In this document: positions 1 through 64,000 of the stretch, piece after piece | How the letters are laid out: each line of letters begins with the position of its first letter | Position numbering within the stretch: position 1 is the first letter of the stretch | IMG/VR virus record: IMGVR_UViG_644736364_000008 | Direction: 5' to 3' (one strand) | Length of the DNA stretch: 64,000 bases | Source of the DNA: a virus | Lineage: Duplodnaviria > Heunggongvirae > Uroviricota > Caudoviricetes | The notes under the pieces: generated by a model | What the model was told of the DNA's origin: nothing | The model's database searches: none | The model's input: the letters and a program-made list of their open reading frames with translations, nothing else | Program-made: the position numbers and the translations under genes

Positions 1-483
1 ATGACGAAGAAAAAAGCACATAAACCTGGTTCAGCGACCATCGCGCTTAACAAGCGCGCCCGTCACGAATACTTTATCGAAGAAGAGTTCGAAGCGGGAC
101 TTGCCCTGCAAGGCTGGGAGGTTAAATCCCTGCGCGCAGGAAAAGCCAATATCAGCGACAGCTATGTCCTTCTGCGCGACGGAGAGGCATTTCTGTTTGG
201 CGCTAACATCACGCCAATGGCTGTGGCCTCCACGCATGTGGTGTGCGATCCTACCCGTACCCGCAAGTTACTTCTCAACCAGCGCGAACTGGACTCATTG
301 TACGGTCGCGTCAATCGAGAAGGCTATACCGTAGTGGCGCTCTCCCTGTACTGGAAAAATGCCTGGTGCAAAGTGAAAATCGGCGTCGCCAAAGGTAAGA
401 AACAGCACGATAAACGTTCAGATATCAAAGAACGCGAATGGCAGGTGGATAAAGCGCGTATCATGAAAAATGCCCACCGTTAA
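1..483 (+). CDS. smpB: SsrA-binding protein SmpB
   Basis: 160-aa ORF starting [47 protein letters not shown], recognised as enterobacterial SmpB; sits immediately upstream of tmRNA as in the conserved smpB-ssrA locus. Confidence 0.95.
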
Positions 484-697
484 ACCTATATAAGCGATAC
501 TAATCAAATCCTCACCGCGCCTCCCTATCCGGTGGCGCGAATGAACATCTTATCGACTGTCAAATCTGACACAGATGTAGCCATCCCATTGCTTAATCGA
601 AAAAAAATCATACTATGCAGGCGCTAATTCCAGGATGATAACGCCTTTTGGGCTAGTCATGCTGCTCATAAATCTGGTATACTTACCGTTACACATT

Positions 698-1060
698 GGG
701 GCTGATTCTGGATTCGACGGGATTTGCGAAACCCAAGGTGCATGCCGAGGGGCGGTTGGCCTCGTAAAAAGCCGCAAAAAATAGTCGCAAACGACGAAAA
801 CTACGCTTTAGCAGCTTAATAACCTGCTTAGAGCCCTCTCTCCCTAGCCTCCGCTCTTAGGACGGGGATCAAGAGAGGTCAAACCCAAAAGAGATCGCGT
901 GGAAGCCCTGCCTGGGGTTGAAGCGTTAAAACTTAATCAGGCTAGTTTGTTAGTGGCGTGTCCGTCCGCAGCTGGCAAGCGAATGTAAAGACTGACTAAG
1001 CATGTAGTACCGAGGATGTAGGAATTTCGGACGCGGGTTCAACTCCCGCCAGCTCCACCA
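698..1060 (+). ncRNA. ssrA: tmRNA (transfer-messenger RNA, 363 nt)
   Basis: Begins GGGGCTGATTCTGGATTCGACGGG and ends GGTTCAACTCCCGCCAGCTCCACCA; internal tag-coding region (GCAAACGACGAAAACTACGCTTTAGCAGCTTAA) present; directly downstream of smpB. Confidence 0.93.
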
Positions 1061-1061
1061 A
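1016..1061. repeat. attL: 46-bp direct repeat (3' end of ssrA) flanking the P2-like prophage
   Basis: ATGTAGGAATTTCGGACGCGGGTTCAACTCCCGCCAGCTCCACCAA is repeated exactly at 35112-35157. Confidence 0.8.
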
Positions 1062-1070
1062 ATAAATCAA

Positions 1071-1103
1071 GGGGTTACGTAAAAGCGTAGCCCCTTTTTC
1101 TTT
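1071..1103 (+). terminator. Rho-independent terminator after ssrA
   Basis: GGGGTTACG / CGTAGCCCC stem followed by TTTTTCTTT. Confidence 0.5.
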
Positions 1104-1183
1104 GGTAGTGGCGGCAAAATGGCGACAGACTTTTGCGTCCATCTTGCCTGTCGCCATCTTGAAATCATGCAAAGAGGTTTCAC

Positions 1184-1666
1184 ATGGAAGAACTTCACTT
1201 TGTTTACATCAATGCAAATGGTCGTATCGGAGTTCACTCAATACAGAGCATCAGTTATAGCGAAAATCATATACAGGGCATTTGTAAGAACACCGATCGA
1301 ATAAAAACCTTCCGAAAAGACCGCATTCTTAAACAGTACGATTCACCAGAACAAGCCATTCAGGAATGCGCGTCATTCCTCCCCGAAAACTACTCACATC
1401 TCACTAAGCAGTCTGGTCCGAAAAAAAATACATTCGATGTGTGTTTCACCGGATTTAAGAAAGCAGATAAAGAAAGATTGGTTGATAAGGCGAATGAACA
1501 AGGATTAACGGTAAGAACCTCTGTAACCCAAAGCCTTCAGATGCTCTGTTGCGGTTACAATGCAGGCCCATCAAAAGTATCGGCAGCCAGGATGAAAGGC
1601 ACAATCATCATAGATGAGCCTGGCTTTATACATTTTCTTGAAACGGGTGAGATCCCAGATGAATAA
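1184..1666 (+). CDS. Hypothetical cargo protein with C-terminal BRCT-like domain
   Basis: ATG with AGAGG RBS; C-terminal 75 aa (CFTGFKKADKERLVDKANEQGLTVRTSVTQSLQMLCCGYNAGPSKVSAARMKGTIIIDEPGFIHFLETG) resembles the BRCT domain of NAD-dependent DNA ligase; lies between ogr and attL. Confidence 0.55.
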   Translation: MEELHFVYINANGRIGVHSIQSISYSENHIQGICKNTDRIKTFRKDRILKQYDSPEQAIQECASFLPENYSHLTKQSGPKKNTFDVCFTGFKKADKERLVDKANEQGLTVRTSVTQSLQMLCCGYNAGPSKVSAARMKGTIIIDEPGFIHFLETGEIPDE

Positions 1667-1692
1667 AAACCTGCCGTAGCAGGTTCTCTTTC

Positions 1693-1908
1693 TCAAAAAT
1701 TCATATGCCCCTGACCACCTGGCAATGGATGTGGAGGAGCAGTAGCAATCAGTGCGGGTGTCACAATAAACCGGACCACTGTTTCATGGGTAACAAAAGT
1801 GCTCCCGCAGTTAATATTTTGGCACTGGCAGTAACGCTCTTTGGTGCTTTCAGTTACTTGAAAACTGCTCCTTGTGTGTGCCGCATGACCACACTTTGGA
1901 CAATTCAT
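1693..1908 (-). CDS. ogr: Ogr/Delta-family zinc-finger late transcription activator
   Basis: MNCPKCGHAAHTRSS...TKERYCQCQNINCGSTF...PHPLPGGQ matches P2 Ogr (CxxC...CxxxxC pattern); start taken at internal Met of the 87-aa ORF. Confidence 0.8.
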   Translation of the reverse strand: MNCPKCGHAAHTRSSFQVTESTKERYCQCQNINCGSTFVTHETVVRFIVTPALIATAPPHPLPGGQGHMNF

Positions 1909-1979
1909 CATATCCAGATCCCTACCTTTGCTATCAGAATCATTGTAATGATACACAAAATATCAATATTGAGAACACT

Positions 1980-3080
1980 TTATTCCATTTCAAGATCATC
2001 AATCTTCACTTCGAGTTCAATACTGGTCGTAAAACCATTATCCGGGCTGACGGTATGAGTCAGAGTCGTAATGGTCCATTCCGCATCATCTATCGGTTGT
2101 TTAAAGCCACTAACTTTCACTGGCATTTCCGTGTAAAGATCTGCCCGCCCTTCCGCCAGTTGTAGCGAGAATGACGCAACGCCGCGTTGCAGGCGTTCCC
2201 ACTGCATTTTCGCTGCCCGTTCAGCGTTGCTCCGGTTGGCATAAGTGCGATTAAGTACCAGCACGTTTTCATCCGTACCCACCAGGTAATCGCCCTGCTT
2301 CGCTTCCGGCTCTTTCTTCTGCTTCTTAGTTCTGCGCTTACGCTTCACCGTGGTGCTTTCTTTCTTCGCAGGTTCGCGGGTATGCAACCAGCTGGCAATT
2401 ACGCCCGTGTAGGCTCCGCGATCTGCCAGGGTAAATCGGTGACTGTCGCCGTCCTTGCGTGTGATAGTGATCACTGGCAGAGGTTTACCAGTGGCGCTTT
2501 TGCCCTGCCCCTGCCGGATGAATAACAGATTGCCATTTTTCACCGACGCGATGGCACCGTACTGTCGCGCCAGCCGCATCAGAAAACTGCCGTCACTCTC
2601 ATTAGTCTGGTCTATATGCTCCACGGGCTTATCCGACAGGTCTTTACCCAGTGCCATCTTCAGCTTGTGCCGCGCGGCTATTTCCTTCACCACTTCCCCG
2701 ACGGTGGTCTTATGCCACGATTTTTCACGGCGGGTATTCAGCGTTTCCCGAAAATCAGCACTTCGCGCCCGGATAGTCAGGCGGTCCGGTGCGCCAGTGT
2801 GTTCAATCTCGTCCACTGTGAATGCCCCTTTCGGGAAAAGCGGCTGCCCCTTCCAGCCCAGCGCCAGCGTAATAACCGCACCACGGCGCGGCAGCACGAT
2901 TTTTCCGTCAGCGTCATCCAGCTCCAGATCAAGCTGGTCCGCTTCAAAGCCCCGGTTATCCGTCAGCGTCAAACTCATCAGGCGGTTATCCAGCACAGTG
3001 GTGATATCCCTGCCCTCAATACTGATGCTGAATGCGGGAGTTTTGTTGCCTTTGTTAAGCAGTTCAGAGCTGAAATTCAC
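1980..3080 (-). CDS. Tail protein D (P2 gpD-like)
   Basis: 366-aa ORF at the end of the tail operon, downstream of U and upstream of ogr as in P2. Confidence 0.85.
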   Translation of the reverse strand: MNFSSELLNKGNKTPAFSISIEGRDITTVLDNRLMSLTLTDNRGFEADQLDLELDDADGKIVLPRRGAVITLALGWKGQPLFPKGAFTVDEIEHTGAPDRLTIRARSADFRETLNTRREKSWHKTTVGEVVKEIAARHKLKMALGKDLSDKPVEHIDQTNESDGSFLMRLARQYGAIASVKNGNLLFIRQGQGKSATGKPLPVITITRKDGDSHRFTLADRGAYTGVIASWLHTREPAKKESTTVKRKRRTKKQKKEPEAKQGDYLVGTDENVLVLNRTYANRSNAERAAKMQWERLQRGVASFSLQLAEGRADLYTEMPVKVSGFKQPIDDAEWTITTLTHTVSPDNGFTTSIELEVKIDDLEME

Positions 3081-3562
3081 GACAGCAGCCCTCCCACCGT
3101 TTTACTGATATCGCTTAAGGCAGACGTTGCCGTGTCCTGCAGATTATTCAGTTGCGCACTGAGATCACCGAACATATCGGACAGGGATTCATCCACTCGT
3201 TTGAGCGACAGGGTGAACTCAATCCGGCGCGGCATACCGTCGCGGAAAAACTCCGTTTTAGTCTGATTCAGTCCCTCAATCACATACATGCCGTAAATCG
3301 TGCCGCTGCCTTCAATCAGGGGCCATGCTTTCCCCTGTTCTGCCATCTGCTCCAGTGCCAGCAACGACAGCCTGCCGCCTGTTATTTCCGGCATAAGAAC
3401 ACCGGAAAGCGTCAGCATGTCGTTTTCCGGTCCCAGAAACTGCGTGGACGGACGTCGGTTTACCCGACTGTTTGCCGCATGTCGCCAGCTGCGTTGATAC
3501 TGCAGTTCCTGATACGGAACGGTGCGCAGCATAAACACGTACAATCCCAGCACCATCATCAT
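3077..3562 (-). CDS. Tail protein U (P2 gpU-like)
   Basis: 161-aa ORF between tape measure and gpD, overlapping 4 bp with each neighbour. Confidence 0.8.
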   Translation of the reverse strand: MMMVLGLYVFMLRTVPYQELQYQRSWRHAANSRVNRRPSTQFLGPENDMLTLSGVLMPEITGGRLSLLALEQMAEQGKAWPLIEGSGTIYGMYVIEGLNQTKTEFFRDGMPRRIEFTLSLKRVDESLSDMFGDLSAQLNNLQDTATSALSDISKTVGGLLS

Positions 3563-6500
3563 GCGTCGTATCCCCCCTGATCGCTGTAGTTACTCCTGGC
3601 TTTTGCCTTCAGCCTGCGTTCACGTTCATCAAGCTGGCGTGCCACCTCCCGCGCAATATCCTGCGCACTTTGTCCTGGCTGCGTCTGAATGATGATCTGC
3701 GTCGGTGCCTCAATCCGTTGAACGAGTGGCACAGTGGCTGCGCGACTCACAATTGCTTCTCCACCTTTCGCGGGAAGTGCCAAGGGGTGCAACGGTGGAA
3801 GCTCTGCTGGCGCGGCAGCAACGCCCATCATTCCGGCAACAACGGCAGCCAGTGCAGCTGTATTTCTCCGGCTGGTCACATTTGCCGGGCCGTTAACAAT
3901 TTCCGGCCCGTTTTCACCGACGATGCCAAACTGCCCGCGCGGGATATACCCGCCGCTGTCATACATCCCCGCAAAGCCATATCCCCATGATGGAAAACCA
4001 CCCGATGGCATCATCACTTTACCGTCTGCATTCACCGTCGCAGGTTGCTGACGCGTCACGCTTTCCGGCAGTTTTGCCTTTGCGGCCTCTTTACTGACAA
4101 TGCCGAGCTTCTCCAGCAACCAGGAAACGCCGGATTTCAGGGAGTCCAGCGGATGCATGACCATATTCAGCCCTTCCGCCAGTGCCTCCCCGAATCGCCG
4201 CCCCATTGCCGCTGCGCTCTGCAGTTCGGCAGAGGTCGACTTAACGGGCGTCAGTAGATCAGTAAACCAGCCCCACAGCGCCTGCACTTTGTCGCCAATC
4301 CACTGGAACACGGGCTTAAGCGGTTCGAACGCTGCACTGATGGGACCTGCCGCCGCTTTGAATCCTTCCACCACGCCACCGAGAAATGCGGTGATAGGTT
4401 GCCAGTATTTCCAGACAACCAGCGCCACGCCCGCCAGTGCAGTAACCACAAGACCTATCGGACTGAGCAGAGCACCTAACAGACCAGATATGGCATACAG
4501 GGCAACGCGCAGCATCGCCAGTGGACCAGATGCCAGTACTCGCAGCACCGTGCCTGCGGCGGCCAGTCCACCGCGCAGTACCGCCAGAGGATTCATAAAC
4601 ATCACAGCAACAGCACGTAAACCGGATAATCCAGACCGCAAAAGTGCAACCGGCGCACCTGCTACAGTTTTCAGGACATTTCCCGTCAGTGATGCCGTGC
4701 GGCGCAAAGACGACAACGGCGCAGTAAGTAAACCTGCGGCGTTGCCCGATGAAGCAAGCCCGCGTCGCAGCAGTGCCAGTGGTGCGCCAGCCAGCCAGGA
4801 CAACGCGCTGCTGGTTCGAGTTACTGCTGCCGTAACGGAAGATAACGTTTTGATACCCAACACAGAGAATCCCAGACGGATCACTGCCAGCGGCCCCAGC
4901 ACTGCAGCCAGCGCCACCGCTAAGGTGCCGAGGCCGACGGTAACCGCAGCCACAACAGCCGATGCTTTCATCAGTGTGCCTGTCAGTTCCGGGTTAGCTT
5001 CCACCCAGCGACGCAACGCCCCCGTGACGCTTTTCACCGTGTACAGAATATCCATCAGCGGCTGGCGCAGCGTTTCGCCCAGGCTGCTGAAGGTGTTCTG
5101 CGCTCCGGTTTTGACCAGCAACCACTGCGCAGAAAGTGAATCCTTGTTAATGTCGGATTCTTTCTGCATGGAGCCAAGCGCATCATTGCCCGCTGTCAGT
5201 TTTAACTGACGCTGCAGTTCCGGCAGGTTGTTTGCCAGTTTCGCCGCGTCATCGCCAAACTCTTTACCAAACAACATAGTCATGGCAGACAGGCGCTTGT
5301 CCTGCGGCAGCGCGTTTACCTTCTCCAGCACGCGCTGGATGGTTCCCATCGCATCCTTCGTCATCTGCTTTTCAATCACTTCAGGATTGAGTTTCAGCAG
5401 ATTCATCCCTTCAAAGAAACTCTTGCTTTGCATGGTGGCAATGGACAATTCACGCACCATCGCGTTTGCTGCACTGGCTGCAACCTCTGGCGCAGCGCCC
5501 AGTGTCAGGAAGGTGGAACCCAGCGCCGCCGCTTTACGATAATCCAGACGGTCAGCCACACCGCCCAGACGTTGCATCACATCAATGATGTCTGCCCCTT
5601 TCGACATGGCGTTATCATCCAGATAGTTCAGCGCATCACCGAGCTGTTCAATATTGCGGGTGGGGATTTTGTAGAGCTGGGCGATTTTCCCCAGACTTTC
5701 TGACAGTTCATCCGCTGGCAGCTCAAAGGCTGTTGCCGCCTTTGCTGCCGTACTGGCGAAGGCCAGCAGGTCACGTTTCTGATCTTCCCAGCTGTCGTCA
5801 GGGTTTGCGACGTTCATGCGCGCACCACCTTCAACCAGTGCAGCGAAGTCCACCGCACCGTTTTCCATCGGCAACTGTTCGCTGGCAGCCTTGATGGCAT
5901 CCTGCATTTCATAAAAACGTGCAGTGCGGTTGCCATTATCGTCACGCAGACCACTGACCTGCTTTGCCACACCTTTCATGGCATCTTCCATGCTGGTATA
6001 GCTTTTTACTGCCGCCATCACTGGCGCACCCATTGCCAGCCCTGCAGCCGTGGTGGTGGCTCCGGCACCTGCAATACGATCACGCACCTCCAGCGAACGG
6101 GCATAACTGGCACGCGCTGCATTCATCCTGCGCTGAGCTTCCCCCAGTCGCTTCAGCCGCGCCTCCTGTTTCGAAAGTTCCTGGTTATAACGTGATGTTT
6201 CACGGGCTAAACGGGCAGTTGCTCCCGCATCGTCTTTCGCAGAAATTCCCGCCCGGTACAGTTCAGCACGCACAAGCGCCGTCTGCCGCTGCAGCTTTTT
6301 CTGGCGTTCTTCCAGGCGCTGAACAGCCAGCCGTTGACGGCCCAGAGCAACAACCTGACGTTGCGAAGGCGGCCCCATCGCTCCCAGTTCCTGACTGAGC
6401 AAATTTGCACGCTGGCGGGCATAGTTCAGCCTGTCGCCTAATTTCTGATTTTCTGCCTGCAGCTTTCGGAAGCTGTCCAGACTGCTCCCGGCCTGATCAA

Positions 6501-6636
6501 GCTGCTTTATTGCATCGCGGGATTTTTTGACAGCAGCAGCCAGTTCTCTTGAACTGGCCTGCGCAGATCGAAATGGGCGGGTGAGCTTGTCAACCGCATT
6601 AAGAATGACCTGCAGACGCAGGTTGTTATCACTCAT
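3559..6636 (-). CDS. Tail tape measure protein (P2 gpT-like)
   Basis: 1025-aa ORF with Ala/Gly-rich hydrophobic repeats and coiled-coil N-terminus, downstream of E. Confidence 0.85.
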   Translation of the reverse strand: MSDNNLRLQVILNAVDKLTRPFRSAQASSRELAAAVKKSRDAIKQLDQAGSSLDSFRKLQAENQKLGDRLNYARQRANLLSQELGAMGPPSQRQVVALGRQRLAVQRLEERQKKLQRQTALVRAELYRAGISAKDDAGATARLARETSRYNQELSKQEARLKRLGEAQRRMNAARASYARSLEVRDRIAGAGATTTAAGLAMGAPVMAAVKSYTSMEDAMKGVAKQVSGLRDDNGNRTARFYEMQDAIKAASEQLPMENGAVDFAALVEGGARMNVANPDDSWEDQKRDLLAFASTAAKAATAFELPADELSESLGKIAQLYKIPTRNIEQLGDALNYLDDNAMSKGADIIDVMQRLGGVADRLDYRKAAALGSTFLTLGAAPEVAASAANAMVRELSIATMQSKSFFEGMNLLKLNPEVIEKQMTKDAMGTIQRVLEKVNALPQDKRLSAMTMLFGKEFGDDAAKLANNLPELQRQLKLTAGNDALGSMQKESDINKDSLSAQWLLVKTGAQNTFSSLGETLRQPLMDILYTVKSVTGALRRWVEANPELTGTLMKASAVVAAVTVGLGTLAVALAAVLGPLAVIRLGFSVLGIKTLSSVTAAVTRTSSALSWLAGAPLALLRRGLASSGNAAGLLTAPLSSLRRTASLTGNVLKTVAGAPVALLRSGLSGLRAVAVMFMNPLAVLRGGLAAAGTVLRVLASGPLAMLRVALYAISGLLGALLSPIGLVVTALAGVALVVWKYWQPITAFLGGVVEGFKAAAGPISAAFEPLKPVFQWIGDKVQALWGWFTDLLTPVKSTSAELQSAAAMGRRFGEALAEGLNMVMHPLDSLKSGVSWLLEKLGIVSKEAAKAKLPESVTRQQPATVNADGKVMMPSGGFPSWGYGFAGMYDSGGYIPRGQFGIVGENGPEIVNGPANVTSRRNTAALAAVVAGMMGVAAAPAELPPLHPLALPAKGGEAIVSRAATVPLVQRIEAPTQIIIQTQPGQSAQDIAREVARQLDERERRLKAKARSNYSDQGGYDA

Positions 6637-6762
6637 CGTTGGCCCCGCTTCTCTGAATCGCTTTATACCGCCATTCCAGCACTTCGGTCAGCGGCATAAC
6701 GTCAGTAACGGATGGCGGCCAGTGAAAAATGGTGGCGATATCTGCCACCAGATCGTCAACCG

Positions 6763-7065
6763 TCAGGCTGTCGGTAAACCGGCAAGCACCGACTTCTTCA
6801 ATAAAAAAGTGACAACCTCAACCGACATGGCAGTGAGATCTGCCGGGTCCATCTCTGCAATTTCCTGTGCAGTCAGTGCCGGACTGGAGATGCGGGAGAT
6901 CACGGTCATCATCGCGTTTACATCCATATCCATAATGGCCTGCAGGCGTGTACCGCGCAGCGCACCGGACTGCGGTTTACGCAGCACAATTTCGGTGATT
7001 TCTGTTTTACCGCGCTTGATGGGGGTATCCAGTTGAATGGTCTTTTCAGTCTGCTTATCGCTCAT
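6763..7065 (-). CDS. Tail assembly chaperone E (P2 gpE-like), with likely -1 frameshift extension E'
   Basis: 100-aa ORF between tail tube and tape measure; slippery T TTT TTA heptamer near its 3' end and a 126-bp apparently non-coding gap before T. Confidence 0.75.
   Translation of the reverse strand: MSDKQTEKTIQLDTPIKRGKTEITEIVLRKPQSGALRGTRLQAIMDMDVNAMMTVISRISSPALTAQEIAEMDPADLTAMSVEVVTFLLKKSVLAGLPTA
6802..6808 (-). other. Candidate -1 programmed frameshift site (TTTTTTA) for E+E'
   Basis: Heptamer in XXXYYYZ register of gene E codons ACT TTT TTA, 13 codons before the E stop; P2 E/E' uses the same mechanism. Confidence 0.5.
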
Positions 7066-7119
7066 TTTGCTGTCCTGTCAATTGGGTTCTGGCGCGGTAT
7101 CCCGCGCCGTTCAGATATA

Positions 7120-7635
7120 TCAGAGGCCGAGGGCGTTGCGGTGCGCTTCCATCAGGTCCACACCGTCCACAATTTCCACCATGTTGATAAGGTCCACTTC
7201 ATAGAGCACCTCACCATTGATGGTCAGCTTCGCGTAGCTGTTGGTACTGGTCACTTTGGTGGTGTTGCTTTCGCCCGTCTTCCACTCGCCGGAATCCACT
7301 TCTTTGTGACGTCCACGCACGACAAGCTCCACGGCCTGCACTTCCCCGGTATCGTCACGCTGAATAGAGCCGGTAAAGCGCAGCTGGATGCCATCCACCG
7401 TGGCTTTACCCATCTGTTTAAACAGCAGCAATTCAGTACCACCAATGGAAAATTCTGTGTCCAGCGCACTGTCATCAAGCCCCAGATCCACATCCACCGC
7501 ACCCGGCATTCCGCCGCCGCGATACTTCTCATATTTGCGGGTAAATTTCGGCAGCGTCAGCGACTCAACGATCCCCTGCCAGTTGTTCCCGTCGTTAAAC
7601 AGGTTCAGGTGTTTTAATTTGCGTGGTAAAGCCAT
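7120..7635 (-). CDS. Tail tube protein (P2 FII-like)
   Basis: 171-aa ORF directly downstream of the sheath gene. Confidence 0.85.
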   Translation of the reverse strand: MALPRKLKHLNLFNDGNNWQGIVESLTLPKFTRKYEKYRGGGMPGAVDVDLGLDDSALDTEFSIGGTELLLFKQMGKATVDGIQLRFTGSIQRDDTGEVQAVELVVRGRHKEVDSGEWKTGESNTTKVTSTNSYAKLTINGEVLYEVDLINMVEIVDGVDLMEAHRNALGL

Positions 7636-7644
7636 GTTGTCCCC

Positions 7645-8817
7645 TTACGCGCTGACCTGGCTGGCGAAATTCACCAGGTACTGATCGGTGATGCGCTGAC
7701 GCAGCATCAGGTTTTCAAGTGGCGGCACTGGCGTGTAGTCGTAGTCGATGGTGAGTTTTCCGGCTTTCAGCGTGTCTTTGTCGTTCACCGACTCATCCAG
7801 CCAGCAATCACCACCAATGAGATAGCCCTGACTGACCAGGCTGCGCATTTTGGCGCGGATACCTTCGATAATGTCGCGGGCCAGCGACGGGTTAAGCGGT
7901 TTATCCACCGCCCACATGTGTGCTTCTGCCATCGTGTCCATCAGCACCTGCGCCGTGCGGGTGTAGTTTTCGAAGGCAAAGAGCGGGTCATCACTCAGGC
8001 AGCGGGAACCCCAGAAGCGGAAACCGTCTTTACGCACAAGCGTGGTGACGTCGTTCTGGTTCAGCAGACCTGCATCGGTTGCCGGGTCCTGCAGATCCCA
8101 GAACACATCTGCAGAAATTCCGGTGACACCGTTCACGCCCACGTTGGACAGGCTTTTGTGCCATCCGGTCTGCTCGTCAATTTTGGCGCGCAGACCAAGC
8201 GCACGGGCGGTGGCATATGCCGTTGCTTCGGCATTCAGCACCGTGTCCCAGCCAGTAAAGTCAGGCCAGATCAGCATCCCTTCGCGCTGGCTGAAGTTTT
8301 CACGGTAAGTGATCGCCTCCTGTATCGTCTTGCAGCCATACGCTGACAGGTAAGCAAACCCACGCAGGCTTTGCGCCACGCTCAGCAACTCAGTAGCTAC
8401 CGCCTTGGTGTCGTGACCAGGTACACCCAGAATGCGCGGTTTAACGCCGAGCTGTGACTGGGCAGATAACAGGGCTTTCATACCTGTTTTTTTACCTTCA
8501 GCAGTCACTGCGCCGATGATATTGGTCGTGGTTTCGTCTTCCGTTTCACCCTGCGGCACACGCACAACAACGGTCACGGGTTTTGCCTGGTCAGCGATGG
8601 CATCCAGCGAACGGGCCAGCGTGCCGGACTCACCCGCTTTACCGCTGGCAGTCAGCACATCAGTGATCAGTACGGGTTTATTAAGAGGAAACATTTTTGC
8701 ATCGGCATCATCGCCCGTGCAGACCATGCCCACGATGGCGGTGCTCACCGTGGTAATGGATCGGGTGCCTTCGTTGACTTCAACAACGCGCACCCCGTGG
8801 TGGTAATCCTGAGCCAT
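7645..8817 (-). CDS. Contractile tail sheath protein (P2 FI-like)
   Basis: 390-aa ORF starting [21 protein letters not shown], first gene of the FI-FII-E-T-U-D operon. Confidence 0.9.
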
Positions 8818-8951
8818 AAGGCAGTCTCTCCGGTTGTAGAGGGGGTCTGCCTATGTTCTGGTTGATACACGCAGGGTGCACGCGATGGGTTTTGTATGGA
8901 AAATGGCACAACGACGGGGCGAAAAAATCCCCGCAGGCGCGGGGCAGGAAT

Positions 8952-9554
8952 TTAAATTTCTGGTAGTTTGGGCCAGTTAATATCAGGGGCTGTGCTGATA
9001 TCTATTGCTGCTACCACGTCGATATAGTCAAGAACGGAATCGAGCTTTACTGTTTCTTCCGCAGTTAATTTTCTTCCCGCCTGCAATTTTAGTTGAATCA
9101 GAACAATGGAAGACATGGCATCATCAATCAGTGACTGGCGTTGCAGTTCAGCCCCTTCCACTGCTGCGTTATGTTGCGCTTTGGTATCCGTCACCCATTT
9201 CTCACCATCCCACTTATCGTATGGTGTTAACGGAGCAATAGTGGTTGTCTTTTCAGGGTAATCTCCCGGCACTGTGATTTCTTTTGAGTCCCCCGTTTCG
9301 GTGTTATAGACGATTTCACCGCGATGGTCTGGCACATATTCCCATGATCTCAAATCCAGAGTTCGACAGGACACATAACCTGACTTATATGAACCAGGAG
9401 CATCTAAACACGAATGTGCGGGAATACCGACGCCAACAGCAAGATATTCAGTTGATTCAGAAATATATTCCCGTGTTTCACCATCATAGTTATAGACGGT
9501 AATATTCCCCGCCTTCGTGGCAATAAGTTCGCTATTTAATACGGCTTTATCCAT
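8952..9554 (-). CDS. Tail fibre assembly protein (P2 gpG-like)
   Basis: 200-aa ORF downstream of the tail fibre gene; about 85 percent identical to the second copy at 41993-42595. Confidence 0.8.
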   Translation of the reverse strand: MDKAVLNSELIATKAGNITVYNYDGETREYISESTEYLAVGVGIPAHSCLDAPGSYKSGYVSCRTLDLRSWEYVPDHRGEIVYNTETGDSKEITVPGDYPEKTTTIAPLTPYDKWDGEKWVTDTKAQHNAAVEGAELQRQSLIDDAMSSIVLIQLKLQAGRKLTAEETVKLDSVLDYIDVVAAIDISTAPDINWPKLPEI

Positions 9555-11179
9555 TACGCAGCTCTCACGATATAGTTAAATGCAATATTTCGTGGACGGG
9601 TTTCGCTCCCACCTGTGTTACCAATACTCCCTCGTGTATGTAGCGTTGGTGATGGAATCAGAGTCCCTCCGGCATCGGCAGCATCAAGCCCCCGGCCTTG
9701 CGTATATGCTTTTCTGAAGATTGCCGCCAGTTCCCATTCCTCTTTTGAATCATACCCATCGTTGGCTACAACCATATGGCGGTGTTTTTCCAGCATTCCA
9801 GCCTGAAGGCTCAATAAAGCACGCCCAGCATCAATACCACGCCCATCATCCCAGCCACGAATAAACTCACCACGTAAATCAGGCAATTTATTTGTCGGAT
9901 AAACCTTTGCCAGTTTGGGATATTCTTCAGCCGAAAAAGCCGCTCCGTTGCATTTCAGCCAGCCTGTCGGTGGAGTGGCAGAAGGCCACGGAACAGGGAC
10001 ACCAACAGGTAATGCAGAGCCATCCCCTAAACCAAGATAATCAAGAACGCCCTGTGCGCTGGGCCTGCTAAGAATGGTACGCCCAACACTTGTCAGTGCA
10101 GTTAAGGCAGCTCGATCTTCCCCTGTAAAATAAGGGAGTTTATCTTTTGATGTAGAAAGCCCTGCCAACGCCGTTAAAGTAGCATCCTTTGGCTGCTTCC
10201 CCGCAAGGGAGTTAGTTATTGTCGTGGCAAAGTTCGGATCATTCCCCAGCGCCGCTGCCAGTTCGTTCAGCGTATCCAGTGCCGCAGGTGCAGAACCCAC
10301 CATTGCTGCAATTGCCGATTTCACAAAAGCGGTAGTGGCAATCTGTGTATTGTTGACCGACTGCGCCGCCGTGGGAGCTGTTGGCGTTCCGGTGAGTGCC
10401 GGACTCGACAGCGGCGCTTTTTGTGCCAGTGCATTGTTAATGGTGGTACTGAATTTCGGATCATTGTTAATGGCTGCGGCTATTTCTTTCAGCGTGTCCA
10501 GGGTGGCTGGCGCACCATTAATAAGAGCCGTCAGAGCCGCCTGAACAAACGCGGTGGTCGCAATCTGCGTGGTGTTATTCCCTGCTGCTGGCGTTGGCGC
10601 TTTGGGTGTCCCGGTAAACGTCGGACTTTCTTTGGGTGCATACTGTGAATGCGGGTCCGGTGCGGCAAGATGTTTTGCCATCAGGTCATCCACGTACACC
10701 TTCAGCTCCAGTACCTTATCATCCACATACTTGCGGGTTGCCAGCACGACGGCAGGGTCGATTTTCAGGGTGATATTGTCCGTGCTGCTGGTTATCAGCA
10801 CCATGCGCACGGTCTGGGTACGTCCGCTGCCTTCAGCCAGTTGCGGCTTATAGCTTTCCGGGCAGTTTCCCACGGCAATCAATGCCCCGGACTCATCAAA
10901 CAGGCCCACTTCACGTATCCACCAACCGCCCTCGTTTTCAGGGATCACCTGTTCAGCAATAATCTGGCTGCTGTTCTGCGGGTCGATATAGAGCATATTC
11001 AGCGCAGCCCGGCGTTTCTCATTTACCAATGCTGTCTGCTTGGCGTCCGGCGTTGGCAATGTTCCGCCGCCATCGCCGACCGCCATATGGGTAATTTTTA
11101 AAGGCACACCGAGCGCGGCGGCGCTGGCAAGTTTCGCCGCGCCAATATCCGTCAGCAGGGTATAAAATTTTGTGCTCAT
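9554..11179 (-). CDS. Tail fibre protein (P2 gpH-like)
   Basis: 541-aa ORF with Ala/Thr-rich repeats; C-terminal block [35 protein letters not shown]...[15 protein letters not shown] shared with the tail fibre at 42595-43338. Confidence 0.8.
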   Translation of the reverse strand: MSTKFYTLLTDIGAAKLASAAALGVPLKITHMAVGDGGGTLPTPDAKQTALVNEKRRAALNMLYIDPQNSSQIIAEQVIPENEGGWWIREVGLFDESGALIAVGNCPESYKPQLAEGSGRTQTVRMVLITSSTDNITLKIDPAVVLATRKYVDDKVLELKVYVDDLMAKHLAAPDPHSQYAPKESPTFTGTPKAPTPAAGNNTTQIATTAFVQAALTALINGAPATLDTLKEIAAAINNDPKFSTTINNALAQKAPLSSPALTGTPTAPTAAQSVNNTQIATTAFVKSAIAAMVGSAPAALDTLNELAAALGNDPNFATTITNSLAGKQPKDATLTALAGLSTSKDKLPYFTGEDRAALTALTSVGRTILSRPSAQGVLDYLGLGDGSALPVGVPVPWPSATPPTGWLKCNGAAFSAEEYPKLAKVYPTNKLPDLRGEFIRGWDDGRGIDAGRALLSLQAGMLEKHRHMVVANDGYDSKEEWELAAIFRKAYTQGRGLDAADAGGTLIPSPTLHTRGSIGNTGGSETRPRNIAFNYIVRAA

Positions 11180-11781
11180 GGATTCACTCTCATTGTGTCA
11201 ATAACATGGACCGCCCCGCCTTCATGCGCGGTGCCGCCGGAAATAATTGTTTCGTTGATATACGGATAGATCGTGATTTCTTCGCCAAGATAGCTGGCGG
11301 CTCCCACCCAATGCGGGCCGCTGGTCTGCAGGTTGATGGACATGCCGATCATGTGACGGCTACATGGTTTGGCATCGCTTATCAGTCGCTCAAGTTCCAG
11401 ATAGGTATCTTCAGTGATGCCCTGGTCCTGCACGCCGATATCCAGACGAAACGTGCCCGGTGTCTCTCCGGTCTGCCACCACTCAATAATGCGGATCAGA
11501 AAGCCGAACGGCTCCACCACCCGCCGCACGGCACTGGTGGTCCCTTTATGCTGATGAATATAAAAAGCATCCTTCACCACCTGGCGCTTGACGCTTTCTG
11601 TCCAGCCCTCATCCCAGCGATCCACAGAGAACGCCCAGGCGAGATAAGGTAGGAAACTGACCGGACAGGTTGCCGGATTCCACAAGTCACGCAGCGGCAC
11701 CTGCAGATCAGAAATCCCGCTACAGGTCTGCGCCAGTCGGCGCTCCAGTGAAGTTGAACCCGGTGGCAGCAGACTATTCAT
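11176..11781 (-). CDS. Baseplate protein I (P2 gpI-like)
   Basis: 201-aa ORF between J and H in P2 order. Confidence 0.75.
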   Translation of the reverse strand: MNSLLPPGSTSLERRLAQTCSGISDLQVPLRDLWNPATCPVSFLPYLAWAFSVDRWDEGWTESVKRQVVKDAFYIHQHKGTTSAVRRVVEPFGFLIRIIEWWQTGETPGTFRLDIGVQDQGITEDTYLELERLISDAKPCSRHMIGMSINLQTSGPHWVGAASYLGEEITIYPYINETIISGGTAHEGGAVHVIDTMRVNP

Positions 11782-12682
11782 CCGTTCCTCCGTTGGTTAC
11801 GCTCCACTGCGTACATGATGCGGCCTGTGTTTTGTTCAGGACCACATCAGCCAGCGGTGAAGCCAGCTCCACACGTTGAACCCCCTCAACATGCAGCGCG
11901 GCAAAAATGGCACTACGGCGAATATCCCGACCAAGCCGCGTCTGACTGGCGATGTACTTCTGCAGGCTGGCTTTTGCCGCTGCCATTACCGGCTCTGCTT
12001 CGGGCCCCGGATAGAGAAAAATGGTGGCTTCCACGCGGTACGGGATGATTTCTGCGCTGCGAACCGTAAGACGGTCAGCCACCGGGCGGACGTTCTCACT
12101 GTTCAGGGCTTTCTCCACCACATCCAGCAGGTCTTTTTCTGCTGTTCCGTCGCCTTCGCGGCTAAGGACAGTCAGCACCACCTCTGCAGGTGCCGGGCTG
12201 GTTGCACTGGCATCCGCCACCCGACCGTCGGCGCTTCGGGCATGAAATTCATAAGCTGCAGTTGGCCCCGCAACTGAAAGCCCTTCAAAGGCTGCAGGCA
12301 CACGCAGGCGTAACGCTTCATCACTTTCCATCACTGCCGCAACGGGCGGCACAGCGTCATTATCAGCAGGCGTCACCGTCAGGCGTTTCACGTTGTAATT
12401 GGCAGCGAGCTGGTCCAGATCGCTCCCTATGGCATAAGCCGCCATCACCGCCTGCGCGGCTTCGTTAATGCGCTGGCGCAGAAGCAACTCACGATAAGCG
12501 TTCTCCTGCAACAATTTGGTGACGGGTTCAGATTCCAGTTCCAGCGTGCGGATCACTGCTTCCTGCTCATCTTTCGGATGAAGCGCCACAAATTCTGCCT
12601 TGCGTTCGGCAAGCAGCGTCTCAAAGTCCGGCACATCCACAATCTGCGGTGCAGGCAACTGCGAAAGGTCAATCACTGCCAT
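11774..12682 (-). CDS. Baseplate protein J (P2 gpJ-like)
   Basis: ORF 11774-12721; start placed at internal Met (MAVIDLSQLPAPQIV), which matches the P2 gpJ N-terminus. Confidence 0.8.
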   Translation of the reverse strand: MAVIDLSQLPAPQIVDVPDFETLLAERKAEFVALHPKDEQEAVIRTLELESEPVTKLLQENAYRELLLRQRINEAAQAVMAAYAIGSDLDQLAANYNVKRLTVTPADNDAVPPVAAVMESDEALRLRVPAAFEGLSVAGPTAAYEFHARSADGRVADASATSPAPAEVVLTVLSREGDGTAEKDLLDVVEKALNSENVRPVADRLTVRSAEIIPYRVEATIFLYPGPEAEPVMAAAKASLQKYIASQTRLGRDIRRSAIFAALHVEGVQRVELASPLADVVLNKTQAASCTQWSVTNGGTDE

Positions 12683-13028
12683 TCTCTGCTCCTGTTGATA
12701 CGGAAAGGGACACAGGTACACCGTTATTCCGCCGCCCGGTCAGCTCCACCATCATTGAACCGTCAAAATTGCTGTTGATGGTGATGGAATCCAGCATCAG
12801 CCGTGGCTCCCAGCGACTCAGCGCCACATACACTGCCGACATGACCTGCAGGCGTAATGCCGGATTTTGTGGCTGATCTATCAGTGCCGACAGCAGGGAA
12901 CCATATTCCCGGCGAGCAATGCGGCTACCCTGCGGTGTCAGCAGAATGTCCCGCACCGACTGGCGCAGATGGTCAATATCAGTAATGGCTTTACCGCTGG
13001 TATTGTTCATCCCGCTATAAAGCGTCAT
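12669..13028 (-). CDS. Baseplate wedge protein W (gp25-like)
   Basis: 119-aa ORF between V and J. Confidence 0.75.
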   Translation of the reverse strand: MTLYSGMNNTSGKAITDIDHLRQSVRDILLTPQGSRIARREYGSLLSALIDQPQNPALRLQVMSAVYVALSRWEPRLMLDSITINSNFDGSMMVELTGRRNNGVPVSLSVSTGAENGSD

Positions 13029-13603
13029 ACCGGGCCTCCGGTTGTATCGCCGCCTTTCAGGACGCCAGTATGCTGATGCGCATCAACCACGATCCCGTTA
13101 GAACTCATCGCACCGCCGCCCTGGGTAACGCCGCCATTGATCACTACTTCACTATTAATACGCGTGCGGTCAGCCTCCAGCACAAACTCACTGGTTTTCA
13201 GGGTGATATTGTCGGCAGCCTCAATAACCATGGATTTGATGCCCCTGACATACCAGCGCCCGGTGGCGGGTTCGTATTCAAACCAGCCACCGTCAGGATG
13301 TTCTGTCACGCAGGCGTCCGCCGACGTCGACGGTGGTGCGAACTGATTCGAATAGACAGCGGGCAGCGCAAAGGCGGTCTCCAGATTGCCGCCCAGACTC
13401 AGCAGCACCACCTGCTCACCTTCCGATGGTCGCCACCATGTCCGGGCATTCCCGGCACGCAGGGTCAGCCAGCTGATCCAGTTGGTTTCTAAGTCGCCTG
13501 TTTTCACCCGACAAAGCCAGTTTTCCCGGTCCACTTCGGTGACTACCCCAGTGCGGATCAGGTTGGTGATAAGGCGCATGATTTCGGTTAGTTGTGTGTT
13601 CAT
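13025..13603 (-). CDS. Baseplate spike/assembly protein V
   Basis: 192-aa ORF, first gene of the V-W-J-I-H-G operon. Confidence 0.8.
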   Translation of the reverse strand: MNTQLTEIMRLITNLIRTGVVTEVDRENWLCRVKTGDLETNWISWLTLRAGNARTWWRPSEGEQVVLLSLGGNLETAFALPAVYSNQFAPPSTSADACVTEHPDGGWFEYEPATGRWYVRGIKSMVIEAADNITLKTSEFVLEADRTRINSEVVINGGVTQGGGAMSSNGIVVDAHQHTGVLKGGDTTGGPV

Positions 13604-13741
13604 GAAAATAGACTGCTATATCTCAAAATTGAGAAGTAGCTTTGATAGTTGTATCACGGCTGTCACAAACAACTGGCAAAAAACGACTACTATCTATAAA
13701 TTATTGAGAGTTATCTCATTAACAAAAAAGAAGCTTGGTAA

Positions 13742-15442
13742 ATGGAACACTTAAGACAACTGCAAAATAAAACTTCCCTGTTAGAAAAGTACGGGACTAG
13801 TAACGCACATCTTTTATGGTCATTAGGTCTTTACTTAGATGAATCCGATTTTGATAAGCTAGCATCTGATGGACTTACTGATGGTGGAAACGATAAGAAA
13901 ATAGACTTCATTACCGTAATTAATTCAACGTTATTTATTGCTCAGGGTTACTACTGCAATCAGCAAGCACTTAAAATAGTTGCGCCTGCAAATAAAGCTT
14001 CTGACTTAAACACTGCTTTAGCGTGGATTATGGCAGGCTCAGGAGAGTCTCCAAATGCAAAATTAAGAGCAAAAATTTCTGAGGTTAGAAAATTAATTGA
14101 TGATAACGAAATTGAAGCTGTTGAATTATTATATATCCATAATTGTGCCGAATCTGAGCAGGTTAAAACTGAGCTTGAAACTTGTCGTGACTATCTAGCA
14201 GGTAGATTTGCAGACAAAGAAATTGAGGTAACTTACAGAGAACTTGGTGTTAATAGTCTTGAAAAATTGTATATTGCGCTATCACAACAAATTGTTGTGA
14301 CTGACAATATAAAGTTCAATGGCGAACTTATAAATTCTGTACAAGGTGATGGCTGGACTTCACATGTTGGCTTTGCAAACGGCACTTGGCTAAATTATTT
14401 ATACAAAAATTATGGAGCAGAATTATTTTCTGCTAATTATAGGGGGTTCATGGGATTAAATAAGAGAAGAAAAATAAACTCATCAATTAAGAATACCGCA
14501 GAAACATCCCCAAAAGACTTCTTTGTCTTTAACAATGGTGTATCAATCCTAACAACAAAATTCAACAAAGAAAAAGGGTTGTTGGAAGGAGTTTCAATCA
14601 TAAATGGAGCTCAAACCACTGGTTCTATTGGTTCAGTTCAAGATATACAAAAATTAGATGGCCTAAAAGTCCTTTGTAAGGTTATTGAATGTAATGATGC
14701 GGACAAAGTAAAAAAAATAGTCCAGTATAATAATACTCAGAATCATATTACAACCTGGGATCACTACTCTAACAGCACAGAACAAAAACAGGTGGCAGAA
14801 GAATTTTCCACTCTTGGTTATACATATTCACTGAAACGCGGCTTCGAAAATACTGGTTCTTTATTTGGCATTGAGTCTGTTGCTCAACCGCTGATAGCGT
14901 TACATGGGGATTATGTTAGCGCCAATAGAGGTAAAAACTACGTTTTCGATACAAAATCAGCCTATGACAATGCCTTTCATGATTCGAAAGCCCAGCATAT
15001 TTTATGTGCTTACACTATTTCAAAAGCTATAGAAAAAGTAAAATCTCAAATCCGTGCAAAAGAGAATAAAATTAAAGTAGATGAGGATAACTTATTATTC
15101 CTCCAAAATTTAAAGTCTCGATTCTTTTTAATATCCGTCATCGGAGAAATACTTGAAGAATTAACAGATAAACCTTTGAACAAGAAGAAAATAAAATATA
15201 AATATGATACAGCATTATCTAAAAATAACTCTCTGGATGATTTAATCGACCTTTGGACACCAGTTATAACTGCGATATTACCACATGTTATCCGTGTTTC
15301 AGGTCAAGATTTAACCACCTACTTATCTGTAACAGACAACCCGTTATCTATCGTATCAAAGGAAGTTAAAAACATATTAACATCCTTAAAAGCGTTCCAA
15401 CCGATTGAGCCATTAATTACTCTTTCAAATCACCTTGAATAA
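13742..15442 (+). CDS. Cargo protein, 566 aa, candidate abortive-infection (AIPR-like) protein
   Basis: Low-GC ORF on the opposite strand between V and S; contains FFVFNNGVSILTT...INGAQTTGSIG, reminiscent of an NGxQT core; own AT-rich upstream region. Confidence 0.6.
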   Translation: MEHLRQLQNKTSLLEKYGTSNAHLLWSLGLYLDESDFDKLASDGLTDGGNDKKIDFITVINSTLFIAQGYYCNQQALKIVAPANKASDLNTALAWIMAGSGESPNAKLRAKISEVRKLIDDNEIEAVELLYIHNCAESEQVKTELETCRDYLAGRFADKEIEVTYRELGVNSLEKLYIALSQQIVVTDNIKFNGELINSVQGDGWTSHVGFANGTWLNYLYKNYGAELFSANYRGFMGLNKRRKINSSIKNTAETSPKDFFVFNNGVSILTTKFNKEKGLLEGVSIINGAQTTGSIGSVQDIQKLDGLKVLCKVIECNDADKVKKIVQYNNTQNHITTWDHYSNSTEQKQVAEEFSTLGYTYSLKRGFENTGSLFGIESVAQPLIALHGDYVSANRGKNYVFDTKSAYDNAFHDSKAQHILCAYTISKAIEKVKSQIRAKENKIKVDEDNLLFLQNLKSRFFLISVIGEILEELTDKPLNKKKIKYKYDTALSKNNSLDDLIDLWTPVITAILPHVIRVSGQDLTTYLSVTDNPLSIVSKEVKNILTSLKAFQPIEPLITLSNHLE

Positions 15443-15447
15443 ATAAC

Positions 15448-15474
15448 GGGTGGCCTCCTAGGCCACCCGTTCAT
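15448..15474. terminator. Bidirectional hairpin terminator between the 566-aa cargo gene and S
   Basis: AACGGGTGGCC-TCCTA-GGCCACCCGTT perfect 11-bp stem between convergent stops. Confidence 0.5.
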
Positions 15475-15497
15475 AACTTATTTTTAATCTAAAATTT

Positions 15498-15956
15498 TTA
15501 CGGCTTATTGTTATTAATTAACCATTGATAAAAAACATTCTTAACGTTGTTCTCAATATCATTGTTAATACCCAACAAACGCCGCTCTGCATACCGTACG
15601 TCCGGTCCTTTGCGACTGACGCGATCACGCAGACCGTAATGGTGAACACGGGCAATGCGCTGTACCTTACCTTCAAACTGCACGCTGGCAGAGTCGGCGC
15701 TGGCGGCAGTTTTCAGGTATTTTGTGGTGCGCAGCTTTGCAAACATCTGACGTTTGATACGGCCTTTTTTACTGCGTGCTGTTACCCGTCGCGGTTCATA
15801 GCTGCTGCCGTCAGGGTTGCGCTGCATCCTGATATTCTGCTGCTGTGTCCGGCGAAGTTCCTGCGCCAGCTGGCGCATCATGCGGCTTCTCGAGGCTGGT
15901 TCCAGATTCGCCAGCAAGGCACTCAGCCAGTCGTCCACCTTCTGCAGTTCAGCCAC
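15498..15956 (-). CDS. Tail completion protein S (P2 gpS-like)
   Basis: 152-aa ORF overlapping R; P2 R-S order. Confidence 0.75.
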   Translation of the reverse strand: MAELQKVDDWLSALLANLEPASRSRMMRQLAQELRRTQQQNIRMQRNPDGSSYEPRRVTARSKKGRIKRQMFAKLRTTKYLKTAASADSASVQFEGKVQRIARVHHYGLRDRVSRKGPDVRYAERRLLGINNDIENNVKNVFYQWLINNNKP

Positions 15957-16401
15957 ATTTCACCGTCCACATTTCTTCAGGTGCATCAGGTTCCGCTATA
16001 GCTTCAACGCTCGACACACTGCCGTCAGTGCTGACCAGCACACGTTCCGTCAGTTGCAGGTTCAGGCTGATATCACAGACATCGTTGCGCAGAATATCCA
16101 CCTCAAAGGTGAATAGCTTTTCCCGTAACGCCGGGTTATTGATGGCATCGGGCTGGTTATCCCTCAGCCACAGCAAAACCGGGGCCATCAGCAGATTCTG
16201 GTCGCCGCTGAAATCCTCAATCACCGCGTTCAGTGTGTAACGGTACTCCCACGACATGGAGCTGGCCCCCGTGGCAACCAGCGAACCGTTATCCACAAAC
16301 AGATGCAGTTTGTCCGGGTTATTGCGGACATAAGGCACCGCTTTATTGAGGGCGTGGCGCAGGGATTGTGGTTTGTTCACTGTTTCGCTCCTGACACGCA
16401 A
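15949..16401 (-). CDS. Tail completion protein R (P2 gpR-like)
   Basis: 150-aa ORF downstream of the lysis cassette. Confidence 0.75.
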   Translation of the reverse strand: MRVRSETVNKPQSLRHALNKAVPYVRNNPDKLHLFVDNGSLVATGASSMSWEYRYTLNAVIEDFSGDQNLLMAPVLLWLRDNQPDAINNPALREKLFTFEVDILRNDVCDISLNLQLTERVLVSTDGSVSSVEAIAEPDAPEEMWTVKCG

Positions 16402-16633
16402 TAATCATGTCCACTTTGTCTGCACAGACCGCCCAGGCGGCCTCCGTTTCATCCAGCAACGCGTTCAGATCACCGTTAGTGCGCGGCGTTGCCTGATCCA
16501 GCCGACACGGCGTCACTCGCGGACAACCACTGACGGTAAGCCATACCTCCGGTGAGTGCCGGACGTTTCCGCAGCCGGATAATGTCAGCAGGCAAAGGAG
16601 TATCAGCCCAGCGGCGTAAATCCTCGTTCTCAC
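16343..16633 (-). CDS. LysC-like outer-membrane spanin lipoprotein
   Basis: Signal peptide plus lipobox-like LTLSGC; overlaps the 3' end of LysB in another frame, as for Rz/Rz1-type pairs. Confidence 0.55.
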   Translation of the reverse strand: MRTRIYAAGLILLCLLTLSGCGNVRHSPEVWLTVSGCPRVTPCRLDQATPRTNGDLNALLDETEAAWAVCADKVDMIIACQERNSEQTTIPAPRPQ

Positions 16634-16904
16634 GTTTCAGTTCCTCGATCCGGTGTTGTCGTTGTCTCAGCAGCGTGCTGGTCTGTTCTGCTTCGGCATA
16701 GAGCCGCGCCTGCTCCCGGTTATTGGTTTCAGTCAGAATGGACAGGCTGATAAGCTGGCTATTGCTCTTTGCCAGTGCCTGGCTTTTGCTCTGCAGCTCG
16801 TCTGCCTGCGTGCTGATGGTCTGGCTGGCATCAGCCAGCCGCCACGTCTGCCAGCCCAGCGCCGCCAGTAATAACGTCAGCACAACCAGCAGCAACCGGT
16901 TCAT
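16476..16904 (-). CDS. LysB-like inner-membrane spanin
   Basis: 142-aa ORF with N-terminal TM helix and coiled-coil; follows lysA. Confidence 0.7.
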   Translation of the reverse strand: MNRLLLVVLTLLLAALGWQTWRLADASQTISTQADELQSKSQALAKSNSQLISLSILTETNNREQARLYAEAEQTSTLLRQRQHRIEELKRENEDLRRWADTPLPADIIRLRKRPALTGGMAYRQWLSASDAVSAGSGNAAH

Positions 16905-17350
16905 GCTGCTACCTGTTGCGCCATCTGATTACGGGTGATCCAGAAGGCAATAACGGTCAGTAGATAAAAGACCAGGGTAATAGCCCACCCCGTCCAGGCG
17001 AGACTTACAACAATCAGCAATCGCATCACCCAACTGGTAAATACGTTTTCTTTTCGAGTAATTGTCTTCAGCAAAGATGCCCTTAACTCCTGCCAGAGCG
17101 GGCCATTCTTAATTAACGCAGCCAGTGCTACCGGAATTACCGCCCATGTCAGCAAACAGGCTACCCAAACGCCGGACGCTGCCAGTACCGGAAAAATCCC
17201 CTGCGGATACACCATTGCTGCGATTAACAGCGCCATCCATAACATCAGAAACAGTCCGCTGATTAATTTCTTTTTCATTTCAGTTTGCTCCCTGTAAACA
17301 CCAGGCCATCTCCCGCGCACGGCGGTTATCCAGCCCCTGATTAAAAACAC
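16901..17350 (-). CDS. LysA-like membrane protein (lysis timing)
   Basis: 149-aa ORF with several hydrophobic helices between endolysin and lysB. Confidence 0.6.
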   Translation of the reverse strand: MFLIRGWITAVRGRWPGVYREQTEMKKKLISGLFLMLWMALLIAAMVYPQGIFPVLAASGVWVACLLTWAVIPVALAALIKNGPLWQELRASLLKTITRKENVFTSWVMRLLIVVSLAWTGWAITLVFYLLTVIAFWITRNQMAQQVAA

Positions 17351-17792
17351 CTTTCACATAAACCCAGCGCGGCAACTGTCGGCATGCATCCGCCCAGCGC
17401 CGCTGATTGAGCAATTTCACCAGCGTGGAACTACAGGCATTGCCCGTCCCCACGTTGAAGGCAAACGACACCGTAGCGTCATACACCTTCTGCGGCGGCT
17501 GTTGCTTCACACACCTTTCCAACGCCCGCTCCACTCGTAGCACGTTGGAGATCAGCCCTTCAGCTGCCTGTCGTTCCGTAATAATTTTGCCGGGAATGAC
17601 GCCCGACGTATTACCAATGCCGTCGGTCCAGACACCCGCGCTGCACTGATACGGCTGCAGACGACAGCCTTCATAATCAGCGATCAGTTTCAGTCCCTCC
17701 TCGGAGGTGTGAAGCTGCTGAAACCCCGGCAGCGTGGCAGCAATAGCCAGCACGGCCCCGACAAGGCAGCGTTTAACGATTGATGGATTCAT
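17280..17792 (-). CDS. Endolysin (lysozyme, P2 gpK-like, N-terminal signal-anchor type)
   Basis: 170 aa with hydrophobic N-terminus then LKLIADYEGCRLQPYQCSAGVWTDGIG lysozyme core. Confidence 0.85.
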   Translation of the reverse strand: MNPSIVKRCLVGAVLAIAATLPGFQQLHTSEEGLKLIADYEGCRLQPYQCSAGVWTDGIGNTSGVIPGKIITERQAAEGLISNVLRVERALERCVKQQPPQKVYDATVSFAFNVGTGNACSSTLVKLLNQRRWADACRQLPRWVYVKGVFNQGLDNRRAREMAWCLQGAN

Positions 17793-17988
17793 AGTCCTCC
17801 CGCGAGATCTGCCCGTCGCGCAGAAGCTGGTAGGCTTTGTGTTTGTAGTACCAGTTGATAGCCAGCATCAGCACACCGATCATCAGGCCGCCCAGCGTTG
17901 AGGCATCCTTGATGGACAAATCGCCCAGCCAGGCCAGCACGACGGCGATGCAATACGTGATAAAGGCGCTGATTCGCTCAAGCGTCAT
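17773..17988 (-). CDS. Holin (P2 gpY-like)
   Basis: 71-aa protein with two TM segments and charged C-terminus immediately upstream of the endolysin. Confidence 0.7.
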   Translation of the reverse strand: MTLERISAFITYCIAVVLAWLGDLSIKDASTLGGLMIGVLMLAINWYYKHKAYQLLRDGQISREDYESINR

Positions 17989-17991
17989 AAT

Positions 17992-18195
17992 TCAGTCCCA
18001 TAGCTGGACGGTCTGCACGGTGGTGGTGGTCGGAATGTCCGGCAGCTCCACCTGCAGCCCGTGAGGTAAAAAGGGGCCGTATTCGGCAAGCCCCGGATTT
18101 GCCTTCAGTACCTGCTCCGTGACACCCTGCGTGCGCCCGTAATGACGCCAGCAAAGTGCGTCCACCGTGTCATACTGATGCGCACGCACTTTCAT
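17992..18195 (-). CDS. Tail protein X
   Basis: 67-aa ORF between L and the holin, P2 order. Confidence 0.7.
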   Translation of the reverse strand: MKVRAHQYDTVDALCWRHYGRTQGVTEQVLKANPGLAEYGPFLPHGLQVELPDIPTTTTVQTVQLWD

Positions 18196-18722
18196 CAGAT
18201 AAGCTCCACTGTGCAGTGCGGCGCATCCTGCACCCGGCTGATGGCCCAGCGGGCGTCACGCCATAAATCACCGCTTGCTTCCGCCAGTTCCTCGCCTCGC
18301 TTCGCACCGGATGCCGTGGCGTCATAGTCCTGGTAACGTTCGTTGAGCATGGCGCGTGCCCAGCAGTAAACCGCGTTGAAATAGTGCTGAATGCGCTCGC
18401 TTTTGCCGTCCAGTTGTTCCGCCGGGACTTCTGCCAGCGAGGCATACCCCAGCATCTGCTGGCGTCTGCGAAACTCATACAGCTCTGCGTTGACCTCCGA
18501 AATTGCCGACAGGGCAACCTGTTTTAAACGCGGCTGCGTCACCGTGCCGTCAGTGCGCATCACACTGCGAAACTCCGACAGGTCCACATCAGGCCAGAAC
18601 GGCGTATTCCTGATGATTTCCGCCTGTTCCGGTGCCTGTTCTGGCGCAACAAACTTCATGCTGCTTTCTCCTGAAATAGAGGGCGGTGGACGGGGTTTTG
18701 ATGTGGCAGTGCCTTTCGCCAC
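18195..18722 (-). CDS. Head completion/stabilisation protein (P2 gpL-like)
   Basis: 175-aa ORF downstream of M. Confidence 0.75.
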   Translation of the reverse strand: MAKGTATSKPRPPPSISGESSMKFVAPEQAPEQAEIIRNTPFWPDVDLSEFRSVMRTDGTVTQPRLKQVALSAISEVNAELYEFRRRQQMLGYASLAEVPAEQLDGKSERIQHYFNAVYCWARAMLNERYQDYDATASGAKRGEELAEASGDLWRDARWAISRVQDAPHCTVELI

Positions 18723-18754
18723 CCCGTGCCGCCCGTGCGCGGGGGCACGTTCTG

Positions 18755-19405
18755 TCAGCGGCTGTCATTGCGCAGTCTGCGCTCTAGCTGCTGTTTGTCT
18801 TTTTTCACGCCACAGCGGGGATCGAGCTGTAACGCATGGTTGAGATGATTAAGGGCAGACGCCGGATTTCTTTCACTCAGGACAGCGCCAATCGCTTTAT
18901 GCAGACGCGCCCGTGACTGGTCCGGCATATCCATACCGTCTGTCAGCTCCAGGGTCTTCAGCAACAGATCGGTATCAAAGCCGGTGGCGGCAAGCATTGC
19001 GCTCTGGGCTGCATCTGCCATTTCCTCTGCCAGCACGGTCTGCACGTTGCGGTTACCTAACGGCATCACCCAGCCATGACGCAGGGCGTGACGCCCGATC
19101 TCCAGCGCCCCGGCATAATCTCCGGCATCAATGCGCCACAGCATCACGTACATCAGCACGTCATCCTGTTGAGCGCCTCCGGCAGCCAGGACACCCTCCG
19201 CCCAGGCGGCGTACTTCGGCAGCAGCTCCACCTTGATTTCCGCTTTTTTGACCGTGGACTGAACGCCCTTGAGACGGCGGCGGTCTTCCGCCAGTTGCAG
19301 CAGCATCAGGTCATAGCCCGACGCGTGGCGAACGCTGCCGCCCTCGCGGGCGGCCTGTTCAGCCTGAACGCGCAGGCGATGCTGCCGTGCGGGACTCAGG
19401 CTCAT
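18755..19405 (-). CDS. Terminase small (endonuclease) subunit (P2 gpM-like)
   Basis: 216-aa ORF downstream of the capsid gene N. Confidence 0.75.
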   Translation of the reverse strand: MSLSPARQHRLRVQAEQAAREGGSVRHASGYDLMLLQLAEDRRRLKGVQSTVKKAEIKVELLPKYAAWAEGVLAAGGAQQDDVLMYVMLWRIDAGDYAGALEIGRHALRHGWVMPLGNRNVQTVLAEEMADAAQSAMLAATGFDTDLLLKTLELTDGMDMPDQSRARLHKAIGAVLSERNPASALNHLNHALQLDPRCGVKKDKQQLERRLRNDSR

Positions 19406-19408
19406 GAA

Positions 19409-20467
19409 TTACGCTCCGGTTTCTGCTGCTGCGGCGCTGAAGTCGCCAATCTGGATGTTTTCCACCAGTGCGGCGCAGCGGTAGTCCTCAACCACATAGG
19501 CTTCGTTAACGGATTCAAAGTTTTCAATCCGGTCACGTTTCGGGTTGTCGATAACTGAGCGGCGGCGGGTGTCTTCCTGCCAGTAGATGGACAGGTTATC
19601 CAGACGGGTGATCAGCAGTGCATTCGGCGGGAAGAACGGCGCACGCACGGCCTGCAGGCCACCCATGCGTTTCTGACTGATGATCATATCAGCAGCCAGT
19701 TTTTCACTGTTTTCCTGCTCTTTGTTGACCAGCGGGAAATACTTGTCAGACAGCAGTTCACGACCGCAAATCACCACCAGATCGTCATCGTCCTGGTAGA
19801 CCACATCGATAAGCTCATTGACGGCATCCATCACCACGGCGTCCAGGTTGGCATATTCGCCACCTTTCCCGACTTTCACCGCACCCGGTGTGGTTTCACC
19901 GCCCGTGGTGGTGCTGCCCATGACGTGATCCGGTGCATCTTCACGGATTTTCTGCAGCCAGCCTTTGTTCACATCCTGCAGCAGCGGGTTTTCGCTACGG
20001 TTGGAGGTTTTCGCACGCTTCACGCCGTTAAAGCCGATCATGATGCGGTCCAGAGCCTGACGTTTCACGATGGCGTCACGGATGCGCACCTGGAAATCCT
20101 GAAACTTCGCCCACAGGTCCAGCTTCGCGTAGGTCAGCACCGTGTCAAAGTTGGTCTGCTCGCATTTATATTCCACATCGACCATCAGCGTCGGATCGAC
20201 AGGTTCACGCTCTTTCGCGGTGGTGTCAGTGGTTCCGGCAATGGTGCTGCCAACTCCCAGCCCCAGCAGCTGACCGGACTGCTCAGTCACTGGCGTGACG
20301 TTAATCAGCGTCAGGAAAGCGGCGGACTGCTGGATCTGGTCTTCCAGCGTCTGCTGCACAGACGGCTCCACGGTGAACTTGCTGGACAGTTCTTCAACTG
20401 CCACACCGTTCAGACGCGCCAGCTGCTGCAGGTAAGCGTTAAAAGCAAAGCGGGTATTCTTCTTCAT
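19409..20467 (-). CDS. Major capsid protein (P2 gpN-like)
   Basis: 352-aa ORF downstream of scaffold. Confidence 0.9.
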   Translation of the reverse strand: MKKNTRFAFNAYLQQLARLNGVAVEELSSKFTVEPSVQQTLEDQIQQSAAFLTLINVTPVTEQSGQLLGLGVGSTIAGTTDTTAKEREPVDPTLMVDVEYKCEQTNFDTVLTYAKLDLWAKFQDFQVRIRDAIVKRQALDRIMIGFNGVKRAKTSNRSENPLLQDVNKGWLQKIREDAPDHVMGSTTTGGETTPGAVKVGKGGEYANLDAVVMDAVNELIDVVYQDDDDLVVICGRELLSDKYFPLVNKEQENSEKLAADMIISQKRMGGLQAVRAPFFPPNALLITRLDNLSIYWQEDTRRRSVIDNPKRDRIENFESVNEAYVVEDYRCAALVENIQIGDFSAAAAETGA

Positions 20468-20483
20468 CGGGTTTTGTGCTCCA

Positions 20484-21317
20484 TCAGCAATTGGTCAGAG
20501 TGTCAGCGGGGGCGTTACCGCCTGTTGCACGCTGGCGGTAGTCCTGGCGACTGTCTTCATGACTCAGCTTGTCCACCAGTTCGTTAAAGGCGGTTTGCTG
20601 TGCCTGCAGGGCAGTCTCCAGCTCAGACAGGCGTTCTTCCTGCTCAGACAGGGATTTTTCGGTGCGTGCGCTCAGGTTCTGCTGCTCAGTGGCGACCAGC
20701 TCCACGGCCTTATGCACATCAGAGAACCGGGCGTCATCGGACTGCTCTTTTTTGGTAAACAGCGCCGTGACGCGGGCAAACAGGGACGGTTTGTCGTCCT
20801 GGATTTCTTCCAGTTCGATCACCGTTTCCTCTGCAGCGGTAAAGAGATTGGCAGGATTCTGCTTGCGGTTTGCCAGCAGGTTATGGGCTGCACTGGCGCT
20901 GAATGTCAGCATTTCCGTACCCAGACTGGCAGGGTCATCAGTGGCAGCCAGGCCGACCAGATAGGCTTTGCCCGTATCAGCGAACTTCGGGCTGACTTCC
21001 ATAGAGGTGAATAATTTCTGGCCTTTTTTCACCAGTTCCACCAGGGACTCCGTTGGCTCAACGTCGGCATACAGCGCCATCTTGCCTGCCAGCGGACCTT
21101 CCGTGATTTCTTCAGCAAACAGCGCCGTCACCTTGCCGTAGCGGTTAAAGGTGCTGTCCGGCAGATAAGACTTGATGTGCTCAAGGTTAATCAGCGCGGT
21201 ATACACCGCCGGGTTGTAGCTGGCTGCCATCTGTTCCAGCCATTCACGCTGGATTTCGCGTCCGTCGGTGGTGGCACCTTCCACCCCGATGCGAAAACGC
21301 TTTGCTTTCACTGTCAT
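20484..21317 (-). CDS. Capsid scaffolding protein (P2 gpO-like)
   Basis: 277-aa acidic coiled-coil-rich ORF divergent from P. Confidence 0.8.
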   Translation of the reverse strand: MTVKAKRFRIGVEGATTDGREIQREWLEQMAASYNPAVYTALINLEHIKSYLPDSTFNRYGKVTALFAEEITEGPLAGKMALYADVEPTESLVELVKKGQKLFTSMEVSPKFADTGKAYLVGLAATDDPASLGTEMLTFSASAAHNLLANRKQNPANLFTAAEETVIELEEIQDDKPSLFARVTALFTKKEQSDDARFSDVHKAVELVATEQQNLSARTEKSLSEQEERLSELETALQAQQTAFNELVDKLSHEDSRQDYRQRATGGNAPADTLTNC

Positions 21318-21459
21318 GAGCCGTGCTCCGTTAGAAAAAACTTACTGGAGCCTTATGGTTGCGGTGATGGGGGCAGTGAAACAATGCGCGGTATTTGTAC
21401 CGACAACCACACAAACCGCAGGCGGGGAAAGCCTTCATTCAAGGCTGTAGGTTTGTGCC

Positions 21460-23226
21460 ATGAACACCACACTGACACCCGCAGATCTCGATCCCCGTCG
21501 GCAGGCCATGCTGCTGTACTTTCAGGGATACCGCGTAGCCCGCATTGCTGAAATGCTGGGCGAGAAAGTTGCAACCGTTCACAGCTGGAAAAAACGCGAC
21601 AAGTGGGGTGACTATGGGCCGCTGGATCAGATGCAGCTCACCACCGCCGCACGCTACTGCCAGCTCATTATGAAGGAGCACAAAGAAGGGAAAGATTTCA
21701 AAGAGATTGACCTGCTGGCGCGCCAGTCGGAGCGCCATGCGCGGATCGGCAAGTTTAACAATGGCGGCAACGAAGCCGACTTAAACCCTAACGTCGCCAA
21801 CCGCAACAAAGGCCCGCGCCGTCAGCCGGAAAAGAACGTTTTCACCGATGAACAGATTGAGAAGCTGGAAGAAATCTTCCATTCCTCCATGTTCAACTAC
21901 CAGCGCCACTGGTGGGAAGCCGGAAAAACCAACCGCATCCGCAACCTGCTGAAGTCACGCCAGATCGGCGCGACCTTCTATTTTGCCCGTGAAGCCCTGA
22001 TTGACGCCCTGCTAACCGGGCGTAACCAGATTTTCCTTTCCGCCAGCAAGGCTCAGGCCCACGTCTTTAAGCAGTACATCATCGACTTCGCCAAAGAAGT
22101 GGAGGTGGAGCTGAAAGGCGATCCGATGGTGCTTCCTAACGGGGCCACGCTGTACTTCCTCGGCACCAATGCCCGCACGGCCCAGAGTTACCACGGCAAC
22201 CTGTATCTGGATGAATATTTCTGGATACCGAAATTCCAGGAGCTGCGCAAAGTGGCTTCCGGTATGGCTATTCACAAAAAATGGCGACAAACCTATTTTT
22301 CCACGCCATCCAGCCTGACACACAGTGCTTATCCGTTCTGGTCCGGTGCGCTGTTCAACCGAGGGCGCAACAAAGCCGATAAGGTGGACATCGACCTGTC
22401 CCACAGCAATCTGGCCCCCGGCCTGCTGTGCGCAGACGGGCAGTACCGCCAGATAGTCACTGTGGAAGATGCGGTGCGCGGCGGCTGTAACCTGTTCGAC
22501 CTCGACCAGTTGCGCATGGAGTACAGCCCGGACGAATACCAGAACCTGCTGATGTGTGAGTTCGTGGACGATCTCGCGTCTGTGTTCCCACTCAGCGAGC
22601 TGCAGGCGTGCATGGTGGACAGTTGGGAAGTCTGGACCGACTTTCATGCACTGGCCCTGCGCCCGTTTGGCTGGCGCGAAGTGTGGATCGGATATGACCC
22701 GGCGAAAGGTACGCAGAACGGCGACAGCGCCGGATGCGTGGTGGTGGCGCCGCCAGCCGTGCCGGGCGGTAAGTTCCGCATTCTTGAGCGTCACCAGTGG
22801 CGCGGAATGGACTTCCGCGCCCAGGCTGACGCCATCAAAAAACTGACCGAACAGTACAACGTGACCTATATCGGTATCGACTCAACCGGCGTTGGTCACG
22901 GGGTTTACGAGAACGTGAAAGCGTTTTTTCCTGCCGTCCGGGAGTTTGTCTACAACCCCAACGTTAAAAACGCCCTGGTACTCAAGGCCTACGACATTAT
23001 CAGCCACCGCCGTCTGGAGTTTGACGCCGGACACACCGACATAGCGCAGTCCTTTATGGCAATCCGCCGCGCCACCACCGCCAGTGGCAACCGCCCGACC
23101 TATGAAGCCAGCCGCAGCGAAGAAGCCAGCCACGCCGATCTGGCCTGGGCAACGATGCACGCACTGTTTAACGAACCGCTGCAGGGCGAATCCGCCAATA
23201 CCAGCAATATTGTGGAGATTTTTTGA
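21460..23226 (+). CDS. Terminase large (ATPase) subunit (P2 gpP-like)
   Basis: 588-aa ORF divergent from O, upstream of portal. Confidence 0.9.
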   Translation: MNTTLTPADLDPRRQAMLLYFQGYRVARIAEMLGEKVATVHSWKKRDKWGDYGPLDQMQLTTAARYCQLIMKEHKEGKDFKEIDLLARQSERHARIGKFNNGGNEADLNPNVANRNKGPRRQPEKNVFTDEQIEKLEEIFHSSMFNYQRHWWEAGKTNRIRNLLKSRQIGATFYFAREALIDALLTGRNQIFLSASKAQAHVFKQYIIDFAKEVEVELKGDPMVLPNGATLYFLGTNARTAQSYHGNLYLDEYFWIPKFQELRKVASGMAIHKKWRQTYFSTPSSLTHSAYPFWSGALFNRGRNKADKVDIDLSHSNLAPGLLCADGQYRQIVTVEDAVRGGCNLFDLDQLRMEYSPDEYQNLLMCEFVDDLASVFPLSELQACMVDSWEVWTDFHALALRPFGWREVWIGYDPAKGTQNGDSAGCVVVAPPAVPGGKFRILERHQWRGMDFRAQADAIKKLTEQYNVTYIGIDSTGVGHGVYENVKAFFPAVREFVYNPNVKNALVLKAYDIISHRRLEFDAGHTDIAQSFMAIRRATTASGNRPTYEASRSEEASHADLAWATMHALFNEPLQGESANTSNIVEIF

Positions 23227-24260
23227 TGGGAAAGAGTAAGAAGAACCGCGCTGCGGCGACGAAACAGATCCAGCTTAAAAGTCAAACTACAGCCGAAGCA
23301 TTCAGCTTCGGCGATCCCGTTCCTGTTCTGGACCGCCGAGAACTGCTGGATTATGTGGAATGCGTACAGATGGACCGCTGGTATGAGCCGCCCGTCAGCT
23401 TTGACGGACTGGCGCGCACCTTCCGCGCTGCCGTTCATCATAGTTCCCCGATTGCAGTAAAGTGCAACATTCTGACCAGCACCTACATCCCTCACCCGCT
23501 GCTCAGCCAGCAGGCTTTTTCGCGTTTTGTGCAGGACTATCTGGTATTTGGTAACGCCTACCTGGAGAAACGCACGAACCGCTTCGGTGAAGTTATCGCC
23601 CTTGAACCTGCCTTGGCAAAATACACCCGACGCGGGTTAGACCTGGATACCTACTGGTTTGTGCAATACGGTATGACCACGCAGCCATATCAGTTCACGA
23701 AAGGCAGCATCTTTCATCTGATGGAACCGGACATCAACCAGGAGATCTACGGCCTGCCCGGTTATCTTTCTGCTATTCCATCCGCCCTGCTCAACGAGTC
23801 TGCCACGCTGTTCCGCCGCAAGTATTACATTAACGGCAGTCATGCAGGCTTCATCATGTATATGACCGACGCCGCGCAGAACCAGGAAGATGTGAACAAC
23901 CTCCGCAACGCGATGAAAAGCGCCAAAGGCCCTGGCAACTTCCGCAACCTGTTTATGTACTCGCCTAACGGCAAAAAGGACGGGCTTCAGATCATCCCGT
24001 TGTCAGAAGTCGCAGCGAAAGATGAATTTCTGAACATCAAGAACGTGAGCCGGGACGACATGATGGCTGCACACCGCGTACCGCCTCAGATGATGGGAAT
24101 TTTGCCGAATAATGTTGGGGGGTTTGGGGATGTGGAGAAGGCAAGTCGGGTATTTGTTCGTAATGAATTAATACCTTTGCAAAAACGTTTCGAAGAATTA
24201 AATTTATGGCTAAAAAATAATATTATTACATTCAAAGAATATCAACTATCCCTAGACTAA
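23223..24260 (+). CDS. Portal protein (P2 gpQ-like)
   Basis: 345-aa ORF overlapping P stop by 4 bp, adjacent to the cos region. Confidence 0.9.
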   Translation: MMGKSKKNRAAATKQIQLKSQTTAEAFSFGDPVPVLDRRELLDYVECVQMDRWYEPPVSFDGLARTFRAAVHHSSPIAVKCNILTSTYIPHPLLSQQAFSRFVQDYLVFGNAYLEKRTNRFGEVIALEPALAKYTRRGLDLDTYWFVQYGMTTQPYQFTKGSIFHLMEPDINQEIYGLPGYLSAIPSALLNESATLFRRKYYINGSHAGFIMYMTDAAQNQEDVNNLRNAMKSAKGPGNFRNLFMYSPNGKKDGLQIIPLSEVAAKDEFLNIKNVSRDDMMAAHRVPPQMMGILPNNVGGFGDVEKASRVFVRNELIPLQKRFEELNLWLKNNIITFKEYQLSLD

Positions 24261-24265
24261 TTAAT

Positions 24266-24288
24266 AACCACCTCTATGAGGTGGTTAA
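24266..24288. terminator. Hairpin terminator between Q and the convergent 469-aa cargo gene
   Basis: AACCACCTC-TATG-AGGTGGTT stem-loop. Confidence 0.5.
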
Positions 24289-24307
24289 CAAGAATAAACC
24301 TAATTAA

Positions 24308-25717
24308 TTACTCATCTACTCTGATTTTTTGTTTTTTATTATTTTGAGTTAAGACATTTATGGTAATAGATGTATACGGATGAAAGTCAGGCACTATACT
24401 TTTAACCTCTCCATTTTCAAGAAAATGATGTGCTATTGAAGGAAATAAATCAGGATCTACAGGATATTTAGCATTAGGATTATGATACATATTTAAACCT
24501 TCTGCCCATGTTTCTGTAATATCGCCTTCTTTCACTTCAAAACTAAATGCTGCTGGATATAATGCCTCTGGGTCATGATCATGGCAGTAACCACTCCTAA
24601 ATAATCTAAGGTCACTTCTTCCAAAACCAGCCAGTTTTCCCATCCGATTAAACTTCGATATAGTACCACTATTAGAACTAAGGACGGCCGAAATATTTTC
24701 AGACTCATCCAAGAAGAAAAAGCCTGAAGGAATTTCCTTTTTCTCAAATTGATGCGATATAATTTTCTTAGTTGCTAAACTGTAACATCCATCTTCAGAT
24801 TTAACATGCTCATAGCGAATACCATAAAGATACTGCCAAAGTGCACTATGGGACCAAATCATAGAGTTTGGTTCATGAAAATCAGCAATTGCGAAAATTA
24901 AAGGATTCCCCTTAACATGTTCTAGATCCCAGTATCGAGTTTTCTTTTTCAGTTTAGAATAGAGAGAACTTCCAAATTTAATCGGCATATAATTCTCTAT
25001 TTTCTCTAGCAATTCTTCCTTACTTTTAGGTTCAGATAGCATTTCAGATGATTGATTAATATCATTCCCTGTTGGATTAACCGTTACAGCTTCAATGCAA
25101 ATAGTATTACCATACTTACGTGCCACATAATCAGGGGCATTAAACTGCCTATCTAGCCAAAAGTGTTCCTCTCGTAAATATGCGAAAAGATATAACTCCC
25201 ATAGCCGGGCATCAAAACCTGTTGTCTGAAACTGCTCTATAAAATTCCCGTCGACATCCTCAAAATGATTCATCATTTCCTTGATTATCCCTGTTGCAGG
25301 CGACCAGTTCGCATATTTACCAAATAATGAAAAATGATGATGAAGTTTATCTGGTGTAACTATAGGTGTGAATAAATCCATTGCTTTATAAGTTTCATCA
25401 CCTTGTGGAAATACTTTTACGTTTAATTTAGTATGCTTCCGCATTAATTTCTTTAGTTTTGCTCGTGCAGAATTCATTTCTGAAACACTAGTAAATAGGT
25501 CAATACATCTATATCTCCCACTTAAGTCTCTTGCTAAAACAATACCGCTATAATCTTCATCGATTTGATCCAATAATAGTGCCCCTAGCAGGAACTCTCT
25601 CGGACTACAGTACCACTCAAACTCATAGCCTAAAAGTTCAGTATTTGGCATTCTGGTCCAATCAACAAAAGCATTAAACCTCTCTTTACTCATTTTTTTT
25701 ATATCAAGAAAAGACAT
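24308..25717 (-). CDS. Hypothetical cargo protein, 469 aa (no recognisable motif)
   Basis: Low-GC ORF between portal gene Q and cos; no P-loop or nuclease motif detectable by eye. Confidence 0.6.
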   Translation of the reverse strand: MSFLDIKKMSKERFNAFVDWTRMPNTELLGYEFEWYCSPREFLLGALLLDQIDEDYSGIVLARDLSGRYRCIDLFTSVSEMNSARAKLKKLMRKHTKLNVKVFPQGDETYKAMDLFTPIVTPDKLHHHFSLFGKYANWSPATGIIKEMMNHFEDVDGNFIEQFQTTGFDARLWELYLFAYLREEHFWLDRQFNAPDYVARKYGNTICIEAVTVNPTGNDINQSSEMLSEPKSKEELLEKIENYMPIKFGSSLYSKLKKKTRYWDLEHVKGNPLIFAIADFHEPNSMIWSHSALWQYLYGIRYEHVKSEDGCYSLATKKIISHQFEKKEIPSGFFFLDESENISAVLSSNSGTISKFNRMGKLAGFGRSDLRLFRSGYCHDHDPEALYPAAFSFEVKEGDITETWAEGLNMYHNPNAKYPVDPDLFPSIAHHFLENGEVKSIVPDFHPYTSITINVLTQNNKKQKIRVDE

Positions 25718-25815
25718 CTTTCTACCTCATCACGAAAAAATATTTTTTCCTAAAAAGACTTAAGTTAGCTTAATCTATTGATAAAAAAAAGCTAAGTAAC
25801 GACCAAATACGCGCG

Positions 25816-25834
25816 CTCGTATCCCCGCCACGCC
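25816..25834. other. Putative cos site (cohesive end)
   Basis: Reverse complement reads GGCGTGGCGGGGATACGAG, closely resembling the P2 cohesive end GGCGAGGCGGGGAAAGCAC as I recall it; located between Q side and A side as in P2. Confidence 0.5.
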
Positions 25835-26038
25835 TGCCCGCTTTATGTAGTGGTTTTCATGCACCTGCATGATCTACGCAAAAGCCCGCCAGTTCTGGCG
25901 GGCCTTAGCAAAAACGATCCTCAAACGATCATGCGATCTCATGCGGCATAGACATGCACTACAGAGCTAACGCCTCGCAAGGGCTCGTTGTTCAACCTTG
26001 CTGACGCCAGAAGCAAGTTCAGACGCCAGCAACGTTTC

Positions 26039-26272
26039 TTAATGCAGCCAGCTGTCGTCTTCCCACACCTTCTGCATAATTTTCATCACTTGTTTTCTTT
26101 CTTCGTCCAGTTGCAGTCCGGTTAGTTCCACACCGTTAGAGCTACCTTTGCGAATGCGAATTACCGTTTTGGGATACAGGGGGCGCAGATTGCGGTAAAG
26201 CTCGGATTCAAGGGCGTCCAGGGTAGACTGGCTAATCTTCTGCTCTTTATCGATCATTATTTCAATGCGCAT
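26039..26272 (-). CDS. DinI-family protein
   Basis: MRIEIMIDKEQKISQSTLDALESEL...DSWLH resembles DinI (MRIEVTIAK...); start taken at internal Met of the 101-aa ORF. Confidence 0.65.
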   Translation of the reverse strand: MRIEIMIDKEQKISQSTLDALESELYRNLRPLYPKTVIRIRKGSSNGVELTGLQLDEERKQVMKIMQKVWEDDSWLH

Positions 26273-26282
26273 AAAAGTCACC

Positions 26283-26471
26283 TCAGCTGATGACATCCAT
26301 TGAGCGGTTGTATTCGTGGGTTCTGATTTTTGCCATGAGTTCATCAGTCAATTCAGAAACCCACTGCAGAGCCAGCCCCTTCTCTTCATCACTACACTCA
26401 CTAGCCGCTACAAGCTTAAGAAAAAAATCAATGCGCTGGAGCTTCAAAGACTCCAAAAAATAGTCCTGCAT
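26283..26471 (-). CDS. Small SOS-regulated protein (62 aa), possible antirepressor
   Basis: Internal ATG preceded by AGGAGG RBS; LexA box 45 bp upstream; upstream of dinI-like gene. Confidence 0.5.
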   Translation of the reverse strand: MQDYFLESLKLQRIDFFLKLVAASECSDEEKGLALQWVSELTDELMAKIRTHEYNRSMDVIS

Positions 26472-26512
26472 CTTTCCTCCTATGACACCACACGCAATGC
26501 TGTATGCATAAC

Positions 26513-26532
26513 CACTGTTTATATTTACAGTA
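26513..26532 (-). promoter_or_regulatory. LexA (SOS) box
   Basis: CACTGTTTATATTTACAGTA matches the CTGT-N8-ACAG consensus (TACTGTATATATATACAGTA); overlaps a promoter-like AT-rich region. Confidence 0.6.
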
Positions 26533-26624
26533 TATAATAATCTTACTGATGTAAAACGATTTTTTACGTTCATCAGCCTGATATGCCTGGTATTATTAAG
26601 AGCACGAATTGTTAACCCGCGTAA

Positions 26625-26981
26625 TTAATACAGGTTCCGCCACTGATCATCTTCCTGCAAACGCTGGTTCCGATAGAAGATACGCAGGCCTGCTCCTGAC
26701 GGAATACTGCCTCCGCGAAGGAGTAAATCGACCTCTTTCTCGCTGCCATCAAATCCTCTGGACTTCAGCTCATACACGAGCTGCAGTCGCTGATGGTCTG
26801 TAATTCGCTGTTTGTAGTCTTTACGCCGTTTCGGTTTCACCAGGCGTAACCTTGCTGCCAGTTCCCGGCGCTCTTTTTTGCTCATACTGTGCAGGTAATC
26901 GTGCAACTCCTTGTCATCCATGCTGGTAATGTCCGTTCTGGGGTCCCCATCAGCTGATTTATCTTTCTCCTGTTGGTTCAA
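26625..26981 (-). CDS. 118-aa ORF, possibly the displaced C-terminal part of replication protein A
   Basis: Begins at a TTG right at the A stop; becomes in-frame with A if one copy of the 26-bp tandem repeat is removed. Confidence 0.45.
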
Positions 26982-29065
26982 ATTTTCAGCAAGGGGACAG
27001 TTATTGCCACGAGTCCAAGGGGACAGTTATTGCCACGAGTCCAAGGGGCGCAAGCGCCCTGGTCGGCTGCCGCCTCCTGAATGTCAACGGCCTTACGAAC
27101 CATTTTCCACTTCACCGCATGAGTGCAGATCTTGCCCTCTGCAATGGGTGACCAGATGCCATAAATACGAATACCGTGATCGCCATAGGCGGTCGGCTCT
27201 TCGTTGATTTCATAAGCGGTTCTGATGAGGTGATATTTGCGGGGAACCAGTACGCCGCCCTGCTTCATGATGTAGGTGGCAAAACAACCAGCATCAGCAG
27301 CGGCTAGGATGGCATCAAGGCGCGGGTTATCCAGTACCGGCGCACCTGCTTTTTTGTCCCCCTGTTGCCTTGCCGCCTGACCAGCCAGCAATCGCAGTTC
27401 ACGGTAAGCCTGACGCCCCGGAATGCCAAAGAAGCGGAATTGCTGAACACGATGCAGAGACGCCCAGGCATTAACGTATTCAGCGTTATCACGCAGGGAT
27501 TTACCCGTTTCCTTGCTGATCTCGCCAGCCAGACCACGCCCGTCAATGTTCTTACTGATGTATTTCGCGATGTAGCTTGTTGGCGTACCTTTGCGCGGGT
27601 TTATCAGCTCAGACTTAAAGCGTGGTTCCGTGTTATTACCCAGCTCCTCGCGGTCTTCACGAATGGCAAACTTACGCAACAAAGCAGTAATGGCGCGGCG
27701 ATCTTTTTTGCGCATAAAACACAACAGGTGCCAGTGAACTGTACCGTCATGATGCGGCTCAGCCACCCGCACGCCATACCAGCGTAATCCGGCTTTGTGC
27801 ATCGCCTTACGAAATGCAGCAAACATACCGACCAGATAATCACTGCTTTGTCTTACCGTCGCATTTGTCCAGGTCGGGTTGGGCCTGCCGTTATTTAGCG
27901 TGGAATGGAAACGTGACGGACAGGTGATGGTGTAGAAAACGGCGCAGTCACCGCGCATTTCCGCGATAAGCTCCAGACCTTTAACACAGGCCATCATCTC
28001 ATTGCGGCGATGCGCAGGGTTGCTGCTGCTGGCGTTTACCACGTCTTCCATATCCAGCGTGTCGCCGTCTTCGTTCACCAGTTCATGAGAACGGAAAAAC
28101 TCCAGCGACTTACGGCGCTGCTCACGTTTATGCATCACGGCTTCATAGCTGACATAGGGAGATGCTTTTTTGCTGACCAGGCAAACAGCACGCAACTGCT
28201 CTTCCCGCCATTCGCAACGCATCTTCCATAATTTCCGATACCACCAGTCGGCGCATAACATACGCGCCAGCGAACCCGGAATGAGTTCATAAGGCACGGG
28301 TTTACGGCGGTTTCTTTTCCGACGGAGTTGCTCAAACGCAGGCGGGATAACATCCAGACGCAGGGTTTCCGCTGCCACCTTTTCCCATGTTTTGCGGATT
28401 TCTTCTGGCTTAATGTCATCGGTGGCATACAAATCACCACAAGCTGCATCAAGGCACATGCTCATATGCGCGGCGACAAGGGTAGACAGGCGCTTCACCT
28501 GATCCTGACTCATTTCAGGCAGGATCAGCAGGCCGTCCAGCCCTTCATGGCTTGCCATAAAGCGAAAAGAAGTGGATAGCTGACAGTCGCGTACATGCTC
28601 CAGTCGTTCCAGACATGGCTTAATCGTCTCACGCAAATAGCGGGAATAAGCCTTTGGCCTGCCCAGGCTGCTGAAGTATTCAATACGTTGCATCAGCGGC
28701 TTGCTGATATGGGAAGGCTGGGCGTTAACGTCCGCCAGAATGACCATGTCTGGATTAAAACGCTGCTGCTCATGCGCCAGCTTTGCCCGGCTAATGAGCT
28801 TATCCTGCTCCATTTCGCGTTGGACAGGATCACGGGATTCATTAAAGAAATAACGCTCCCAGGCCTGATCACTCAGTGCCTCGCGGCGCAGCTGTTCCTG
28901 CTCGTTATCGGCAGCGTACAGAGTGATCAGGTTTGAAAGCGCAGAAACCGGCGCGACTTCCGCCGGGTCCAGATAAGGGTTAATGGCCTTTTTCGGGCTG
29001 TTCCATGAGAACGCTGCGGCAGCCTCGTTAAAGCCGCAGCAGTTGTTCATATCGGCATGACTCAT
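26978..29065 (-). CDS. Replication initiation endonuclease A (rolling-circle, P2 gpA-like)
   Basis: 695-aa ORF containing the YIAKYISK active-site tyrosine pair. Confidence 0.85.
26991..27048. repeat. Perfect 26-bp tandem duplication (2.2 copies) at the 3' end of gene A
   Basis: AAGGGGACAGTTATTGCCACGAGTCC repeated head-to-tail, then AAGGGG. Confidence 0.85.
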
Positions 29066-29919
29066 GCACGTACTCCGTACACGGCTGAACTATCCACGCC
29101 ACGCGAATAATCAAATCCCACCCAGCAGCGTGTCCCGGAAACAGCGATGATTTCTGTTGCAGATTTACTCTCACCAGCTGCTACGCCGATGCTGCGTTTT
29201 GCCTTGATGTAGTGGTGAGTAAAATTGCGATACAGCGAACGGATCAGGGATGTGTCACTGTTAGAAACAATGACCGGATGTCCTTCTGATGACCGATGTT
29301 CAAGAAGGGATGCCAGGTGATACTGGTCATCTTCAGTGAAGCCGTCAGTGTGATAGTCGGAAAACGTACCGTCATAAGGCGGATCGCAATACACCACATC
29401 CCCCGCCTTCAACATCGCCAGCGTTTCATCAAAGCTGGCGCATATAAACGTTGCCCGCTGGGCTTTCTCTGCAAATGCGCGAATTTCTTTTTCAGGGAAA
29501 TACGGATTTTTATAATTACCGTACGGAATGTTGAAATGCCCGCTCTTGTTATAGCGACATAACCCACGGTAACCATGACGATTGAGATACAGGAAATATA
29601 CCGCTTTCATGAAATCAGTAATTTCAATGGAGTAATTAAACTCCTGCCTTATGTTGTAATAAGCCACATCCCTGTTTGCTTCCTCAAATAAAGCTCTGGC
29701 ACGAGATATAAACGCCTCGCAATCAGCAGCAACCTTTTTATAGAGGTTGATTAAATCAGGATTAATATCCGCAACAAGATAGCTGGGGTAATCCGTCTCC
29801 ATCATCACAGCACAGGAACCCGCGAAAGGTTCAACCAGTCGCGAGCCAGCAGGAAGATGTTTTTTCAGTTCGGACATAATGGCGGTTTTATTTCCCGCCC
29901 ATTTCAGGATGGTGCTCAT
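29062..29919 (-). CDS. DNA adenine methyltransferase (Dam-like, orphan)
   Basis: [11 protein letters not shown]...FAGSCAV (AdoMet motif) ... DPPY (motif IV); ATGA overlap with the upstream gene and 4-bp overlap with A. Confidence 0.85.
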
Positions 29920-30143
29920 ACAACACCTCCGTTGTAATGTTTGCCTTTCAGCTCTGCGATTTCCTGACAGGTAATGCAAAGCTGCACTCCAGGAATGGCG
30001 CGGCGTCGTGCTGGCGGAATTGGCGCTTCACATTCAATACAAAGCACACGAGACACGCCCGGTGTTTTGGCACGGGCAGCACGGATATAGCGCTGGCGTT
30101 CTTCTTCAACGCGCTGCTGTACGAGATCCATTGCATCTGCCAT
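29916..30143 (-). CDS. TraR/DksA-family C4 zinc-finger protein
   Basis: CIECEAPIPPARRRAIPGVQLCITCQ. Confidence 0.6.
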   Translation of the reverse strand: MADAMDLVQQRVEEERQRYIRAARAKTPGVSRVLCIECEAPIPPARRRAIPGVQLCITCQEIAELKGKHYNGGVV

Positions 30144-30382
30144 TAGTGGATCTCCTGCGCTTCGTTCTGGATTGCTTCAGCAGTCACACGCAGCAGTTCT
30201 GCCGCTTCGACGTGGTTTAGCTGGCGGGATGTGATATGACACGCCAGGCTATCAAGGCGAGCTGCCATTGCTTCAGCCCTTGCCCGGCGTTCTTCCAGAC
30301 GAGCCTCTGTCAGTAAAATATTAAGCCCTGCATCATCCGGTCCGGTTTTAGTCGTGAGGGTTTCAATATTACGCATAATCAA
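30143..30382 (-). CDS. Hypothetical early protein
   Basis: 79-aa ORF in the early operon. Confidence 0.45.
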   Translation of the reverse strand: MIMRNIETLTTKTGPDDAGLNILLTEARLEERRARAEAMAARLDSLACHITSRQLNHVEAAELLRVTAEAIQNEAQEIH

Positions 30383-30443
30383 TTCTCCTGAATTTAGATA
30401 AAGGGATGCCCGGCGGGTTTACGCCATTAATTTCATTAGTTGC

Positions 30444-30785
30444 TTAATTCGGCATGGTTAGCCGTCTGGGAAATAAGCTCACCACTGCACGAAAATGATT
30501 CATTGCTTTAATCAACTCCCGCTTTTCGTCAGTGGTCAGCTCATTAATGCTGATGCTATGACGTTCAGCTGGAATTTTTGCCATAAAGAATATGGCAGCC
30601 AGTGCTCGTTTATTTTGTTCGTTATTGATATCCCGTGGATCACGCATATCTTTAATAAACCGCTCAAGCTCTGACTCAATATTCAGGCCAAATACTTTCG
30701 CCCTTAACTCCGCAATGTGATTAAGTCCATTCAGGCGTTCACCGGGGCTTAATGGAACAGTCGCCGCAGCGCCATTAATTGCCAT
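30444..30785 (-). CDS. Hypothetical early protein
   Basis: 113-aa ORF in the early operon downstream of cII. Confidence 0.5.
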   Translation of the reverse strand: MAINGAAATVPLSPGERLNGLNHIAELRAKVFGLNIESELERFIKDMRDPRDINNEQNKRALAAIFFMAKIPAERHSISINELTTDEKRELIKAMNHFRAVVSLFPRRLTMPN

Positions 30786-30807
30786 AATTCATATCCCCAA
30801 AACGCAA

Positions 30808-31032
30808 CTATCGTTCTTTGTTCTTACGGTAACGTTCAAGAGGAGATACATTTTTTCGTATCGTCTCTTTAACCTGCTCTCCCCGTAAAAACGTCCCATC
30901 CCTTAGCGTGAAAAAGTAACTGCCATCGCCCGACAACGACGGATAACAACAGAGCAAATCATCTTCAGGTACTGAATAACTCTCCCCTCTGTAACGAAAC
31001 TGATAAACCACTTCACTTTCCGCTGCATACAT
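30808..31032 (-). CDS. Hypothetical early protein
   Basis: 74-aa ORF; an overlapping alternative-frame ORF (30903-31229) makes the exact gene model uncertain. Confidence 0.4.
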   Translation of the reverse strand: MYAAESEVVYQFRYRGESYSVPEDDLLCCYPSLSGDGSYFFTLRDGTFLRGEQVKETIRKNVSPLERYRKNKER

Positions 31033-31206
31033 TTTGACTTTCTCCGTTTCCTCGTGGTCAATTCAGACAGCAATTCATCTTGTGAATGACATGGATGCCA
31101 GCGTTTACCATCCTCACCCATGATCCAGCCGTGACCGTAGTGCATTGCCGGGCTTTGTTTTACCAGCAGCGATGCAAATGATGGTTCTTTCGTCAGCATA
31201 AGCACC

Positions 31207-31716
31207 TCACAGCAAACCGAATGAAGCACCGAGGCCAGTCACGGTATCAACTGCACTCACCATCGCAGGATTAGCCTGTAAACGGGCCTGCAATGAAACA
31301 GCCGCCAGCGCCATCAGTCGTGTTACAGAGTTAATGCTGCTGATAGCATCACGACGACCGGCACTAGTTTTTACATCACCAGATACCGCACCTGCTGCAA
31401 CACGCCCGATCTCTGCAGTTGCGCTCATGACGTAATGCGGCAGTTTCTCTTTTGCCACCTCATTAATCGGTACACATGGCAGACAATGAATCTGTGCCAG
31501 AAAACCATCTACCAGCGTTGAATCTTCAGTCAGATCGGTAAGCAGCCAGATTTCTGGTGCGGTTAATAAATGAGGCTGAGCTGGGTTCAGCTTGTTCCGC
31601 AGAATCTGCACATTCATGCCTGCACGTTCTGCCAGTTGCACCAGGTTGTGACGCAGTGCAAAAGCCCTACAGGCTTCATCGAAATGCGGATGTTTGGAAA
31701 TCTTGTAATCAAACAT
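31207..31716 (-). CDS. cII: Phage regulatory protein CII (186 type)
   Basis: 169 aa, the length I recall for 186 CII; position right after apl. Confidence 0.7.
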
Positions 31717-31748
31717 GGTGCCCCCTTAGAAAGTTCCCATAATTGAAC

Positions 31749-31991
31749 TTACTTACCAACAATGACGCGGAAGTTGGAATGACCGAGGGATTCACGGACC
31801 TGATCAGTTTTGTACATCAGATAACGAAGGCTTACGCGGCCTTTATTTTTTTCTTTCTTGACCATGTACTTAGCAAGTTGACCATGGTGAATTTTTTGGT
31901 AAACAGAGCCACGGGAAATGCCCTCCCACTCTGCGAACTCTGCAGGCGTAGCCATCTCTTTTGGTACACGAATTGAAATATCAGTACTCAT
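31749..31991 (-). CDS. apl: Apl/Cox-like excisionase and switch regulator
   Basis: 80-aa HTH protein, first gene of the lytic operon divergent from cI. Confidence 0.65.
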   Translation of the reverse strand: MSTDISIRVPKEMATPAEFAEWEGISRGSVYQKIHHGQLAKYMVKKEKNKGRVSLRYLMYKTDQVRESLGHSNFRVIVGK

Positions 31992-32112
31992 AGTGCAGTA
32001 TCTCTTACTTTGTGTGCGTGTTAGTTCGTTTTAGCTCGTCTCTTTAACTCTCACATCAAGAGACACGAAGACATTACGATCTTGATTCAAGATTGTCAAA
32101 TGGAGATTACCA
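31992..32112. promoter_or_regulatory. Lysis-lysogeny switch region (divergent promoters and operators)
   Basis: 121-bp intergenic between apl and cI; inverted repeat ATCAAGA-N18-TCTTGAT and direct repeats TAGTTCGTT / TAGCTCGTC. Confidence 0.45.
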
Positions 32113-32745
32113 ATGTTAAACATCAGAATGGGTTCCGATACGGGAGGTAAGGCAGCTATTGAGAGGCTGCTTGAGGCTTATGGATTCACAACTAAGCAGG
32201 CATTAAGCGAGCACCTGAATGTCTCAAAAAGTACTATGGCAAACAGAGTGTTACGTGACAGTTTTCCTGCTGACTGGATAATTCAGTGTGCACTAGAAAC
32301 CGGTGTTTCGTTACTTTGGTTAGCCACTGGACAGGGAAGCATGAAAGAAGGATACGAGTCTGAGAAAAGATCTCATAACGAGAACAAACAAGCAATTAAA
32401 CCGTTATCCAAACTCATAACTCCATCTATTCCTAAAGGAACCTTGGAAAATGGACAACTCAGTATTGATGAAGAGATTTTCCTAGACCACAGCATATTAC
32501 CTGCAGATTATGAAGAATCGATGTTCTTAGAAACCCCTACTGATTGTTATCTCATCGATAAATCAGTTAAACAAGTCAGCAATGGATTCTGGCTTATCAA
32601 TATTGATGGAATGATTATTATTGCAAAAATCATGCGGATTCCCGGCAATAAGATTGTAGTAAATCAAGATGAAGCGTCTTTCGAGTGCTCTGCCGATGAT
32701 GTGGAAGTTATTGGGCGTGCAGTCAAAGTAATAAAGAGTATCTAA
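32113..32745 (+). CDS. cI: CI immunity repressor (186 type)
   Basis: 210-aa ORF with N-terminal HTH-like region, upstream of int. Confidence 0.75.
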   Translation: MLNIRMGSDTGGKAAIERLLEAYGFTTKQALSEHLNVSKSTMANRVLRDSFPADWIIQCALETGVSLLWLATGQGSMKEGYESEKRSHNENKQAIKPLSKLITPSIPKGTLENGQLSIDEEIFLDHSILPADYEESMFLETPTDCYLIDKSVKQVSNGFWLINIDGMIIIAKIMRIPGNKIVVNQDEASFECSADDVEVIGRAVKVIKSI

Positions 32746-32747
32746 AC

Positions 32748-33767
32748 ATGACTGTCAGAAAACAGCCAAACGGTAAATGGTTGTGCGAGTGCTATCCCAA
32801 TGGACGCAATGGCAAGCGCGTGCGTAAGCAATTTGCTACGAAAGGCGAAGCCATTGCTTTTGAAAGCTTCACAATGGAAGAAGTGAACAAAAAACCATGG
32901 CTGGGGGAAAAGGAAGATCGGCGACACCTATCAGAATTAATTGAGCAGTGGTATTCCCTGTATGGTCAAACACTCGCAGACCCCAAGCGCCTCATAGCGA
33001 AACTTAGAATTATCTGTAATGGTCTAGGCGATCCCATCGCTTCAGAACTGACAGCCGGTGACTTTACGAAATACCGCGAAGCACGGTTAAAAGGTGAAGT
33101 ACGAAATGAAGATGGCACGTTTATGTCGCCCGTTAAGCCCCGCACGGTAAACCTTGAACAGCGCAATCTATCATCTGTTTTTGGTACACTGAAAAAGCTG
33201 GGCCACTGGTCAGCCCCCAACCCGCTTGCTGGGCTGCCAACATTTAAAATTGCTGAGAGTGAATTGGCGTTCCTGACCCCGGAAGAAATTAAACGTCTGC
33301 TGGATGCCTGCGCCGATTCTCAAAGCTCCAGCCTGCTTTTGATTGCAAAAATATGCCTGGCCACCGGCGCACGCTGGAGCGAAGCCGAAAACCTGCAGAG
33401 TCATCAGGTATCAAAATACCGTATCACTTATACCAAGACCAAAGGCAAGAAAAACCGAACTGTGCCTATTTCTAAGGATTTATATGAAGAACTGCCTAAG
33501 AATAGGGGGAAGTTATTCACCCCATGCAGAAAAGCCTTTGAGCGTGCAGTAAAGCGAGCCGGTTTAGAACTACCAGAAGGCCAATGTACCCATGTTCTGC
33601 GCCATACATTTGCCAGTCATTTTATGATGAACGGTGGAAATATACTGGTACTGCGCGATATTCTTGGACATGCCGATATAAAAATGACGATGATTTACGC
33701 TCATTTTTCCCCAGATCATCTTGAAGATGCAGTAACTAAAAACCCATTAGCAACCTTGATGGATTAA
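32748..33767 (+). CDS. int: Tyrosine integrase
   Basis: 339 aa with HVLRHTFASH...LGHADIKMTMIYAHF catalytic-region motifs. Confidence 0.9.
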   Translation: MTVRKQPNGKWLCECYPNGRNGKRVRKQFATKGEAIAFESFTMEEVNKKPWLGEKEDRRHLSELIEQWYSLYGQTLADPKRLIAKLRIICNGLGDPIASELTAGDFTKYREARLKGEVRNEDGTFMSPVKPRTVNLEQRNLSSVFGTLKKLGHWSAPNPLAGLPTFKIAESELAFLTPEEIKRLLDACADSQSSSLLLIAKICLATGARWSEAENLQSHQVSKYRITYTKTKGKKNRTVPISKDLYEELPKNRGKLFTPCRKAFERAVKRAGLELPEGQCTHVLRHTFASHFMMNGGNILVLRDILGHADIKMTMIYAHFSPDHLEDAVTKNPLATLMD

Positions 33768-33771
33768 GCAC

Positions 33772-34995
33772 ATGCGCAACATTATCGAATTAGAACAGAT
33801 ATCGGAAGAACTAAAAAAACATGAACTATTGCAACCCCCATTCATTGCCGAGGGAAAACTAATTTCTGACTTTTCTAAGAGAGTCGAGTGCTATTTAGAA
33901 TTAATTGACTCCATTAGAAATAAATATCCTGACAACGAGATAATTAAACAAGTAAAGATTCGCACAAAATCAATAATATATTTATCTGATAAAATAATAG
34001 AAACTCTTAAGCTATTTTTAATAGGAAATGTTAAAGAAGCTTATAAAAAATTCGATTTGGCAATTACCAAGTCATCAATGCATACTCATCTTTATAAGAT
34101 GACTGTTCCTCTAACTAAATTATGCAACCCACACACCCCTTTATTTCGCGTAAGGAAAAGTGAGTGCATCCTAAAACAAAGAGAAGAATTATTTCATATA
34201 CCATTTAAAAATAGACATTTAGTTAGCGCACAAAGATTTTCTGTATCCGGTCTTCCATGTTTATATCTTGGAACATCAATATTTGTATGTTGGCAAGAAA
34301 TGGGAAAACCTGACTTTGATAAACTTTACATATCTTCCTTCATATCCGATAAAGAAAATTCAAATATAAGAATTTTAGATCTTGGGTACAATTTAACATC
34401 TGCACTTCGTACAAAACCGGGAGATCTTTGGTATTCATTCGAACAAGGTTCAGATGATGATTACGATCTAAATAATGATAATTTCATGGATCAAATTAAT
34501 GATAAAATTTCAAAGTTGATTGCATGGCCTTTAGTCCTTGCATGTAACTATACAAAAGATAATGAAAACGCAAGTTTTAATAAAGAATACATAATACCAA
34601 ACCTATTAATGCAATGGATTAGTAGTGACAGAAACAAAAATATATCAGGGATATCGTATCGATCAACAAAGATATTAAACCAAAAAGATAGCGATATTGG
34701 GATTAATGTAATTATCCCCCCAAAAATAGAAAACATAGTTGAAACCAATGATACCCACTGTCCTGTTTTAAAAAAAATATTTAGAGTTACAAACCCTGTT
34801 TCCTGGACTGTGTTTAGTACACTAGAAGCCACCCCCTATCTATACAAAAATAATTTTAATTTTTCGACCTATAATCCCGCAAAAGGATGGATTGAAGACT
34901 TTGATGAATCCCTTGTTGAACATTATGAAAATACCACTTTTAGAAAAGTTGAACTCCTTATTCATCAAATGATGAAGTATGAATATTTAAAATAA
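33772..34995 (+). CDS. RES-domain protein (407 aa), candidate NAD+-targeting toxin/abortive-infection effector
   Basis: LFRVRK...AQRFSVSGLPCLYLGTSIFVCWQE...IRILDLGYNLTS parallels RES toxin motifs (YRY...GGRWNPP..FPAIYLADS...E...LAVLDLT in MbcT); low-GC; 4 bp after int stop. Confidence 0.6.
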   Translation: MRNIIELEQISEELKKHELLQPPFIAEGKLISDFSKRVECYLELIDSIRNKYPDNEIIKQVKIRTKSIIYLSDKIIETLKLFLIGNVKEAYKKFDLAITKSSMHTHLYKMTVPLTKLCNPHTPLFRVRKSECILKQREELFHIPFKNRHLVSAQRFSVSGLPCLYLGTSIFVCWQEMGKPDFDKLYISSFISDKENSNIRILDLGYNLTSALRTKPGDLWYSFEQGSDDDYDLNNDNFMDQINDKISKLIAWPLVLACNYTKDNENASFNKEYIIPNLLMQWISSDRNKNISGISYRSTKILNQKDSDIGINVIIPPKIENIVETNDTHCPVLKKIFRVTNPVSWTVFSTLEATPYLYKNNFNFSTYNPAKGWIEDFDESLVEHYENTTFRKVELLIHQMMKYEYLK

Positions 34996-35111
34996 GAGTG
35001 GCGGCATAATGGCGGCAAAGAGTTAAAAACACATAAAACAAGGTAATACATCGTAAACTTAAGTGATTGAAAATTAACATAAATAGTTGTTTTGCAACAT
35101 GTTATAATGGT

Positions 35112-35157
35112 ATGTAGGAATTTCGGACGCGGGTTCAACTCCCGCCAGCTCCACCAA
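35112..35157. repeat. attR: second copy of the 46-bp ssrA 3'-end repeat
   Basis: Exact repeat of 1016-1061. Confidence 0.8.
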
Positions 35158-35284
35158 TCATGATTGGACGGTGTAAGGACAACACCAACAAAAACAGGAA
35201 GTTAGAAGTCTCAGCAGGACACCGACCAGACGGTGAGGAGACATAAAAGGATACGCAAAGGAGCCGCGGCTCCGAAGTGAAATG

Positions 35285-35310
35285 AAAGCCCGCTGATGCG
35301 GGCTTTTTTG
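35285..35310 (+). terminator. Rho-independent terminator
   Basis: GCCCGC-TGAT-GCGGGC followed by TTTTTT. Confidence 0.5.
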
Positions 35311-35735
35311 CTTCTTCTCTTTAGCCTGATTCGACACTCTCAATGCGGCCATAAACAACAACCCACTTTTCTTATACCGTAGCCTGTCCCCCTCTTCCTG
35401 CTTTCTAACCATAACAGATGTGAGCGTTTGCTATGAGCGATATATAGTCATTCGTACCCTCCGATACTAATCATCACAGAAATTAATATATTCATTCCTT
35501 ACTGAAAAGCTATGAAGTAGATATATAGGATTGGGGCGCGTATGGCACTGGACAGTTATGCATCTCCGAATATTATTCCGGAGCTAAGACAACCGAATGC
35601 CGCAGCAGGTAAGATCACGCTAGGGGGGCTGGACAGAATGGCTGTTACGCCCAGTGTGAAGAAAAGAAGGCTAAGTATGGTAGAATTTCCATACGCACAG
35701 ACCTTGTTATCCGACTATACAGCCTGGAAGGCACT

Positions 35736-36524
35736 ATGACAAATCTACAACTGGAAGAAAGATTTAGGGCGCTTGAGAAAGATTACGATGCGCTCATTTC
35801 CACAAAATATACTGCGCAGAACGTTCTCACTCACACTATGGAAACCTATGTTGATTCTGGTAAATATAAAAACTGGATCGCCAGAGTGAAAAAGTTAATA
35901 GAGGACAGCTACGGAAAAGAGTCTGATTATTACAATGACTTCAATACTGTAAACAGCAGGTGGTCTTCTAATTACAATACACTGATCAAAAGTTATAAAC
36001 CGTTGTTTGATGCGGCGAGAGATGATCTTGCGCACTCTGCTGTCAGTACTAATACTCCTCAAGAAGGTTCGCCGCTGAGCCTCGTACTTAATATTCTTAA
36101 CAGGTTTCCGACCTTTGTTCGCCAGTTAAAGAGGCGGTACAACGGCCGTGCGCCGCTTGAAGTTAATGATGAGTATGACGTACAGGATTTGATTTATGCA
36201 CTGCTGACGCTTCATTTTAATGATATTAGGGCGGAAGAGTATACCCCCAGCTTTGCGGGCGCGGCCTCAAGACAGGACTTTCTTTTGAAAAAAGAGAAAA
36301 TTGTGATAGAGGTGAAGAAAACCCGTGAATCTCTGGGAGCGGGTAAAGTTGGTGGAGAGTTGCTTATTGATATGGCGCGCTACCGCGCTCACCAAGACTG
36401 CGATACGTTGATCTTGTTTGTATATGACCCGGATTGCTACATAAATAATCCTTTGGGCGTGAAAACCGATCTGGAATCTAAAGACGCGGAAGGAAAAGTG
36501 AAGGTTGTTATTGCGCAGTTCTGA
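35736..36524 (+). CDS. Hypothetical protein with PD-(D/E)xK-like nuclease signature
   Basis: 262 aa; GGAAGG RBS; C-terminal half has DIRAEEYTP ... KIVIEVKKT (D...E-x-K pattern); N-terminal coiled-coil. Confidence 0.5.
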   Translation: MTNLQLEERFRALEKDYDALISTKYTAQNVLTHTMETYVDSGKYKNWIARVKKLIEDSYGKESDYYNDFNTVNSRWSSNYNTLIKSYKPLFDAARDDLAHSAVSTNTPQEGSPLSLVLNILNRFPTFVRQLKRRYNGRAPLEVNDEYDVQDLIYALLTLHFNDIRAEEYTPSFAGAASRQDFLLKKEKIVIEVKKTRESLGAGKVGGELLIDMARYRAHQDCDTLILFVYDPDCYINNPLGVKTDLESKDAEGKVKVVIAQF

Positions 36525-36557
36525 CACGCTTAAGTGTCACCTTACAGGATTAGGTTT

Positions 36558-36606
36558 GCGGCCGTGCCAGCAGGACGAGCATGAAAAAGGCCGCTGGCAC
36601 GGCCGG
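36558..36606. terminator. Long hairpin between convergent genes
   Basis: 12-bp perfect inverted repeat GGCCGTGCCAGC ... GCTGGCACGGCC. Confidence 0.4.
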
Positions 36607-36611
36607 ATTTG

Positions 36612-36905
36612 TCATCTTTGCCAGGTCAAATCAAAATCTACGTGAAAATCCGCAGGCTTAAGCTCGCAACTGCCACCACGCCCAATTAACGACGTTATGT
36701 TTACAACGTTTGAACCTGTTGAGATGGCAAGTTGAGTGTCATCTGTAAACGTGATGATTAGCATTTCAGTCTGATGAACCTGTACTCCAGTTTTCTGAAA
36801 ACCAATCTGGACAGATTTCACCGTTTTCCCAACCATTTCACGGGCTTGATTGATAGAGTAATTAGCTTCAACTTGTAGGTCATTCCTGAACTTGGGTAGT
36901 GTCAT
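36612..36905 (-). CDS. Hypothetical small protein (97 aa)
   Basis: ORF downstream of, and same strand as, the GIY-YIG gene. Confidence 0.45.
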   Translation of the reverse strand: MTLPKFRNDLQVEANYSINQAREMVGKTVKSVQIGFQKTGVQVHQTEMLIITFTDDTQLAISTGSNVVNITSLIGRGGSCELKPADFHVDFDLTWQR

Positions 36906-37115
36906 TTTACATCCTCTTTAGTGAAGTTTTCGCTATTTAAATCAGCAGCATTCCTTTTAAATCACTGGCATGTCAGCAGTGGATAGTCTGAGTGTAACGT
37001 CCAGTGAGGGGAATAAATATTGGTCAGACTTTGCACAAAAGAGCCAACTATCGCGGGCTCTCTCTCATCATGTGCGAAAATTGACCACAATATGAAATCC
37101 AGTTCCATTCCGAAA

Positions 37116-37940
<825 letters not shown>

Positions 37941-38043
37941 TCAATTGACAACTTATAATCCCTACTAGTTAGCATTATGATTTCCAGAGTGAGGAATATA
38001 AAAATCTCTGTTTCTGGCACATAACAGCCCTTAAGATCGTAGC

Positions 38044-38096
38044 TCGCCATCATGGGGTGTCGGGGGGCGGAGGTTCAAATCCTCTCGTGCCGACCA
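38044..38096 (+). tRNA. Partial tRNA-Pro (3' fragment only; anticodon region to CCA)
   Basis: CATGGGGTGTCGGGGGGCGGAGGTTCAAATCCTCTCGTGCCGACCA matches the 3' part of tRNA-Pro(GGG); no complementary 5' acceptor strand (CGGCACG) upstream. Confidence 0.6.
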
Positions 38097-38110
38097 AAAA
38101 TCCCTTAAGA

Positions 38111-38137
38111 ACCAGCCTATTATGGCTGGTTTTTTTA
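38111..38137 (+). terminator. Rho-independent terminator after the tRNA fragment
   Basis: ACCAGCC-TATTAT-GGCTGGT followed by TTTTTTT. Confidence 0.55.
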
Positions 38138-38337
38138 TGATTGTTTTTTATGCGGAGAAATACCGGGGAATAATTGGGGTAAAACACCTTTAGGCTATTC
38201 ACTTAGCCTACCACCATCAAAATCTTTCCGAATGTATCCATCTCTTTTTTCTTATGCAGCTAAAACGAAGTCTTGATACTGTTTATTTACACAGATAAGA
38301 ATAATACTGTCTACAAACGCAGTACAAAAGAAGTGTT

Positions 38338-38517
38338 ATGCGTATTGAGATCTCCATAGCCAAAGACAAAATGACCAAATGCCAAACGGCGCTGTGGACG
38401 CGTTAAAGGAAGAATTAACCCAACACATTGGCAAGCGTTATGACGATGTGGAGATGATCGTAAAAGCCACCAGCAACGATAGTTTTTCAGTTAGACATAC
38501 TGCAGATAAAGATTGAG
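38338..38517 (+). pseudogene. dinI-like gene interrupted by a frameshift
   Basis: Frame 1 [16 protein letters not shown]... stops after 22 codons; a shifted frame continues ...[32 protein letters not shown], together resembling DinI. Confidence 0.45.
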
Positions 38518-38880
38518 CTAAAACTTTCGTTCAGGAAACTCTGAATGATACCTGAGAGTCTACTGAAGAGTTGTTTGTTCACTAGTTAGCACGTAGGAAA
38601 TCATTCAATACTCGCACTATCGGAAGTTCACCAGCCAGTCGTAGCACGTCCTTGCAAACGACGTGCCTACGGTTTCAATCACCTCTCACCATCAATTCTA
38701 TCAATAATAATTAAACAGCGCCTAGACAAAATAAATAACAACAAGTCAACAACCTCGACAGGATGCCGATGGGATGATGAAGAGATAAGAAAGAATAACC
38801 AGTAAAGCCCTAAAACGTCAGCGTTCAGACGCGTTTTTTACTTAATCGGTAACAAATACGTTGTATCATAGCAAAATAAA

Positions 38881-40830
38881 ATGATTGTTCTAAATCAGAT
38901 TAACTCCTCACTTTTGTACAATGTCGCTTACAGGTATACCATGAAATCCGAGACGCTAACTGTCCAACAACTTTTTCAAGACCGCCGACAATACTGTGTT
39001 CCATTCTATCAACGTGCCTATGTATGGACTCAGCAAGACCAGTGGTCAGCTCTACTGGAGGATATCCTAGAGAAAGTACAATCCCGGCTCTCGGGTACAA
39101 AACCAACTCCCCATTTCCTTGGTGCGGTTGTACTGGAACCTCAATCAAAAAAAGGATTATTAGGTGTAGATTCCATACATATTATTGATGGTCAGCAACG
39201 ATTGACCACTCTTCAATATGTTCTGGCATCCATCCGATTAGCATTACGTGCTACGGATCTTTCCAGCTTAGAGGCTCTCATTTCGCCTTGCCTGAAAAAC
39301 TCAAACGAAGACACAATGCGAAATAAAGAAGTAGAACGCTTCAAACTGTGGCCAACTTTTCGGGATCAAACTCATTTTATTCAAAGTTTTAATGTTGAAA
39401 ATATTGACGATCTCCGGGACGTATTCTCTGATAGTTTCACGCAGCATGGTACGTTGCGTAAGCATTTTAATCACCCGCCATCACTAGAAGCATTATGTTT
39501 TTTTACTGAAGCCTTTATAAAATGGATTAAAATAGAAAACCACTCACCACAAGAAAATGCTGTAGCTCTAATTGAGGCTGTCTTAACAGATCTGAAACTG
39601 GTAAGCATATTTCTCGAAGCTGAAGATGATGCCCAAATAATTTTTGAAACATTAAATGGGCGAGGGGCGGAACTTCATGCTACGGATCTTATTCGCAACT
39701 ATATCTTTATGTGCGCTGAGCATGAAAATATTAATGCTATTGAATTATATGAAAATGAGTGGAAGAGCTTTGAAGATAAATACTGGTCGGAAAAACAACG
39801 CCGTGGACGTATTAATAAACCACGCATGGAGTGGCTAGTACATGCGACATTGCAATCAGAAAGGCAACGTGAAATTGATCTGTCTCGCCTTTACAATGAG
39901 TATCGTGATTATGTAAGTAAGGACTTGTCTTCACAACGAGCAGATCTGCAAGTAAAGCGCCTCAAACAATATGCATCACAATATAAAGAATTGGTTGATG
40001 GTTTTGGCACAACCCCCATCTCACACTTTGGATATCGCATCGCAGACTATGATGTGACGACACTTTATCCGCTTGCTTTGTTCATTTCGATAGCTAACAT
40101 CGCTGATGATGAGAAAGCAGCCATGTATAATGATCTTGTCTCCTACGTAGTACGAAGAGCCGTATGTGGCCTGACGCCAAAGAATTACAACAATGTATTT
40201 ATGAATGTATTGCGGCACTTGGCTAAAACGGAAATTTCCAGTGTTGAGTTACGTAATATCCTCAATAACTTAAATGGCGAAGCCTCACGTTGGCCTGGTG
40301 ACTCAGAATTTCTCAACGCTTGCATCAATGCTCCACTTTATCCTGGCAGGCTCGACGCACCGAAAATGCGCTCAATGTTAACGGAACTTGAAAGAGAACT
40401 TTGTCGCCAAGTAAAGACAGAAAAGCCTGATGTTCCAAATCTTTCTAATCTCGATATCGATCATCTTATGCCTCAAAGTTGGTATTCCTGTTGGCCTCTC
40501 GAAAATGGTCGTATGGTGACAAATTCAGATGCTACGGTATTGAACCAAATTGTTCTGTCTGGAACCGATCTTACCCCTGAACAGCTACTGGTAAGGAAAC
40601 GGCAACAAGCGATATCTACTTTGGGAAATCTAACTTTGCTTAACCTTAGCGTAAACCGTTCTGTTCAGAATGCTGTATTTCTGAAAAAACGTGATGCTCT
40701 CATCGTCCACACCAATCTACGACTGAACATTCCACTTATAGTTAAGGATAAATGGGATGAGGATGAAATCCTGGAGCGGGGTAAAAAGTTGGGGGAAATT
40801 GCATTGAAAGTATGGCCAAAACACGATTAA
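38881..40830 (+). CDS. GmrSD-family type IV restriction endonuclease (DUF262 + DUF1524/HNH-like)
   Basis: N-terminal IIDGQQRLTTLQY (DGQQR motif) and C-terminal DIDHLMPQSW ... GNLTLLNLSVNRSVQN His-Me finger motifs; alternative start at 38941. Confidence 0.75.
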   Translation: MIVLNQINSSLLYNVAYRYTMKSETLTVQQLFQDRRQYCVPFYQRAYVWTQQDQWSALLEDILEKVQSRLSGTKPTPHFLGAVVLEPQSKKGLLGVDSIHIIDGQQRLTTLQYVLASIRLALRATDLSSLEALISPCLKNSNEDTMRNKEVERFKLWPTFRDQTHFIQSFNVENIDDLRDVFSDSFTQHGTLRKHFNHPPSLEALCFFTEAFIKWIKIENHSPQENAVALIEAVLTDLKLVSIFLEAEDDAQIIFETLNGRGAELHATDLIRNYIFMCAEHENINAIELYENEWKSFEDKYWSEKQRRGRINKPRMEWLVHATLQSERQREIDLSRLYNEYRDYVSKDLSSQRADLQVKRLKQYASQYKELVDGFGTTPISHFGYRIADYDVTTLYPLALFISIANIADDEKAAMYNDLVSYVVRRAVCGLTPKNYNNVFMNVLRHLAKTEISSVELRNILNNLNGEASRWPGDSEFLNACINAPLYPGRLDAPKMRSMLTELERELCRQVKTEKPDVPNLSNLDIDHLMPQSWYSCWPLENGRMVTNSDATVLNQIVLSGTDLTPEQLLVRKRQQAISTLGNLTLLNLSVNRSVQNAVFLKKRDALIVHTNLRLNIPLIVKDKWDEDEILERGKKLGEIALKVWPKHD

Positions 40831-41080
40831 TGCAATTAATAAAATGATTATAGTGGCCTTACATTAGTAAGGCCGCTACTCACTATTAAATACTTTAATT
40901 TGCATCAAGAACAGCAGTGTCAGCCCTAGGTCTCGGACTTTGTACCGCTTATCTTGTCTTCAAAAATCAGCTCGCATCCTGCACAGTTCAGCGCATTACG
41001 TTGTAGATCTGTGTTCTGGTCATTTGTTGACACACGTACATAGCCAATAAGCATGGTAGATCTCCCTGACAAAAGCAGGA

Positions 41081-41575
41081 ATGATGCCATTTGCTCGTTA
41101 TTTCTGCATTTTCATAAACGTTGGTTTGGGAGAAGCGGCAAAACGGAATGTGGGCAACGGGGAAAACCAAATCCCTGATATGTCTTTCTGGACGGTTACT
41201 GGTGGCAATGGAAATTTTGTGATTCGTCAACCTGACGGGCTAATCATTCAGATGGTTACTGTAAGTATAAGCGGCCCAGTGGCGATGAATGGAATGACTG
41301 ATAATGCTTATGCCATCACAGGTTCTAATAAGTCTTATATTGCCACAGCCACATTGCCCTTTGTATTTCCTAATAAGGTGCTGGGCGTTATCCCTCTGGT
41401 ATCAACAACAGCTTATGGTGGTGTATCCAGTAATATTACAGGTTCATACGCGACGGCGGTTTGTTCTTTTGCCGCTGTCAGGGGGAATAATACGATTGTG
41501 TTCAAAGTCGACAAACCACTGAATGCAGCCTTTCCTTCAGATACCAGCGTCTCAGCGTTAATCATTGGACGGTAA
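41081..41575 (+). CDS. Alternative tail-fibre C-terminal cassette (S'v-like)
   Basis: Gly/Ser/Thr-rich 164-aa ORF in inverted orientation; its codons 11-18 (FINVGLGE) carry the crossover site. Confidence 0.55.
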   Translation: MMPFARYFCIFINVGLGEAAKRNVGNGENQIPDMSFWTVTGGNGNFVIRQPDGLIIQMVTVSISGPVAMNGMTDNAYAITGSNKSYIATATLPFVFPNKVLGVIPLVSTTAYGGVSSNITGSYATAVCSFAAVRGNNTIVFKVDKPLNAAFPSDTSVSALIIGR

Positions 41576-41577
41576 TA

Positions 41578-42021
41578 ATGAACTCAGTATTCTTTTCACC
41601 CGGAAGTAAAAGTTTTTATCTGCAAGAATTGTTTCCAGAATATGAGGATGCGGGAACGCTTCCTGATGATGTTATTGAAATTACCAGAGAAACATATGAG
41701 CAATTTCTTGGTCTGCATCCAGAAGGGAAAGAAATTGGCGCTGACAGTTCAGGACGGCCAGTATGGATTAATTCCCCACCCCCTTCAAAAGAGGATGAGG
41801 TGTTGACGGCTGAAATGAAAAAAATATCTTTGGTTTCAGAAGTCAATACCTACATCAATACCCATCAGTGGCCTGGCAAAGCTGCTATTGGTCGTCTGAA
41901 AGGCGAGGAACTGGCGCAATATAATTCGTGGCTGGATTATCTGGACGCACTGGAACTGGTCGATACTTCCTGTGCGCCAGATATTGAATGGCCTACGCCT
42001 CCGGCAGTTCAGGCCAGATGA
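41578..42021 (+). CDS. Alternative tail-fibre assembly protein (U'-like)
   Basis: 147-aa ORF following S'v; 3' end overlaps the convergent tfa gene. Confidence 0.6.
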   Translation: MNSVFFSPGSKSFYLQELFPEYEDAGTLPDDVIEITRETYEQFLGLHPEGKEIGADSSGRPVWINSPPPSKEDEVLTAEMKKISLVSEVNTYINTHQWPGKAAIGRLKGEELAQYNSWLDYLDALELVDTSCAPDIEWPTPPAVQAR

Positions 42022-42595
42022 CATCCGGCGCTGTGCTGGTATTTGTTGCCGTCACCGCGTCAATGTAATCCAGCACAGCGTTAAGCCGGGTTGTTTCTGC
42101 CTGCATCAGCTTCCGTCCGGCCTGTAATTTCAGCTGAATCAGACCGATGGAAGCCATTGCAGCATCAATCAGTGACTGACGCTGTGCTTCTGCCGCGTCT
42201 ACTGCGGCGCTATGCTGTGCCTCAGTATCGGTCACCCATTTCTCACCATCCCATTTATCGTATGGCGTTAATGGGGCAATAGTGGTTGTATTTTCGGGGT
42301 AATCACCCGGTGCTGTGATTTGTTTTGATTCTCCCGTTTCGGTGTTATAGACGATTTCACCGCGATGGTCTGGCACATATTCCCATGAATTTAAATTCAC
42401 AGAACGACAGATAGCATAACCCGCCTTATGTATACCTGGTGCATCCAGACAGGAATATGCCGGGATACCAACACCAACGGCAAGATATTCACTTGAAGTG
42501 GAAATATATTCCCGAGTTTCACCATCATAGTTATAAACGGTAATATCCCCTGCCTTTGTAGCAACAAGTCCACTATTTAATATTGCTTTATCCAT
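41993..42595 (-). CDS. Tail fibre assembly protein (U/Tfa)
   Basis: 200 aa, about 85 percent identical to the P2-like copy at 8952-9554. Confidence 0.8.
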   Translation of the reverse strand: MDKAILNSGLVATKAGDITVYNYDGETREYISTSSEYLAVGVGIPAYSCLDAPGIHKAGYAICRSVNLNSWEYVPDHRGEIVYNTETGESKQITAPGDYPENTTTIAPLTPYDKWDGEKWVTDTEAQHSAAVDAAEAQRQSLIDAAMASIGLIQLKLQAGRKLMQAETTRLNAVLDYIDAVTATNTSTAPDVIWPELPEA

Positions 42596-43338
42596 TATGC
42601 TGCTCTCACGATATAGTTAAATGCAATGTTGCGTGGACGGGTATCGACGGGGTTAACGGCCACTGTACCCGACACGGACTGGTCATTACCGTTGCTAACG
42701 GTAATGTTACTACTGGTTGATCCAATCCCTACTGAATCGGTAAATTTAGCACCTGAGCCGCTCAAAGTTCCCGAGATGATAGCTAGCTCCACATAAAAAG
42801 TACCTACAGTTGGCTCTTGTGTTGACAGCACCGCACGCCTTGAATCAACGCCGCGCCCATCATCCCAGCCACGAATAAACTCACCACGTAAATCAGGCAA
42901 TTTATTTGTCGGATAAGCCTTTGCCAGTTCCGGGTATTCTTCAGCAGAAAAAGCCGCACCGTTGCATTTCAGCCAGCCTGTTGGCGGTGTGGCTGAAGGC
43001 CATGGAACAGGCACACCAACAGGTAATGCAGAGCCTTCTCCCAAACCAAGGTTTTCGAGAGCCGTTTTCACCGTGCCGTCCGATTTGATATCGCTAAACG
43101 GATTCTTGCGGCTTAACAGCAGCGCACGAAGCGCGGTAAGCAGCTGGTCGTGCCGCGCCTTCTCCAGACTGGCACCGGATGCCTCCACCACGCTGCAGAG
43201 TTCTTCCTGCAACATGTCAAAGTAGTCATCATCCAGATCGGTGGCAGGCGTGCCTGTCTGGGGGTTACCACGGGTAAAACCGTTCTTACCCGCGCCGAAC
43301 TTATCCTTCTGCGCGGTTTTCGTGTCTATACGATGCAT
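42595..43338 (-). CDS. Tail fibre protein (constant N-terminus plus variable C-terminus)
   Basis: 247 aa; shares [40 protein letters not shown]...[15 protein letters not shown] with P2-like H. Confidence 0.8.
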
Positions 43339-43341
43339 GGA

Positions 43342-43926
43342 TTACTCCGGATATTTAAAAATTACGTAGGTATGCGAAGGGCAGAGTTTGTTAAGCACAC
43401 ATTCGACGACGGTGTCGCCCCAGATACGCAGCGCGGAATCACAGGGATCGCCACATGTCATCCAGGTGCTGTTGGTGGCGGCTGGCATGTTGACCTGCCA
43501 GTAATACCGCCATTCCGGCGCATTCACCGCGTCAGTACAGGCCGATGAGCAGGTGAACGTGCTTTTGTCGTATCGCGTGATGGTGGCGTCTGGTCTGCCC
43601 AGGGCAGCAAGCTGTGCAAGGTAAAAATCCTCATTGATGCCGCCCGCCAGGTTAACCTTCGCATCCAGTCGTTGCTGACGCTGGCGAAGGGTCTGTGTTC
43701 CTGCGGGAATACATTCATCCGGCAGGCCGCACAGACGCTCCCAGCGATTTATCAGTTCGGTGGTGGTGCGCGGATCCAGCTCCCGCATCAGGGCATCCGC
43801 ACGCTGATGAACGCGGGTTAATGACTGTGCCGCACCGGCAATCGCCGGATCGCTGGCTGACCACGCCGGACCGGGCGGCAGCAGTGCCGACAACAGACGG
43901 ATGTAATCATCGTTTGTCACGCCCAT
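43342..43926 (-). CDS. Baseplate protein (Mu gp48 / e14 YmfQ-like)
   Basis: 194-aa ORF between baseplate J-like gene and tail fibre. Confidence 0.6.
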
Positions 43927-44975
43927 GAAATCGTCCCCAGAACCGCCAGTTCATTTTTTGCAATGGAGATATTTTCCGCCGGTGCAAGCAATTGATGGCT
44001 GTATTCCCCGTTCGCACCGGAAATCGCTTCACTGATACGCGACACCTTCAGTTCTCCCTGCGGATAACCATCACGCAGCAGGAACGAACGCAACTCCGCG
44101 GTGATGGCAGCCCGTATTTCCGGTGTATCCGGCGTCACACGGATATGAAAATCCACCGTATGCGCCACCGGCCTGAACACATACAAATCAGAGCCTGCCA
44201 CCGGGGCCAGTGGCCCGATATGTTGTCTTGCCGCCGTTTCCGTTGATTCTTCCGGAATGGGATTAATCAGGTCACTGCTGGCAATCATCACACCGACAGT
44301 CCCCGTTCCCATCCAGTGACGGTATGCCCATGCGCGGGTAATGCCGGGCAATTCTTTAGCCCAGACAACATAGTCCCCGTCAGCCCCGCCCTGAGGCGTC
44401 CAGTAATACCGCTCAATGACGCGGGCGCGCCACGTTTCCAGCTCTTCAGTATCAAATCCACCTGTCAGAGTGTCTGCCACGCCGGAAGACGGCAGACCAT
44501 TAACCGGCGTGACCAGGATTAATGACGTACCGTCGTCAGCGTTACCGACCGCGCCTGCACTTGAGCAGGCGATCGGCACGCGCAGGACACCACCGGCGCT
44601 GGTTGCATCGGCAGTTGCCGTGTACTGAATCAGGTCATCGCGCTGAATAACACTCCCGGCGGTCACCTTCAGGCCATCGCTGACGCCTTCCCAGCGCATA
44701 TACCCGCTGGCAGTCGTGGCCCCCTTGCGCGGACACCGTTTCATCGCAGCATGTCGCGCCAGCCAGGACTCATCGCACAGGTCAGGCAGCATGTTCATTG
44801 CCAGATAATCGATGTACCCGTAAACCGTATGCAGCGCCGCCGCATACACCTTTGCCCGCACGTCTTCATCCATGCGCCGGAGCGTGTCGCTGACGTCCAG
44901 CCTGGCGAATAAATCGTTACGGAGCATACTGATATTTTCTGCCAGCGTCGGGCGCTGAAATTCACTGTCCGCCAT
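43917..44975 (-). CDS. Baseplate J-like protein (Mu gp47-like)
   Basis: 352-aa ORF in Mu-type baseplate order. Confidence 0.7.
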
Positions 44976-45390
44976 GCGTTATCGCACTCCACAGATCATC
45001 TAAAGAAATCATTACCGGTCCGTCACGACGCCAGAGAGTGATACTGTTACCCAGTTCATTAATCCCGGTGCGGAGGATATCCAGATCAATACGGGACACC
45101 ACGCCGTCATCAATCATCCATTGCAGGCATTCGCGGATATACCCCCTTACCGTCTGCACCAGCTGATTGGTCAGTTTGCTGCGCTGAAGCAGCCACAGTC
45201 GGGAGCCGTAACGGTCATTCTGTACCGCAGGCCAGGTATCCCCCCACCATCCCATCGGGACGTCGGCGTTGTCATCAGGCTCCGCCCGCCGCCAGGTAAA
45301 CAGGGAAATCACCACGGCGCGGGTCAGCGGATCCAGCGGTGCGCTGGCGCAGGTGCGTTTACCGTTCACCGTCAGCCACAGTTCCATCAT
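44962..45390 (-). CDS. Baseplate wedge protein (gp25/W-like, Mu gp46-like)
   Basis: 142-aa ORF between the V-like and J-like genes. Confidence 0.6.
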   Translation of the reverse strand: MMELWLTVNGKRTCASAPLDPLTRAVVISLFTWRRAEPDDNADVPMGWWGDTWPAVQNDRYGSRLWLLQRSKLTNQLVQTVRGYIRECLQWMIDDGVVSRIDLDILRTGINELGNSITLWRRDGPVMISLDDLWSAITHGGQ

Positions 45391-45935
45391 GCCTCCATCG
45401 CTTTATCAGGTTTGTCGGTGTTACTGCCCTGACCGTTCTCTCTGTGACGATGCCCGTTATAGGCAAGCCGCATCGCTGACATGGTGGTGCCGCTGGAGTC
45501 GCACAGGTCTTTCACCTGTCCTGTCACTTCCAGGTCCATTTCAAAACGTGCTTCAGGTGCATTGCGAAACGTGATCGTTTTACCTGCACCGTCCACCACG
45601 ATCCCCTCCCGGGTCAGCGTCACAGACTGCCCCTGATCGTCATAGACCGCCACCTCACCCGTCTGCAGCCCTTTCAGGCGGTAGCGCCGGTCCGACACCG
45701 TAACAACCACCGCATGAGAACGGTCACCATCCGGAAACAACACCACCGCTTCCGCACCGCTGTTTGCCCTTGCGGTAAAACCGTAGGGTTCAAGATGTTC
45801 AACCCCGGCTTTGGGTTCACCGGCAATCAGGGACACATCCACGGTCTGACATTTCGTGGCGGCACTGATGCTTTTCACCACTGCCCGCCCAATCAGGCCG
45901 AGGAGTTGTCGCTGCATGGCTTCAATCGTACTCAT
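45387..45935 (-). CDS. Baseplate assembly protein V-like (Mu gp45-like)
   Basis: 182-aa ORF downstream of the hub gene. Confidence 0.65.
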   Translation of the reverse strand: MSTIEAMQRQLLGLIGRAVVKSISAATKCQTVDVSLIAGEPKAGVEHLEPYGFTARANSGAEAVVLFPDGDRSHAVVVTVSDRRYRLKGLQTGEVAVYDDQGQSVTLTREGIVVDGAGKTITFRNAPEARFEMDLEVTGQVKDLCDSSGTTMSAMRLAYNGHRHRENGQGSNTDKPDKAMEA

Positions 45936-47014
45936 CAGAACGGGTCCTCCTGTACTCTGGCTTTTTTCTTTTTCCGCGCGCCGGGGGCTTCGGGTTCAGG
46001 CAGATAAGCATCAGGTGGGCCGACACGGATTTCCGTCAGGGTGCCGTTCTGGTCCTGAGTAAACGTGACTTCCGAGACAAGCAGTTCGGTATTGTCGAAA
46101 CCACAGACCGGATCGAAGACAATCACCCGCTGGTTGGGCTGCCACAGCGTACCGTTACCCTGTCGCCAGCCCTGCACCACATAGGTGGTTTCATCCGTCC
46201 GCGCCGCCCGTTGTCGGGCTTCAAAGTCAGCACGCGCAATACAGCCTGCCCCCGTAGCCTGCCCTGTCTGCCTGATATACATCGGACGGTAACGGGCAAT
46301 AAATGCGTCCTCTGTGCGGGCCCGCAGCGCGCTGGTGGTGGCCTCACCGAAATCATCGTCGTTTCCAGCACGCTGCCCCGCCACCTGGTAAACAGAAAAC
46401 CGCTCCCGGATACTCTTCTCCGTATCGCAGGAAAGGATGTTTTCCCCGAGTACCAGCGCAGTATGTGCCCGCGTTGAGCCAATACCGCCAATCACCAGCC
46501 TGCCGTGTGGGTCGTCGTAAGCCAGTGCCTGCTGCTGACCGAGTATTTTGTTGATTACCTCAATCACCGTTTCACCGTGATCGGGCTGGACGTCAGGAAT
46601 AACACCCGACGGCGCACCGTTGTTCACCACCTCAATGCCGAAAGGCGCAGCAAGCGCCTGCGCAATCTGTACCAGCGATCGTCCGTTAAACTGTGTCGGT
46701 TCGGCTGCACAGTCAATCAGGTCAGCGGTCAGACTGCGTCCGGCAATACCGGTGCTGACCGAACGGGCATCGTAACGAACGGGCGTCGCCTCCACCCAGC
46801 CGGTGATCACCAGCTCATCACCAATCAGCACCTCCACTTTTGAACCGTTTTTAATGCGCGGCTGAAGCGTGGTGATACCCTCATCACCCGGCCACTGGCG
46901 GGTGATCTCCACACTGAAATCCCGCGCCAGCCGTTCAATACCGGCACCGATGCGCACCGATGTCCAGCCATTCCACTCCCGGCCATTTACCCGTAGCGTG
47001 ACGTTATCGTTCAT
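45935..47014 (-). CDS. Baseplate hub / tail protein (gpD-like, Mu gp44-like)
   Basis: 359-aa ORF after the DNA circularisation gene. Confidence 0.65.
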   Translation of the reverse strand: MNDNVTLRVNGREWNGWTSVRIGAGIERLARDFSVEITRQWPGDEGITTLQPRIKNGSKVEVLIGDELVITGWVEATPVRYDARSVSTGIAGRSLTADLIDCAAEPTQFNGRSLVQIAQALAAPFGIEVVNNGAPSGVIPDVQPDHGETVIEVINKILGQQQALAYDDPHGRLVIGGIGSTRAHTALVLGENILSCDTEKSIRERFSVYQVAGQRAGNDDDFGEATTSALRARTEDAFIARYRPMYIRQTGQATGAGCIARADFEARQRAARTDETTYVVQGWRQGNGTLWQPNQRVIVFDPVCGFDNTELLVSEVTFTQDQNGTLTEIRVGPPDAYLPEPEAPGARKKKKARVQEDPF

Positions 47015-48381
47015 TGCACTGGCACCTTCAGAGGGATCACCGGCACAAAGCCGGGATGCGTAATGGCATTACGCCGGATAATGTCCGCGTCACGCGCCGC
47101 GTTATCAAACCAGGTCGCCGCCAGCACCAGCGCGGGTAAAACCTCATCCGGTGTGCGCTGAATGATCCGTGCAGACTGTTCAAGGCGCGTGTTGATATCC
47201 GCATTCAGATCTGCTTTCACCCGGCGCAGCGCCAGAAACAGCACATCACTGGTTGTACGGGACAACTCCTTATCAATTGCCGTATTCAGTGTGTCGCGAA
47301 TGTCGGTCAGTTCTTCCCACGTTGGCAGGTCAACCGTGTTTTTCACCGCCGGTGCATTGTTCAGTGCCGGATGCGTGACAGAAGGCCAGCCGGTGCTCTG
47401 CGCGGGTGTTGTTGACTGCCCCACTGTGGCATTCTGCATCACCGCGGAAGTTGTGGGCGCAGGCAATCGTGTGACGGCATACGCCGCTTCGCTGATTGCG
47501 GTCGTACGAAGGGTGCTGGCAACCACGTTACGCTGCTGCGTCGCCGTGGCGGTGGTTTTACTGTCCGTTTTCCAGACGCCGCGCGGTTGCAGATCGCTGC
47601 CGAGGCTGACACCGGAAAGCGTTTTGATCATGGTGACCAGGTCGCTGGCGTTACCATAAAGGCGTTTCCCGGTACGCCACATTTTCTGCACCTGCTCAAC
47701 GAAATTTTTGCCTGACGATGGCGGCGGCAGAAGTACCGAGATATCCCCCTGCAACAGCCTGGCGGCATCCGATACGGCAGAATCCACCACTTTCATCGCA
47801 TCAGAAACATACCCAAGCATTGTGCTGGCATTACCGACGACGTCGTTCTGCACAAAATCTGCCACGCCATCGATACTGAAACCACTGAAGCTGTCACTGA
47901 TGCAGTCATCCAGTGCAGAACAGGATGACATCAGCGTCTGCGCCGTCGCCGCACCTGAAGTGGGGTAAGAGAGTTCTCCCGCTTCGACAAACTTCAGGTC
48001 AAAGCGGACAATACGCCCTTCACTCTTCGATGTGCTGACCCGAACTTCCCCGTCAACACAGACTTTCAGCTCACCGTAAGTCGGATGGACAAGCGTGCCG
48101 GGACCGGGTTTATTCAGCGCGTCAATCAGGCGATCGCGCTGGTCAAAGCAGTCATCTCCCACCACATAAGCTGTGATGGACGGGCGGAAAGTGATTTTCC
48201 CCAGGTCTTCGGTATAGGGTTTGTCGCGGTTCGGGTATTCGTGCGTTTCCACACGACGACCGGTTCCCGCACTTTCTTCTTCAACCTTAAACGGCACACC
48301 GCGAAATGACGCGTCCTGAAGTCTGTCTTTCCACGTCATATAAACTCCGTACATAAAAAATCCCACCGGAGTGGGACTCAT
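47011..48381 (-). CDS. DNA circularisation protein N-like (Mu gp43-like)
   Basis: 456-aa ORF containing MTWKDRLQDASFRGVPF, downstream of tape measure. Confidence 0.65.
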   Translation of the reverse strand: MSPTPVGFFMYGVYMTWKDRLQDASFRGVPFKVEEESAGTGRRVETHEYPNRDKPYTEDLGKITFRPSITAYVVGDDCFDQRDRLIDALNKPGPGTLVHPTYGELKVCVDGEVRVSTSKSEGRIVRFDLKFVEAGELSYPTSGAATAQTLMSSCSALDDCISDSFSGFSIDGVADFVQNDVVGNASTMLGYVSDAMKVVDSAVSDAARLLQGDISVLLPPPSSGKNFVEQVQKMWRTGKRLYGNASDLVTMIKTLSGVSLGSDLQPRGVWKTDSKTTATATQQRNVVASTLRTTAISEAAYAVTRLPAPTTSAVMQNATVGQSTTPAQSTGWPSVTHPALNNAPAVKNTVDLPTWEELTDIRDTLNTAIDKELSRTTSDVLFLALRRVKADLNADINTRLEQSARIIQRTPDEVLPALVLAATWFDNAARDADIIRRNAITHPGFVPVIPLKVPVQ

Positions 48382-48399
48382 TAACAGATTAATTTTTCA

Positions 48400-50235
48400 T
48401 TACCTGCCAAAGCGCGTATAGCCAACATCATGGCTGACATCAAAACCGCTGGATCGCGTTTCCATAACCCGCATACCCGGAGGTGAATTCACAAAAGAGA
48501 CCTTGATCTCACCATCAACTTTTGGCGCAGAAGCTTTGTTAATCATGAAGGGATTCGGGCCTGTGGCACCGGAGGCGTTGTTTGACTGAGCCGGATCCAC
48601 CGCCTGATAAGGTGTGTATCCCCGTGCCGGTATTCCCGTCCCATAAGCATCATAAGCACCCGCGCCCCACTGCGCAGAGTTAATGGCATCGACCGTGTCA
48701 CCGGAACTGTCGGTAAACCACTCAATAATTGGCTTCAGCTTGTCCCACATATCCTGAAACCACTTAACAACCGGTCCCCAGTTATTGATTACCATCCCCA
48801 GCGGCGACCAGGCAAAAACCTTCTTCAGAAGTTCCCGGCCAGCCTCAAAATAAGGACCAATGGTTTCCCAGAGCTTCTTGAAATAAGGTCCGACAACATC
48901 CCAGTTAGTGATAATTAATCCCGCAGCCAGGGCTATCGCCGTCGCAATCATGCCAATCGGCGTCATCGACATGATCCTGCTGACAATACTGATGGCACCG
49001 CCAACGCCCATCAATCCCAGTTTCAGAATCGCAAGACCGGCAGCAAGCCCGACGACGCCGCGAATAACCCGGGGATTTTCATCCGCAAACTTCGTGAATT
49101 TCTCCCCCAACTCCCCCAGCCATTGCGTGATATTTTTAGCGTCACCAGAAAATGCGCCGCCAATAGCCGCAAGGCCGTTAGTTGCGGTCCCTGTCATTGC
49201 CTCCCACAGGTTGGACAGCGTACCAAGCTGTGCCTGAACACGTTTATTCAGACTGGCCTGTTTATTCATCTTCTGCTGGATCTGGTCGTAGCCATCCTTT
49301 CCTTTATCGATTAGTGCATTGACCACCTGAAGGGTTTCGGCATCATCACCAAATATTGCCTTAAGTACACCAGTTCGCTTAACGTCGGTCAGTTTTCGCA
49401 GCTTTGCCAGTTGCCTGAACATGTTATCAAGACCGCCAAAACTCCCTTTGCCGTCAGTAAAATCGAGCTGTACCCCGAGTTTCTGGCGGGCCATGACTTT
49501 ATTGACGTCCCTGATTTTCTTAACGCTTAATCCGGACTGGATAACTTTTCGCAGGGCGTTACCTGCCGACTCCCCGTTCATCCCCATCTGATCCATCATG
49601 ACGCTGATGGGGGCAAGGCTCTGTGCAGCCTGAAGACCGTCCTTGTTCACCATCTTCAGAACAGAGCTGGTTTTAGTGAAGAAGGACAACATGTTGGTAT
49701 CGTCAACGCCCAGATAAAACGCCTTCTGGATAGTGTCGAACAGCCCCATCATGTCTTCTGACGCCGTTCCGGTAGCATCCTGCATCTTTGCGGCAAACTC
49801 GGCAGCCGCTTCCGGTGTTTTTTTCAGTTGTACCGCAAGATAAGCTGTCGCTTTACCCACACCGCCAAGAATGTTTTCTGCCGGGATCCCCTGACGCACC
49901 AGCATCTGCATCATGTTCTGGAAATCAGCCGTTGTACCGGGTAGCTGGTTACCCAGACCAATAGCCAGTTTATTGATGTCCTGAAAGCGCTTTCCGACCT
50001 CACCGTTCGCATCCATCATGGCAACTTTCAGCCCGGTGGCGGCGTTTTCCTGATCGGCATAAGATTTCAGGGAAAGCGTCAGACCCGCAGCCAGTCCGCC
50101 ACCAAGCGCCAGCCCACCCTGTGACGCTTCTTCCGCCTGGCGTTTAAATCCCCGGATTTTCTTTTGCATTTTCGACAGCGCGGGAGAAAGCCTGTCGACA
50201 CCGGTGATCAACGCCTTAAGCTCAAATTCAGCCAT
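48400..50235 (-). CDS. Tail tape measure protein
   Basis: 611-aa ORF with hydrophobic Gly/Ala-rich central segment, downstream of the chaperone pair. Confidence 0.8.
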   Translation of the reverse strand: MAEFELKALITGVDRLSPALSKMQKKIRGFKRQAEEASQGGLALGGGLAAGLTLSLKSYADQENAATGLKVAMMDANGEVGKRFQDINKLAIGLGNQLPGTTADFQNMMQMLVRQGIPAENILGGVGKATAYLAVQLKKTPEAAAEFAAKMQDATGTASEDMMGLFDTIQKAFYLGVDDTNMLSFFTKTSSVLKMVNKDGLQAAQSLAPISVMMDQMGMNGESAGNALRKVIQSGLSVKKIRDVNKVMARQKLGVQLDFTDGKGSFGGLDNMFRQLAKLRKLTDVKRTGVLKAIFGDDAETLQVVNALIDKGKDGYDQIQQKMNKQASLNKRVQAQLGTLSNLWEAMTGTATNGLAAIGGAFSGDAKNITQWLGELGEKFTKFADENPRVIRGVVGLAAGLAILKLGLMGVGGAISIVSRIMSMTPIGMIATAIALAAGLIITNWDVVGPYFKKLWETIGPYFEAGRELLKKVFAWSPLGMVINNWGPVVKWFQDMWDKLKPIIEWFTDSSGDTVDAINSAQWGAGAYDAYGTGIPARGYTPYQAVDPAQSNNASGATGPNPFMINKASAPKVDGEIKVSFVNSPPGMRVMETRSSGFDVSHDVGYTRFGR

Positions 50236-50376
50236 GTGTGCGTTTCTCCTGCTCTATCCTGTTTGCCTGACTGACCAGCAAGGGAATTTCACTGATCGGC
50301 ATATTCAGCAATTCGAAGGGATTAATGCGCCAGTAGCTGGCGCAGTCAAAGAAGCGATCAGTGAGGTATTCAGCCG

Positions 50377-50646
50377 TCAGGCCTGGAGGAAAAAACCAGC
50401 CACAAGCCACGCCGCAGCATTCAGGTCTGCCGGAGACATCTGGTCGACAGAGTTTTGCGGCACTTTCGCCAGCCGCACAATGTATTTCGATACCACATGC
50501 GCCAGAAGTCTGACGGACTCATCCTGATTCATCTGGTAGGGATACCCCAGCTCGCGGACATCTTTCCCGGTGGGCTCATCAAACTCCAGTACGGAGAGTG
50601 TCTCGCCATGAGCGGTAATCGGTTTCTTTAACTCAAGCTCTTTCAT
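50377..50646 (-). CDS. Tail assembly chaperone (with probable -1 frameshift extension, 50228-50410)
   Basis: 89-aa ORF between tube and tape measure; T TTT TTC heptamer at 50389-50395 and an overlapping open -1 frame. Confidence 0.6.
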   Translation of the reverse strand: MKELELKKPITAHGETLSVLEFDEPTGKDVRELGYPYQMNQDESVRLLAHVVSKYIVRLAKVPQNSVDQMSPADLNAAAWLVAGFFLQA

Positions 50647-51002
50647 TACTGGTAATCCCCTTCTTCACCGTGGAACTCAAGATCAACCGTCCCTTCTTCG
50701 GCATTATGGTTCGCTTCGCCGTGCAGCCAGGCAGACGACAGTACATAGACCTGACCGTTCGCCAGCTCGGCAGTGATGGTCATCTCATCAGACGAGGTGA
50801 TTTTGCTCACCGGAAAATTCTTCGGCACCTTGAAGGTCCCTTTAACATAAGGCGCACGGTGAGTTTCCTTGCGGTCCACTGAACCGTCCAGGCCGATGAT
50901 GTCATCATTGACCGTCCTGTTCATGGGCACCTCAATGCCGCCGGTCAGCGATAGCTGCTGACCGTCAATTTTGAAATAACAGGTTCCCCCGATACGGGCC
51001 AT
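50646..51002 (-). CDS. Tail tube protein (Mu-like)
   Basis: 118-aa ORF immediately after the sheath gene. Confidence 0.7.
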   Translation of the reverse strand: MARIGGTCYFKIDGQQLSLTGGIEVPMNRTVNDDIIGLDGSVDRKETHRAPYVKGTFKVPKNFPVSKITSSDEMTITAELANGQVYVLSSAWLHGEANHNAEEGTVDLEFHGEEGDYQ

Positions 51003-52498
51003 TATGCGGACTCCTCTGAATACTGAAGACGGAACTGGTTAACCACGGCAAAGACACGCAACTGGTTAACATAGTCAGGCGGGAACAGCGTGTTCAGGCG
51101 GTTCGGATCGCTGGCATCACGCTCCACAACCAGGTACTGCTTAAAAAGTTCGTAGTTTTCCACGATCCCCGCACGCTCAAGCTGACGGTAGGTTGCCAGC
51201 AGTTCCCCTTTGATCACCGCCGGGGTGACAATCGCCTGACCGGGACCAAAGCGGGTACCGTCGCTGGCAAGCTTGTGACGCCCGTACTTACTGGTAATGA
51301 CGGATTTCAGTTTGCGCAGTACATACGCACTGGTATGCAGCGTCTCGCTGTCGAGGTAGCTGTTATCCGCAACCCCGTAAGCGTTTTTCCTGTACGTGGT
51401 GACATCACGCTGAATGCGCAGTACCCCGCTTTCGACATACGCCGTTGCCACGCCATGAGACAGCAGGGTCTTTTGTTCGGTCATCGTGAACCGTTTCCCC
51501 TTCGGCGCAGGCAGCATACCCACCAGCTCACCGGTCTGCGTGGGACGTGCCGGATCGTTGCGGATAAACACCGCTGCGCGGGCGGTACGGCTTGCCGCCA
51601 GCTCGTCGGCAGGCGTCTGGGTGTCTTTTTCGTACCCCGCCAGGGTAATGTGCTGCTGGTTAAACTGGTCACCTGCGGTCACCAGTTCTGACAGCGTGCC
51701 GGTCTTTGCCGTATACACATGACCATACAGCTGACGCGCATAGCTCCAGCGACCGCTGGTATCGTTCATCTCGGTCACCAGCGTGTTAACGGAGGCCGTG
51801 TCGTTGAACGGCAGGCCGATATAATCAAACGGCTCATCCGCCATTGCAGCCACAGCGCCGGTGAGAACCGGAGCACCCGTTCCGGCGGTACCCGTCACCA
51901 CGGCAATCTGTACGCCCGCTGGCAGCACTTCGCCCCCACCAAAGCCGTAGTAATTGAGGCTGACAGGAATTTCATTCCCGCAAAGCCCCTTATGACGCGC
52001 GGTCAGTGTGACCACGCCTGCCGAAGATGAAGCCGTAAACGGCAGGGTCGGAACGGCATTGATGGCATCCTGGATACTGCTGGCAATCATCGTAACGTTA
52101 TCGCCGTTAGTCACCGGTACCTGCACGCGGGTACGTCCCACATACACATTCACCGTGCCGGTTTCGGTTGCCGCCCCGGTCACCGTCAGCGTAACCGTTG
52201 CCGCCGCGCCTGTGGATTCAGGAACGGCAATCACATACAGCTCGCCAAACGGGTCAGTCTGGCGATAAGCCTCGACCATACGCGCCAGCTGACTTCCCGC
52301 ACCACAAATCTGGCGTGCATAGTCTGCCGACGGCATCAGTACCAGACTGTTGGCAACAATCTCTGCACCGTTATTGGCATGACCAATCAGCAGCGATGCT
52401 CCGCTGTCCTGTGCAGTATTCGCAGCCTGGTTATCCATTTCCGCATAAAACAGCGGAACCAGCGTATTCGACGGAATGGTGTTAAAGCTTATCGTCAT
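51002..52498 (-). CDS. Contractile tail sheath protein (Mu-like)
   Basis: 498-aa ORF upstream of tube/chaperone/tape measure. Confidence 0.8.
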   Translation of the reverse strand: MTISFNTIPSNTLVPLFYAEMDNQAANTAQDSGASLLIGHANNGAEIVANSLVLMPSADYARQICGAGSQLARMVEAYRQTDPFGELYVIAVPESTGAAATVTLTVTGAATETGTVNVYVGRTRVQVPVTNGDNVTMIASSIQDAINAVPTLPFTASSSAGVVTLTARHKGLCGNEIPVSLNYYGFGGGEVLPAGVQIAVVTGTAGTGAPVLTGAVAAMADEPFDYIGLPFNDTASVNTLVTEMNDTSGRWSYARQLYGHVYTAKTGTLSELVTAGDQFNQQHITLAGYEKDTQTPADELAASRTARAAVFIRNDPARPTQTGELVGMLPAPKGKRFTMTEQKTLLSHGVATAYVESGVLRIQRDVTTYRKNAYGVADNSYLDSETLHTSAYVLRKLKSVITSKYGRHKLASDGTRFGPGQAIVTPAVIKGELLATYRQLERAGIVENYELFKQYLVVERDASDPNRLNTLFPPDYVNQLRVFAVVNQFRLQYSEESA

Positions 52499-52660
52499 CG
52501 GTGTTCACCTTTTTATTCACGCGCCGGATATCACCCGCTGCTTCACGGCGCAGCCAGTAGTTGTTCTCATCAACATTTCGCCCTTCGGCGGGCAAAAGGT
52601 CGCCGCGGGCAGGGTCAGGCACTGACCGCCCTTTAACAGGTTTCACAAACATGATGATCC

Positions 52661-53221
52661 TCAGGAAGGAAGGGGTATTTCGGTGTGATGTTCGATATCG
52701 CCGTCAGACCCGTTACCGGGATCGAGATAATCAACATCAATCGCCAGCGTTCGCAGTTCATCCAGACTGTTCAGGTCATCCTGCTGGCGGGTATCGTCTT
52801 CGGTCAGCTCTCTGATGACCGAAAAATCGAACTGATAAATCAGCTCATGACGATTCAGATCCAGCAGCGTGCCGCCGTCATAGGTAATCGGGTTACCGCA
52901 CGCTTCCGGGTTCCAGCCCAGCAGGGCCTTAAAGAGCATCTGCCGGACATCGTCCACCACATCATACGAGGCAAACTGACCGCGCTCATCACGTCCGTTA
53001 CTCAGTATGACAACCACGGAGAAGCCCTCTTTCAGCTCCTGCCAGTAGTCGGTCTGGCTTTTGTTTTCTCCCGGAGAGTCATCACCCGGTACCACATATG
53101 CCGCCGGGAGTCTCAGCTTTCCGACCTCCGGCAGATTTTTGAACTGTGCCGCGCCTGCCACCCGGTTTTCAAAATACGGGCAGCGGGCACGCAGCGCAGC
53201 AATAACAGGCGTCAGTTTCAT
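52661..53221 (-). CDS. Virion protein (Mu gp37-like, putative tail completion)
   Basis: 186-aa ORF between head and tail modules. Confidence 0.45.
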   Translation of the reverse strand: MKLTPVIAALRARCPYFENRVAGAAQFKNLPEVGKLRLPAAYVVPGDDSPGENKSQTDYWQELKEGFSVVVILSNGRDERGQFASYDVVDDVRQMLFKALLGWNPEACGNPITYDGGTLLDLNRHELIYQFDFSVIRELTEDDTRQQDDLNSLDELRTLAIDVDYLDPGNGSDGDIEHHTEIPLPS

Positions 53222-53724
53222 CTGCGTCGTCGCTCCGGCTTCAGTGATTTACGTAATTCCCGCGCCAGAAAATAGCGTGTCCAGCTGCGGTTCTTTTCAA
53301 GCGTTTCCACCATAAAGTTATTACGTGGAGCCAGTCGCCAGCCGCTGCCACCGGATGCACCACGATGATGGCTGCGACGACGCTTTGCCCCTCGCCTCAC
53401 GCCATAGAACAAAAAAGCCGGATAAAAATCACCGGTGATACGGCGGTTTCCCTCTCCATTACGCTGGTTAGGGGCTATACGTGCCATAAAACCAGGGCGA
53501 TGTTTACTGGCTCTGGGTACCATGTAACCAATCGAACGAGCCAGGCGTCCGGTCTGATAACCGGGGTTTTCACCCGGTGCCGACCGCGCACGGCGCATCA
53601 CCAGCCGACGGGCATCACGCATATGACGCTGACCAATCGTGACAAACGCCCGCCGGACACGGGCGCGGTTAAAGCGCATCTCCGCGGGCTGCTGAAAATC
53701 AACGTGCAAAAAGGAAGTCGTCAT
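53218..53724 (-). CDS. Virion morphogenesis-type protein (putative neck)
   Basis: 168-aa basic ORF in the head-tail joining region. Confidence 0.4.
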   Translation of the reverse strand: MTTSFLHVDFQQPAEMRFNRARVRRAFVTIGQRHMRDARRLVMRRARSAPGENPGYQTGRLARSIGYMVPRASKHRPGFMARIAPNQRNGEGNRRITGDFYPAFLFYGVRRGAKRRRSHHRGASGGSGWRLAPRNNFMVETLEKNRSWTRYFLARELRKSLKPERRRR

Positions 53725-54109
53725 TGTTGCCTCCGTGACTCTGCCTACATTCGCCCAGCTCCGTACACTCCAGCAGCAGAAAGCGCCGCGCCCCGTTCAG
53801 ATCGCGCTGACGTTTCACCCGGTACACACTGTCACCGCAGACCACCTCATAATCAGCGGTAATCCCCCGGCGGTAACGAATGGTGATGTAATGGGTGATG
53901 GCGTCCCCGGTCTGCGCGGTTTCCTGCCAGGTGGTGGCACTGGTCTGGATAACCTTCGCCCATGTCCGGAACGTAATCAGGTATTGAGGCTCCACGCCAA
54001 AGTTATCCGCGGGCATATCCACCCGCAGGCGGATCAGGACGCGTTTATTCAGTTCACCGGGGTCCGGCAGAATGTAGGTTGCGCTGGTCTGCGCCTGACG
54101 AATTTTCAT
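53699..54109 (-). CDS. Head-tail adaptor-like protein
   Basis: 136-aa ORF in the head-tail joining region. Confidence 0.4.
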   Translation of the reverse strand: MKIRQAQTSATYILPDPGELNKRVLIRLRVDMPADNFGVEPQYLITFRTWAKVIQTSATTWQETAQTGDAITHYITIRYRRGITADYEVVCGDSVYRVKRQRDLNGARRFLLLECTELGECRQSHGGNNDDFLFAR

Positions 54110-54429
54110 TGCGGAAAGTACCTGTACGGGCCGACAAGCCAGCCAAAACTCTGCGGCATGTCGAGTTTCTCCACTTCCGTAACCGACGAGCGGTTTTCGT
54201 AAAAATGGCTGATAAGCATCAGCATCCCCAGACGAATATCATCCGGCAGGTGCAGCCCGTCCGGATCGCTGTCCGGAATGGTTTCATCCGGTGCATAGAG
54301 CTTCCGGTTCAGATACGTTTCCGTCCGCTTTTGTGCCGCACAGGCCAGCAGTTGCAGATGGCGGTCATCAGCATCGAAATCCTCATCCAGCCGGAGTTGG
54401 GCTTTAATCTCTTCCATTGTCAGAAGCAT
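54106..54429 (-). CDS. Head-tail connector (gp6-like) protein
   Basis: 107-aa ORF starting MLLTMEEIKAQLRLDEDFDADD, typical of gp6-like connectors. Confidence 0.5.
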   Translation of the reverse strand: MLLTMEEIKAQLRLDEDFDADDRHLQLLACAAQKRTETYLNRKLYAPDETIPDSDPDGLHLPDDIRLGMLMLISHFYENRSSVTEVEKLDMPQSFGWLVGPYRYFPQ

Positions 54430-54431
54430 AC

Positions 54432-54632
54432 TCAGCCCTCTTTACTGGTCGTGGCTTTTTTCTCTTTTGCCGCTTTACTGCTTTTTGCACTGATTCCGCG
54501 CTCTGCTAACCCGGCCTGAAGTGCAATCTCCTGCACCCGGGCAGGAAGCGCCCCATCGTCATACTCACCGGCCCGAATGACCTCAACACGCATACCGTCC
54601 GGTGACCATTTCAGATCTTGTTTCAGGATCAT
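54432..54632 (-). CDS. Small hypothetical head-region protein
   Basis: 66-aa ORF between capsid and connector. Confidence 0.35.
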   Translation of the reverse strand: MILKQDLKWSPDGMRVEVIRAGEYDDGALPARVQEIALQAGLAERGISAKSSKAAKEKKATTSKEG

Positions 54633-54681
54633 GATTCTTCACCCGTCAGAACAGGGGGCGCGGTTCCGCGCCCCTGAGTGA

Positions 54682-55887
54682 TTACGCCGCTGCAATCTTC
54701 AGCAGTTTGATGGCCTGCGAATCGACCAGCATCCCGCCGGTGCGCTTGGTGGTATAAAAACCGACAAACGGTTTATTGGTGTACGGGTCACGCAGAATGC
54801 GGGTGCCGATACGGTCAACGATGGTGTAACCCCGTTTGAAGTTACCAAATGCAATGGCTTTCGCATCAGCGGCGATATCCGGCATCTGTTCGTTTTCAGC
54901 GATACCGTAACCCGCCAGAGAGGACGGCTGCCCCAGTTCCAGCCCCGGACGCCACAGATAGTTACCCTCGCTGTCTTTAAGCAGACGGATGGCAAACAGG
55001 CTGTTGTTGTTCATCATGAACTTCGCGCCAGTGCGGTGTGCCTTACGCAGCGTGTAAATCAGTTTGATAATGGCGTCTGCGGTCACCGCCGTCGCTTCGC
55101 CGGATACAATATGCTGAAGTTTGCCGAACGCCCGGACCTTATCGGTTTCATCAGTGGATTCATACGCCAGGAACCCTTTCGGCTTCTTGGTACCATCGCC
55201 GGTGGTAAAGGCAATTTCTTCCTGTTCGGCAAATTCGGTTGCCAGCTCGCTGTTGATCCATGCTTCCACGTTGAAAAAGGCATCATCCAGCATTTTCTGG
55301 GTGGCCTGCGGGTTACCGTAGATTTCCCCCATGAAAGGTTCAATCAGGCCCAGTTTTGAGGTGGCAGTCTGGGAGCGCGCGTCAGTCTCGCCAACCCATC
55401 CGGAAGCCGTGCCGCCCAGATTCACCAGTTTTTTGTAGTCGGAACCACCAACGGTGATCACCGTGGCTTCCTGGCGCATCACCACTTCATCTTTCAGCAG
55501 GGTGAGAATGTTGCGATCCAGTGCTTCCGGCACGGCATAGCCGCCGTCTTCATCGGTGCCCACCTGCAATGCCTTGCGCTCCAGATCGCGCAGACCATCT
55601 TCACGGCCTTTACGCAGGAAGCCCACAAACGCTTCTTTATGCTCGGTGGCCAGTTTATTTTGCGCACCACCTGCCGGACGTTTCAGCTCAAGCAGCTCTT
55701 TTTCAAGATCGCTTTTGAGGTTTTCCAGCTCGCTGAGTTTCCCGTTCAGGGTTTCCACCTGCCCGGCAAGTTTGCCTTTTTCCTGCTCAATCGCATCCAC
55801 GCGCTTGTCGTTCTTTGCTTTGAAGTCGTCAAACTTCTGCTGCAGCTCCTGCGCGACCTGTTCGACATCTTTAATATCAACCGCCAT
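54682..55887 (-). CDS. Major capsid protein (HK97 fold)
   Basis: 401-aa ORF with N-terminal coiled-coil delta-like region, directly after the prohead protease. Confidence 0.85.
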   Translation of the reverse strand: MAVDIKDVEQVAQELQQKFDDFKAKNDKRVDAIEQEKGKLAGQVETLNGKLSELENLKSDLEKELLELKRPAGGAQNKLATEHKEAFVGFLRKGREDGLRDLERKALQVGTDEDGGYAVPEALDRNILTLLKDEVVMRQEATVITVGGSDYKKLVNLGGTASGWVGETDARSQTATSKLGLIEPFMGEIYGNPQATQKMLDDAFFNVEAWINSELATEFAEQEEIAFTTGDGTKKPKGFLAYESTDETDKVRAFGKLQHIVSGEATAVTADAIIKLIYTLRKAHRTGAKFMMNNNSLFAIRLLKDSEGNYLWRPGLELGQPSSLAGYGIAENEQMPDIAADAKAIAFGNFKRGYTIVDRIGTRILRDPYTNKPFVGFYTTKRTGGMLVDSQAIKLLKIAAA

Positions 55888-55901
55888 CGTATTTCTCCTG
55901 A

Positions 55902-56588
55902 TTAGAAGTTCAGATTTTTCAGTGCATTCAGTGCAGAGCCCACATCCTCAGCGTCGCGCAGGGACAGTGCGCCATAGCCCCCGGCCATGAATGCTTTGGC
56001 CTGGGTACGGGAGAGTCCGACATCACGCAGGACTCTTTCGATTTTTTTCTGTTCGGGGATTTCCCCGCGGGCCAGTGCGTTCTTGACGTCGCTGATCCGC
56101 GCCTCGTCGTTAGACGGGAACGTCACCAGGCTGACTTCCCAGAGGTCGATTTCTTTCAGCAGAAAGGCTTCTTTGCTCCGGTCGTATTCCCAGTCTTTCA
56201 GGACGTACCCAATAGAAAGGCCGGTTAACGAACCGGCCTTCATGTGTGCATGTGCGCGTTTTGCGAGGGGATCATCATCAATAAGCAACCGTCCCCTGAC
56301 GTAAAGCCCGACATCGTCTTCCTTCATTTCGGTGTAAACACCGATGGGTTCATCCATGCGGTGCTGCCAGAGCAGCGCAGGTAACGCTTTTCTGTCACTC
56401 CACGCCCGCAGGGAAGCAGCAAATGCCCCGGACATCACCACATCATCGTGGCTGTCCTTTACACCAAAGACGGAGCCATACCCTTCAAACTCACCGGAGT
56501 CACTGACAGATTTCAGACTCAGCGGTACATCAAGACGTTGTTTCGTCTGCATTGGCGTTATCCTTCTGCTTACCGGCTTTACTGCCAT
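55902..56588 (-). CDS. Prohead serine protease (HK97 family)
   Basis: 228-aa ORF between portal and capsid. Confidence 0.8.
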   Translation of the reverse strand: MAVKPVSRRITPMQTKQRLDVPLSLKSVSDSGEFEGYGSVFGVKDSHDDVVMSGAFAASLRAWSDRKALPALLWQHRMDEPIGVYTEMKEDDVGLYVRGRLLIDDDPLAKRAHAHMKAGSLTGLSIGYVLKDWEYDRSKEAFLLKEIDLWEVSLVTFPSNDEARISDVKNALARGEIPEQKKIERVLRDVGLSRTQAKAFMAGGYGALSLRDAEDVGSALNALKNLNF

Positions 56589-57771
56589 CGGAGGGTTTCG
56601 TGGTCATGTTCATCGGTGTGAGATAGACATCCCCACCGGGACGGGGATTCATATCTTCCAGGTCGCGGCAGTCATTGGGAGAGTAAATTCCCCAGTTAAT
56701 CCCGGTGGCGTAGGCTTCAAAACGGGACTTCATATCCCCGCGCAGTAACGCCCCGGCGTTAAATTTGGCGTAATAAACGCCCTGCTTACTTTTTCGAACC
56801 AGTCCGGTGTTGATCCGCTGCTCGATGCGGGTCAGATACGGCACCAGTGAATAGTTGATAAATCCCAGCCCCAGCTCTTCAATATTGTTGAAGGTGGCGC
56901 GATCGGTGTTCTGCACCATGTGCAACGGCACCCGGAACAGACGACAGATTTCTTCAAGCTGAAACTTGCGGGTTTCCAGGAACTGGCTGTCCTCGGCGTT
57001 CAGCGCCATCGACTTCCAGTCCAGCCCCATCTCAAGGATCATCGGGCGGTGAGCATTACCAAGCCCGGTGTGACGCTCCTCAAAATCTTTCTTCAGGCGC
57101 TCGTAAGCCTGATCTGACAGCGTCTGCTCTGTACGCAACACACCCGACGTCACCGCACCATTGCTGAACAGTCTGGCCCCGTGCTCTTCGGTCGCAGCTG
57201 CCAGCGATATTGCCTCGCGGGCATAGGCGATGGGATTCAGCCCCACCAGACCGTCCAGCGTCAGCGTGCGCACATGCCAGATATCTTCCTGGCTCAGCAC
57301 ATCCGTGGAGCCGTCCGAGAATGTGACCTGATAGACCGGCTCCCAGCTACTGTTAAGCTTCGGTACCACACAGCCAGGATCGACGGGCAGCAGTTCAGCC
57401 ACTTCGCCAAATGCTTTCACTTTGTAGGCGTAAAAGTTTCCCCGCAGGCACAGACAGGTGACCACCAGCTCCCAGAACTCCTGCGGCGTCATATAGCCAT
57501 TGGGATGCGTGGAGATCAGCTTATGCAGACGTTCGCCGGTGGCCCTCTGTTTCAGGCTGCCGTTCAGGTGATACAGATTGCAGGGCAACATCCCGACCGA
57601 CTCTGCCAGCACCCTGACGCAGGAAAAAACCGCCGTCAGTCGCATGGCCCGCTGGCTGCTGATCTGCTTTCCGGTATAGGTGTCGTATGACAGCCCGATA
57701 GCCTCCGCCAGCTCTGCTGGCGTGGTCACCGGCGCGTCACTTTTTCGTTGAAATAATCCCGAAAAGAACAC
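56530..57771 (-). CDS. Portal protein (HK97 family)
   Basis: 413-aa ORF downstream of terminase large subunit. Confidence 0.8.
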   Translation of the reverse strand: MFFSGLFQRKSDAPVTTPAELAEAIGLSYDTYTGKQISSQRAMRLTAVFSCVRVLAESVGMLPCNLYHLNGSLKQRATGERLHKLISTHPNGYMTPQEFWELVVTCLCLRGNFYAYKVKAFGEVAELLPVDPGCVVPKLNSSWEPVYQVTFSDGSTDVLSQEDIWHVRTLTLDGLVGLNPIAYAREAISLAAATEEHGARLFSNGAVTSGVLRTEQTLSDQAYERLKKDFEERHTGLGNAHRPMILEMGLDWKSMALNAEDSQFLETRKFQLEEICRLFRVPLHMVQNTDRATFNNIEELGLGFINYSLVPYLTRIEQRINTGLVRKSKQGVYYAKFNAGALLRGDMKSRFEAYATGINWGIYSPNDCRDLEDMNPRPGGDVYLTPMNMTTKPSDGSKAGKQKDNANADETTS

Positions 57772-57964
57772 TATTTACCTCCGCCGACAGACAGCTGTGT
57801 ACGATCGAGATATCGCGCCACCAGCCACGACCAGAACAGGCACAGCGCCCCGGCAACAACAAAACCCGCCGGGGGATAAATCAGCCAGGCACCATATGCC
57901 AGCAAAAGCGCACCCAGCACGCCCACCAGAGGCGCGAGAATCAGCATGATCATAATTACCTCAG

Positions 57965-59698
57965 TTAAAGCGAGCGGATCCCGTAGGACTCAATGTGGTC
58001 AGACAGCGTGTCTTCTTTCTCGTACAACATGGCTCTGCCAACCGCCATAATCAGCGCAACTGCACCATCGATTTTGTTTTCCGCCTGCTCTTTGACGGGT
58101 TTCACCACATCATCGTTACCCGGAATGGTTTTGCCGACCACGTTGCCGATACACCAGGTCATGATGGGATTGCCATCATGATGAAAGCGCCCCGATTCAA
58201 TTGCCGCTTCCAGCTCTTTCATCGGGTCGGACATGTTGGTGTAGTTCTGAATGATAGTGATGGGGTTCAGGTCTTCATCAGCAAGGTCATGTGACAACCC
58301 GGTCGCCCCGAAGGGGTCGATGGGTGACTCACTGACCGGGCTGATTTTGTTCGCCGCTTTGGCCTCCTCGAGGATGTAGCGATAATCCACCTCCGCACCA
58401 TCGGTAACGGTCAGAACGCCCATTTCCACCCATTTCTGAAAGCGTTCGGCTGTCCGTCGATCTTCATTTTTCTCGACGCTGTACACCGTGTCATACGGTA
58501 CCCAGAAACGCGGGGCCACACTGTAGTAATGCGTTTTACCGTCAATCTCGCGGGTATAAAGTCGCGCCATGCTGTTCATATCCAGCTTACGCGCCAGGTC
58601 AAAGGCCAGAATGCACGGCTGCCCCTCGAACTGCTCAAGGGTCAGTGATTTATCCTCGCAGCTCTGCCAGCTCACCAGGTTGAAATACGCCGAACGCGCC
58701 GACACCCAGATATTGAGGTGTTTTGTTTTAAAGACGTTTGCCAGACGGGCGTTATTTTTCGCACGCTGCTGCTGACTTAACAAAAATTCGCGATAAACCG
58801 ACACGCCAATATTTGGATTGGCTTTTTCCAGCACCTGCGGGTCGGTCCAGTCGTCACCTTCATCAACGGTATAGATGATCCCGAACAGTTCATCGTTAGG
58901 CACCGAGCCATTGAGCATCTCGATGACTTCCCGCCGCTTGTCGTAGCACGGCCCCTCAATGTTGTACCCGGCGGTGGTGATAGCCCACATCAGTGGCTGA
59001 CGTCGCGCCCCCATCCCGGTAAGCATCGTGGTGTAAAGCGCATCGGTGGCGTGCTCGTGATATTCATCCACCACCGCACAGTGGGGTGATGAACCATCAC
59101 CGGGGTTACCGATCAGCGGTTCAAACCGCGCGCCATCCTCCGGACGGTTCATGTTTGAGGCGTTAACCTCAATCCCGAACGCTTCCGTCAGCATGGGTGT
59201 GCGTTTACACATCAGTCGAGCCGGGCGAAAGACTTCCCACGCCTGTTTCTCTGTCGTGGCACCGGAATACACTTCCGCGCCAAACTCGTTATCACAGGCA
59301 AAACAATACAGGGCAACACCGGCAGAGATTGCCGATTTGCCGTTCTTACGGGGGATTTCGGTATACACCTCCCGGAAGCGGCGCAGCCGGGAGCCTTTAT
59401 TGACCCAGCCAAACGCGCAGCAGATCACAAAGAGCTGCCACGGCTCCAGCGTGATGGGCATCCTCTTAAATGCCCACTCACCCTTGGTGTGCGGCAACAG
59501 CTGAATAAATTTGGCGGCCCGTTCAGCCAGGTCCTTGTCGAAGCGGTAACGAAACGACTTACTTTTTTCCGCCATCAGGTCATCAAGATGGCGCTGGCAG
59601 GCCTGAATCACAAACTGGCAGGCCACAATCTTTCCGCGCACGACATCCCGGGCATACTGATTGGCAGCATTTACGTTGGGGTAAGATTTCCGGCTCAT
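57965..59698 (-). CDS. Terminase large subunit
   Basis: 577-aa ORF upstream of portal, overlapping the small subunit stop. Confidence 0.85.
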
Positions 59699-60198
59699 GA
59701 TTCGATGATTTTCAGAAACGGGTTAGTGGCTTTCTTCTGCCCCGCCAGGCCAATCAGACGCTGACGGCTGCTGGGGTCGAGTCCGAGCATTGCCCCCGTG
59801 CTGCTCATCTCGGACTCCTGTTCTTTTTTGGCTGTCAGCTCCGGATTTTTGACCCTGCCGCCCATTGCGCCGGTGATGGTATTGCCCTGTATGGCAATAT
59901 TTTTCACAGCACGTCGCCAGAACTCATAGGCCACGCACCACCGCTCAAGCACCGCGAGGTCAGTCACGCACAGCAGGCCCTGACCGCAGAGTTCTTTGGT
60001 TGTCAGTTGCCACATGATCGTGGCGAGAGGGAGATCTTCTTCAGCGAACCACTCCGGTGGCTCAACACCTTTGATGGGCGTAAAAACAGGTTCATCTTTG
60101 TTCAGGGCTCGCTTGCCGGGGTTTCCGGCCAGCGCCTTGCGCGCCGTTGGCTTGGGGCGACGCCCGGAACGCCCCGCCGTTCCAGCCATATGCGGCAC
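59695..60198 (-). CDS. Terminase small subunit
   Basis: 167-aa ORF immediately upstream of the large subunit. Confidence 0.65.
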
Positions 60199-60314
60199 TC
60201 CTGGTTAAATTTCATTTTTCGCGGGTATAAAAAAACGATGGGGCGGGCAGTCCGGAAGACGTCAGGTCACAGGGATTTGACCCGCCCCTCCCCTCAGAAA
60301 GTTGAGAATTATTA

Positions 60315-60665
60315 TCACTTCAGTCGTTCACGGGCCGTCTTCGCCTTATGACACGGCCAGCACAGGCTCTGCAGATTGCAGTCTGCATCAGTGCCGCCAT
60401 GCGCTTTAGGGATGATGTGGTCAACGGTTTTCGCCTCACGCACCACACCGACATGCAGGCACAACTGACACAGGCCTTTGTCACGCTTCAGCACGCGCGC
60501 GCGGATAACATCCCACTTCGAACCGTAGCCGCGCTGGTGACGGGATTGTCCTGGCTTGTATTGTTTCCAGCCTTCGCTTTTGTGGCTTTCACAATAGCCT
60601 GACGGATCAGTGGTGGTTTGGCGGCAGCCGCGAACGCGGCAGGCTTTTGGGGTTCGTGGGGGCAT
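60315..60665 (-). CDS. HNH endonuclease (terminase-associated)
   Basis: Cys-rich CxxC ... DHIIPKAHGG ... N ... CWPCH motifs; position just upstream of terminase genes. Confidence 0.85.
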   Translation of the reverse strand: MPPRTPKACRVRGCRQTTTDPSGYCESHKSEGWKQYKPGQSRHQRGYGSKWDVIRARVLKRDKGLCQLCLHVGVVREAKTVDHIIPKAHGGTDADCNLQSLCWPCHKAKTARERLK

Positions 60666-60767
60666 TTAAAGTGGGATCTAACTCTAATAATTTAAAAAAT
60701 TTAATTGGGTCTTGATATTAATCACATAGACTCAATGCTCTTTAGTTCTTACATAGGTGGTTGTATT

Positions 60768-61208
60768 ATGAGTATCCCCAGTTTAGATGTTCATAAAGTT
60801 GTTAAGTGCGCAGAGCATAAAAAGGCTTTAGATGCAATATCTCTCAAACTTAAGAATAACATTATTGACTCAAGCTCTGAATACGATTTTCTTGGCGACA
60901 CAATAATTTTCAATAAAGATAAAAAAAATAGGTTAACCCTCAAACTTTCAACATATGAACTAGAACTTATTTTCAAAGAAACACTGCTAGTCATTGATGA
61001 AGCTCCTGTATTGAAGTTTGCTGCCATTGACCCAACCGATGAAAATAACAACGAGCTGATTGATTTATTTTTATCCAAAGGTGGATTTATTTATATTAGA
61101 GAATACAAATCCGAGCCACATTATGAGTATGGCGACACTTCTCTATTTTTACATATACTTGACGCTACTCTTAAAGAGCTTAAATCTGCAAACAAAATAT
61201 CCTATTAA
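60768..61208 (+). CDS. Hypothetical moron protein
   Basis: AT-rich ORF on the opposite strand (track 60705-61208; AGGTGG RBS before the internal ATG at 60768). Confidence 0.45.
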   Translation: MSIPSLDVHKVVKCAEHKKALDAISLKLKNNIIDSSSEYDFLGDTIIFNKDKKNRLTLKLSTYELELIFKETLLVIDEAPVLKFAAIDPTDENNNELIDLFLSKGGFIYIREYKSEPHYEYGDTSLFLHILDATLKELKSANKISY

Positions 61209-61314
61209 ATAAATTTTTGCTAACATAGCCCCGCGCCATGACAAGATTTTCTGTTCTAGATGCAAGGGCTATGTGTGAATATCTATAAACAAAAACCCCA
61301 TCCGGTGATTTTTG

Positions 61315-61566
61315 TCATTTTTTAGCCATCTCAATTGCGGCATCAAAAAGTCGTTCAAGAATAAAATCAGGGTACTGTAATTTTTCTTGCTCGATATGAA
61401 GCTCATAAATTTTCCCTTCCCACTCCCATTTAAAATTAAATCCAGAAGCAGAAGGTGCGAAATGTGTTTTAGCTTTAGGGTTAGCGTAACCAGCAACAGT
61501 CAACACATCAAACTTAAAATCTTGAGGTTTAATACGCATAATCATATCCTTTGCCAAGTTCATCAT
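61315..61566 (-). CDS. Hypothetical small protein (83 aa)
   Basis: AT-rich ORF between the lysis cassette and the HNH/terminase genes. Confidence 0.4.
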   Translation of the reverse strand: MMNLAKDMIMRIKPQDFKFDVLTVAGYANPKAKTHFAPSASGFNFKWEWEGKIYELHIEQEKLQYPDFILERLFDAAIEMAKK

Positions 61567-61636
61567 TATTCTTCTCGATTATAAAACAATGAATAAAATC
61601 ATTAAAGCATAGACGTTAAATATCCTCAAAATGTGA

Positions 61637-62074
61637 TTAGTTGGGACATTGCGTCCTGATATACTCCTGCAAGTAATTGACCTGTGAGGTTATCTTGTCG
61701 ATTCCACTTCGGAGACGGTAATAATGGAGTTCAGCATCTGCTGTAAGTCTAGGGCTTTCTCCATCGCCCATGCCGCTGGCTCCGGTCGTTGACTTTGTAC
61801 AGGTGGCGGCGACTTGCAGGCGCTTATGCCCAGCAGAAACATCAGCACGAAGACTTTCGATAGTCGCATTAGCATCAGCAAGCTCCTTTGTATATCTGGC
61901 ATCGAGTTCAGCTACATTACGTTGACGCTTCTGCATATCAGCGATGATGGATGTGGCTTTATCGCGCTGTACTTTGTAGACGATGGCGTCATCACGGTAA
62001 TTATCAACAGCCCATGACAAGCAGACGATGATGCAGATAACCAGAGCGGATATAATCACCGTTACTCTGCTCAT
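61637..62074 (-). CDS. Rz: i-spanin Rz
   Basis: [23 protein letters not shown]... closely resembles lambda Rz. Confidence 0.8.
61690..61869 (-). CDS. Rz1: o-spanin Rz1 lipoprotein, embedded in Rz in the +1 frame
   Basis: Embedded ORF with signal peptide and lipobox (FLLGISAC) followed by a Pro-rich segment. Confidence 0.6.
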
Positions 62075-62547
62075 ACCTGAATCTCTTTGACCGTTCCGCC
62101 GGCTTCTTTGAATTTTGCAATCAGGCTGTCAGCCTTATGCTCAAACTGACCATAACCAGCTCCCGGCAGTGAAGCCCAGATATTGCTGCAACGGTCGATA
62201 GCCTGACGAATATCACCGCGATCAATCATCGGTAAAGCACCACGCTCTTTAATCTGCTGCAGTGCAACAGCATCCTGGCTTTTTGGAGAGAAGTCTTTCA
62301 GTCCAAGCTGTTTACGGTATGCATCCCACCAGCGGGAAAGAAGCTGGTAGCGCCCGGCAGCCGTTGATTTGAGTTTTGGGTTTAGCGTGACAAGTCTGCG
62401 AGGGTGATCGGAGTAATCAGTGAATATTTCTCCGCCCACAATGACGTCATAACCATGATTACGTGTCGGTTGTAGCCCATTATCCGTTCCTTCTGACCAG
62501 GCCACCATATCGAGGAAAGCTTTACGCTGAGGATTAAGATTTTGCAT
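62071..62547 (-). CDS. R: Endolysin (lambda R-like lytic transglycosylase)
   Basis: 158 aa; near-identical over most of its length to lambda R ([17 protein letters not shown]...[19 protein letters not shown]). Confidence 0.9.
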
Positions 62548-62839
62548 TTTTCACCCCTGTCAGTCGTTCCCAGAAGTACGTCAGTGCAACCGAACCCATC
62601 GCACCACTAATCCCCGCAGTTGCGAGAATCATGTAAATACTGAATCCACTTTCGATACTGATTAGGCCACCAATAACACCGGTGAATCCTGATACAACTA
62701 TCTGAGCGAGGGCATTTATCCAGCTCCACGTTGCTTTACTCTGCTTCACATCAATCAGGTAACGGACAAGCCCCCCCCAACCTGCGATGATCAGCAAAAC
62801 AAGCCAGAACGCTCCGGCAAGATTCTCTTTTTCGTGCAT
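62534..62839 (-). CDS. Putative holin
   Basis: ORF 62534-62938; internal Met followed by multiple TM segments; overlaps endolysin start. Confidence 0.55.
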   Translation of the reverse strand: MHEKENLAGAFWLVLLIIAGWGGLVRYLIDVKQSKATWSWINALAQIVVSGFTGVIGGLISIESGFSIYMILATAGISGAMGSVALTYFWERLTGVKNAKS

Positions 62840-62990
62840 ATGAATAGCCGCAGTTTCGCCTCCGACAGAAAATCGGAGCGTGAAATGATATGTTGATTTA
62901 TTATTAATTCGAAAATTACATTCTAATTCATCAGGCATTGATGATTTTATAATAATAAAGGCCGTTCGTTACGGCCTTTATTATTGATAT

Positions 62991-63326
62991 TTATTTTACA
63001 TCCCAAGGTAGTTCCTCAAGAGAGAAGACTAATTCATTATCAATAATTTCGTATTCTGCATAACCTTCAACCTCTCCTGAGAAGTTATTGTCAACGCATC
63101 CTTCATAATAGCTATATGGTGCTATAAAGTGAAACCCATATTCATCTATCTCTGTGATTTCAAAATTGTAGTAATCGTAAGAATATCGAATATCATCATC
63201 AGAAATAGAACTAAGTACATAGTTATTAAATTTATCGGAATGCTTAACGATAAGTTCTGACAACGCGTCAAGATTCTCTGGAGAGATATTTCCTAACGGT
63301 AATCTGTACTCAACGGCATTAATCAT
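62991..63326 (-). CDS. Highly acidic 111-aa protein
   Basis: AT-rich ORF between Q and the lysis genes; about 24 Asp/Glu versus 7 basic residues. Confidence 0.5.
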   Translation of the reverse strand: MINAVEYRLPLGNISPENLDALSELIVKHSDKFNNYVLSSISDDDIRYSYDYYNFEITEIDEYGFHFIAPYSYYEGCVDNNFSGEVEGYAEYEIIDNELVFSLEELPWDVK

Positions 63327-63511
63327 ACAACCTCCTTTTTAACTGATATGAGGTTATATAATGTGTTTCAGTACAAGTAAATAAAAACCCGCTCAACAGC
63401 GGGTTCGTGAAAATTATCAACGGCAGACATACAAAGCCCATCGTTGAGAAAATCTTATCCATATTTTTTGAAAAATGCAAGCTTCATGTCACTATCTTCG
63501 GCGAAAATCAC

Positions 63512-63979
63512 TTATCTCGTCACCTTTCTCAATTGTGTTTCAGCATATGCTTCTTCCTGCCAGCACTTTGTTACTAGTTTATCAATTACGTCTGCATATC
63601 CTTTGTACCACTGATAATCAGTCAGGTCTGGAACCAGCTTCTGGACATGACGTCGTGCCAGTGTAGTCGGTAAACGGCTAAACCGGTTTCCATTGCAACG
63701 CCCACAAGTCTTATAAACAGGCGTGCCATGAAGCCGGGTTCTTTTTTCATCCAGGACAATACCTTTACCCTTACACCCTCTGCACGCCGTGCTGACTTCT
63801 CCCTTGCCATGACAATGCTGACACAGTTCCTTCACCCACTCTTCTTTGATAACGGATTCCCCGCTTCTGGAATGTTTCACCACTTCGCGCAATACATTAT
63901 GAAATCCAGTACCAGTACAATGCTCACAGCGAGCCTTACTTGCCGCAGACCTGGAATAATCAGCAAAGGCAAAATTCAC
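63512..63979 (-). CDS. Q: Late-gene antiterminator Q (lambdoid)
   Basis: 155 aa with CEHCTGTG ... CQHCHGKGE ... CRGCKGKG ... CGRCNG zinc-binding motifs; directly upstream of the lysis cassette. Confidence 0.65.
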   Translation of the reverse strand: MNFAFADYSRSAASKARCEHCTGTGFHNVLREVVKHSRSGESVIKEEWVKELCQHCHGKGEVSTACRGCKGKGIVLDEKRTRLHGTPVYKTCGRCNGNRFSRLPTTLARRHVQKLVPDLTDYQWYKGYADVIDKLVTKCWQEEAYAETQLRKVTR

Positions 63980-64000
63980 AAGGTAAGGGATGATCTGTAA

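Follow-up and report, generated by a model that had tools for sequence, protein, structure and literature searches.

The question raised by this locus is whether a tail-fibre segment that has kept its crossover sites can still be inverted once the invertase gene beside it has been destroyed. The window (i.e., the whole 64-kb stretch of DNA that was analysed) carries an e14/SfV-like prophage of E. coli ST95 that is inserted at ssrA and combines an HK97-type head with a Mu-type tail; from 38500 to 43400, the window is identical to UTI89. Unlike UTI89, it has a further, P2-like prophage placed in tandem at ssrA; in the aligned loci, MS7163 and N53 match the window. The features on which the analysis is based are the following:

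38941-40830, plus strand: GmrSD-type (type IV, modification-dependent) restriction gene, abutting delta-pin and convergent with it
40853-40878, no strand: GC-rich hairpin directly past the GmrSD stop, read by eye, with the core GGCCTTAC-ATTA-GTAAGGCC
40926-41054, minus strand: truncated Pin-family serine invertase (delta-pin), MLIGYVRVSTNDQNTDLQRNALNCAGCELIFEDKISGTKSE, then T and a stop
40970-41033, minus strand: stretch homologous to the Fis-dependent recombinational enhancer (sis) of Hin and Gin, wholly within delta-pin
41081-41575, plus strand: silent alternative fibre tip with a gp53-like C-terminal domain (Pfam Gp53-like_C; PHROG tail fibre)
41109-41134, plus strand: invertase-proximal crossover site (pix), TTTTCATAAACG TT GGTTTGGGAGAA, core dinucleotide at 41121-41122
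41121-43049, no strand: invertible segment, 1,929 bp from core to core
41578-42021, plus strand: tail-fibre assembly chaperone of the alternative tip (Pfam Caudo_TAP, 6e-28; PHROG 188 tail fibre assembly)
41993-42595, minus strand: tfaE-type tail-fibre assembly chaperone, expressed orientation (Pfam Caudo_TAP, 4e-30; PGAP name tfaE)
42595-43338, minus strand: expressed tail-fibre gene, 247 aa (Pfam Collar, 1e-15; PHROG tail fibre)
43036-43061, plus strand: fibre-side crossover site (pix), TTCTCCCAAACC AA GGTTTTCGAGAG, core at 43048-43049, within the fibre gene

The pair of inverted sites claimed in the original prediction was recovered as two inverted 26-bp sites, whose central dinucleotides (TT and AA) are compatible for inversion. 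Within the 64 kb of the window there are exactly two copies of the pattern AAACSTTGGTTTGGGAGAAG, one on each strand, where 100 shuffles gave an expectation of 0, and the pairing was also found by an inverted-repeat search, with 20-nt arms (41116-41135 and 43035-43054) that are 95% complementary. The comparison with MG1655 revealed that the site at 41109-41134 is identical to the pinE-proximal site of e14 and the one at 43036-43061 to its stfP-side site; the e14 inversion site has been described as the inverted repeat TTGGTTTGGGAGAAGG (PMC12529663).

The mirror-image layout proposed for the segment (Sv-U on one strand and U'-S'v on the other) is borne out by the domain and PHROG assignments listed above, each strand carrying a fibre tip followed by its chaperone. 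The expressed fibre gene consists of a constant N-terminal part (43062-43338) lying outside the segment and of a StfE-type collar-domain tip (42595-43035) lying inside it; this gene exhibits 94-95% homology to e14, and the tfaE-type chaperone shares 89% DNA identity with e14 tfaE. The two peptides that had been read across the sites are present in the ORF translations, ALENLGLGE in 42595-43338 (minus strand) and FINVGLGE in 41081-41575 (plus strand). The latter ORF has its start in the interval from delta-pin to the left site and opens with an 18-residue leader; after inversion, its residues from GLGE on are joined to the constant fibre N-terminus, and in IHE3034, as in the other inverted genomes, the expressed 247-aa fibre bears the alternative tip. 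The assignment of the locus to the invertible tail-fibre segments of the Mu G, P1 C and e14 P type is therefore supported.

As regards the enzyme, it had been claimed that no invertase-like ORF occurs anywhere in the window. This is correct in that no functional invertase is encoded there, but a remnant, delta-pin, occupies the position where the gene is expected. Delta-pin is a 42-codon ORF whose homology to Pin (40932/3-41054) comprises codons 1-41 of 184. It is 97.5% identical to nucleotides 1-122 of e14 pinE (blastn), it is matched by PinE residues 1-44 at 1e-23 (tblastn), it shares 79.5% protein identity with Gin, and it is recognised as a DNA invertase by PHROG (5e-30) and as a Resolvase by Pfam (6.5e-9), the latter over profile positions 2-47 of 145 only. 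The catalytic-serine motif YVRVSTNDQ is kept and the protein stops at residue 41; a complete serine invertase, with catalytic domain, oligomerisation helix and C-terminal HTH, is thus not encoded beside the segment, and in RefSeq the remnant is annotated by PGAP as a pseudogene ("recombinase family protein, missing C-terminus"). A promoter scan around delta-pin found none. In the 64-kb window, tblastn searches with PinE, Gin and PinQ yielded no match besides delta-pin, and the rest of the UTI89 prophage contains no serine invertase, but a tyrosine integrase only. Since no functional invertase lies beside the segment or in the window, its inversion should depend on an enzyme supplied in trans.

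The GmrSD-like neighbour noticed at the outset proved to be a full-length type IV restriction gene. Its start is at 38881 in the ORF list, while the UTI89 PGAP CDS maps to 38941-40830. Judging from its domains, the product is a putative GmrSD enzyme joining DUF262 (GmrS-like) and DUF1524 (GmrD-like HNH) in one polypeptide (Pfam GmrSD_N, PF03235, 7e-34; GmrSD_C, PF07510, 4e-20), and it is called by PADLOC as mREase_IV over its full length (1415 bits). The gene is present in 301 of the 5,426 complete E. coli genomes; in the window it belongs to a defence islet adjoining the switch, together with PD-T4-3 and a REase-like protein. The hairpin at 40853-40878, which is kept in all the GmrSD-delta-pin loci aligned, marks the end of the incoming cassette. 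It may be a terminator, although it was not called by the terminator scan because no T-run follows it.

The survey of the 5,426 complete E. coli genomes disclosed the segment in both orientations, that of the window in 77-82 genomes (about 80) and the inverted one in about 25-43, with the same truncation in all of them. At least 19 genomes match an inverted junction built in silico at 100% along 1,400 bp, and at least 80% of this junction is covered in 43. In IHE3034, PMV-1, APEC O1 and others the segment is exactly inverted, with the outer half-sites unmoved, and the alignment of loci of both orientations restricts the exchange to a 15-bp identical core. UTI89 (window orientation) and IHE3034 (inverted) have 0 differences besides the inversion over ~28 kb, their flanks being identical for ~6 kb on the left, including the defence genes, and for ~19 kb on the right. 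When IHE3034 was used as the query, the zero-difference class comprised 4 inverted and at least 6 non-inverted genomes (distinct strains listed). The flanking SNPs (0-3 per 21 kb) are too few for a tree, and a four-gamete test was carried out instead: a G>A SNP in terL is common to N21 (inverted) and N44 (not inverted), and the ancestral base is likewise found in both orientations, a pattern indicating two or more flips, or else one flip and a homologous recombination event. Both orientations are also represented in a second lineage of the module (L091 type), and two bullfrog isolates, ES7 and ES8, have opposite ones. For the L092-type lineage, the alternative orientation was not seen among the matches listed, and no window-orientation counterpart was found for the divergent PMV-1 version of the prophage, the best match (98.5%) being of the UTI89 type. 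All four UTI89 records share one orientation, and switching could therefore be rare, bearing in mind that these assemblies may not be independent. In PA45B, decay has left only pseudogenes of the segment.

On these grounds, we consider it highly probable that the locus is a P segment whose pin gene has been destroyed and which persists as a passive substrate, inverted by a serine invertase acting in trans together with Fis. Inversion between the two pix sites would swap the C-terminal, receptor-binding fibre tip along with its chaperone. The cognate pin would have been destroyed by a replacement that brought in the convergent GmrSD gene and left codons 1-41. Both 26-bp sites, identical to the functional ones of e14, and the 5' part of pin, corresponding to the Fis-binding enhancer, survive in cis; only the enzyme is missing from what the reaction requires, which is the reason why the segment would be a passive substrate. 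Flipping would take place whenever another prophage, a plasmid or an infecting phage supplies a serine invertase of the Pin, Gin or PinQ type and the host contributes Fis, and the segment would be stable between such episodes.

The original prediction had offered two possibilities, dependence on a recombinase supplied in trans or a frozen segment, and only the former has stood up. If the segment were frozen, inversion would have ended with the truncation of pin and the crossover sites would simply not have decayed yet; this would be in agreement with the absence of a functional invertase from the window, the uniform UTI89 records, the decay observed in PA45B and the ~40% of the carrier chromosomes listed that are devoid of another invertase-like locus. 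However, the same truncation junction is found in both orientations in genomes otherwise identical over 21-28 kb, the terL SNP is found in both orientations, and so is the second lineage. Taken over all of ST95, the data already contradict a frozen relic, which we regard as very improbable. It might also be imagined that the polymorphism is older than the truncation, the module having been carried by homologous recombination into prophages whose segments lay in different orientations beforehand. The GmrSD-delta-pin module clearly moves by recombination: its junction is identical in e14-like prophages at ssrA (L091) and at icd (L093) and in a prophage that has a different baseplate (L092), and it is joined with at least four different alternative cassettes. 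Nevertheless, both flanks are identical between UTI89 and IHE3034, and an import would have had to replace the segment alone with an inverted copy, itself the product of an inversion; the four-gamete pattern of terL and the ES7/ES8 pair represent further cases. Such an origin appears quite unlikely.

It remains to be considered whether a site-specific recombinase was involved at all, as RecA-dependent or illegitimate recombination might have acted between the short inverted repeats. The mapping of the exchange to a 15-bp identical stretch is compatible with either mechanism, and in some inverted genomes an extra invertase locus could not be detected. RecA usually needs more than 15-20 bp for exchange to be efficient. 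Moreover, the repeats coincide exactly with the 26-bp sites used by PinE and PinQ (PMC12529663), and invertase homologues are widespread, being matched in 5,052 of the 5,426 E. coli genomes, so that we attach very little probability to this mechanism.

We infer that a trans-acting serine invertase did the flipping, as well as which enzyme would act in which strain. The search with the GmrSD bait and the 3' parts of invertases revealed at least one extra invertase-like locus in 37 of the 60 carrier chromosomes listed (about 60%), a count that expresses DNA similarity to the invertase 3' parts only; the GmrSD bait alone matched one place in each of the 60. As an example, MS7163 harbors one extra locus that is of the PinQ type by DNA similarity; with a 57-nt pinQ fragment, 2,555 records were tied, and MS7163 was not among the 60 matches listed. 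The P2-like prophage lying in tandem at ssrA was ruled out as the invertase source, as PinE, Gin and PinQ have no tblastn match there. The bait search detected no extra chromosomal invertase-like locus in the inverted genomes PMV-1 and GN06489, in which the flip either happened in the past or was brought about from a plasmid or a phage, or by a more distant enzyme. The scan of GTDB representatives returned 79 loci with intact Pin homologues, no ST95 genome being among them, and the full-text literature search combining UTI89 locus tags with "invertase" gave no match. In the IMT5155 paper, invertible fibres are mentioned for a P2-family prophage ("GI-18"), coordinates being absent. PinQ, encoded by prophage Qin, is known to flip the P segment of e14, and deletion of pinE in K-12 locks this segment despite the presence of pinQ and pinR (PMC12529663); thus, the native levels of heterologous invertases may be insufficient. 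Alternatively, the deletion might also have removed the enhancer.

The putative enhancer retained in the remnant, absent from the original prediction, displays two G-N13-C cores at the spacing to be expected, centred at 41026 and 40977 and hence 49 bp apart, with ~95 bp between the nearer one and the centre of the left crossover site. Its position within delta-pin was placed partly on the basis of what we take to be the hin enhancer sequence. The hin enhancer is 65 bp long, is located ~100 bp from hixL and contains ATTTA and TAATG between the Fis sites (PMC3798978); at the corresponding places, the delta-pin stretch carries ATCTA and TAATG. Among 74 Pin homologues, the conservation of synonymous sites is 0.61 in codons 8-29 vs. 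0.38 in codons 42-178 (p=2.6e-5). The enhancer in the remnant may be functional. A bolder view, which we hold to be rather unlikely, is that the 41-codon pin stub has been kept for the sake of its enhancer, forming a "satellite" switch that is flipped by the invertases of resident or incoming phages, with a defence role for the chimeric ORF. If this were true, ORF 41081-41575 might, by analogy with e14 StfE2, express a free receptor-binding tip whose identity is set by the orientation of the segment, and the switch would be a functional part of the adjoining defence islet, not only a host-range device of the prophage.

Coming back to the passive substrate flipped in trans, this reading implies that the loss of the resident invertase does not freeze a host-range switch provided that the crossover sites and, probably, the enhancer survive, and that a switch without its own invertase becomes dependent on the other mobile elements in the cell. 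This is relevant to the annotation of "invertase-less" tail-fibre inversions, to the reading of assembly differences between near-identical ST95 pathogens and to the prediction of the host range of induced prophages. The data also depict a recombining module, composed of a type IV restriction gene, an invertase stub and a pix site, which has become dispersed over e14-like prophages occupying several attachment sites.

The e14 P segment of K-12 (ymfQ-stfP-tfaP / tfaE-stfE'-pinE-mcrA) has the same gene order and neighbours (ymfQ, ymfR, tfaE) as the window, together with identical 26-bp pix sites, a StfE-type tip and tfaE at 89-95% DNA identity and a pin 5' end at 97.5%. In both cases, a modification-dependent restriction gene is found beyond pin, mcrA in e14 and GmrSD in the window. 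However, pinE is intact in e14 and is cut to 41 codons in the window, where the convergent GmrSD gene stands in place of the remaining codons; mcrA, in contrast, follows pinE in the same direction. In addition, the second cassette of the window is unrelated to stfP/tfaP, and the window prophage is full-length and located at ssrA, while e14 is cryptic and located at icd. In e14, the pin-proximal ORF becomes a chimeric protein, and StfE2 has an anti-T2 activity, blocking T2 adsorption (PMC12529663). The flipping of e14 by PinQ (Kirigo et al. 2025, PMC12529663) is a case in which the invertase of another prophage inverts a pix-flanked segment in trans, as proposed for the window, although in K-12 the resident pinE is intact and in the window pin is truncated.

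The Mu G/Gin, P1 C/Cin and Salmonella H/Hin systems share with the window the pair of inverted 26-bp sites, each having a 2-bp core, and, in the case of Mu and P1, the mirror-image cassettes of fibre tip and chaperone. Cross-complementation among these enzymes is classical. Unlike the window, Mu G, P1 C and Salmonella H possess their own functional invertase in cis, and the contents of the cassettes differ. In such systems, the invertase gene carries the Fis-dependent enhancer within its 5' end, the distance to the nearest site being ~100 bp (PMC3798978).

A segment flipped beside a truncated invertase gene has been described in prophage Phi4 of E. coli EC958 (ST131), where PacBio reads disclosed inversion and the authors inferred that the invertase of another prophage acts in trans (Forde et al. 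2014, PMC4134206). Phi4 resembles the window in having an invertible tail-fibre segment, 26-bp crossover sites, an adjoining truncated invertase gene and both orientations; since inversion in trans beside a truncated invertase has already been published, the advance made here is incremental. Phi4 is nonetheless a different prophage, with gix-like sites (TTATCGAATACCTC GGTTTACAGGAA), and no replacement by a restriction gene has been described for it. Its invertase is devoid of the C-terminal HTH domain only, whereas just 41 codons are kept in the window, and the evidence for Phi4 is the heterogeneity of reads from one culture, whereas that for the window is the comparison between genomes.

The window carries an invertible tail-fibre segment of the e14 type whose invertase is truncated, as had already been annotated. 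The locus is collinear with e14, the cryptic prophage of E. coli K-12 (ymfQ-stfP-tfaP / tfaE-stfE'-pinE-mcrA), both 26-bp sites of which are identical to the two sites of the window; the inversion point published for e14 is the inverted repeat of its sites, TTGGTTTGGGAGAAGG (PMC12529663). A repeat search of the window placed the inverted-repeat arms at 41116-41135 and 43035-43054, complementary at 19 of 20 positions, and the 20-mer of the repeat is present in exactly two copies, on opposite strands (0 expected by chance), so that the predicted repeat is genuine. The interval between the sites holds, in mirror-image order, a fibre tip with a Collar domain, another with a gp53-like C-terminal domain, and a pair of Caudo_TAP chaperones; the gene flanking the segment is a full-length GmrSD / type IV restriction enzyme. 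The mirror layout and the GmrSD-like neighbour are both as originally proposed. The features of the region are the following:

1016-1061 and 35112-35157, att repeats
1062-35111, P2-like prophage, in tandem with the e14-like prophage at ssrA
35736-36524, DpnII/MboI-fold REase-like protein (defence islet)
37116-37922, PD-T4-3 GIY-YIG protein, PADLOC 453 bits (defence islet)
about 38338-38555, DinI-like pseudogene (defence islet)
38941-40830, plus strand, GmrSD type IV restriction enzyme, full-length (defence islet)
41081-41575, ORF opposite to the tail-fibre gene, with the left site at its start
41109-41134, left site, 26 bp, TTTTCATAAACG-TT-GGTTTGGGAGAA
42595-43338, minus strand, tail-fibre gene, 247 aa
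43036-43061, right site, 26 bp, TTCTCCCAAACC-AA-GGTTTTCGAGAG, within the tail-fibre gene

The original prediction also held that no invertase-like ORF occurs anywhere in the window, and this is refuted by 41054-40932 (minus strand), a stretch that separates the GmrSD gene from the left site and encodes MLIGYVRVSTNDQNTDLQRNALNCAGCELIFEDKISGTKSE followed by T and a stop codon. This remnant, hereafter delta-pin, corresponds to residues 1-41 of a Pin invertase and retains the catalytic-serine motif; its DNA is 97.5% identical to nt 1-122 of e14 pinE, and nothing else in the window gave a tblastn match to PinE, Gin or PinQ. In place of the remainder of pin stand a hairpin and the GmrSD gene, which is convergent with delta-pin. 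RefSeq labels the stretch a recombinase pseudogene lacking the C-terminus, and a family of ~51-aa invertase N-terminal fragments exists in PHROGs. In two diverged carriers (L092 3951-4133 and L093 3992-4135, compared with window 40872-40932), the stub is open for ~61 codons because the 1-nt deletion of the ST95 version is missing there; the extra 20 codons bear a weak likeness to Pin (SLGLTLLFLMQIKGF vs RPGLKKLLRTLSAGD).

At ssrA lies a full-length e14-like prophage that combines a head of the HK97 type and a tail of the Mu type with e14-type regulators and a tyrosine integrase. The defence islet (35736-40830) lies between the att site and its tail-fibre end. Copies of the ssrA 3' end, a direct repeat of 46 bp, bracket the tandem P2-like prophage, which encodes an integrase of its own and a fixed H/G tail fibre; tblastn with PinE, Gin and PinQ found no invertase in this prophage. 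It is present in MS7163 and N53 and absent in UTI89, IHE3034, PMV-1 and APEC O1; an identification of the window as UTI89 was rejected on account of this extra prophage, the match being to MS7163 and N53 instead.

The two orientations were sought among complete genomes with an inverted-junction query built in silico from the GmrSD end, delta-pin, the left site and, as its reverse complement, the segment's far end. At least 19 complete genomes, IHE3034 and PMV-1 among them, matched the inverted left junction over 1,400 bp with 100% identity, and APEC O1 matched it at 99.9%; 43 genomes in all reached at least 80% coverage, and 77-82 genomes carry the window orientation. The retrieved loci of the inverted genomes confirmed the inversion, with the pseudogene unaltered. 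Across ~28 kb, inversion is the sole difference between UTI89 (window orientation) and IHE3034 (inverted). With IHE3034 as a query over 21 kb, the zero-difference class comprises four inverted genomes (IHE3034, MS20655, AH21F008 and N63) and at least six non-inverted ones (UTI89, NU14, SF-173, FDAARGOS_1295, FDAARGOS_1297 and GU2018_CL13). A terminase-gene SNP (G>A) is common to N21 (inverted) and N44 (not inverted), and the ancestral base is also seen with both orientations; all four combinations thus exist, which requires either a minimum of two inversions or a single inversion together with a recombination event. The base immediately outside the core dinucleotide remains with the flank in every case, so the exchange falls within the 15-bp identical core. 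The segment is therefore not frozen, as one of the two proposed alternatives had it, but has demonstrably inverted after the truncation of pin, in near-identical genomes with an unchanged delta-pin. In PMV-1 (L088 22615-41400), whose tape-measure gene is broken, the prophage is 100% identical to the left of the segment and 98.2% to the right, a difference suggesting that a recombination boundary coincides with the fibre-side crossover site or lies close to it.

The identical GmrSD-delta-pin junction is found in e14-like prophages, integrated at ssrA or at icd, and in a prophage with a different baseplate; such junctions are paired with at least four unrelated alternative cassettes, always with an intact site pair. 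The L091-type lineage shows both orientations, as in the two bullfrog isolates ES7 and ES8, which are of opposite orientation, and the alternative cassette of the icd-type lineage also adjoins delta-pin in other genomes. Since recombination clearly spreads the module, these comparisons between lineages argue for inversion less strongly than those within ST95. GmrSD, detected in 301 of 5,426 genomes, is decaying in some carriers (frameshift in APEC O1, L090 about 18521-20411; IS3 interruption in E12053 and MS20654), and in PA45B (L094 4164-6324) the entire invertible segment is reduced to pseudogenes, with both sites still present.

The other proposed alternative, a recombinase supplied in trans, is the favoured one: inversion after truncation most likely occurred through serine invertases acting in trans. 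Candidates were counted with a query joining part of GmrSD (a bait ranking carriers first), the 3' parts of pinE, gin and a P2-like invertase, and the whole pinQ, extra loci being the places per record minus one. At the level of DNA similarity, 37 of the 60 carrier chromosomes listed had at least one extra invertase-like locus; the bait by itself matched one place in all 60 listed. With the bait and pinQ only, the extra locus was kept in MS7163 and APEC O1 and lost in UTI89 and IHE3034, which points to a PinQ-type candidate locus in MS7163 and a Pin/Gin-type one in UTI89 and IHE3034. By the same count, the chromosomes of PMV-1 and GN06489, both inverted, have no extra invertase-like locus.

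The enhancer of hin is contained in roughly the first 30 codons of that gene, and we take 40970-41033 of the window to be the homologous stretch. Its two G-N13-C cores are spaced by 49 bp, the nearer being ~95 bp from the left-site centre, and ATCTA and TAATG occur in the interval; the whole of this putative enhancer falls within the retained 123 nt of delta-pin. The 65-bp Fis-dependent enhancer of Hin lies about 100 bp from hixL and has AT-rich ATTTA and TAATG segments flanked by two Fis sites (PMC3798978). A comparison of 74 distinct full-length Pin homologues of Enterobacterales gave a synonymous-codon identity of 0.61 in codons 8-29 vs 0.38 in codons 42-178 (Mann-Whitney p=2.6e-5), as would be expected if a DNA element overlapped the 5' part of the coding region. 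Judging from its sequence, 40970-41033 might function as an enhancer in this locus.

Ahead of the silent cassette, the interval separating delta-pin from the left site holds a leader of 18 residues that has ATG codons of its own (41081-41135), so that the pin-proximal side can encode a free fibre-tip protein whichever the orientation; PGAP annotates the pin-proximal ORF as a CDS in both. The e14 counterpart, the chimeric protein StfE2, has been reported to block T2 adsorption (PMC12529663).

The phenomenon itself is already known, with direct precedents in EC958 Phi4 and in PinQ/e14. Like the window locus, prophage Phi4 of EC958 has a truncated invertase beside its segment, yet both orientations were found in PacBio reads, and the authors of that study inferred the trans action of the invertase of another prophage (PMC4134206). 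PinQ of Qin inverts the e14 P segment, and deletion of pinE in K-12 locks it despite the presence of pinQ and pinR (PMC12529663); either the native levels of heterologous invertases are too low, or the deletion also removed the enhancer, the latter being our inference. Degenerate invertase genes also adjoin intact pix-type site pairs in phage vB_EcoM-606R2 and in a P2-like phage of strain T22 (L003 2308-2622; L005 2128-2622), one product being of 104 aa and the other of 164 aa with a frameshifted tail.

Follow-up and report, generated by a model that had tools for sequence, protein, structure and literature searches.

Two unrelated AT-rich genes, probably separate moron cassettes, at the lysis/packaging junction of an HK97-type lambdoid prophage of Escherichia coli

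Among the late genes of an HK97-type lambdoid prophage, an AT-rich island of about 1 kb separates the lysis cassette from the packaging genes and carries two small open reading frames, here called ORF A and ORF B. Are these frames real genes, do they belong together as a pair, and what might they do? The window, by which we mean the whole 64,000-nucleotide stretch of DNA that was analyzed (IMG/VR record IMGVR_UViG_644736364_000008), is 99.9 to 100% identical to chromosomes of extraintestinal pathogenic E. coli (MS7163, ATCC 11775, UTI89, and APEC O1), among which the prophage is almost clonal, with 1 to 3 single nucleotide polymorphisms (SNPs) in 11 kb. The names of the carrier strains suggest an ST95-type extraintestinal pathogenic E. 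coli lineage as the host. On the minus strand, ORF B is preceded by the antiterminator Q gene, a 111-amino-acid (aa) ORF, holin, endolysin, and Rz/Rz1. It is followed by ORF A on the plus strand and then by the minus-strand genes for an HNH endonuclease, a P27-family small terminase subunit (TerS), the large subunit (TerL), portal, protease, and capsid (Table 1). Our analysis suggests, with a probability of about 0.7, that the island consists of two independent, horizontally mobile moron cassettes stacked in the slot that runs from Rz to the HNH-cos-terminase genes.

The island has a GC content of 32.9%, and only 4.8% of the 500-nucleotide (nt) windows across the 64 kb are as AT-rich. By gene, the GC content is 32.4% in ORF A and 36.0% in ORF B versus 58.4% in the HNH gene, 58.7% in the TerS gene, and 48.4% in Rz. 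The initial annotation, which was made from the sequence alone, had described both ORFs as much lower in GC than their neighbors, and this is borne out: the drop from 48 to 59% in the neighboring genes to 32 to 36% in the two ORFs is sharp. Its placement of the frames was also correct, with ORF A on the plus strand and an 83-aa frame present on the minus strand. It had further stated that both ORFs interrupt the minus-strand late region, which is true of ORF A but not of ORF B, as the latter lies on the late strand itself. No Rfam match was found anywhere in the region.

Table 1. Features of the AT-rich island and its flanks (window positions)
Feature	Position	Strand	Remarks
TerL gene	57965-59698	-	
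TerS gene	59695-60198	-	P27 family
HNH endonuclease gene	60315..60665	-	Flank; HK97-type packaging module
AT-rich island	60666-61636		About 1 kb
ORF A leader/promoter region	60666..60767	+	AT-rich
Candidate weak ORF A promoter	60671-60698	+	GTGGGA-16-TAAAAA; aligns with TTGAGA-16-TAAACT of homologous loci
ORF A, alternative frame	60705-61208	+	TTG start
ORF A ribosome binding site (RBS)	60755-60760	+	AGGTGG, 7 nt upstream of ATG 60768
ORF A	60768..61208	+	146 aa; ATG start; RefSeq WP_000026993.1
A8 homopolymer	60921..60928	+	Codons 52-54 of ORF A; A8 intact, A7 broken
Inverted repeat between ORFs A and B	61223..61274		9-bp perfect arms, 34-nt spacer; hairpin on either strand
A5-stem-T5 hairpin	61289..61315		Directly 3' of the ORF B stop; resembles a bidirectional terminator; common to convergent ORFs A and B
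ORF B	61315..61539	-	74 aa; ATG 61539; RefSeq WP_001220676.1
ORF B, frame as first placed	61315-61566	-	83 aa; ATG 61566
ORF B leader	61540..61636	-	RBS and -10 element
ORF B RBS	61551-61547	-	AAGGA, 7 nt upstream of ATG 61539
ORF B -10 element	61583-61578	-	Perfect TATAAT, weak -35; 38 nt before the ATG
Rz i-spanin gene	61637..62074	-	Flank; end of the lysis cassette
Rz1 lipoprotein ORF	61690-61902		Embedded in Rz

To judge by their conservation, both ORFs are genuine coding genes under purifying selection, because synonymous divergence far exceeds nonsynonymous divergence (pS >> pN) in every pairwise comparison and because length and termini are kept in relatives down to 30% identity for ORF A and 33% identity for ORF B. 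Pairwise codon comparisons gave dN/dS values of 0.32 to 0.40 for ORF A (unsaturated pairs) and 0.05 to 0.20 for ORF B (0.05 to 0.18 in unsaturated pairs). The start of ORF A is taken from the sequence to be the ATG at 60768, in agreement with the RefSeq entry and with all homologues. For ORF B, the ATG at 61539 is most likely the true start, since the homologues are all 72 to 74 aa long and RefSeq calls a 74-aa protein. The longer product given in the initial annotation therefore has an unsupported start.

Relatives of either gene are very scarce. With a profile of ORF A, only 6 clusters were recovered from 1.84 billion representative proteins, and with a word-indexed search, 4 clusters from 5.8 billion; for ORF B, about 15 clusters were found among the 5.8 billion. 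ORF A is absent from all 185,579 species-representative genomes, among which ORF B occurs only in Pantoea latae. When both ORFs were compared by tblastn with 72,556 plasmids and 50,697 phage records, no match was obtained, and in the literature neither WP_000026993.1 nor WP_001220676.1 is mentioned in any paper. So few relatives (6 clusters for ORF A and about 15 for ORF B), together with the frequent frameshifting of ORF A (see below), might be expected if the ORFs were spurious or decaying frames in an AT-rich spacer. This explanation is nonetheless very improbable, given the excess of synonymous divergence, the conservation of length and termini to 30 to 33% identity across genera, and the good RBSs. 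Spurious ORFs were accordingly rejected, the dN/dS values being below 1.

The initial annotation treated the two ORFs as a convergent gene pair, a view that does not survive comparison with other loci. The window proteins were placed by tblastn on 46 related loci (designated by L numbers below), and called-gene tables were also used. Homologues of ORF A, with 30 to 94% identity, were found in about eight lineages, in the same slot and orientation throughout: the gene is always antisense to the HNH, TerS, and TerL genes, which lie on one side of it, with the lysis cassette on the other. Homologues of ORF B, with 33 to 92% identity, were found in about ten lineages, from E. coli, Enterobacter asburiae, Citrobacter freundii, Pantoea latae, and metagenomes; the gene always lies directly after Rz or a spanin-like gene, on the same strand and 55 to 105 nt downstream. 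ORF A is present without ORF B in L003, L011 to L014, L018 to L023, and L025 to L027, and ORF B is present without ORF A in L004 to L010 and L032 to L039. The two occur together only in the E. coli lineage of the window and in a relative with about 90% identity (L024/L031). ORFs A and B thus represent two unrelated families that are separate in most lineages.

The neighbors of the two genes vary from lineage to lineage. In other ORF A lineages, the small neighboring genes encode a 76-aa coiled-coil protein (L003/L019) or a 119-aa protein (L025); in other ORF B lineages, the next genes encode a DUF2158 protein or are other small antisense ORFs. The Rz proteins of the ORF B lineages share only 42 to 53% identity with the Rz of the window, at a few ORF B loci the preceding spanin-like gene has no match to it, and the terminase types encoded downstream differ. 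Because ORFs A and B are separable and convergent, a toxin-antitoxin pair or any other obligate two-gene system can be ruled out. The toxin-antitoxin interpretation, which we consider very improbable, is further contradicted by the lack of cotranscription and of any match to a toxin-antitoxin family, and it was rejected on the convergence of the genes and their separation in most lineages.

The slot itself is a site of variable cargo. The HNH and/or Rz flanks were matched in 4113 of 5426 complete E. coli genomes, of which only 101 to 104 carry the island. In APEC O2-211, where the HNH gene is about 90% identical and Rz is homologous, the slot is occupied by iss, a bor homologue that is antisense like ORF A. 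Between other flanks of about 90% identity, we found genes for a DUF2441 protein, for a DUF6979 protein with a 67-aa ORF, and for a 229-aa hypothetical protein, and phage SfI gp63 occupies the same slot with HNH/Rz flanks of about 90% identity. The SfI gp63/DUF6979, DUF2441, and 229-aa proteins thus share the HNH-Rz interval with ORFs A and B in Shigella and E. coli prophages, but they are unrelated to them, and their genes are all cooriented with the late operon. This variety of cargo between flanks of about 90% identity supports the earlier proposal that the interval from Rz to the HNH/terminase genes is a moron site. Both ORFs have RBSs and related prophages carry other cargo in their place, which agrees with the same proposal.

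Transcription signals were sought on either side of both genes. For ORF B, the leader contains a perfect -10 element, and a TATAAT at 35 to 41 nt before the start is shared by the window, L004/L007/L032, and L010/L033, in a spacer that is otherwise unalignable. The position of this element is kept in three independent lineage groups, although the -35 elements are weak; by our own estimate, a match of this kind by chance would be very unlikely. For ORF A, a consensus scan of the upstream region in the window found no site with at least 9 of 12 matching positions. The candidate promoter listed in Table 1 is degenerate and aligns with the sequence TTGAGA-16-TAAACT upstream of the ORF A homologues in L018, L019, and L023, and the consensus scan detected a site at the aligned position in L019. 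Upstream of other homologues, TGtTATAAT (L025) and TATAAT (L026) are found, the perfect TATAAT being located 31 to 32 nt before the ATG. Promoter-like matches in the region are no commoner than in shuffled sequence, and the promoter evidence in the window appears good for ORF B and weak for ORF A. Because no other gene within many kilobases is on the plus strand, we infer that ORF A has a promoter of its own in the window.

Hairpins lie downstream of both genes. The inverted repeat between ORFs A and B has fold z-scores of -2.45 on the plus strand and -3.45 on the minus strand. A hairpin is present 3' of the ORF A stop in every lineage, with canonical terminators in L026 and L014. All other ORF B lineages have a canonical GC hairpin followed by a T-run 2 to 5 nt past the stop, of which the hairpin in the window is a weaker version.

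These features point to the following mode of action. ORF A, with its own RBS and hairpin terminator, would stand as a unit by itself and be transcribed against the Q-dependent late operon; the repressed prophage would express it, and late transcription from the opposite direction would lower this expression once the prophage is induced. ORF B would form a second cassette, on the late strand, in which a conserved sigma-70 -10 element and an RBS precede the 74-aa gene and an intrinsic terminator closes it. With these elements, ORF B could be expressed weakly in the lysogen and strongly through antiterminated read-through late in infection, and its terminator would stop transcripts that start at ORF B before they reach the HNH/terminase genes. 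The coding status and the independence of the two genes, their constant positions, the changing cargo of the slot, the terminators, the conserved -10 element of ORF B, and the lack of export signals are observations; promoter activity, the timing of expression, and the biochemical roles of ORFs A and B are proposals.

Morons are defined by a deviant GC content and by their own promoter and terminator (PMC3594210). Both ORFs show insertion in a variable slot, deviant GC content, RBSs, and hairpin terminators. Among known systems, the bor/iss genes of lambda and its relatives, which are transcribed independently and classed as morons (PMC3594210), occupy the same slot in the same antisense orientation as ORF A. 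ORF A nevertheless differs from Bor/Iss in having no Lambda_Bor Pfam match, signal peptide, lipobox, or membrane segment. Gene 15 of HK97, the archetype of a moron and a superinfection exclusion gene, is likewise a small AT-shifted gene that has its own signals and lies between conserved late genes of an HK97-type phage (PMC3594210). HK97 gene 15 belongs to the tail operon, and the postulated site of its product is the inner membrane, into which gp15 would insert (PMC3594210), whereas the products of ORFs A and B are predicted to be soluble, are unrelated to it in sequence, and are encoded at the lysis/packaging junction.

The predicted products are small and soluble. That of ORF A is an acidic protein of 16.7 kDa (pI 5.4) and that of ORF B a protein of 8.7 kDa (pI 6.7). 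Neither has a signal peptide, a lipobox, or a membrane segment, and the maximum hydropathy over 19 residues is 1.1 for ORF A and 0.44 for ORF B; on these grounds, the ORF A product is predicted to be cytoplasmic. A surface or serum resistance factor of the Bor/Iss type was excluded for both ORFs, as there is neither a match to Lambda_Bor (Pfam/NCBIfam) nor an export signal. The initial annotation had found no recognizable motifs in either protein, and database searches lead to the same view, with no credible match for the window proteins in Pfam, PHROGs, PADLOC, or NCBIfam. When all members of both families were searched against Pfam, PHROGs, and PADLOC, only marginal matches were obtained, and profile searches of the PDB gave chance-level matches only. 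In PADLOC-DB v2, ORF B has no match, and the sole match of ORF A is a marginal one to PDC-M24A (E value, 0.016; 30 residues of a 181-position model); this model was matched in three of eight ORF A family members, with a best E value of 0.0057.

Most invariant positions of ORF A are occupied by hydrophobic residues and a few by charged ones (D7, K18, D22, K29, D34, K104, and E112), and no catalytic motif is recognizable in the alignment. An AF2 model of ORF A, built from three sequences that did not include the more distant homologues found later, reached a pLDDT of 39 and is unusable. The AF2 model of ORF B (pLDDT, 68; moderate confidence) shows an alpha-beta3-alpha arrangement in which a helix leads into a three-stranded sheet and then into a long C-terminal helix; the matches from fold searches with it were all of a generic two-layer alpha/beta kind and below significance. 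According to this model, the ORF B product is probably a small alpha/beta binding protein, and we infer that both products look like binding proteins rather than enzymes. For ORF A, the most plausible role, proposed with low confidence, is that of a binding-type factor in phage-phage competition, acting in exclusion or defense.

ORF A exists in two main alleles. The A8 allele was matched in 57 of the 101 carrier genomes, and an allele shorter by 1 nt in the remaining 44, which include the model uropathogen UTI89 as well as APEC O1, NU14, UM146, and PMV-1; in the listed examples of the shorter allele, no coding sequence (CDS) is annotated there. In UTI89 and APEC O1, the deletion was confirmed to lie inside the A8 tract. 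ORF B is intact in 100 of the 101 carriers (151 nt examined), the only exception being a W40* nonsense change in APEC O1. Since ORF A is frameshifted in 44 of 101 carriers, it must be dispensable to the host in this lineage. The proposed role of the ORFs in lysogenic conversion is not supported.

The closest experimentally characterized analogue of the ORF A layout is taiEcA of phage phi80. This gene is antisense, lies between Rz and cos, and is expressed in the lysogen, with reduced expression when Q is expressed; atiEcA is a small late-strand gene encoding the antidote to TaiEcA, and Tai defense genes in lambdoid phages are found “predominantly upstream of the packaging module” (PMC11364771). 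Like taiEcA, ORF A is an antisense gene placed between Rz and the packaging genes, where it splits a Q-dependent late operon; beside it, ORF B is a small late-strand gene like atiEcA (about 75 aa). It is therefore conceivable that ORFs A and B form a cognate pair of defense and counterdefense, a “noncontiguous operon” like that of TaiEcA/AtiEcA, in which A would block the assembly of competing phages in the lysogen and late-made B would neutralize A for assembly of the prophage's own virions. Besides the common interval and logic (PMC11364771), two observations fit this idea: (i) the sole genome with a nonsense change in ORF B, APEC O1, has a frameshifted ORF A too, and (ii) in all A8 genomes sampled, the matched segment contains two annotated CDSs, as would be expected if ORF B is intact.

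We consider such a pair quite improbable for several reasons. ORFs A and B are not coinherited, each being missing from most lineages that carry the other, and ORF B is intact in 43 of the 44 genomes with a broken ORF A. The tai and ati genes of phi80 are divergent with overlapping 5' ends, whereas ORFs A and B converge on terminators that lie between the two genes, and ORF B is equipped with a conserved -10 element and a terminator of its own. TaiEcA has 204 aa versus 146 aa for ORF A, and there is no homology to TaiEcA or AtiEcA: membership in the Tai/Ati families was rejected at hhalign probabilities of 0.09% (A family versus TaiEcA) and 0.5% (B family versus AtiEcA), and the phage records searched by tblastn, in which neither ORF had a match, included phi80. 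ORF A thus shares the Tai layout, which is a resemblance of arrangement and no evidence of membership.

Alternatively, one or both genes could encode anti-defense or host takeover inhibitors that serve the phage's own infection. ORF B would then be a small inhibitor made late, in keeping with its strong purifying selection and its integrity in nearly all carriers (100 of 101). ORF A adjoins HNH/cos in all lineages; at about 0.5 kb from cos, it would be near the genome end that enters first and could be transcribed on entry, where the order of entry is assumed from lambda. This explanation seems to us rather improbable, because no match to an anti-defense family was found for either ORF, because the fold similarities are below significance, and because an antisense position inside the late operon is the layout of morons expressed in the lysogen (bor/iss and taiEcA) and not that of early genes.

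ORF B might also be an accessory of the lysis cassette, e.g., a lysis timing or spanin-associated factor, as its constant position after an Rz/spanin gene on the same strand in about ten lineages could suggest. We regard this as quite improbable for a gene that has its own -10 element and terminator, whose product has no transmembrane segment, signal peptide, or lipobox, and that is found in no deposited phage genome. Most phages with a homologous Rz by far lack ORF B: the HNH and/or Rz flanks are matched in 4113 E. coli genomes, and the island is present in 101 to 104.

The reading of the island as two independent moron cassettes places ORFs A and B among small ORFan prophage cargo of a familiar type, and nothing in it overturns current understanding. 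The lysis/packaging slot of lambdoid prophages houses the bor/iss serum resistance genes and the assembly-blocking Tai defenses; ORFs A and B, which represent two more families there that are conserved but unannotated, are reasonable candidates for proteins of phage-phage conflict. The island is carried by clinically important E. coli strains, including UTI89, APEC O1, and the type strain ATCC 11775, and the carrier lineage offers natural on/off alleles of ORF A for comparison.

A bolder version, which we think unlikely, would be that ORF A founds a new family of single-protein prophage defense or exclusion systems, expressed in the lysogen like TaiEcA and silenced by convergent Q-dependent transcription, with the A8 tract as a slippage-prone on/off switch, and that ORF B represents a second new family, of small late-expressed inhibitors. 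If this were true, switching at A8 would explain the 57:44 split between intact and frameshifted copies among nearly identical prophages. The chromosomal coordinates suggest that the A7/A8 polymorphism is mostly clade structure, and 1 to 3 SNPs in 11 kb are too few to separate clade-specific from recurrent changes. The tract is mutation-prone: A7 is also found in L024, an independent lineage with about 90% identity. Further variants of ORF A show an in-frame loss of 3 nt or a different frameshift, and broken copies exist in P0003 and L024.

The stacking of morons (cargo genes with their own promoter and terminator) at the lysis/terminase junction seems to be general, because the corresponding slot in other lineages also contains several small genes in alternating orientation. 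In the related loci L004, L007, L025, and L019, examples of the slot contents are DUF2158, ORFs of 65 to 95 aa, a 76-aa coiled-coil protein, and a 221-aa antisense ORF. Besides ORFs A and B, the two cassettes between Rz and the HNH/terminase genes, the region has a third, moron-like cassette, a 111-aa ORF with a GC content of 33% whose product is very acidic (pI 4.05). This ORF matches phrog_13663 (function unknown) over its full length (E value of 9e-54), and its RefSeq entry, WP_000606308.1, is labelled hypothetical.

Sequence variation in ORF A is found at an A8 homopolymer (60921-60928), which varies between near-identical prophages. The A8 allele is matched in 57 of the 101 E. coli genomes carrying the island, while the other 44, including UTI89 and APEC O1, have a 1-nt-shorter, frameshifted allele; the tract may be a phase-variable site, or the polymorphism may reflect plain decay. 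The only broken ORF B among the 101 genomes is that of APEC O1, in which a C-to-T change at position 61420 results in W40*. Position 61575, which is T in the window versus G in ATCC 11775, UTI89, and APEC O1, lies 3 nt downstream of the ORF B -10 element, at about the putative transcription start. Within Rz, the embedded ORF with a lipobox is the Rz1 o-spanin gene, which lacks a separate annotation in the RefSeq records examined.

An apparent P2-like prophage takes up the first half of the window, and the gene encoding an abortive infection phage resistance (AIPR) domain protein falls in an AT-rich island (13453-15703) inside it. Two large AT-rich ORFs, one within this element and the other beside its integrase gene, have no Pfam match at an E value of ≤1e-5; both are candidate P2-type hot-spot genes, either cargo or defence. 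The GIY-YIG and GmrSD genes are found in a broad AT-rich stretch (~37.8 to 40.9 kb) that separates the two prophage regions.

Features of the window and of related loci (the latter in their own coordinates)
Feature	Coordinates	Strand	Remarks
AIPR domain protein, 566 aa	13742-15442	+	PF10592, E 1.6e-25
gpP-type terminase	21460-23226		P2-like prophage
469-aa ORF	24308-25717	-	P2-like prophage
GPA replication protein	26978-29065		P2-like prophage
Integrase	32748-33767		P2-like prophage
407-aa ORF	33772-34995	+	Adjoins integrase
GIY-YIG domain protein	37116-37922	-	
GmrSD type IV restriction enzyme	38881-40830	+	PF03235 and PF07510
Rz1 o-spanin	61690-61902	-	Different frame from Rz; lipobox LLGISAC
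111-aa ORF	62991-63326	-	Between antiterminator Q gene and holin; inside AT-rich island 62616-63724
Small slot genes, L004	6521-7012		
Small slot genes, L007	5308-5505		
Small slot genes, L025	6620-7730		
Small slot genes, L019	5622-5909 and 6487-6717

Follow-up and report, generated by a model that had tools for sequence, protein, structure and literature searches.

A gene for a strongly acidic protein of 111 amino acids lies between the antiterminator Q gene and the holin gene of an E. coli prophage, a tailed-phage genome (Caudoviricetes; IMG/VR record IMGVR_UViG_644736364_000008), of which we analysed a stretch of 64,000 nucleotides, referred to here as the window. The gene almost certainly sits on a self-contained moron cassette of approximately 495 bp, made up of a promoter-like element, a strong ribosome binding site, the open reading frame (ORF) and a terminator. 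This cassette is very likely inserted right after the terminator tR', which places the acidic gene before the holin, as the leading ORF of the late transcript that Q antiterminates. It is strongly supported that the product is soluble, acidic, non-essential cargo and that its family, phrog_13663, has no characterised relative. We tentatively propose that the target of the protein may be a basic protein, probably one that binds nucleic acid, for which it would be a stoichiometric binder, decoy or inhibitor. Shiga toxin and other conversion genes occupy the Q-to-holin slot in lambdoid phages, and a slot-faithful, strongly acidic and uncharacterised cargo protein is a candidate anti-defence, exclusion or host-modifying factor that would be cheap to test.

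An acidic gene on a moron cassette

The genes on the minus strand follow the order Q, intergenic region, acidic ORF, LydA-type holin, GH24 endolysin and Rz/Rz1. The features of the region are listed below.

63512-64000, minus strand: 3' part of the antiterminator Q gene (PF03589 Antiterm, E = 1.8e-32; phrog_127, E = 2.9e-66; RefSeq "antitermination protein")
63452-63480, minus strand: candidate pR'-like late promoter, TTGCAT-17-TAAGAT (called at consensus level)
63376-63406, minus strand: tR'-like intrinsic terminator, GAACCCGC-TGTTGA-GCGGGTT followed by a T-tract (terminator scan; folding energy -14.9 kcal/mol)
63353-63381, minus strand: candidate cassette promoter (sigma-70), TTTACT-17-TATAAC (consensus match only)
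63331-63337, minus strand: Shine-Dalgarno sequence AAGGAGG, 4 nt 5' of the ATG (read off the sequence; strong)
62991-63326, minus strand: acidic ORF, phrog_13663 family (WP_000606308.1; UniProt J7QCH0)
62950-62986, no strand assigned: 16-bp hairpin with T-runs on both sides, an intrinsic terminator ending the cassette (terminator scan; -20.2 kcal/mol on the minus strand)
62888-63383, minus strand: inserted cassette, approximately 495 bp (limits from homology breakpoints)
62534-62839, minus strand: LydA-type holin, 101 amino acids from the RefSeq start (PF16083, E = 1.5e-21; phrog_785; RefSeq)
62071-62547, minus strand: GH24 endolysin (phrog_90 endolysin, E = 6e-64; RefSeq "glycoside hydrolase family 24")
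61637-62074, minus strand: Rz spanin (ORF list; RefSeq "lysis protein")
61690-61902, minus strand: Rz1, embedded in Rz, with the lipobox LLGISAC (ORF list)

According to the ORF list, the acidic ORF begins with an ATG and comprises 111 codons and a stop codon. The protein has a predicted mass of 13.0 kDa, a pI of 4.05 and a net charge of -19, and it ranks first in acidity among the 122 ORFs of at least 80 amino acids in the window. It contains 24 aspartate and glutamate residues against five lysine and arginine residues and two histidines, together with 19 phenylalanine, tryptophan and tyrosine residues, 12 of which are tyrosines. The preliminary description of this region, made from the sequence, had counted roughly 24 acidic residues against seven basic ones and many aromatics, which is correct. 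It was also right to call the gene AT-rich: the GC content of the ORF is 33.3% (28.8% at third codon positions), compared with 50.5% for the whole window and 45-49% for the Q, holin and lysozyme genes. A hydropathy scan found neither a signal peptide nor a transmembrane segment, and there is no hydrophobic segment in the protein (maximum Kyte-Doolittle mean over 19 residues of 0.59), which suggests that it is soluble and cytoplasmic. We can describe the product with high confidence as a soluble, cytoplasmic, strongly acidic alpha+beta protein.

The region is 100% identical in prophages of UTI89, NU14, IHE3034, APEC O18, ATCC 11775 and other strains, and RefSeq annotates the ORF as a hypothetical protein (WP_000606308.1). 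Comparison of the E. coli and Salmonella copies gave a pN of 0.17 against a pS of 0.80, and dN/dS among other members (copies from the Enterobacter group) was 0.12-0.20, indicating purifying selection. Homologues that are 28-72% identical to the protein retain its length. These dN/dS values and the conserved length led us to reject the possibility of a spurious ORF, and the acidic ORF is a genuine gene.

The limits of the cassette were placed where homology to related phages breaks off. On the Q side, homology to phages with the same type of Q (SfV, mEp460, Ayreon and Stx2c phages) ends at position 63383, within the T-tract of tR', and on the other side homology to PhiR47_2, a phage with the same holin, begins again at approximately position 62887. 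The insert is therefore approximately 495 bp long. The Q gene upstream runs off the end of the window; the complete protein has 250 amino acids in UTI89. The TTG..A and TAA.TT columns of the pR'-like candidate are conserved in an alignment with four other prophages, and the sites that correspond to tR' in SfV and Ayreon carry a "terminator" annotation. The candidate cassette promoter is kept in the Salmonella cassette as TTTACA-17-TATAAC, while the -10 hexamer of the E. coli candidate lacks the usual final T. A hairpin comparable to the one that ends the cassette is found 3' of the acidic gene in nearly all related loci. The acidic gene is located 3' of both the pR'-like promoter and the tR'-like terminator, so Q-dependent late transcription must traverse it. 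This agrees with the earlier suggestion that the gene would be expressed from the late promoter.

Several features identify the insert as a moron. It is an extra gene between neighbours that are shared with related phages, its base composition is deviant and it has its own terminator. PhiR47_2 has a homologous holin straight after Q and its slot is empty. SfV and Ayreon have a homologous Q and tR' followed by different cargo (a small ORF, a gene for a 350-amino acid methylase-like protein and a 141-amino acid ORF), and an annotated terminator ends each of these units. Homologous cassettes have a GC content of 36-40%, compared with 47-52% in their flanks. The candidate promoters of the cassettes are consensus matches only (TTTACT-17-TATAAC here, and TTGACA-15-TAnnAT with an A-rich upstream tract elsewhere). 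The moron slot that the preliminary description had seen between Q and the holin is thus borne out by an empty slot or other cargo in related phages, by AT-richness and by a terminator belonging to the insert. Some phages share the Q or the holin but do not have the family, which implies that phrog_13663 is non-essential cargo.

In these respects the cassette resembles known lambdoid morons in the Q-to-S interval, such as stx1/stx2 and the 350-amino acid N6/N4 methylase plus small ORF of SfV/933W-type phages, as well as the morons of HK97 and lambda. It shares with them insertion between tR' and the holin, AT-richness, a terminator and a candidate promoter, and like them it is missing from otherwise homologous phages and is read through by Q-modified RNA polymerase. 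However, the product is unrelated to that of any characterised moron and, unlike other morons, the family is bound to a single slot, which it occupies in at least four Q lineages. Morons in the Q-S slot are a well-known kind of element. The phrog_13663 protein family is uncharacterised and lacks a Pfam entry.

The tR' stem (ACCCGC..N6-8..GCGGGTTTTT) is nearly identical 3' of Q genes belonging to different families (PF03589 and DUF1133), as seen by comparing positions 63376-63406 of the window with the equivalent sites in four other loci (L002, L005, L012 and L024). The stem, with the homology breakpoint in its T-tract, may provide a conserved linker for the recombinational exchange of cargo cassettes. 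The reading frame of the holin is open for 33 codons 5' of the RefSeq start (62839-62938, minus strand), giving a protein of 134 rather than 101 amino acids, and the Pfam holin domain starts at residue 47 of the longer form.

The phrog_13663 family and its slot

To identify relatives of the protein we used both sequence and profile searches. A word-indexed search of 5.8 billion proteins found relatives only in E. coli/Shigella, Salmonella (72% identity) and Citrobacter (69% identity). Exhaustive HMMER searching of 1.84 billion cluster representatives with a profile returned 26 matches at E <= 0.001, from approximately 25 clusters, and nearly all of these relatives are 106-118 amino acids long. 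All 25 members that we aligned match PHROG 13663 ("unknown function") and all 25 are acidic, with net charges of -9 to -20 and pI values of 4.05-4.99. The proteins are named "hypothetical" or "uncharacterized" in every source. Nothing significant was found for the 111-amino acid protein in Pfam, NCBIfam or PADLOC; no PADLOC defence-system model was matched at E values up to 1, and a Pfam scan of the 25 members gave no family that was matched by more than one of them and no Imm/immunity family. Sequence searches of the PDB using profiles of four and 25 sequences returned only noise (E >= 0.18). A literature search by accession, slot and mimic terms found no publication on the protein.

A tblastn search of 50,697 GenBank phage records gave no match, and the family was met only in prophages and IMG/VR contigs, apart from a few chromosomal orphans. 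Two scans of genome contigs did not detect a relative, and the taxonomic breadth given here for the family is based on names used in the protein database. Among 1,021 complete E. coli genomes that match some part of a 621-bp query, 130 carry at least 80% of it, which corresponds to approximately 130 of 5,426 complete E. coli genomes overall, including UTI89, NU14, IHE3034 and APEC strains.

To characterise the genomic context of the family we examined approximately 45 loci, drawn from ten homologue look-ups in genome and metagenome assemblies and 27 IMG/VR viral contigs, and scored them with reference Q, holin and endolysin proteins. The acidic gene is always downstream of Q and upstream of the holin in prophage and viral loci with enough flanking sequence. 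In most loci (approximately 40) it starts 100-260 nt past the end of Q and stops approximately 90-270 nt before the holin; the remaining loci have additional cargo on one side, between the acidic gene and either Q or the holin. Even members that are only 26-40% identical to the window protein hold this slot. Upstream of the gene there are four types of Q (PF03589, DUF1133, PF06530 and an unclassified protein of 204 amino acids) and downstream there are three or four types of holin (LydA (3_3), holin_8 with 3_7, and 2_1/2_3). These loci come from E. coli, Salmonella, Enterobacter, Citrobacter, Duffyella, Erwiniaceae and IMG/VR contigs, and the acidic gene has no conserved neighbour in them besides Q and the holin. 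Across these loci phrog_13663 has kept its place as the leading ORF of the late transcript, and the Q, holin and endolysin modules on either side have been swapped. Part of this positional conservation may come from where cargo can be accommodated in lambdoid genomes, and not from any functional requirement.

Three sets of copies depart from the prophage context. A solitary copy lies between sbcB and dacD on an Erwinia-like chromosome (L011; the organism was assigned from a neighbouring permease), another copy lies in a ycgN-dsbB island (L014/L015), and the copies in Erwinia tracheiphila are in a decayed prophage with a fragment of Q approximately 4.7 kb away. Retention of the acidic gene after decay of the prophage hints at a benefit to the cell. 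It also shows that no partner from the phage is required.

A second group of cassettes, from Enterobacter, Citrobacter, Duffyella and Erwiniaceae, contains a 35-nt element (CATTTCTGAyTTAAAAA..TTTTTGACATAA) that is followed by 15 bp and then TAnnAT, regardless of the family of Q. The element lies approximately 45-100 nt 5' of the acidic gene (in L005, L010, L012, L018, L022 and L024) and is better conserved than the coding sequence, being common to cassettes whose proteins differ widely. We consider it a putative promoter with an UP-like A-tract, although the 15-bp spacer is unusually short. Its conservation across Q families is the pattern expected of a promoter that travels with its gene.

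Predicted fold and candidate functions

An AlphaFold2 model of the protein, built from the 25-sequence alignment, has a mean pLDDT of 86.7 and a pTM of 0.77. The predicted topology is beta1, alpha1, alpha2 and then five antiparallel strands. The best structural neighbours of the model are NTF2-like cone proteins (among them ketosteroid-isomerase-like proteins, SnoaL-like proteins and designed binders), and NTF2-like, VirB8-like and cystatin-like alpha+beta folds are among the closest systems to the protein. Ocr, ArdA, Ugi, HI1450, Arn, Gam and anti-CRISPR mimics are absent among the 60 structural matches listed, and a Foldseek search against BFVD found nothing at E <= 0.001. On the basis of these two results, the predicted fold is a generic alpha+beta arrangement of the "helix packed on curved sheet" kind without an informative relative.

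The family alignment shows conserved core aromatics (Y7, F33, F55, F67, Y73, Y/F74 and Y92). Its other nearly invariant residues are polar, including D45, C77, D79, N81, D104 and E105, with the addition of W108, and the cysteine is invariant. These fall into three segments: D45-x-R47-Y48 in the loop between alpha2 and beta2 (before beta2), G76-C77-(K/R)78-D79-x-N81 in the beta4-beta5 hairpin, and D104-E105-T106-x-W108 at the end of beta6 and in the C-terminal tail. From the strand topology alone, the three segments would meet at one end of the sheet. The general acidity is conserved as charge and not as single residues; for example, E85, E87, E91 and E93 alternate along beta5. No conserved histidine and no recognisable catalytic set or triad was seen in the alignment. 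The conserved polar residues suggest a discrete recognition site rather than diffuse charge only.

We favour, as a tentative reading, a binder or decoy that would act alone, with no partner gene. A conserved negative surface, whose geometry is deduced from the strand topology only, and a polar and aromatic patch (D45, R47, Y48, E56, G76-N81 and D104-W108) would be used for binding, and this binding would block a basic nucleic-acid-binding or active-site cleft of a protein of the host or of a rival element. Possible targets would be a nuclease, a defence sensor or a DNA-binding protein. Bulk synthesis of the protein would follow the firing of Q, and the promoter of the cassette might give low-level expression in the lysogen or immediately after the DNA has entered. 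It resembles Ugi and HI1450/YciU in being a small acidic alpha/beta protein. Those proteins are small, acidic, mixed alpha/beta proteins with an antiparallel sheet that act as stoichiometric inhibitors of DNA-binding proteins.

A more specific proposal, which we think rather unlikely, is that the family represents a new class of counter-defence or inter-phage competition proteins whose fixed position is functional. As the first late ORF, the gene would supply its protein before the terminase, portal, capsid and tail proteins are made, and its own promoter, on the end of the DNA that enters first, would perhaps also drive it. Host sensors or nucleases would then be neutralised by a nucleic-acid or charge decoy, or a signal would be sequestered in the Cys/Asp/Trp pocket. 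If the protein is a defence inhibitor, the small set of acidic decoy proteins would gain a new fold, and phages would be seen to use the head of the late operon for counter-defence that is timed. Without a phenotype, the gene would be an ordinary moron of unknown function.

The protein could instead be a minimal NTF2/cystatin-like module that binds a small ligand or is catalytic, for example a signalling-nucleotide sponge, a metal binder or a small enzyme. Its best structural neighbours are the NTF2-like cones, several of which bind ligands or are enzymes, and its nearly invariant aromatics (F33, Y48, Y92 and W108) occur together with C77, D45, D79, N81, D104 and E105. R47 and K/R78, which are among its few basic residues, belong to the same cluster. 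The invariant cysteine and the conserved aspartate, asparagine and tryptophan residues could equally line a pocket for a ligand, bind a metal or form an active site. We regard such a module as unlikely.

The preliminary description had pointed to DNA mimics of the Ocr or ArdA kind or other anti-defence factors. In a narrower form of the binder reading, the protein would be such a mimic and would block type I restriction-modification, BREX or comparable defences that target DNA. We consider this improbable. The likeness is to T7 Ocr (gp0.3) and ArdA, which have a similar size, a pI of about 4 and an excess of aspartate and glutamate that is conserved among homologues; Ocr has 116 amino acids, compared with 111 here. 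Strong negative charge is indeed conserved (pI 4.05 and -19 in 111 amino acids here, -9 to -20 across the 25 members), and the alternating E85, E87, E91 and E93 of beta5 would line one face of the sheet. The position of the gene could also suit early action. Lambda-like cos phages inject the Q-lysis end of their DNA first, the cassette is approximately 2.7 kb from the HNH/terminase (cos) end, and the gene would be expressed immediately on entry if the cassette promoter is real; a constitutive promoter at the leading end would echo the logic of T7 gene 0.3. However, the sequence of the protein matches neither Ocr nor ArdA, nor any family in Pfam, PADLOC or NCBIfam, and the searches above did not relate it to a known mimic by sequence or predicted fold. 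The fold counts against mimicry, late expression is the wrong time for shielding incoming DNA from restriction, and a discrete polar cluster with an invariant cysteine is atypical of a pure charge mimic. An anti-restriction function is therefore not supported. Homology to a lysis or structural accessory protein, which the preliminary description had named as a finding that would count against its proposal, was looked for and none was found.

We are similarly doubtful that the protein is an orphan immunity or antitoxin-like protein directed against a basic nuclease toxin (from a bacteriocin, CDI or T6SS), or a decoy superinfection-exclusion factor. Immunity proteins are typically small, acidic, cytoplasmic and alpha+beta. 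The cassette stands alone, with its terminator and its promoter-like element, and solitary genes kept in Erwiniaceae chromosomes after prophage decay point to a host benefit. Against this, no toxin gene adjoins the acidic gene in any of the approximately 45 loci, on which ground we rejected a cognate immunity protein; the only pyocin-type DNase, in one prophage, comes with a PF01320 immunity gene of its own; and no member matches an Imm/immunity Pfam family. Strict placement in the late operon is also unexpected for a function that serves the lysogen.

A role as an accessory of lysis or of the late programme, either as an antiholin-like timing regulator or as a modulator of Q and late transcription, is highly unlikely. 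The gene is invariably the first ORF after Q and tR' and lies directly before the holin, which in the window is of the LydA type, like LydA of P1. PMC9025707 describes LydB as a soluble antagonist of P1 LydA. However, the family precedes holins of three or four unrelated families and follows Q genes of at least four lineages, and there are phages with the same holin or the same Q that do not have it. The protein has neither a membrane nor a SAR segment, the family is not co-inherited with one holin family, a terminator separates the acidic gene from the holin, and solitary chromosomal copies exist. An antiholin or lysis regulator was rejected for these reasons (several holin families, no membrane segment, a terminator of its own and orphan copies). 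Finally, there is only a marginal chance that the protein is a cytoplasmic factor freed by phage lysis that would act, like Stx, on competitors or a eukaryotic host: it has the same slot as stx, has no export signal, would be highly made late, and its 100%-identical matches listed are largely from human, chicken, duck, swine and dog strains, but it has no toxin- or enzyme-like feature, its family also occurs in plant-associated Erwiniaceae as well as in Enterobacter and Citrobacter, and the idea is pure analogy.

Other cargo near Q and the lysis genes

Other genes of possible interest were observed in the loci that carry the acidic gene. An Erwiniaceae prophage (L022, 7598-10160, and L023, 2917-5479) encodes an S-type pyocin/colicin DNase of 766 amino acids (PF06958 and PF21431), and the genes for this DNase and its PF01320 immunity protein are directly 3' of the lysis cassette. 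A bacteriocin in this position would be freed by phage lysis. Another prophage (L024, 575-2449) contains, in the nin region 5' of Q, a gene for a 624-amino acid NACHT/NB-ARC protein that is Avs-like by its domains.

Two loci (L012, 5432-6839, and L013, 3071-4283) have, 3' of the cassette, a Phage_holin_8 gene that is split or duplicated by a reverse-oriented gene for a protein of 197-206 amino acids with no Pfam match, which is further cargo in the slot of the acidic gene. Prophages of Citrobacter and Salmonella (L018-L021, 2476-4030) have two or three genes in reverse orientation between Q (PF06530) and the acidic cassette. Their products have no Pfam match and are 140 and 289 amino acids long, with an additional protein of 69 amino acids in L018 and L021. 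In the same loci the acidic gene is flanked by a 63-amino acid ORF and a gene for a 350-amino acid N6/N4 methylase.

Two further ORFs in the window lie beyond the lysis genes. The first (61315-61566, minus strand) is directly after Rz, has a GC content of 35.7% and encodes 83 amino acids, corresponding to a 74-amino acid hypothetical protein in UTI89; it has no family match in Pfam, PHROGs, NCBIfam or PADLOC. The second (60705-61208, plus strand) runs antisense to the late genes in the interval that separates Rz from the HNH/terminase genes. It has a GC content of 32.5% and encodes 167 amino acids from a TTG codon or approximately 146 from the first ATG. Its relatives are near-identical only (three clusters) and it has no Pfam, PHROG or PADLOC match. 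The ORF is intact in the window and is frameshifted and unannotated in UTI89, and it seems to be another orphan cargo gene, situated at the flank of the lysis cassette.
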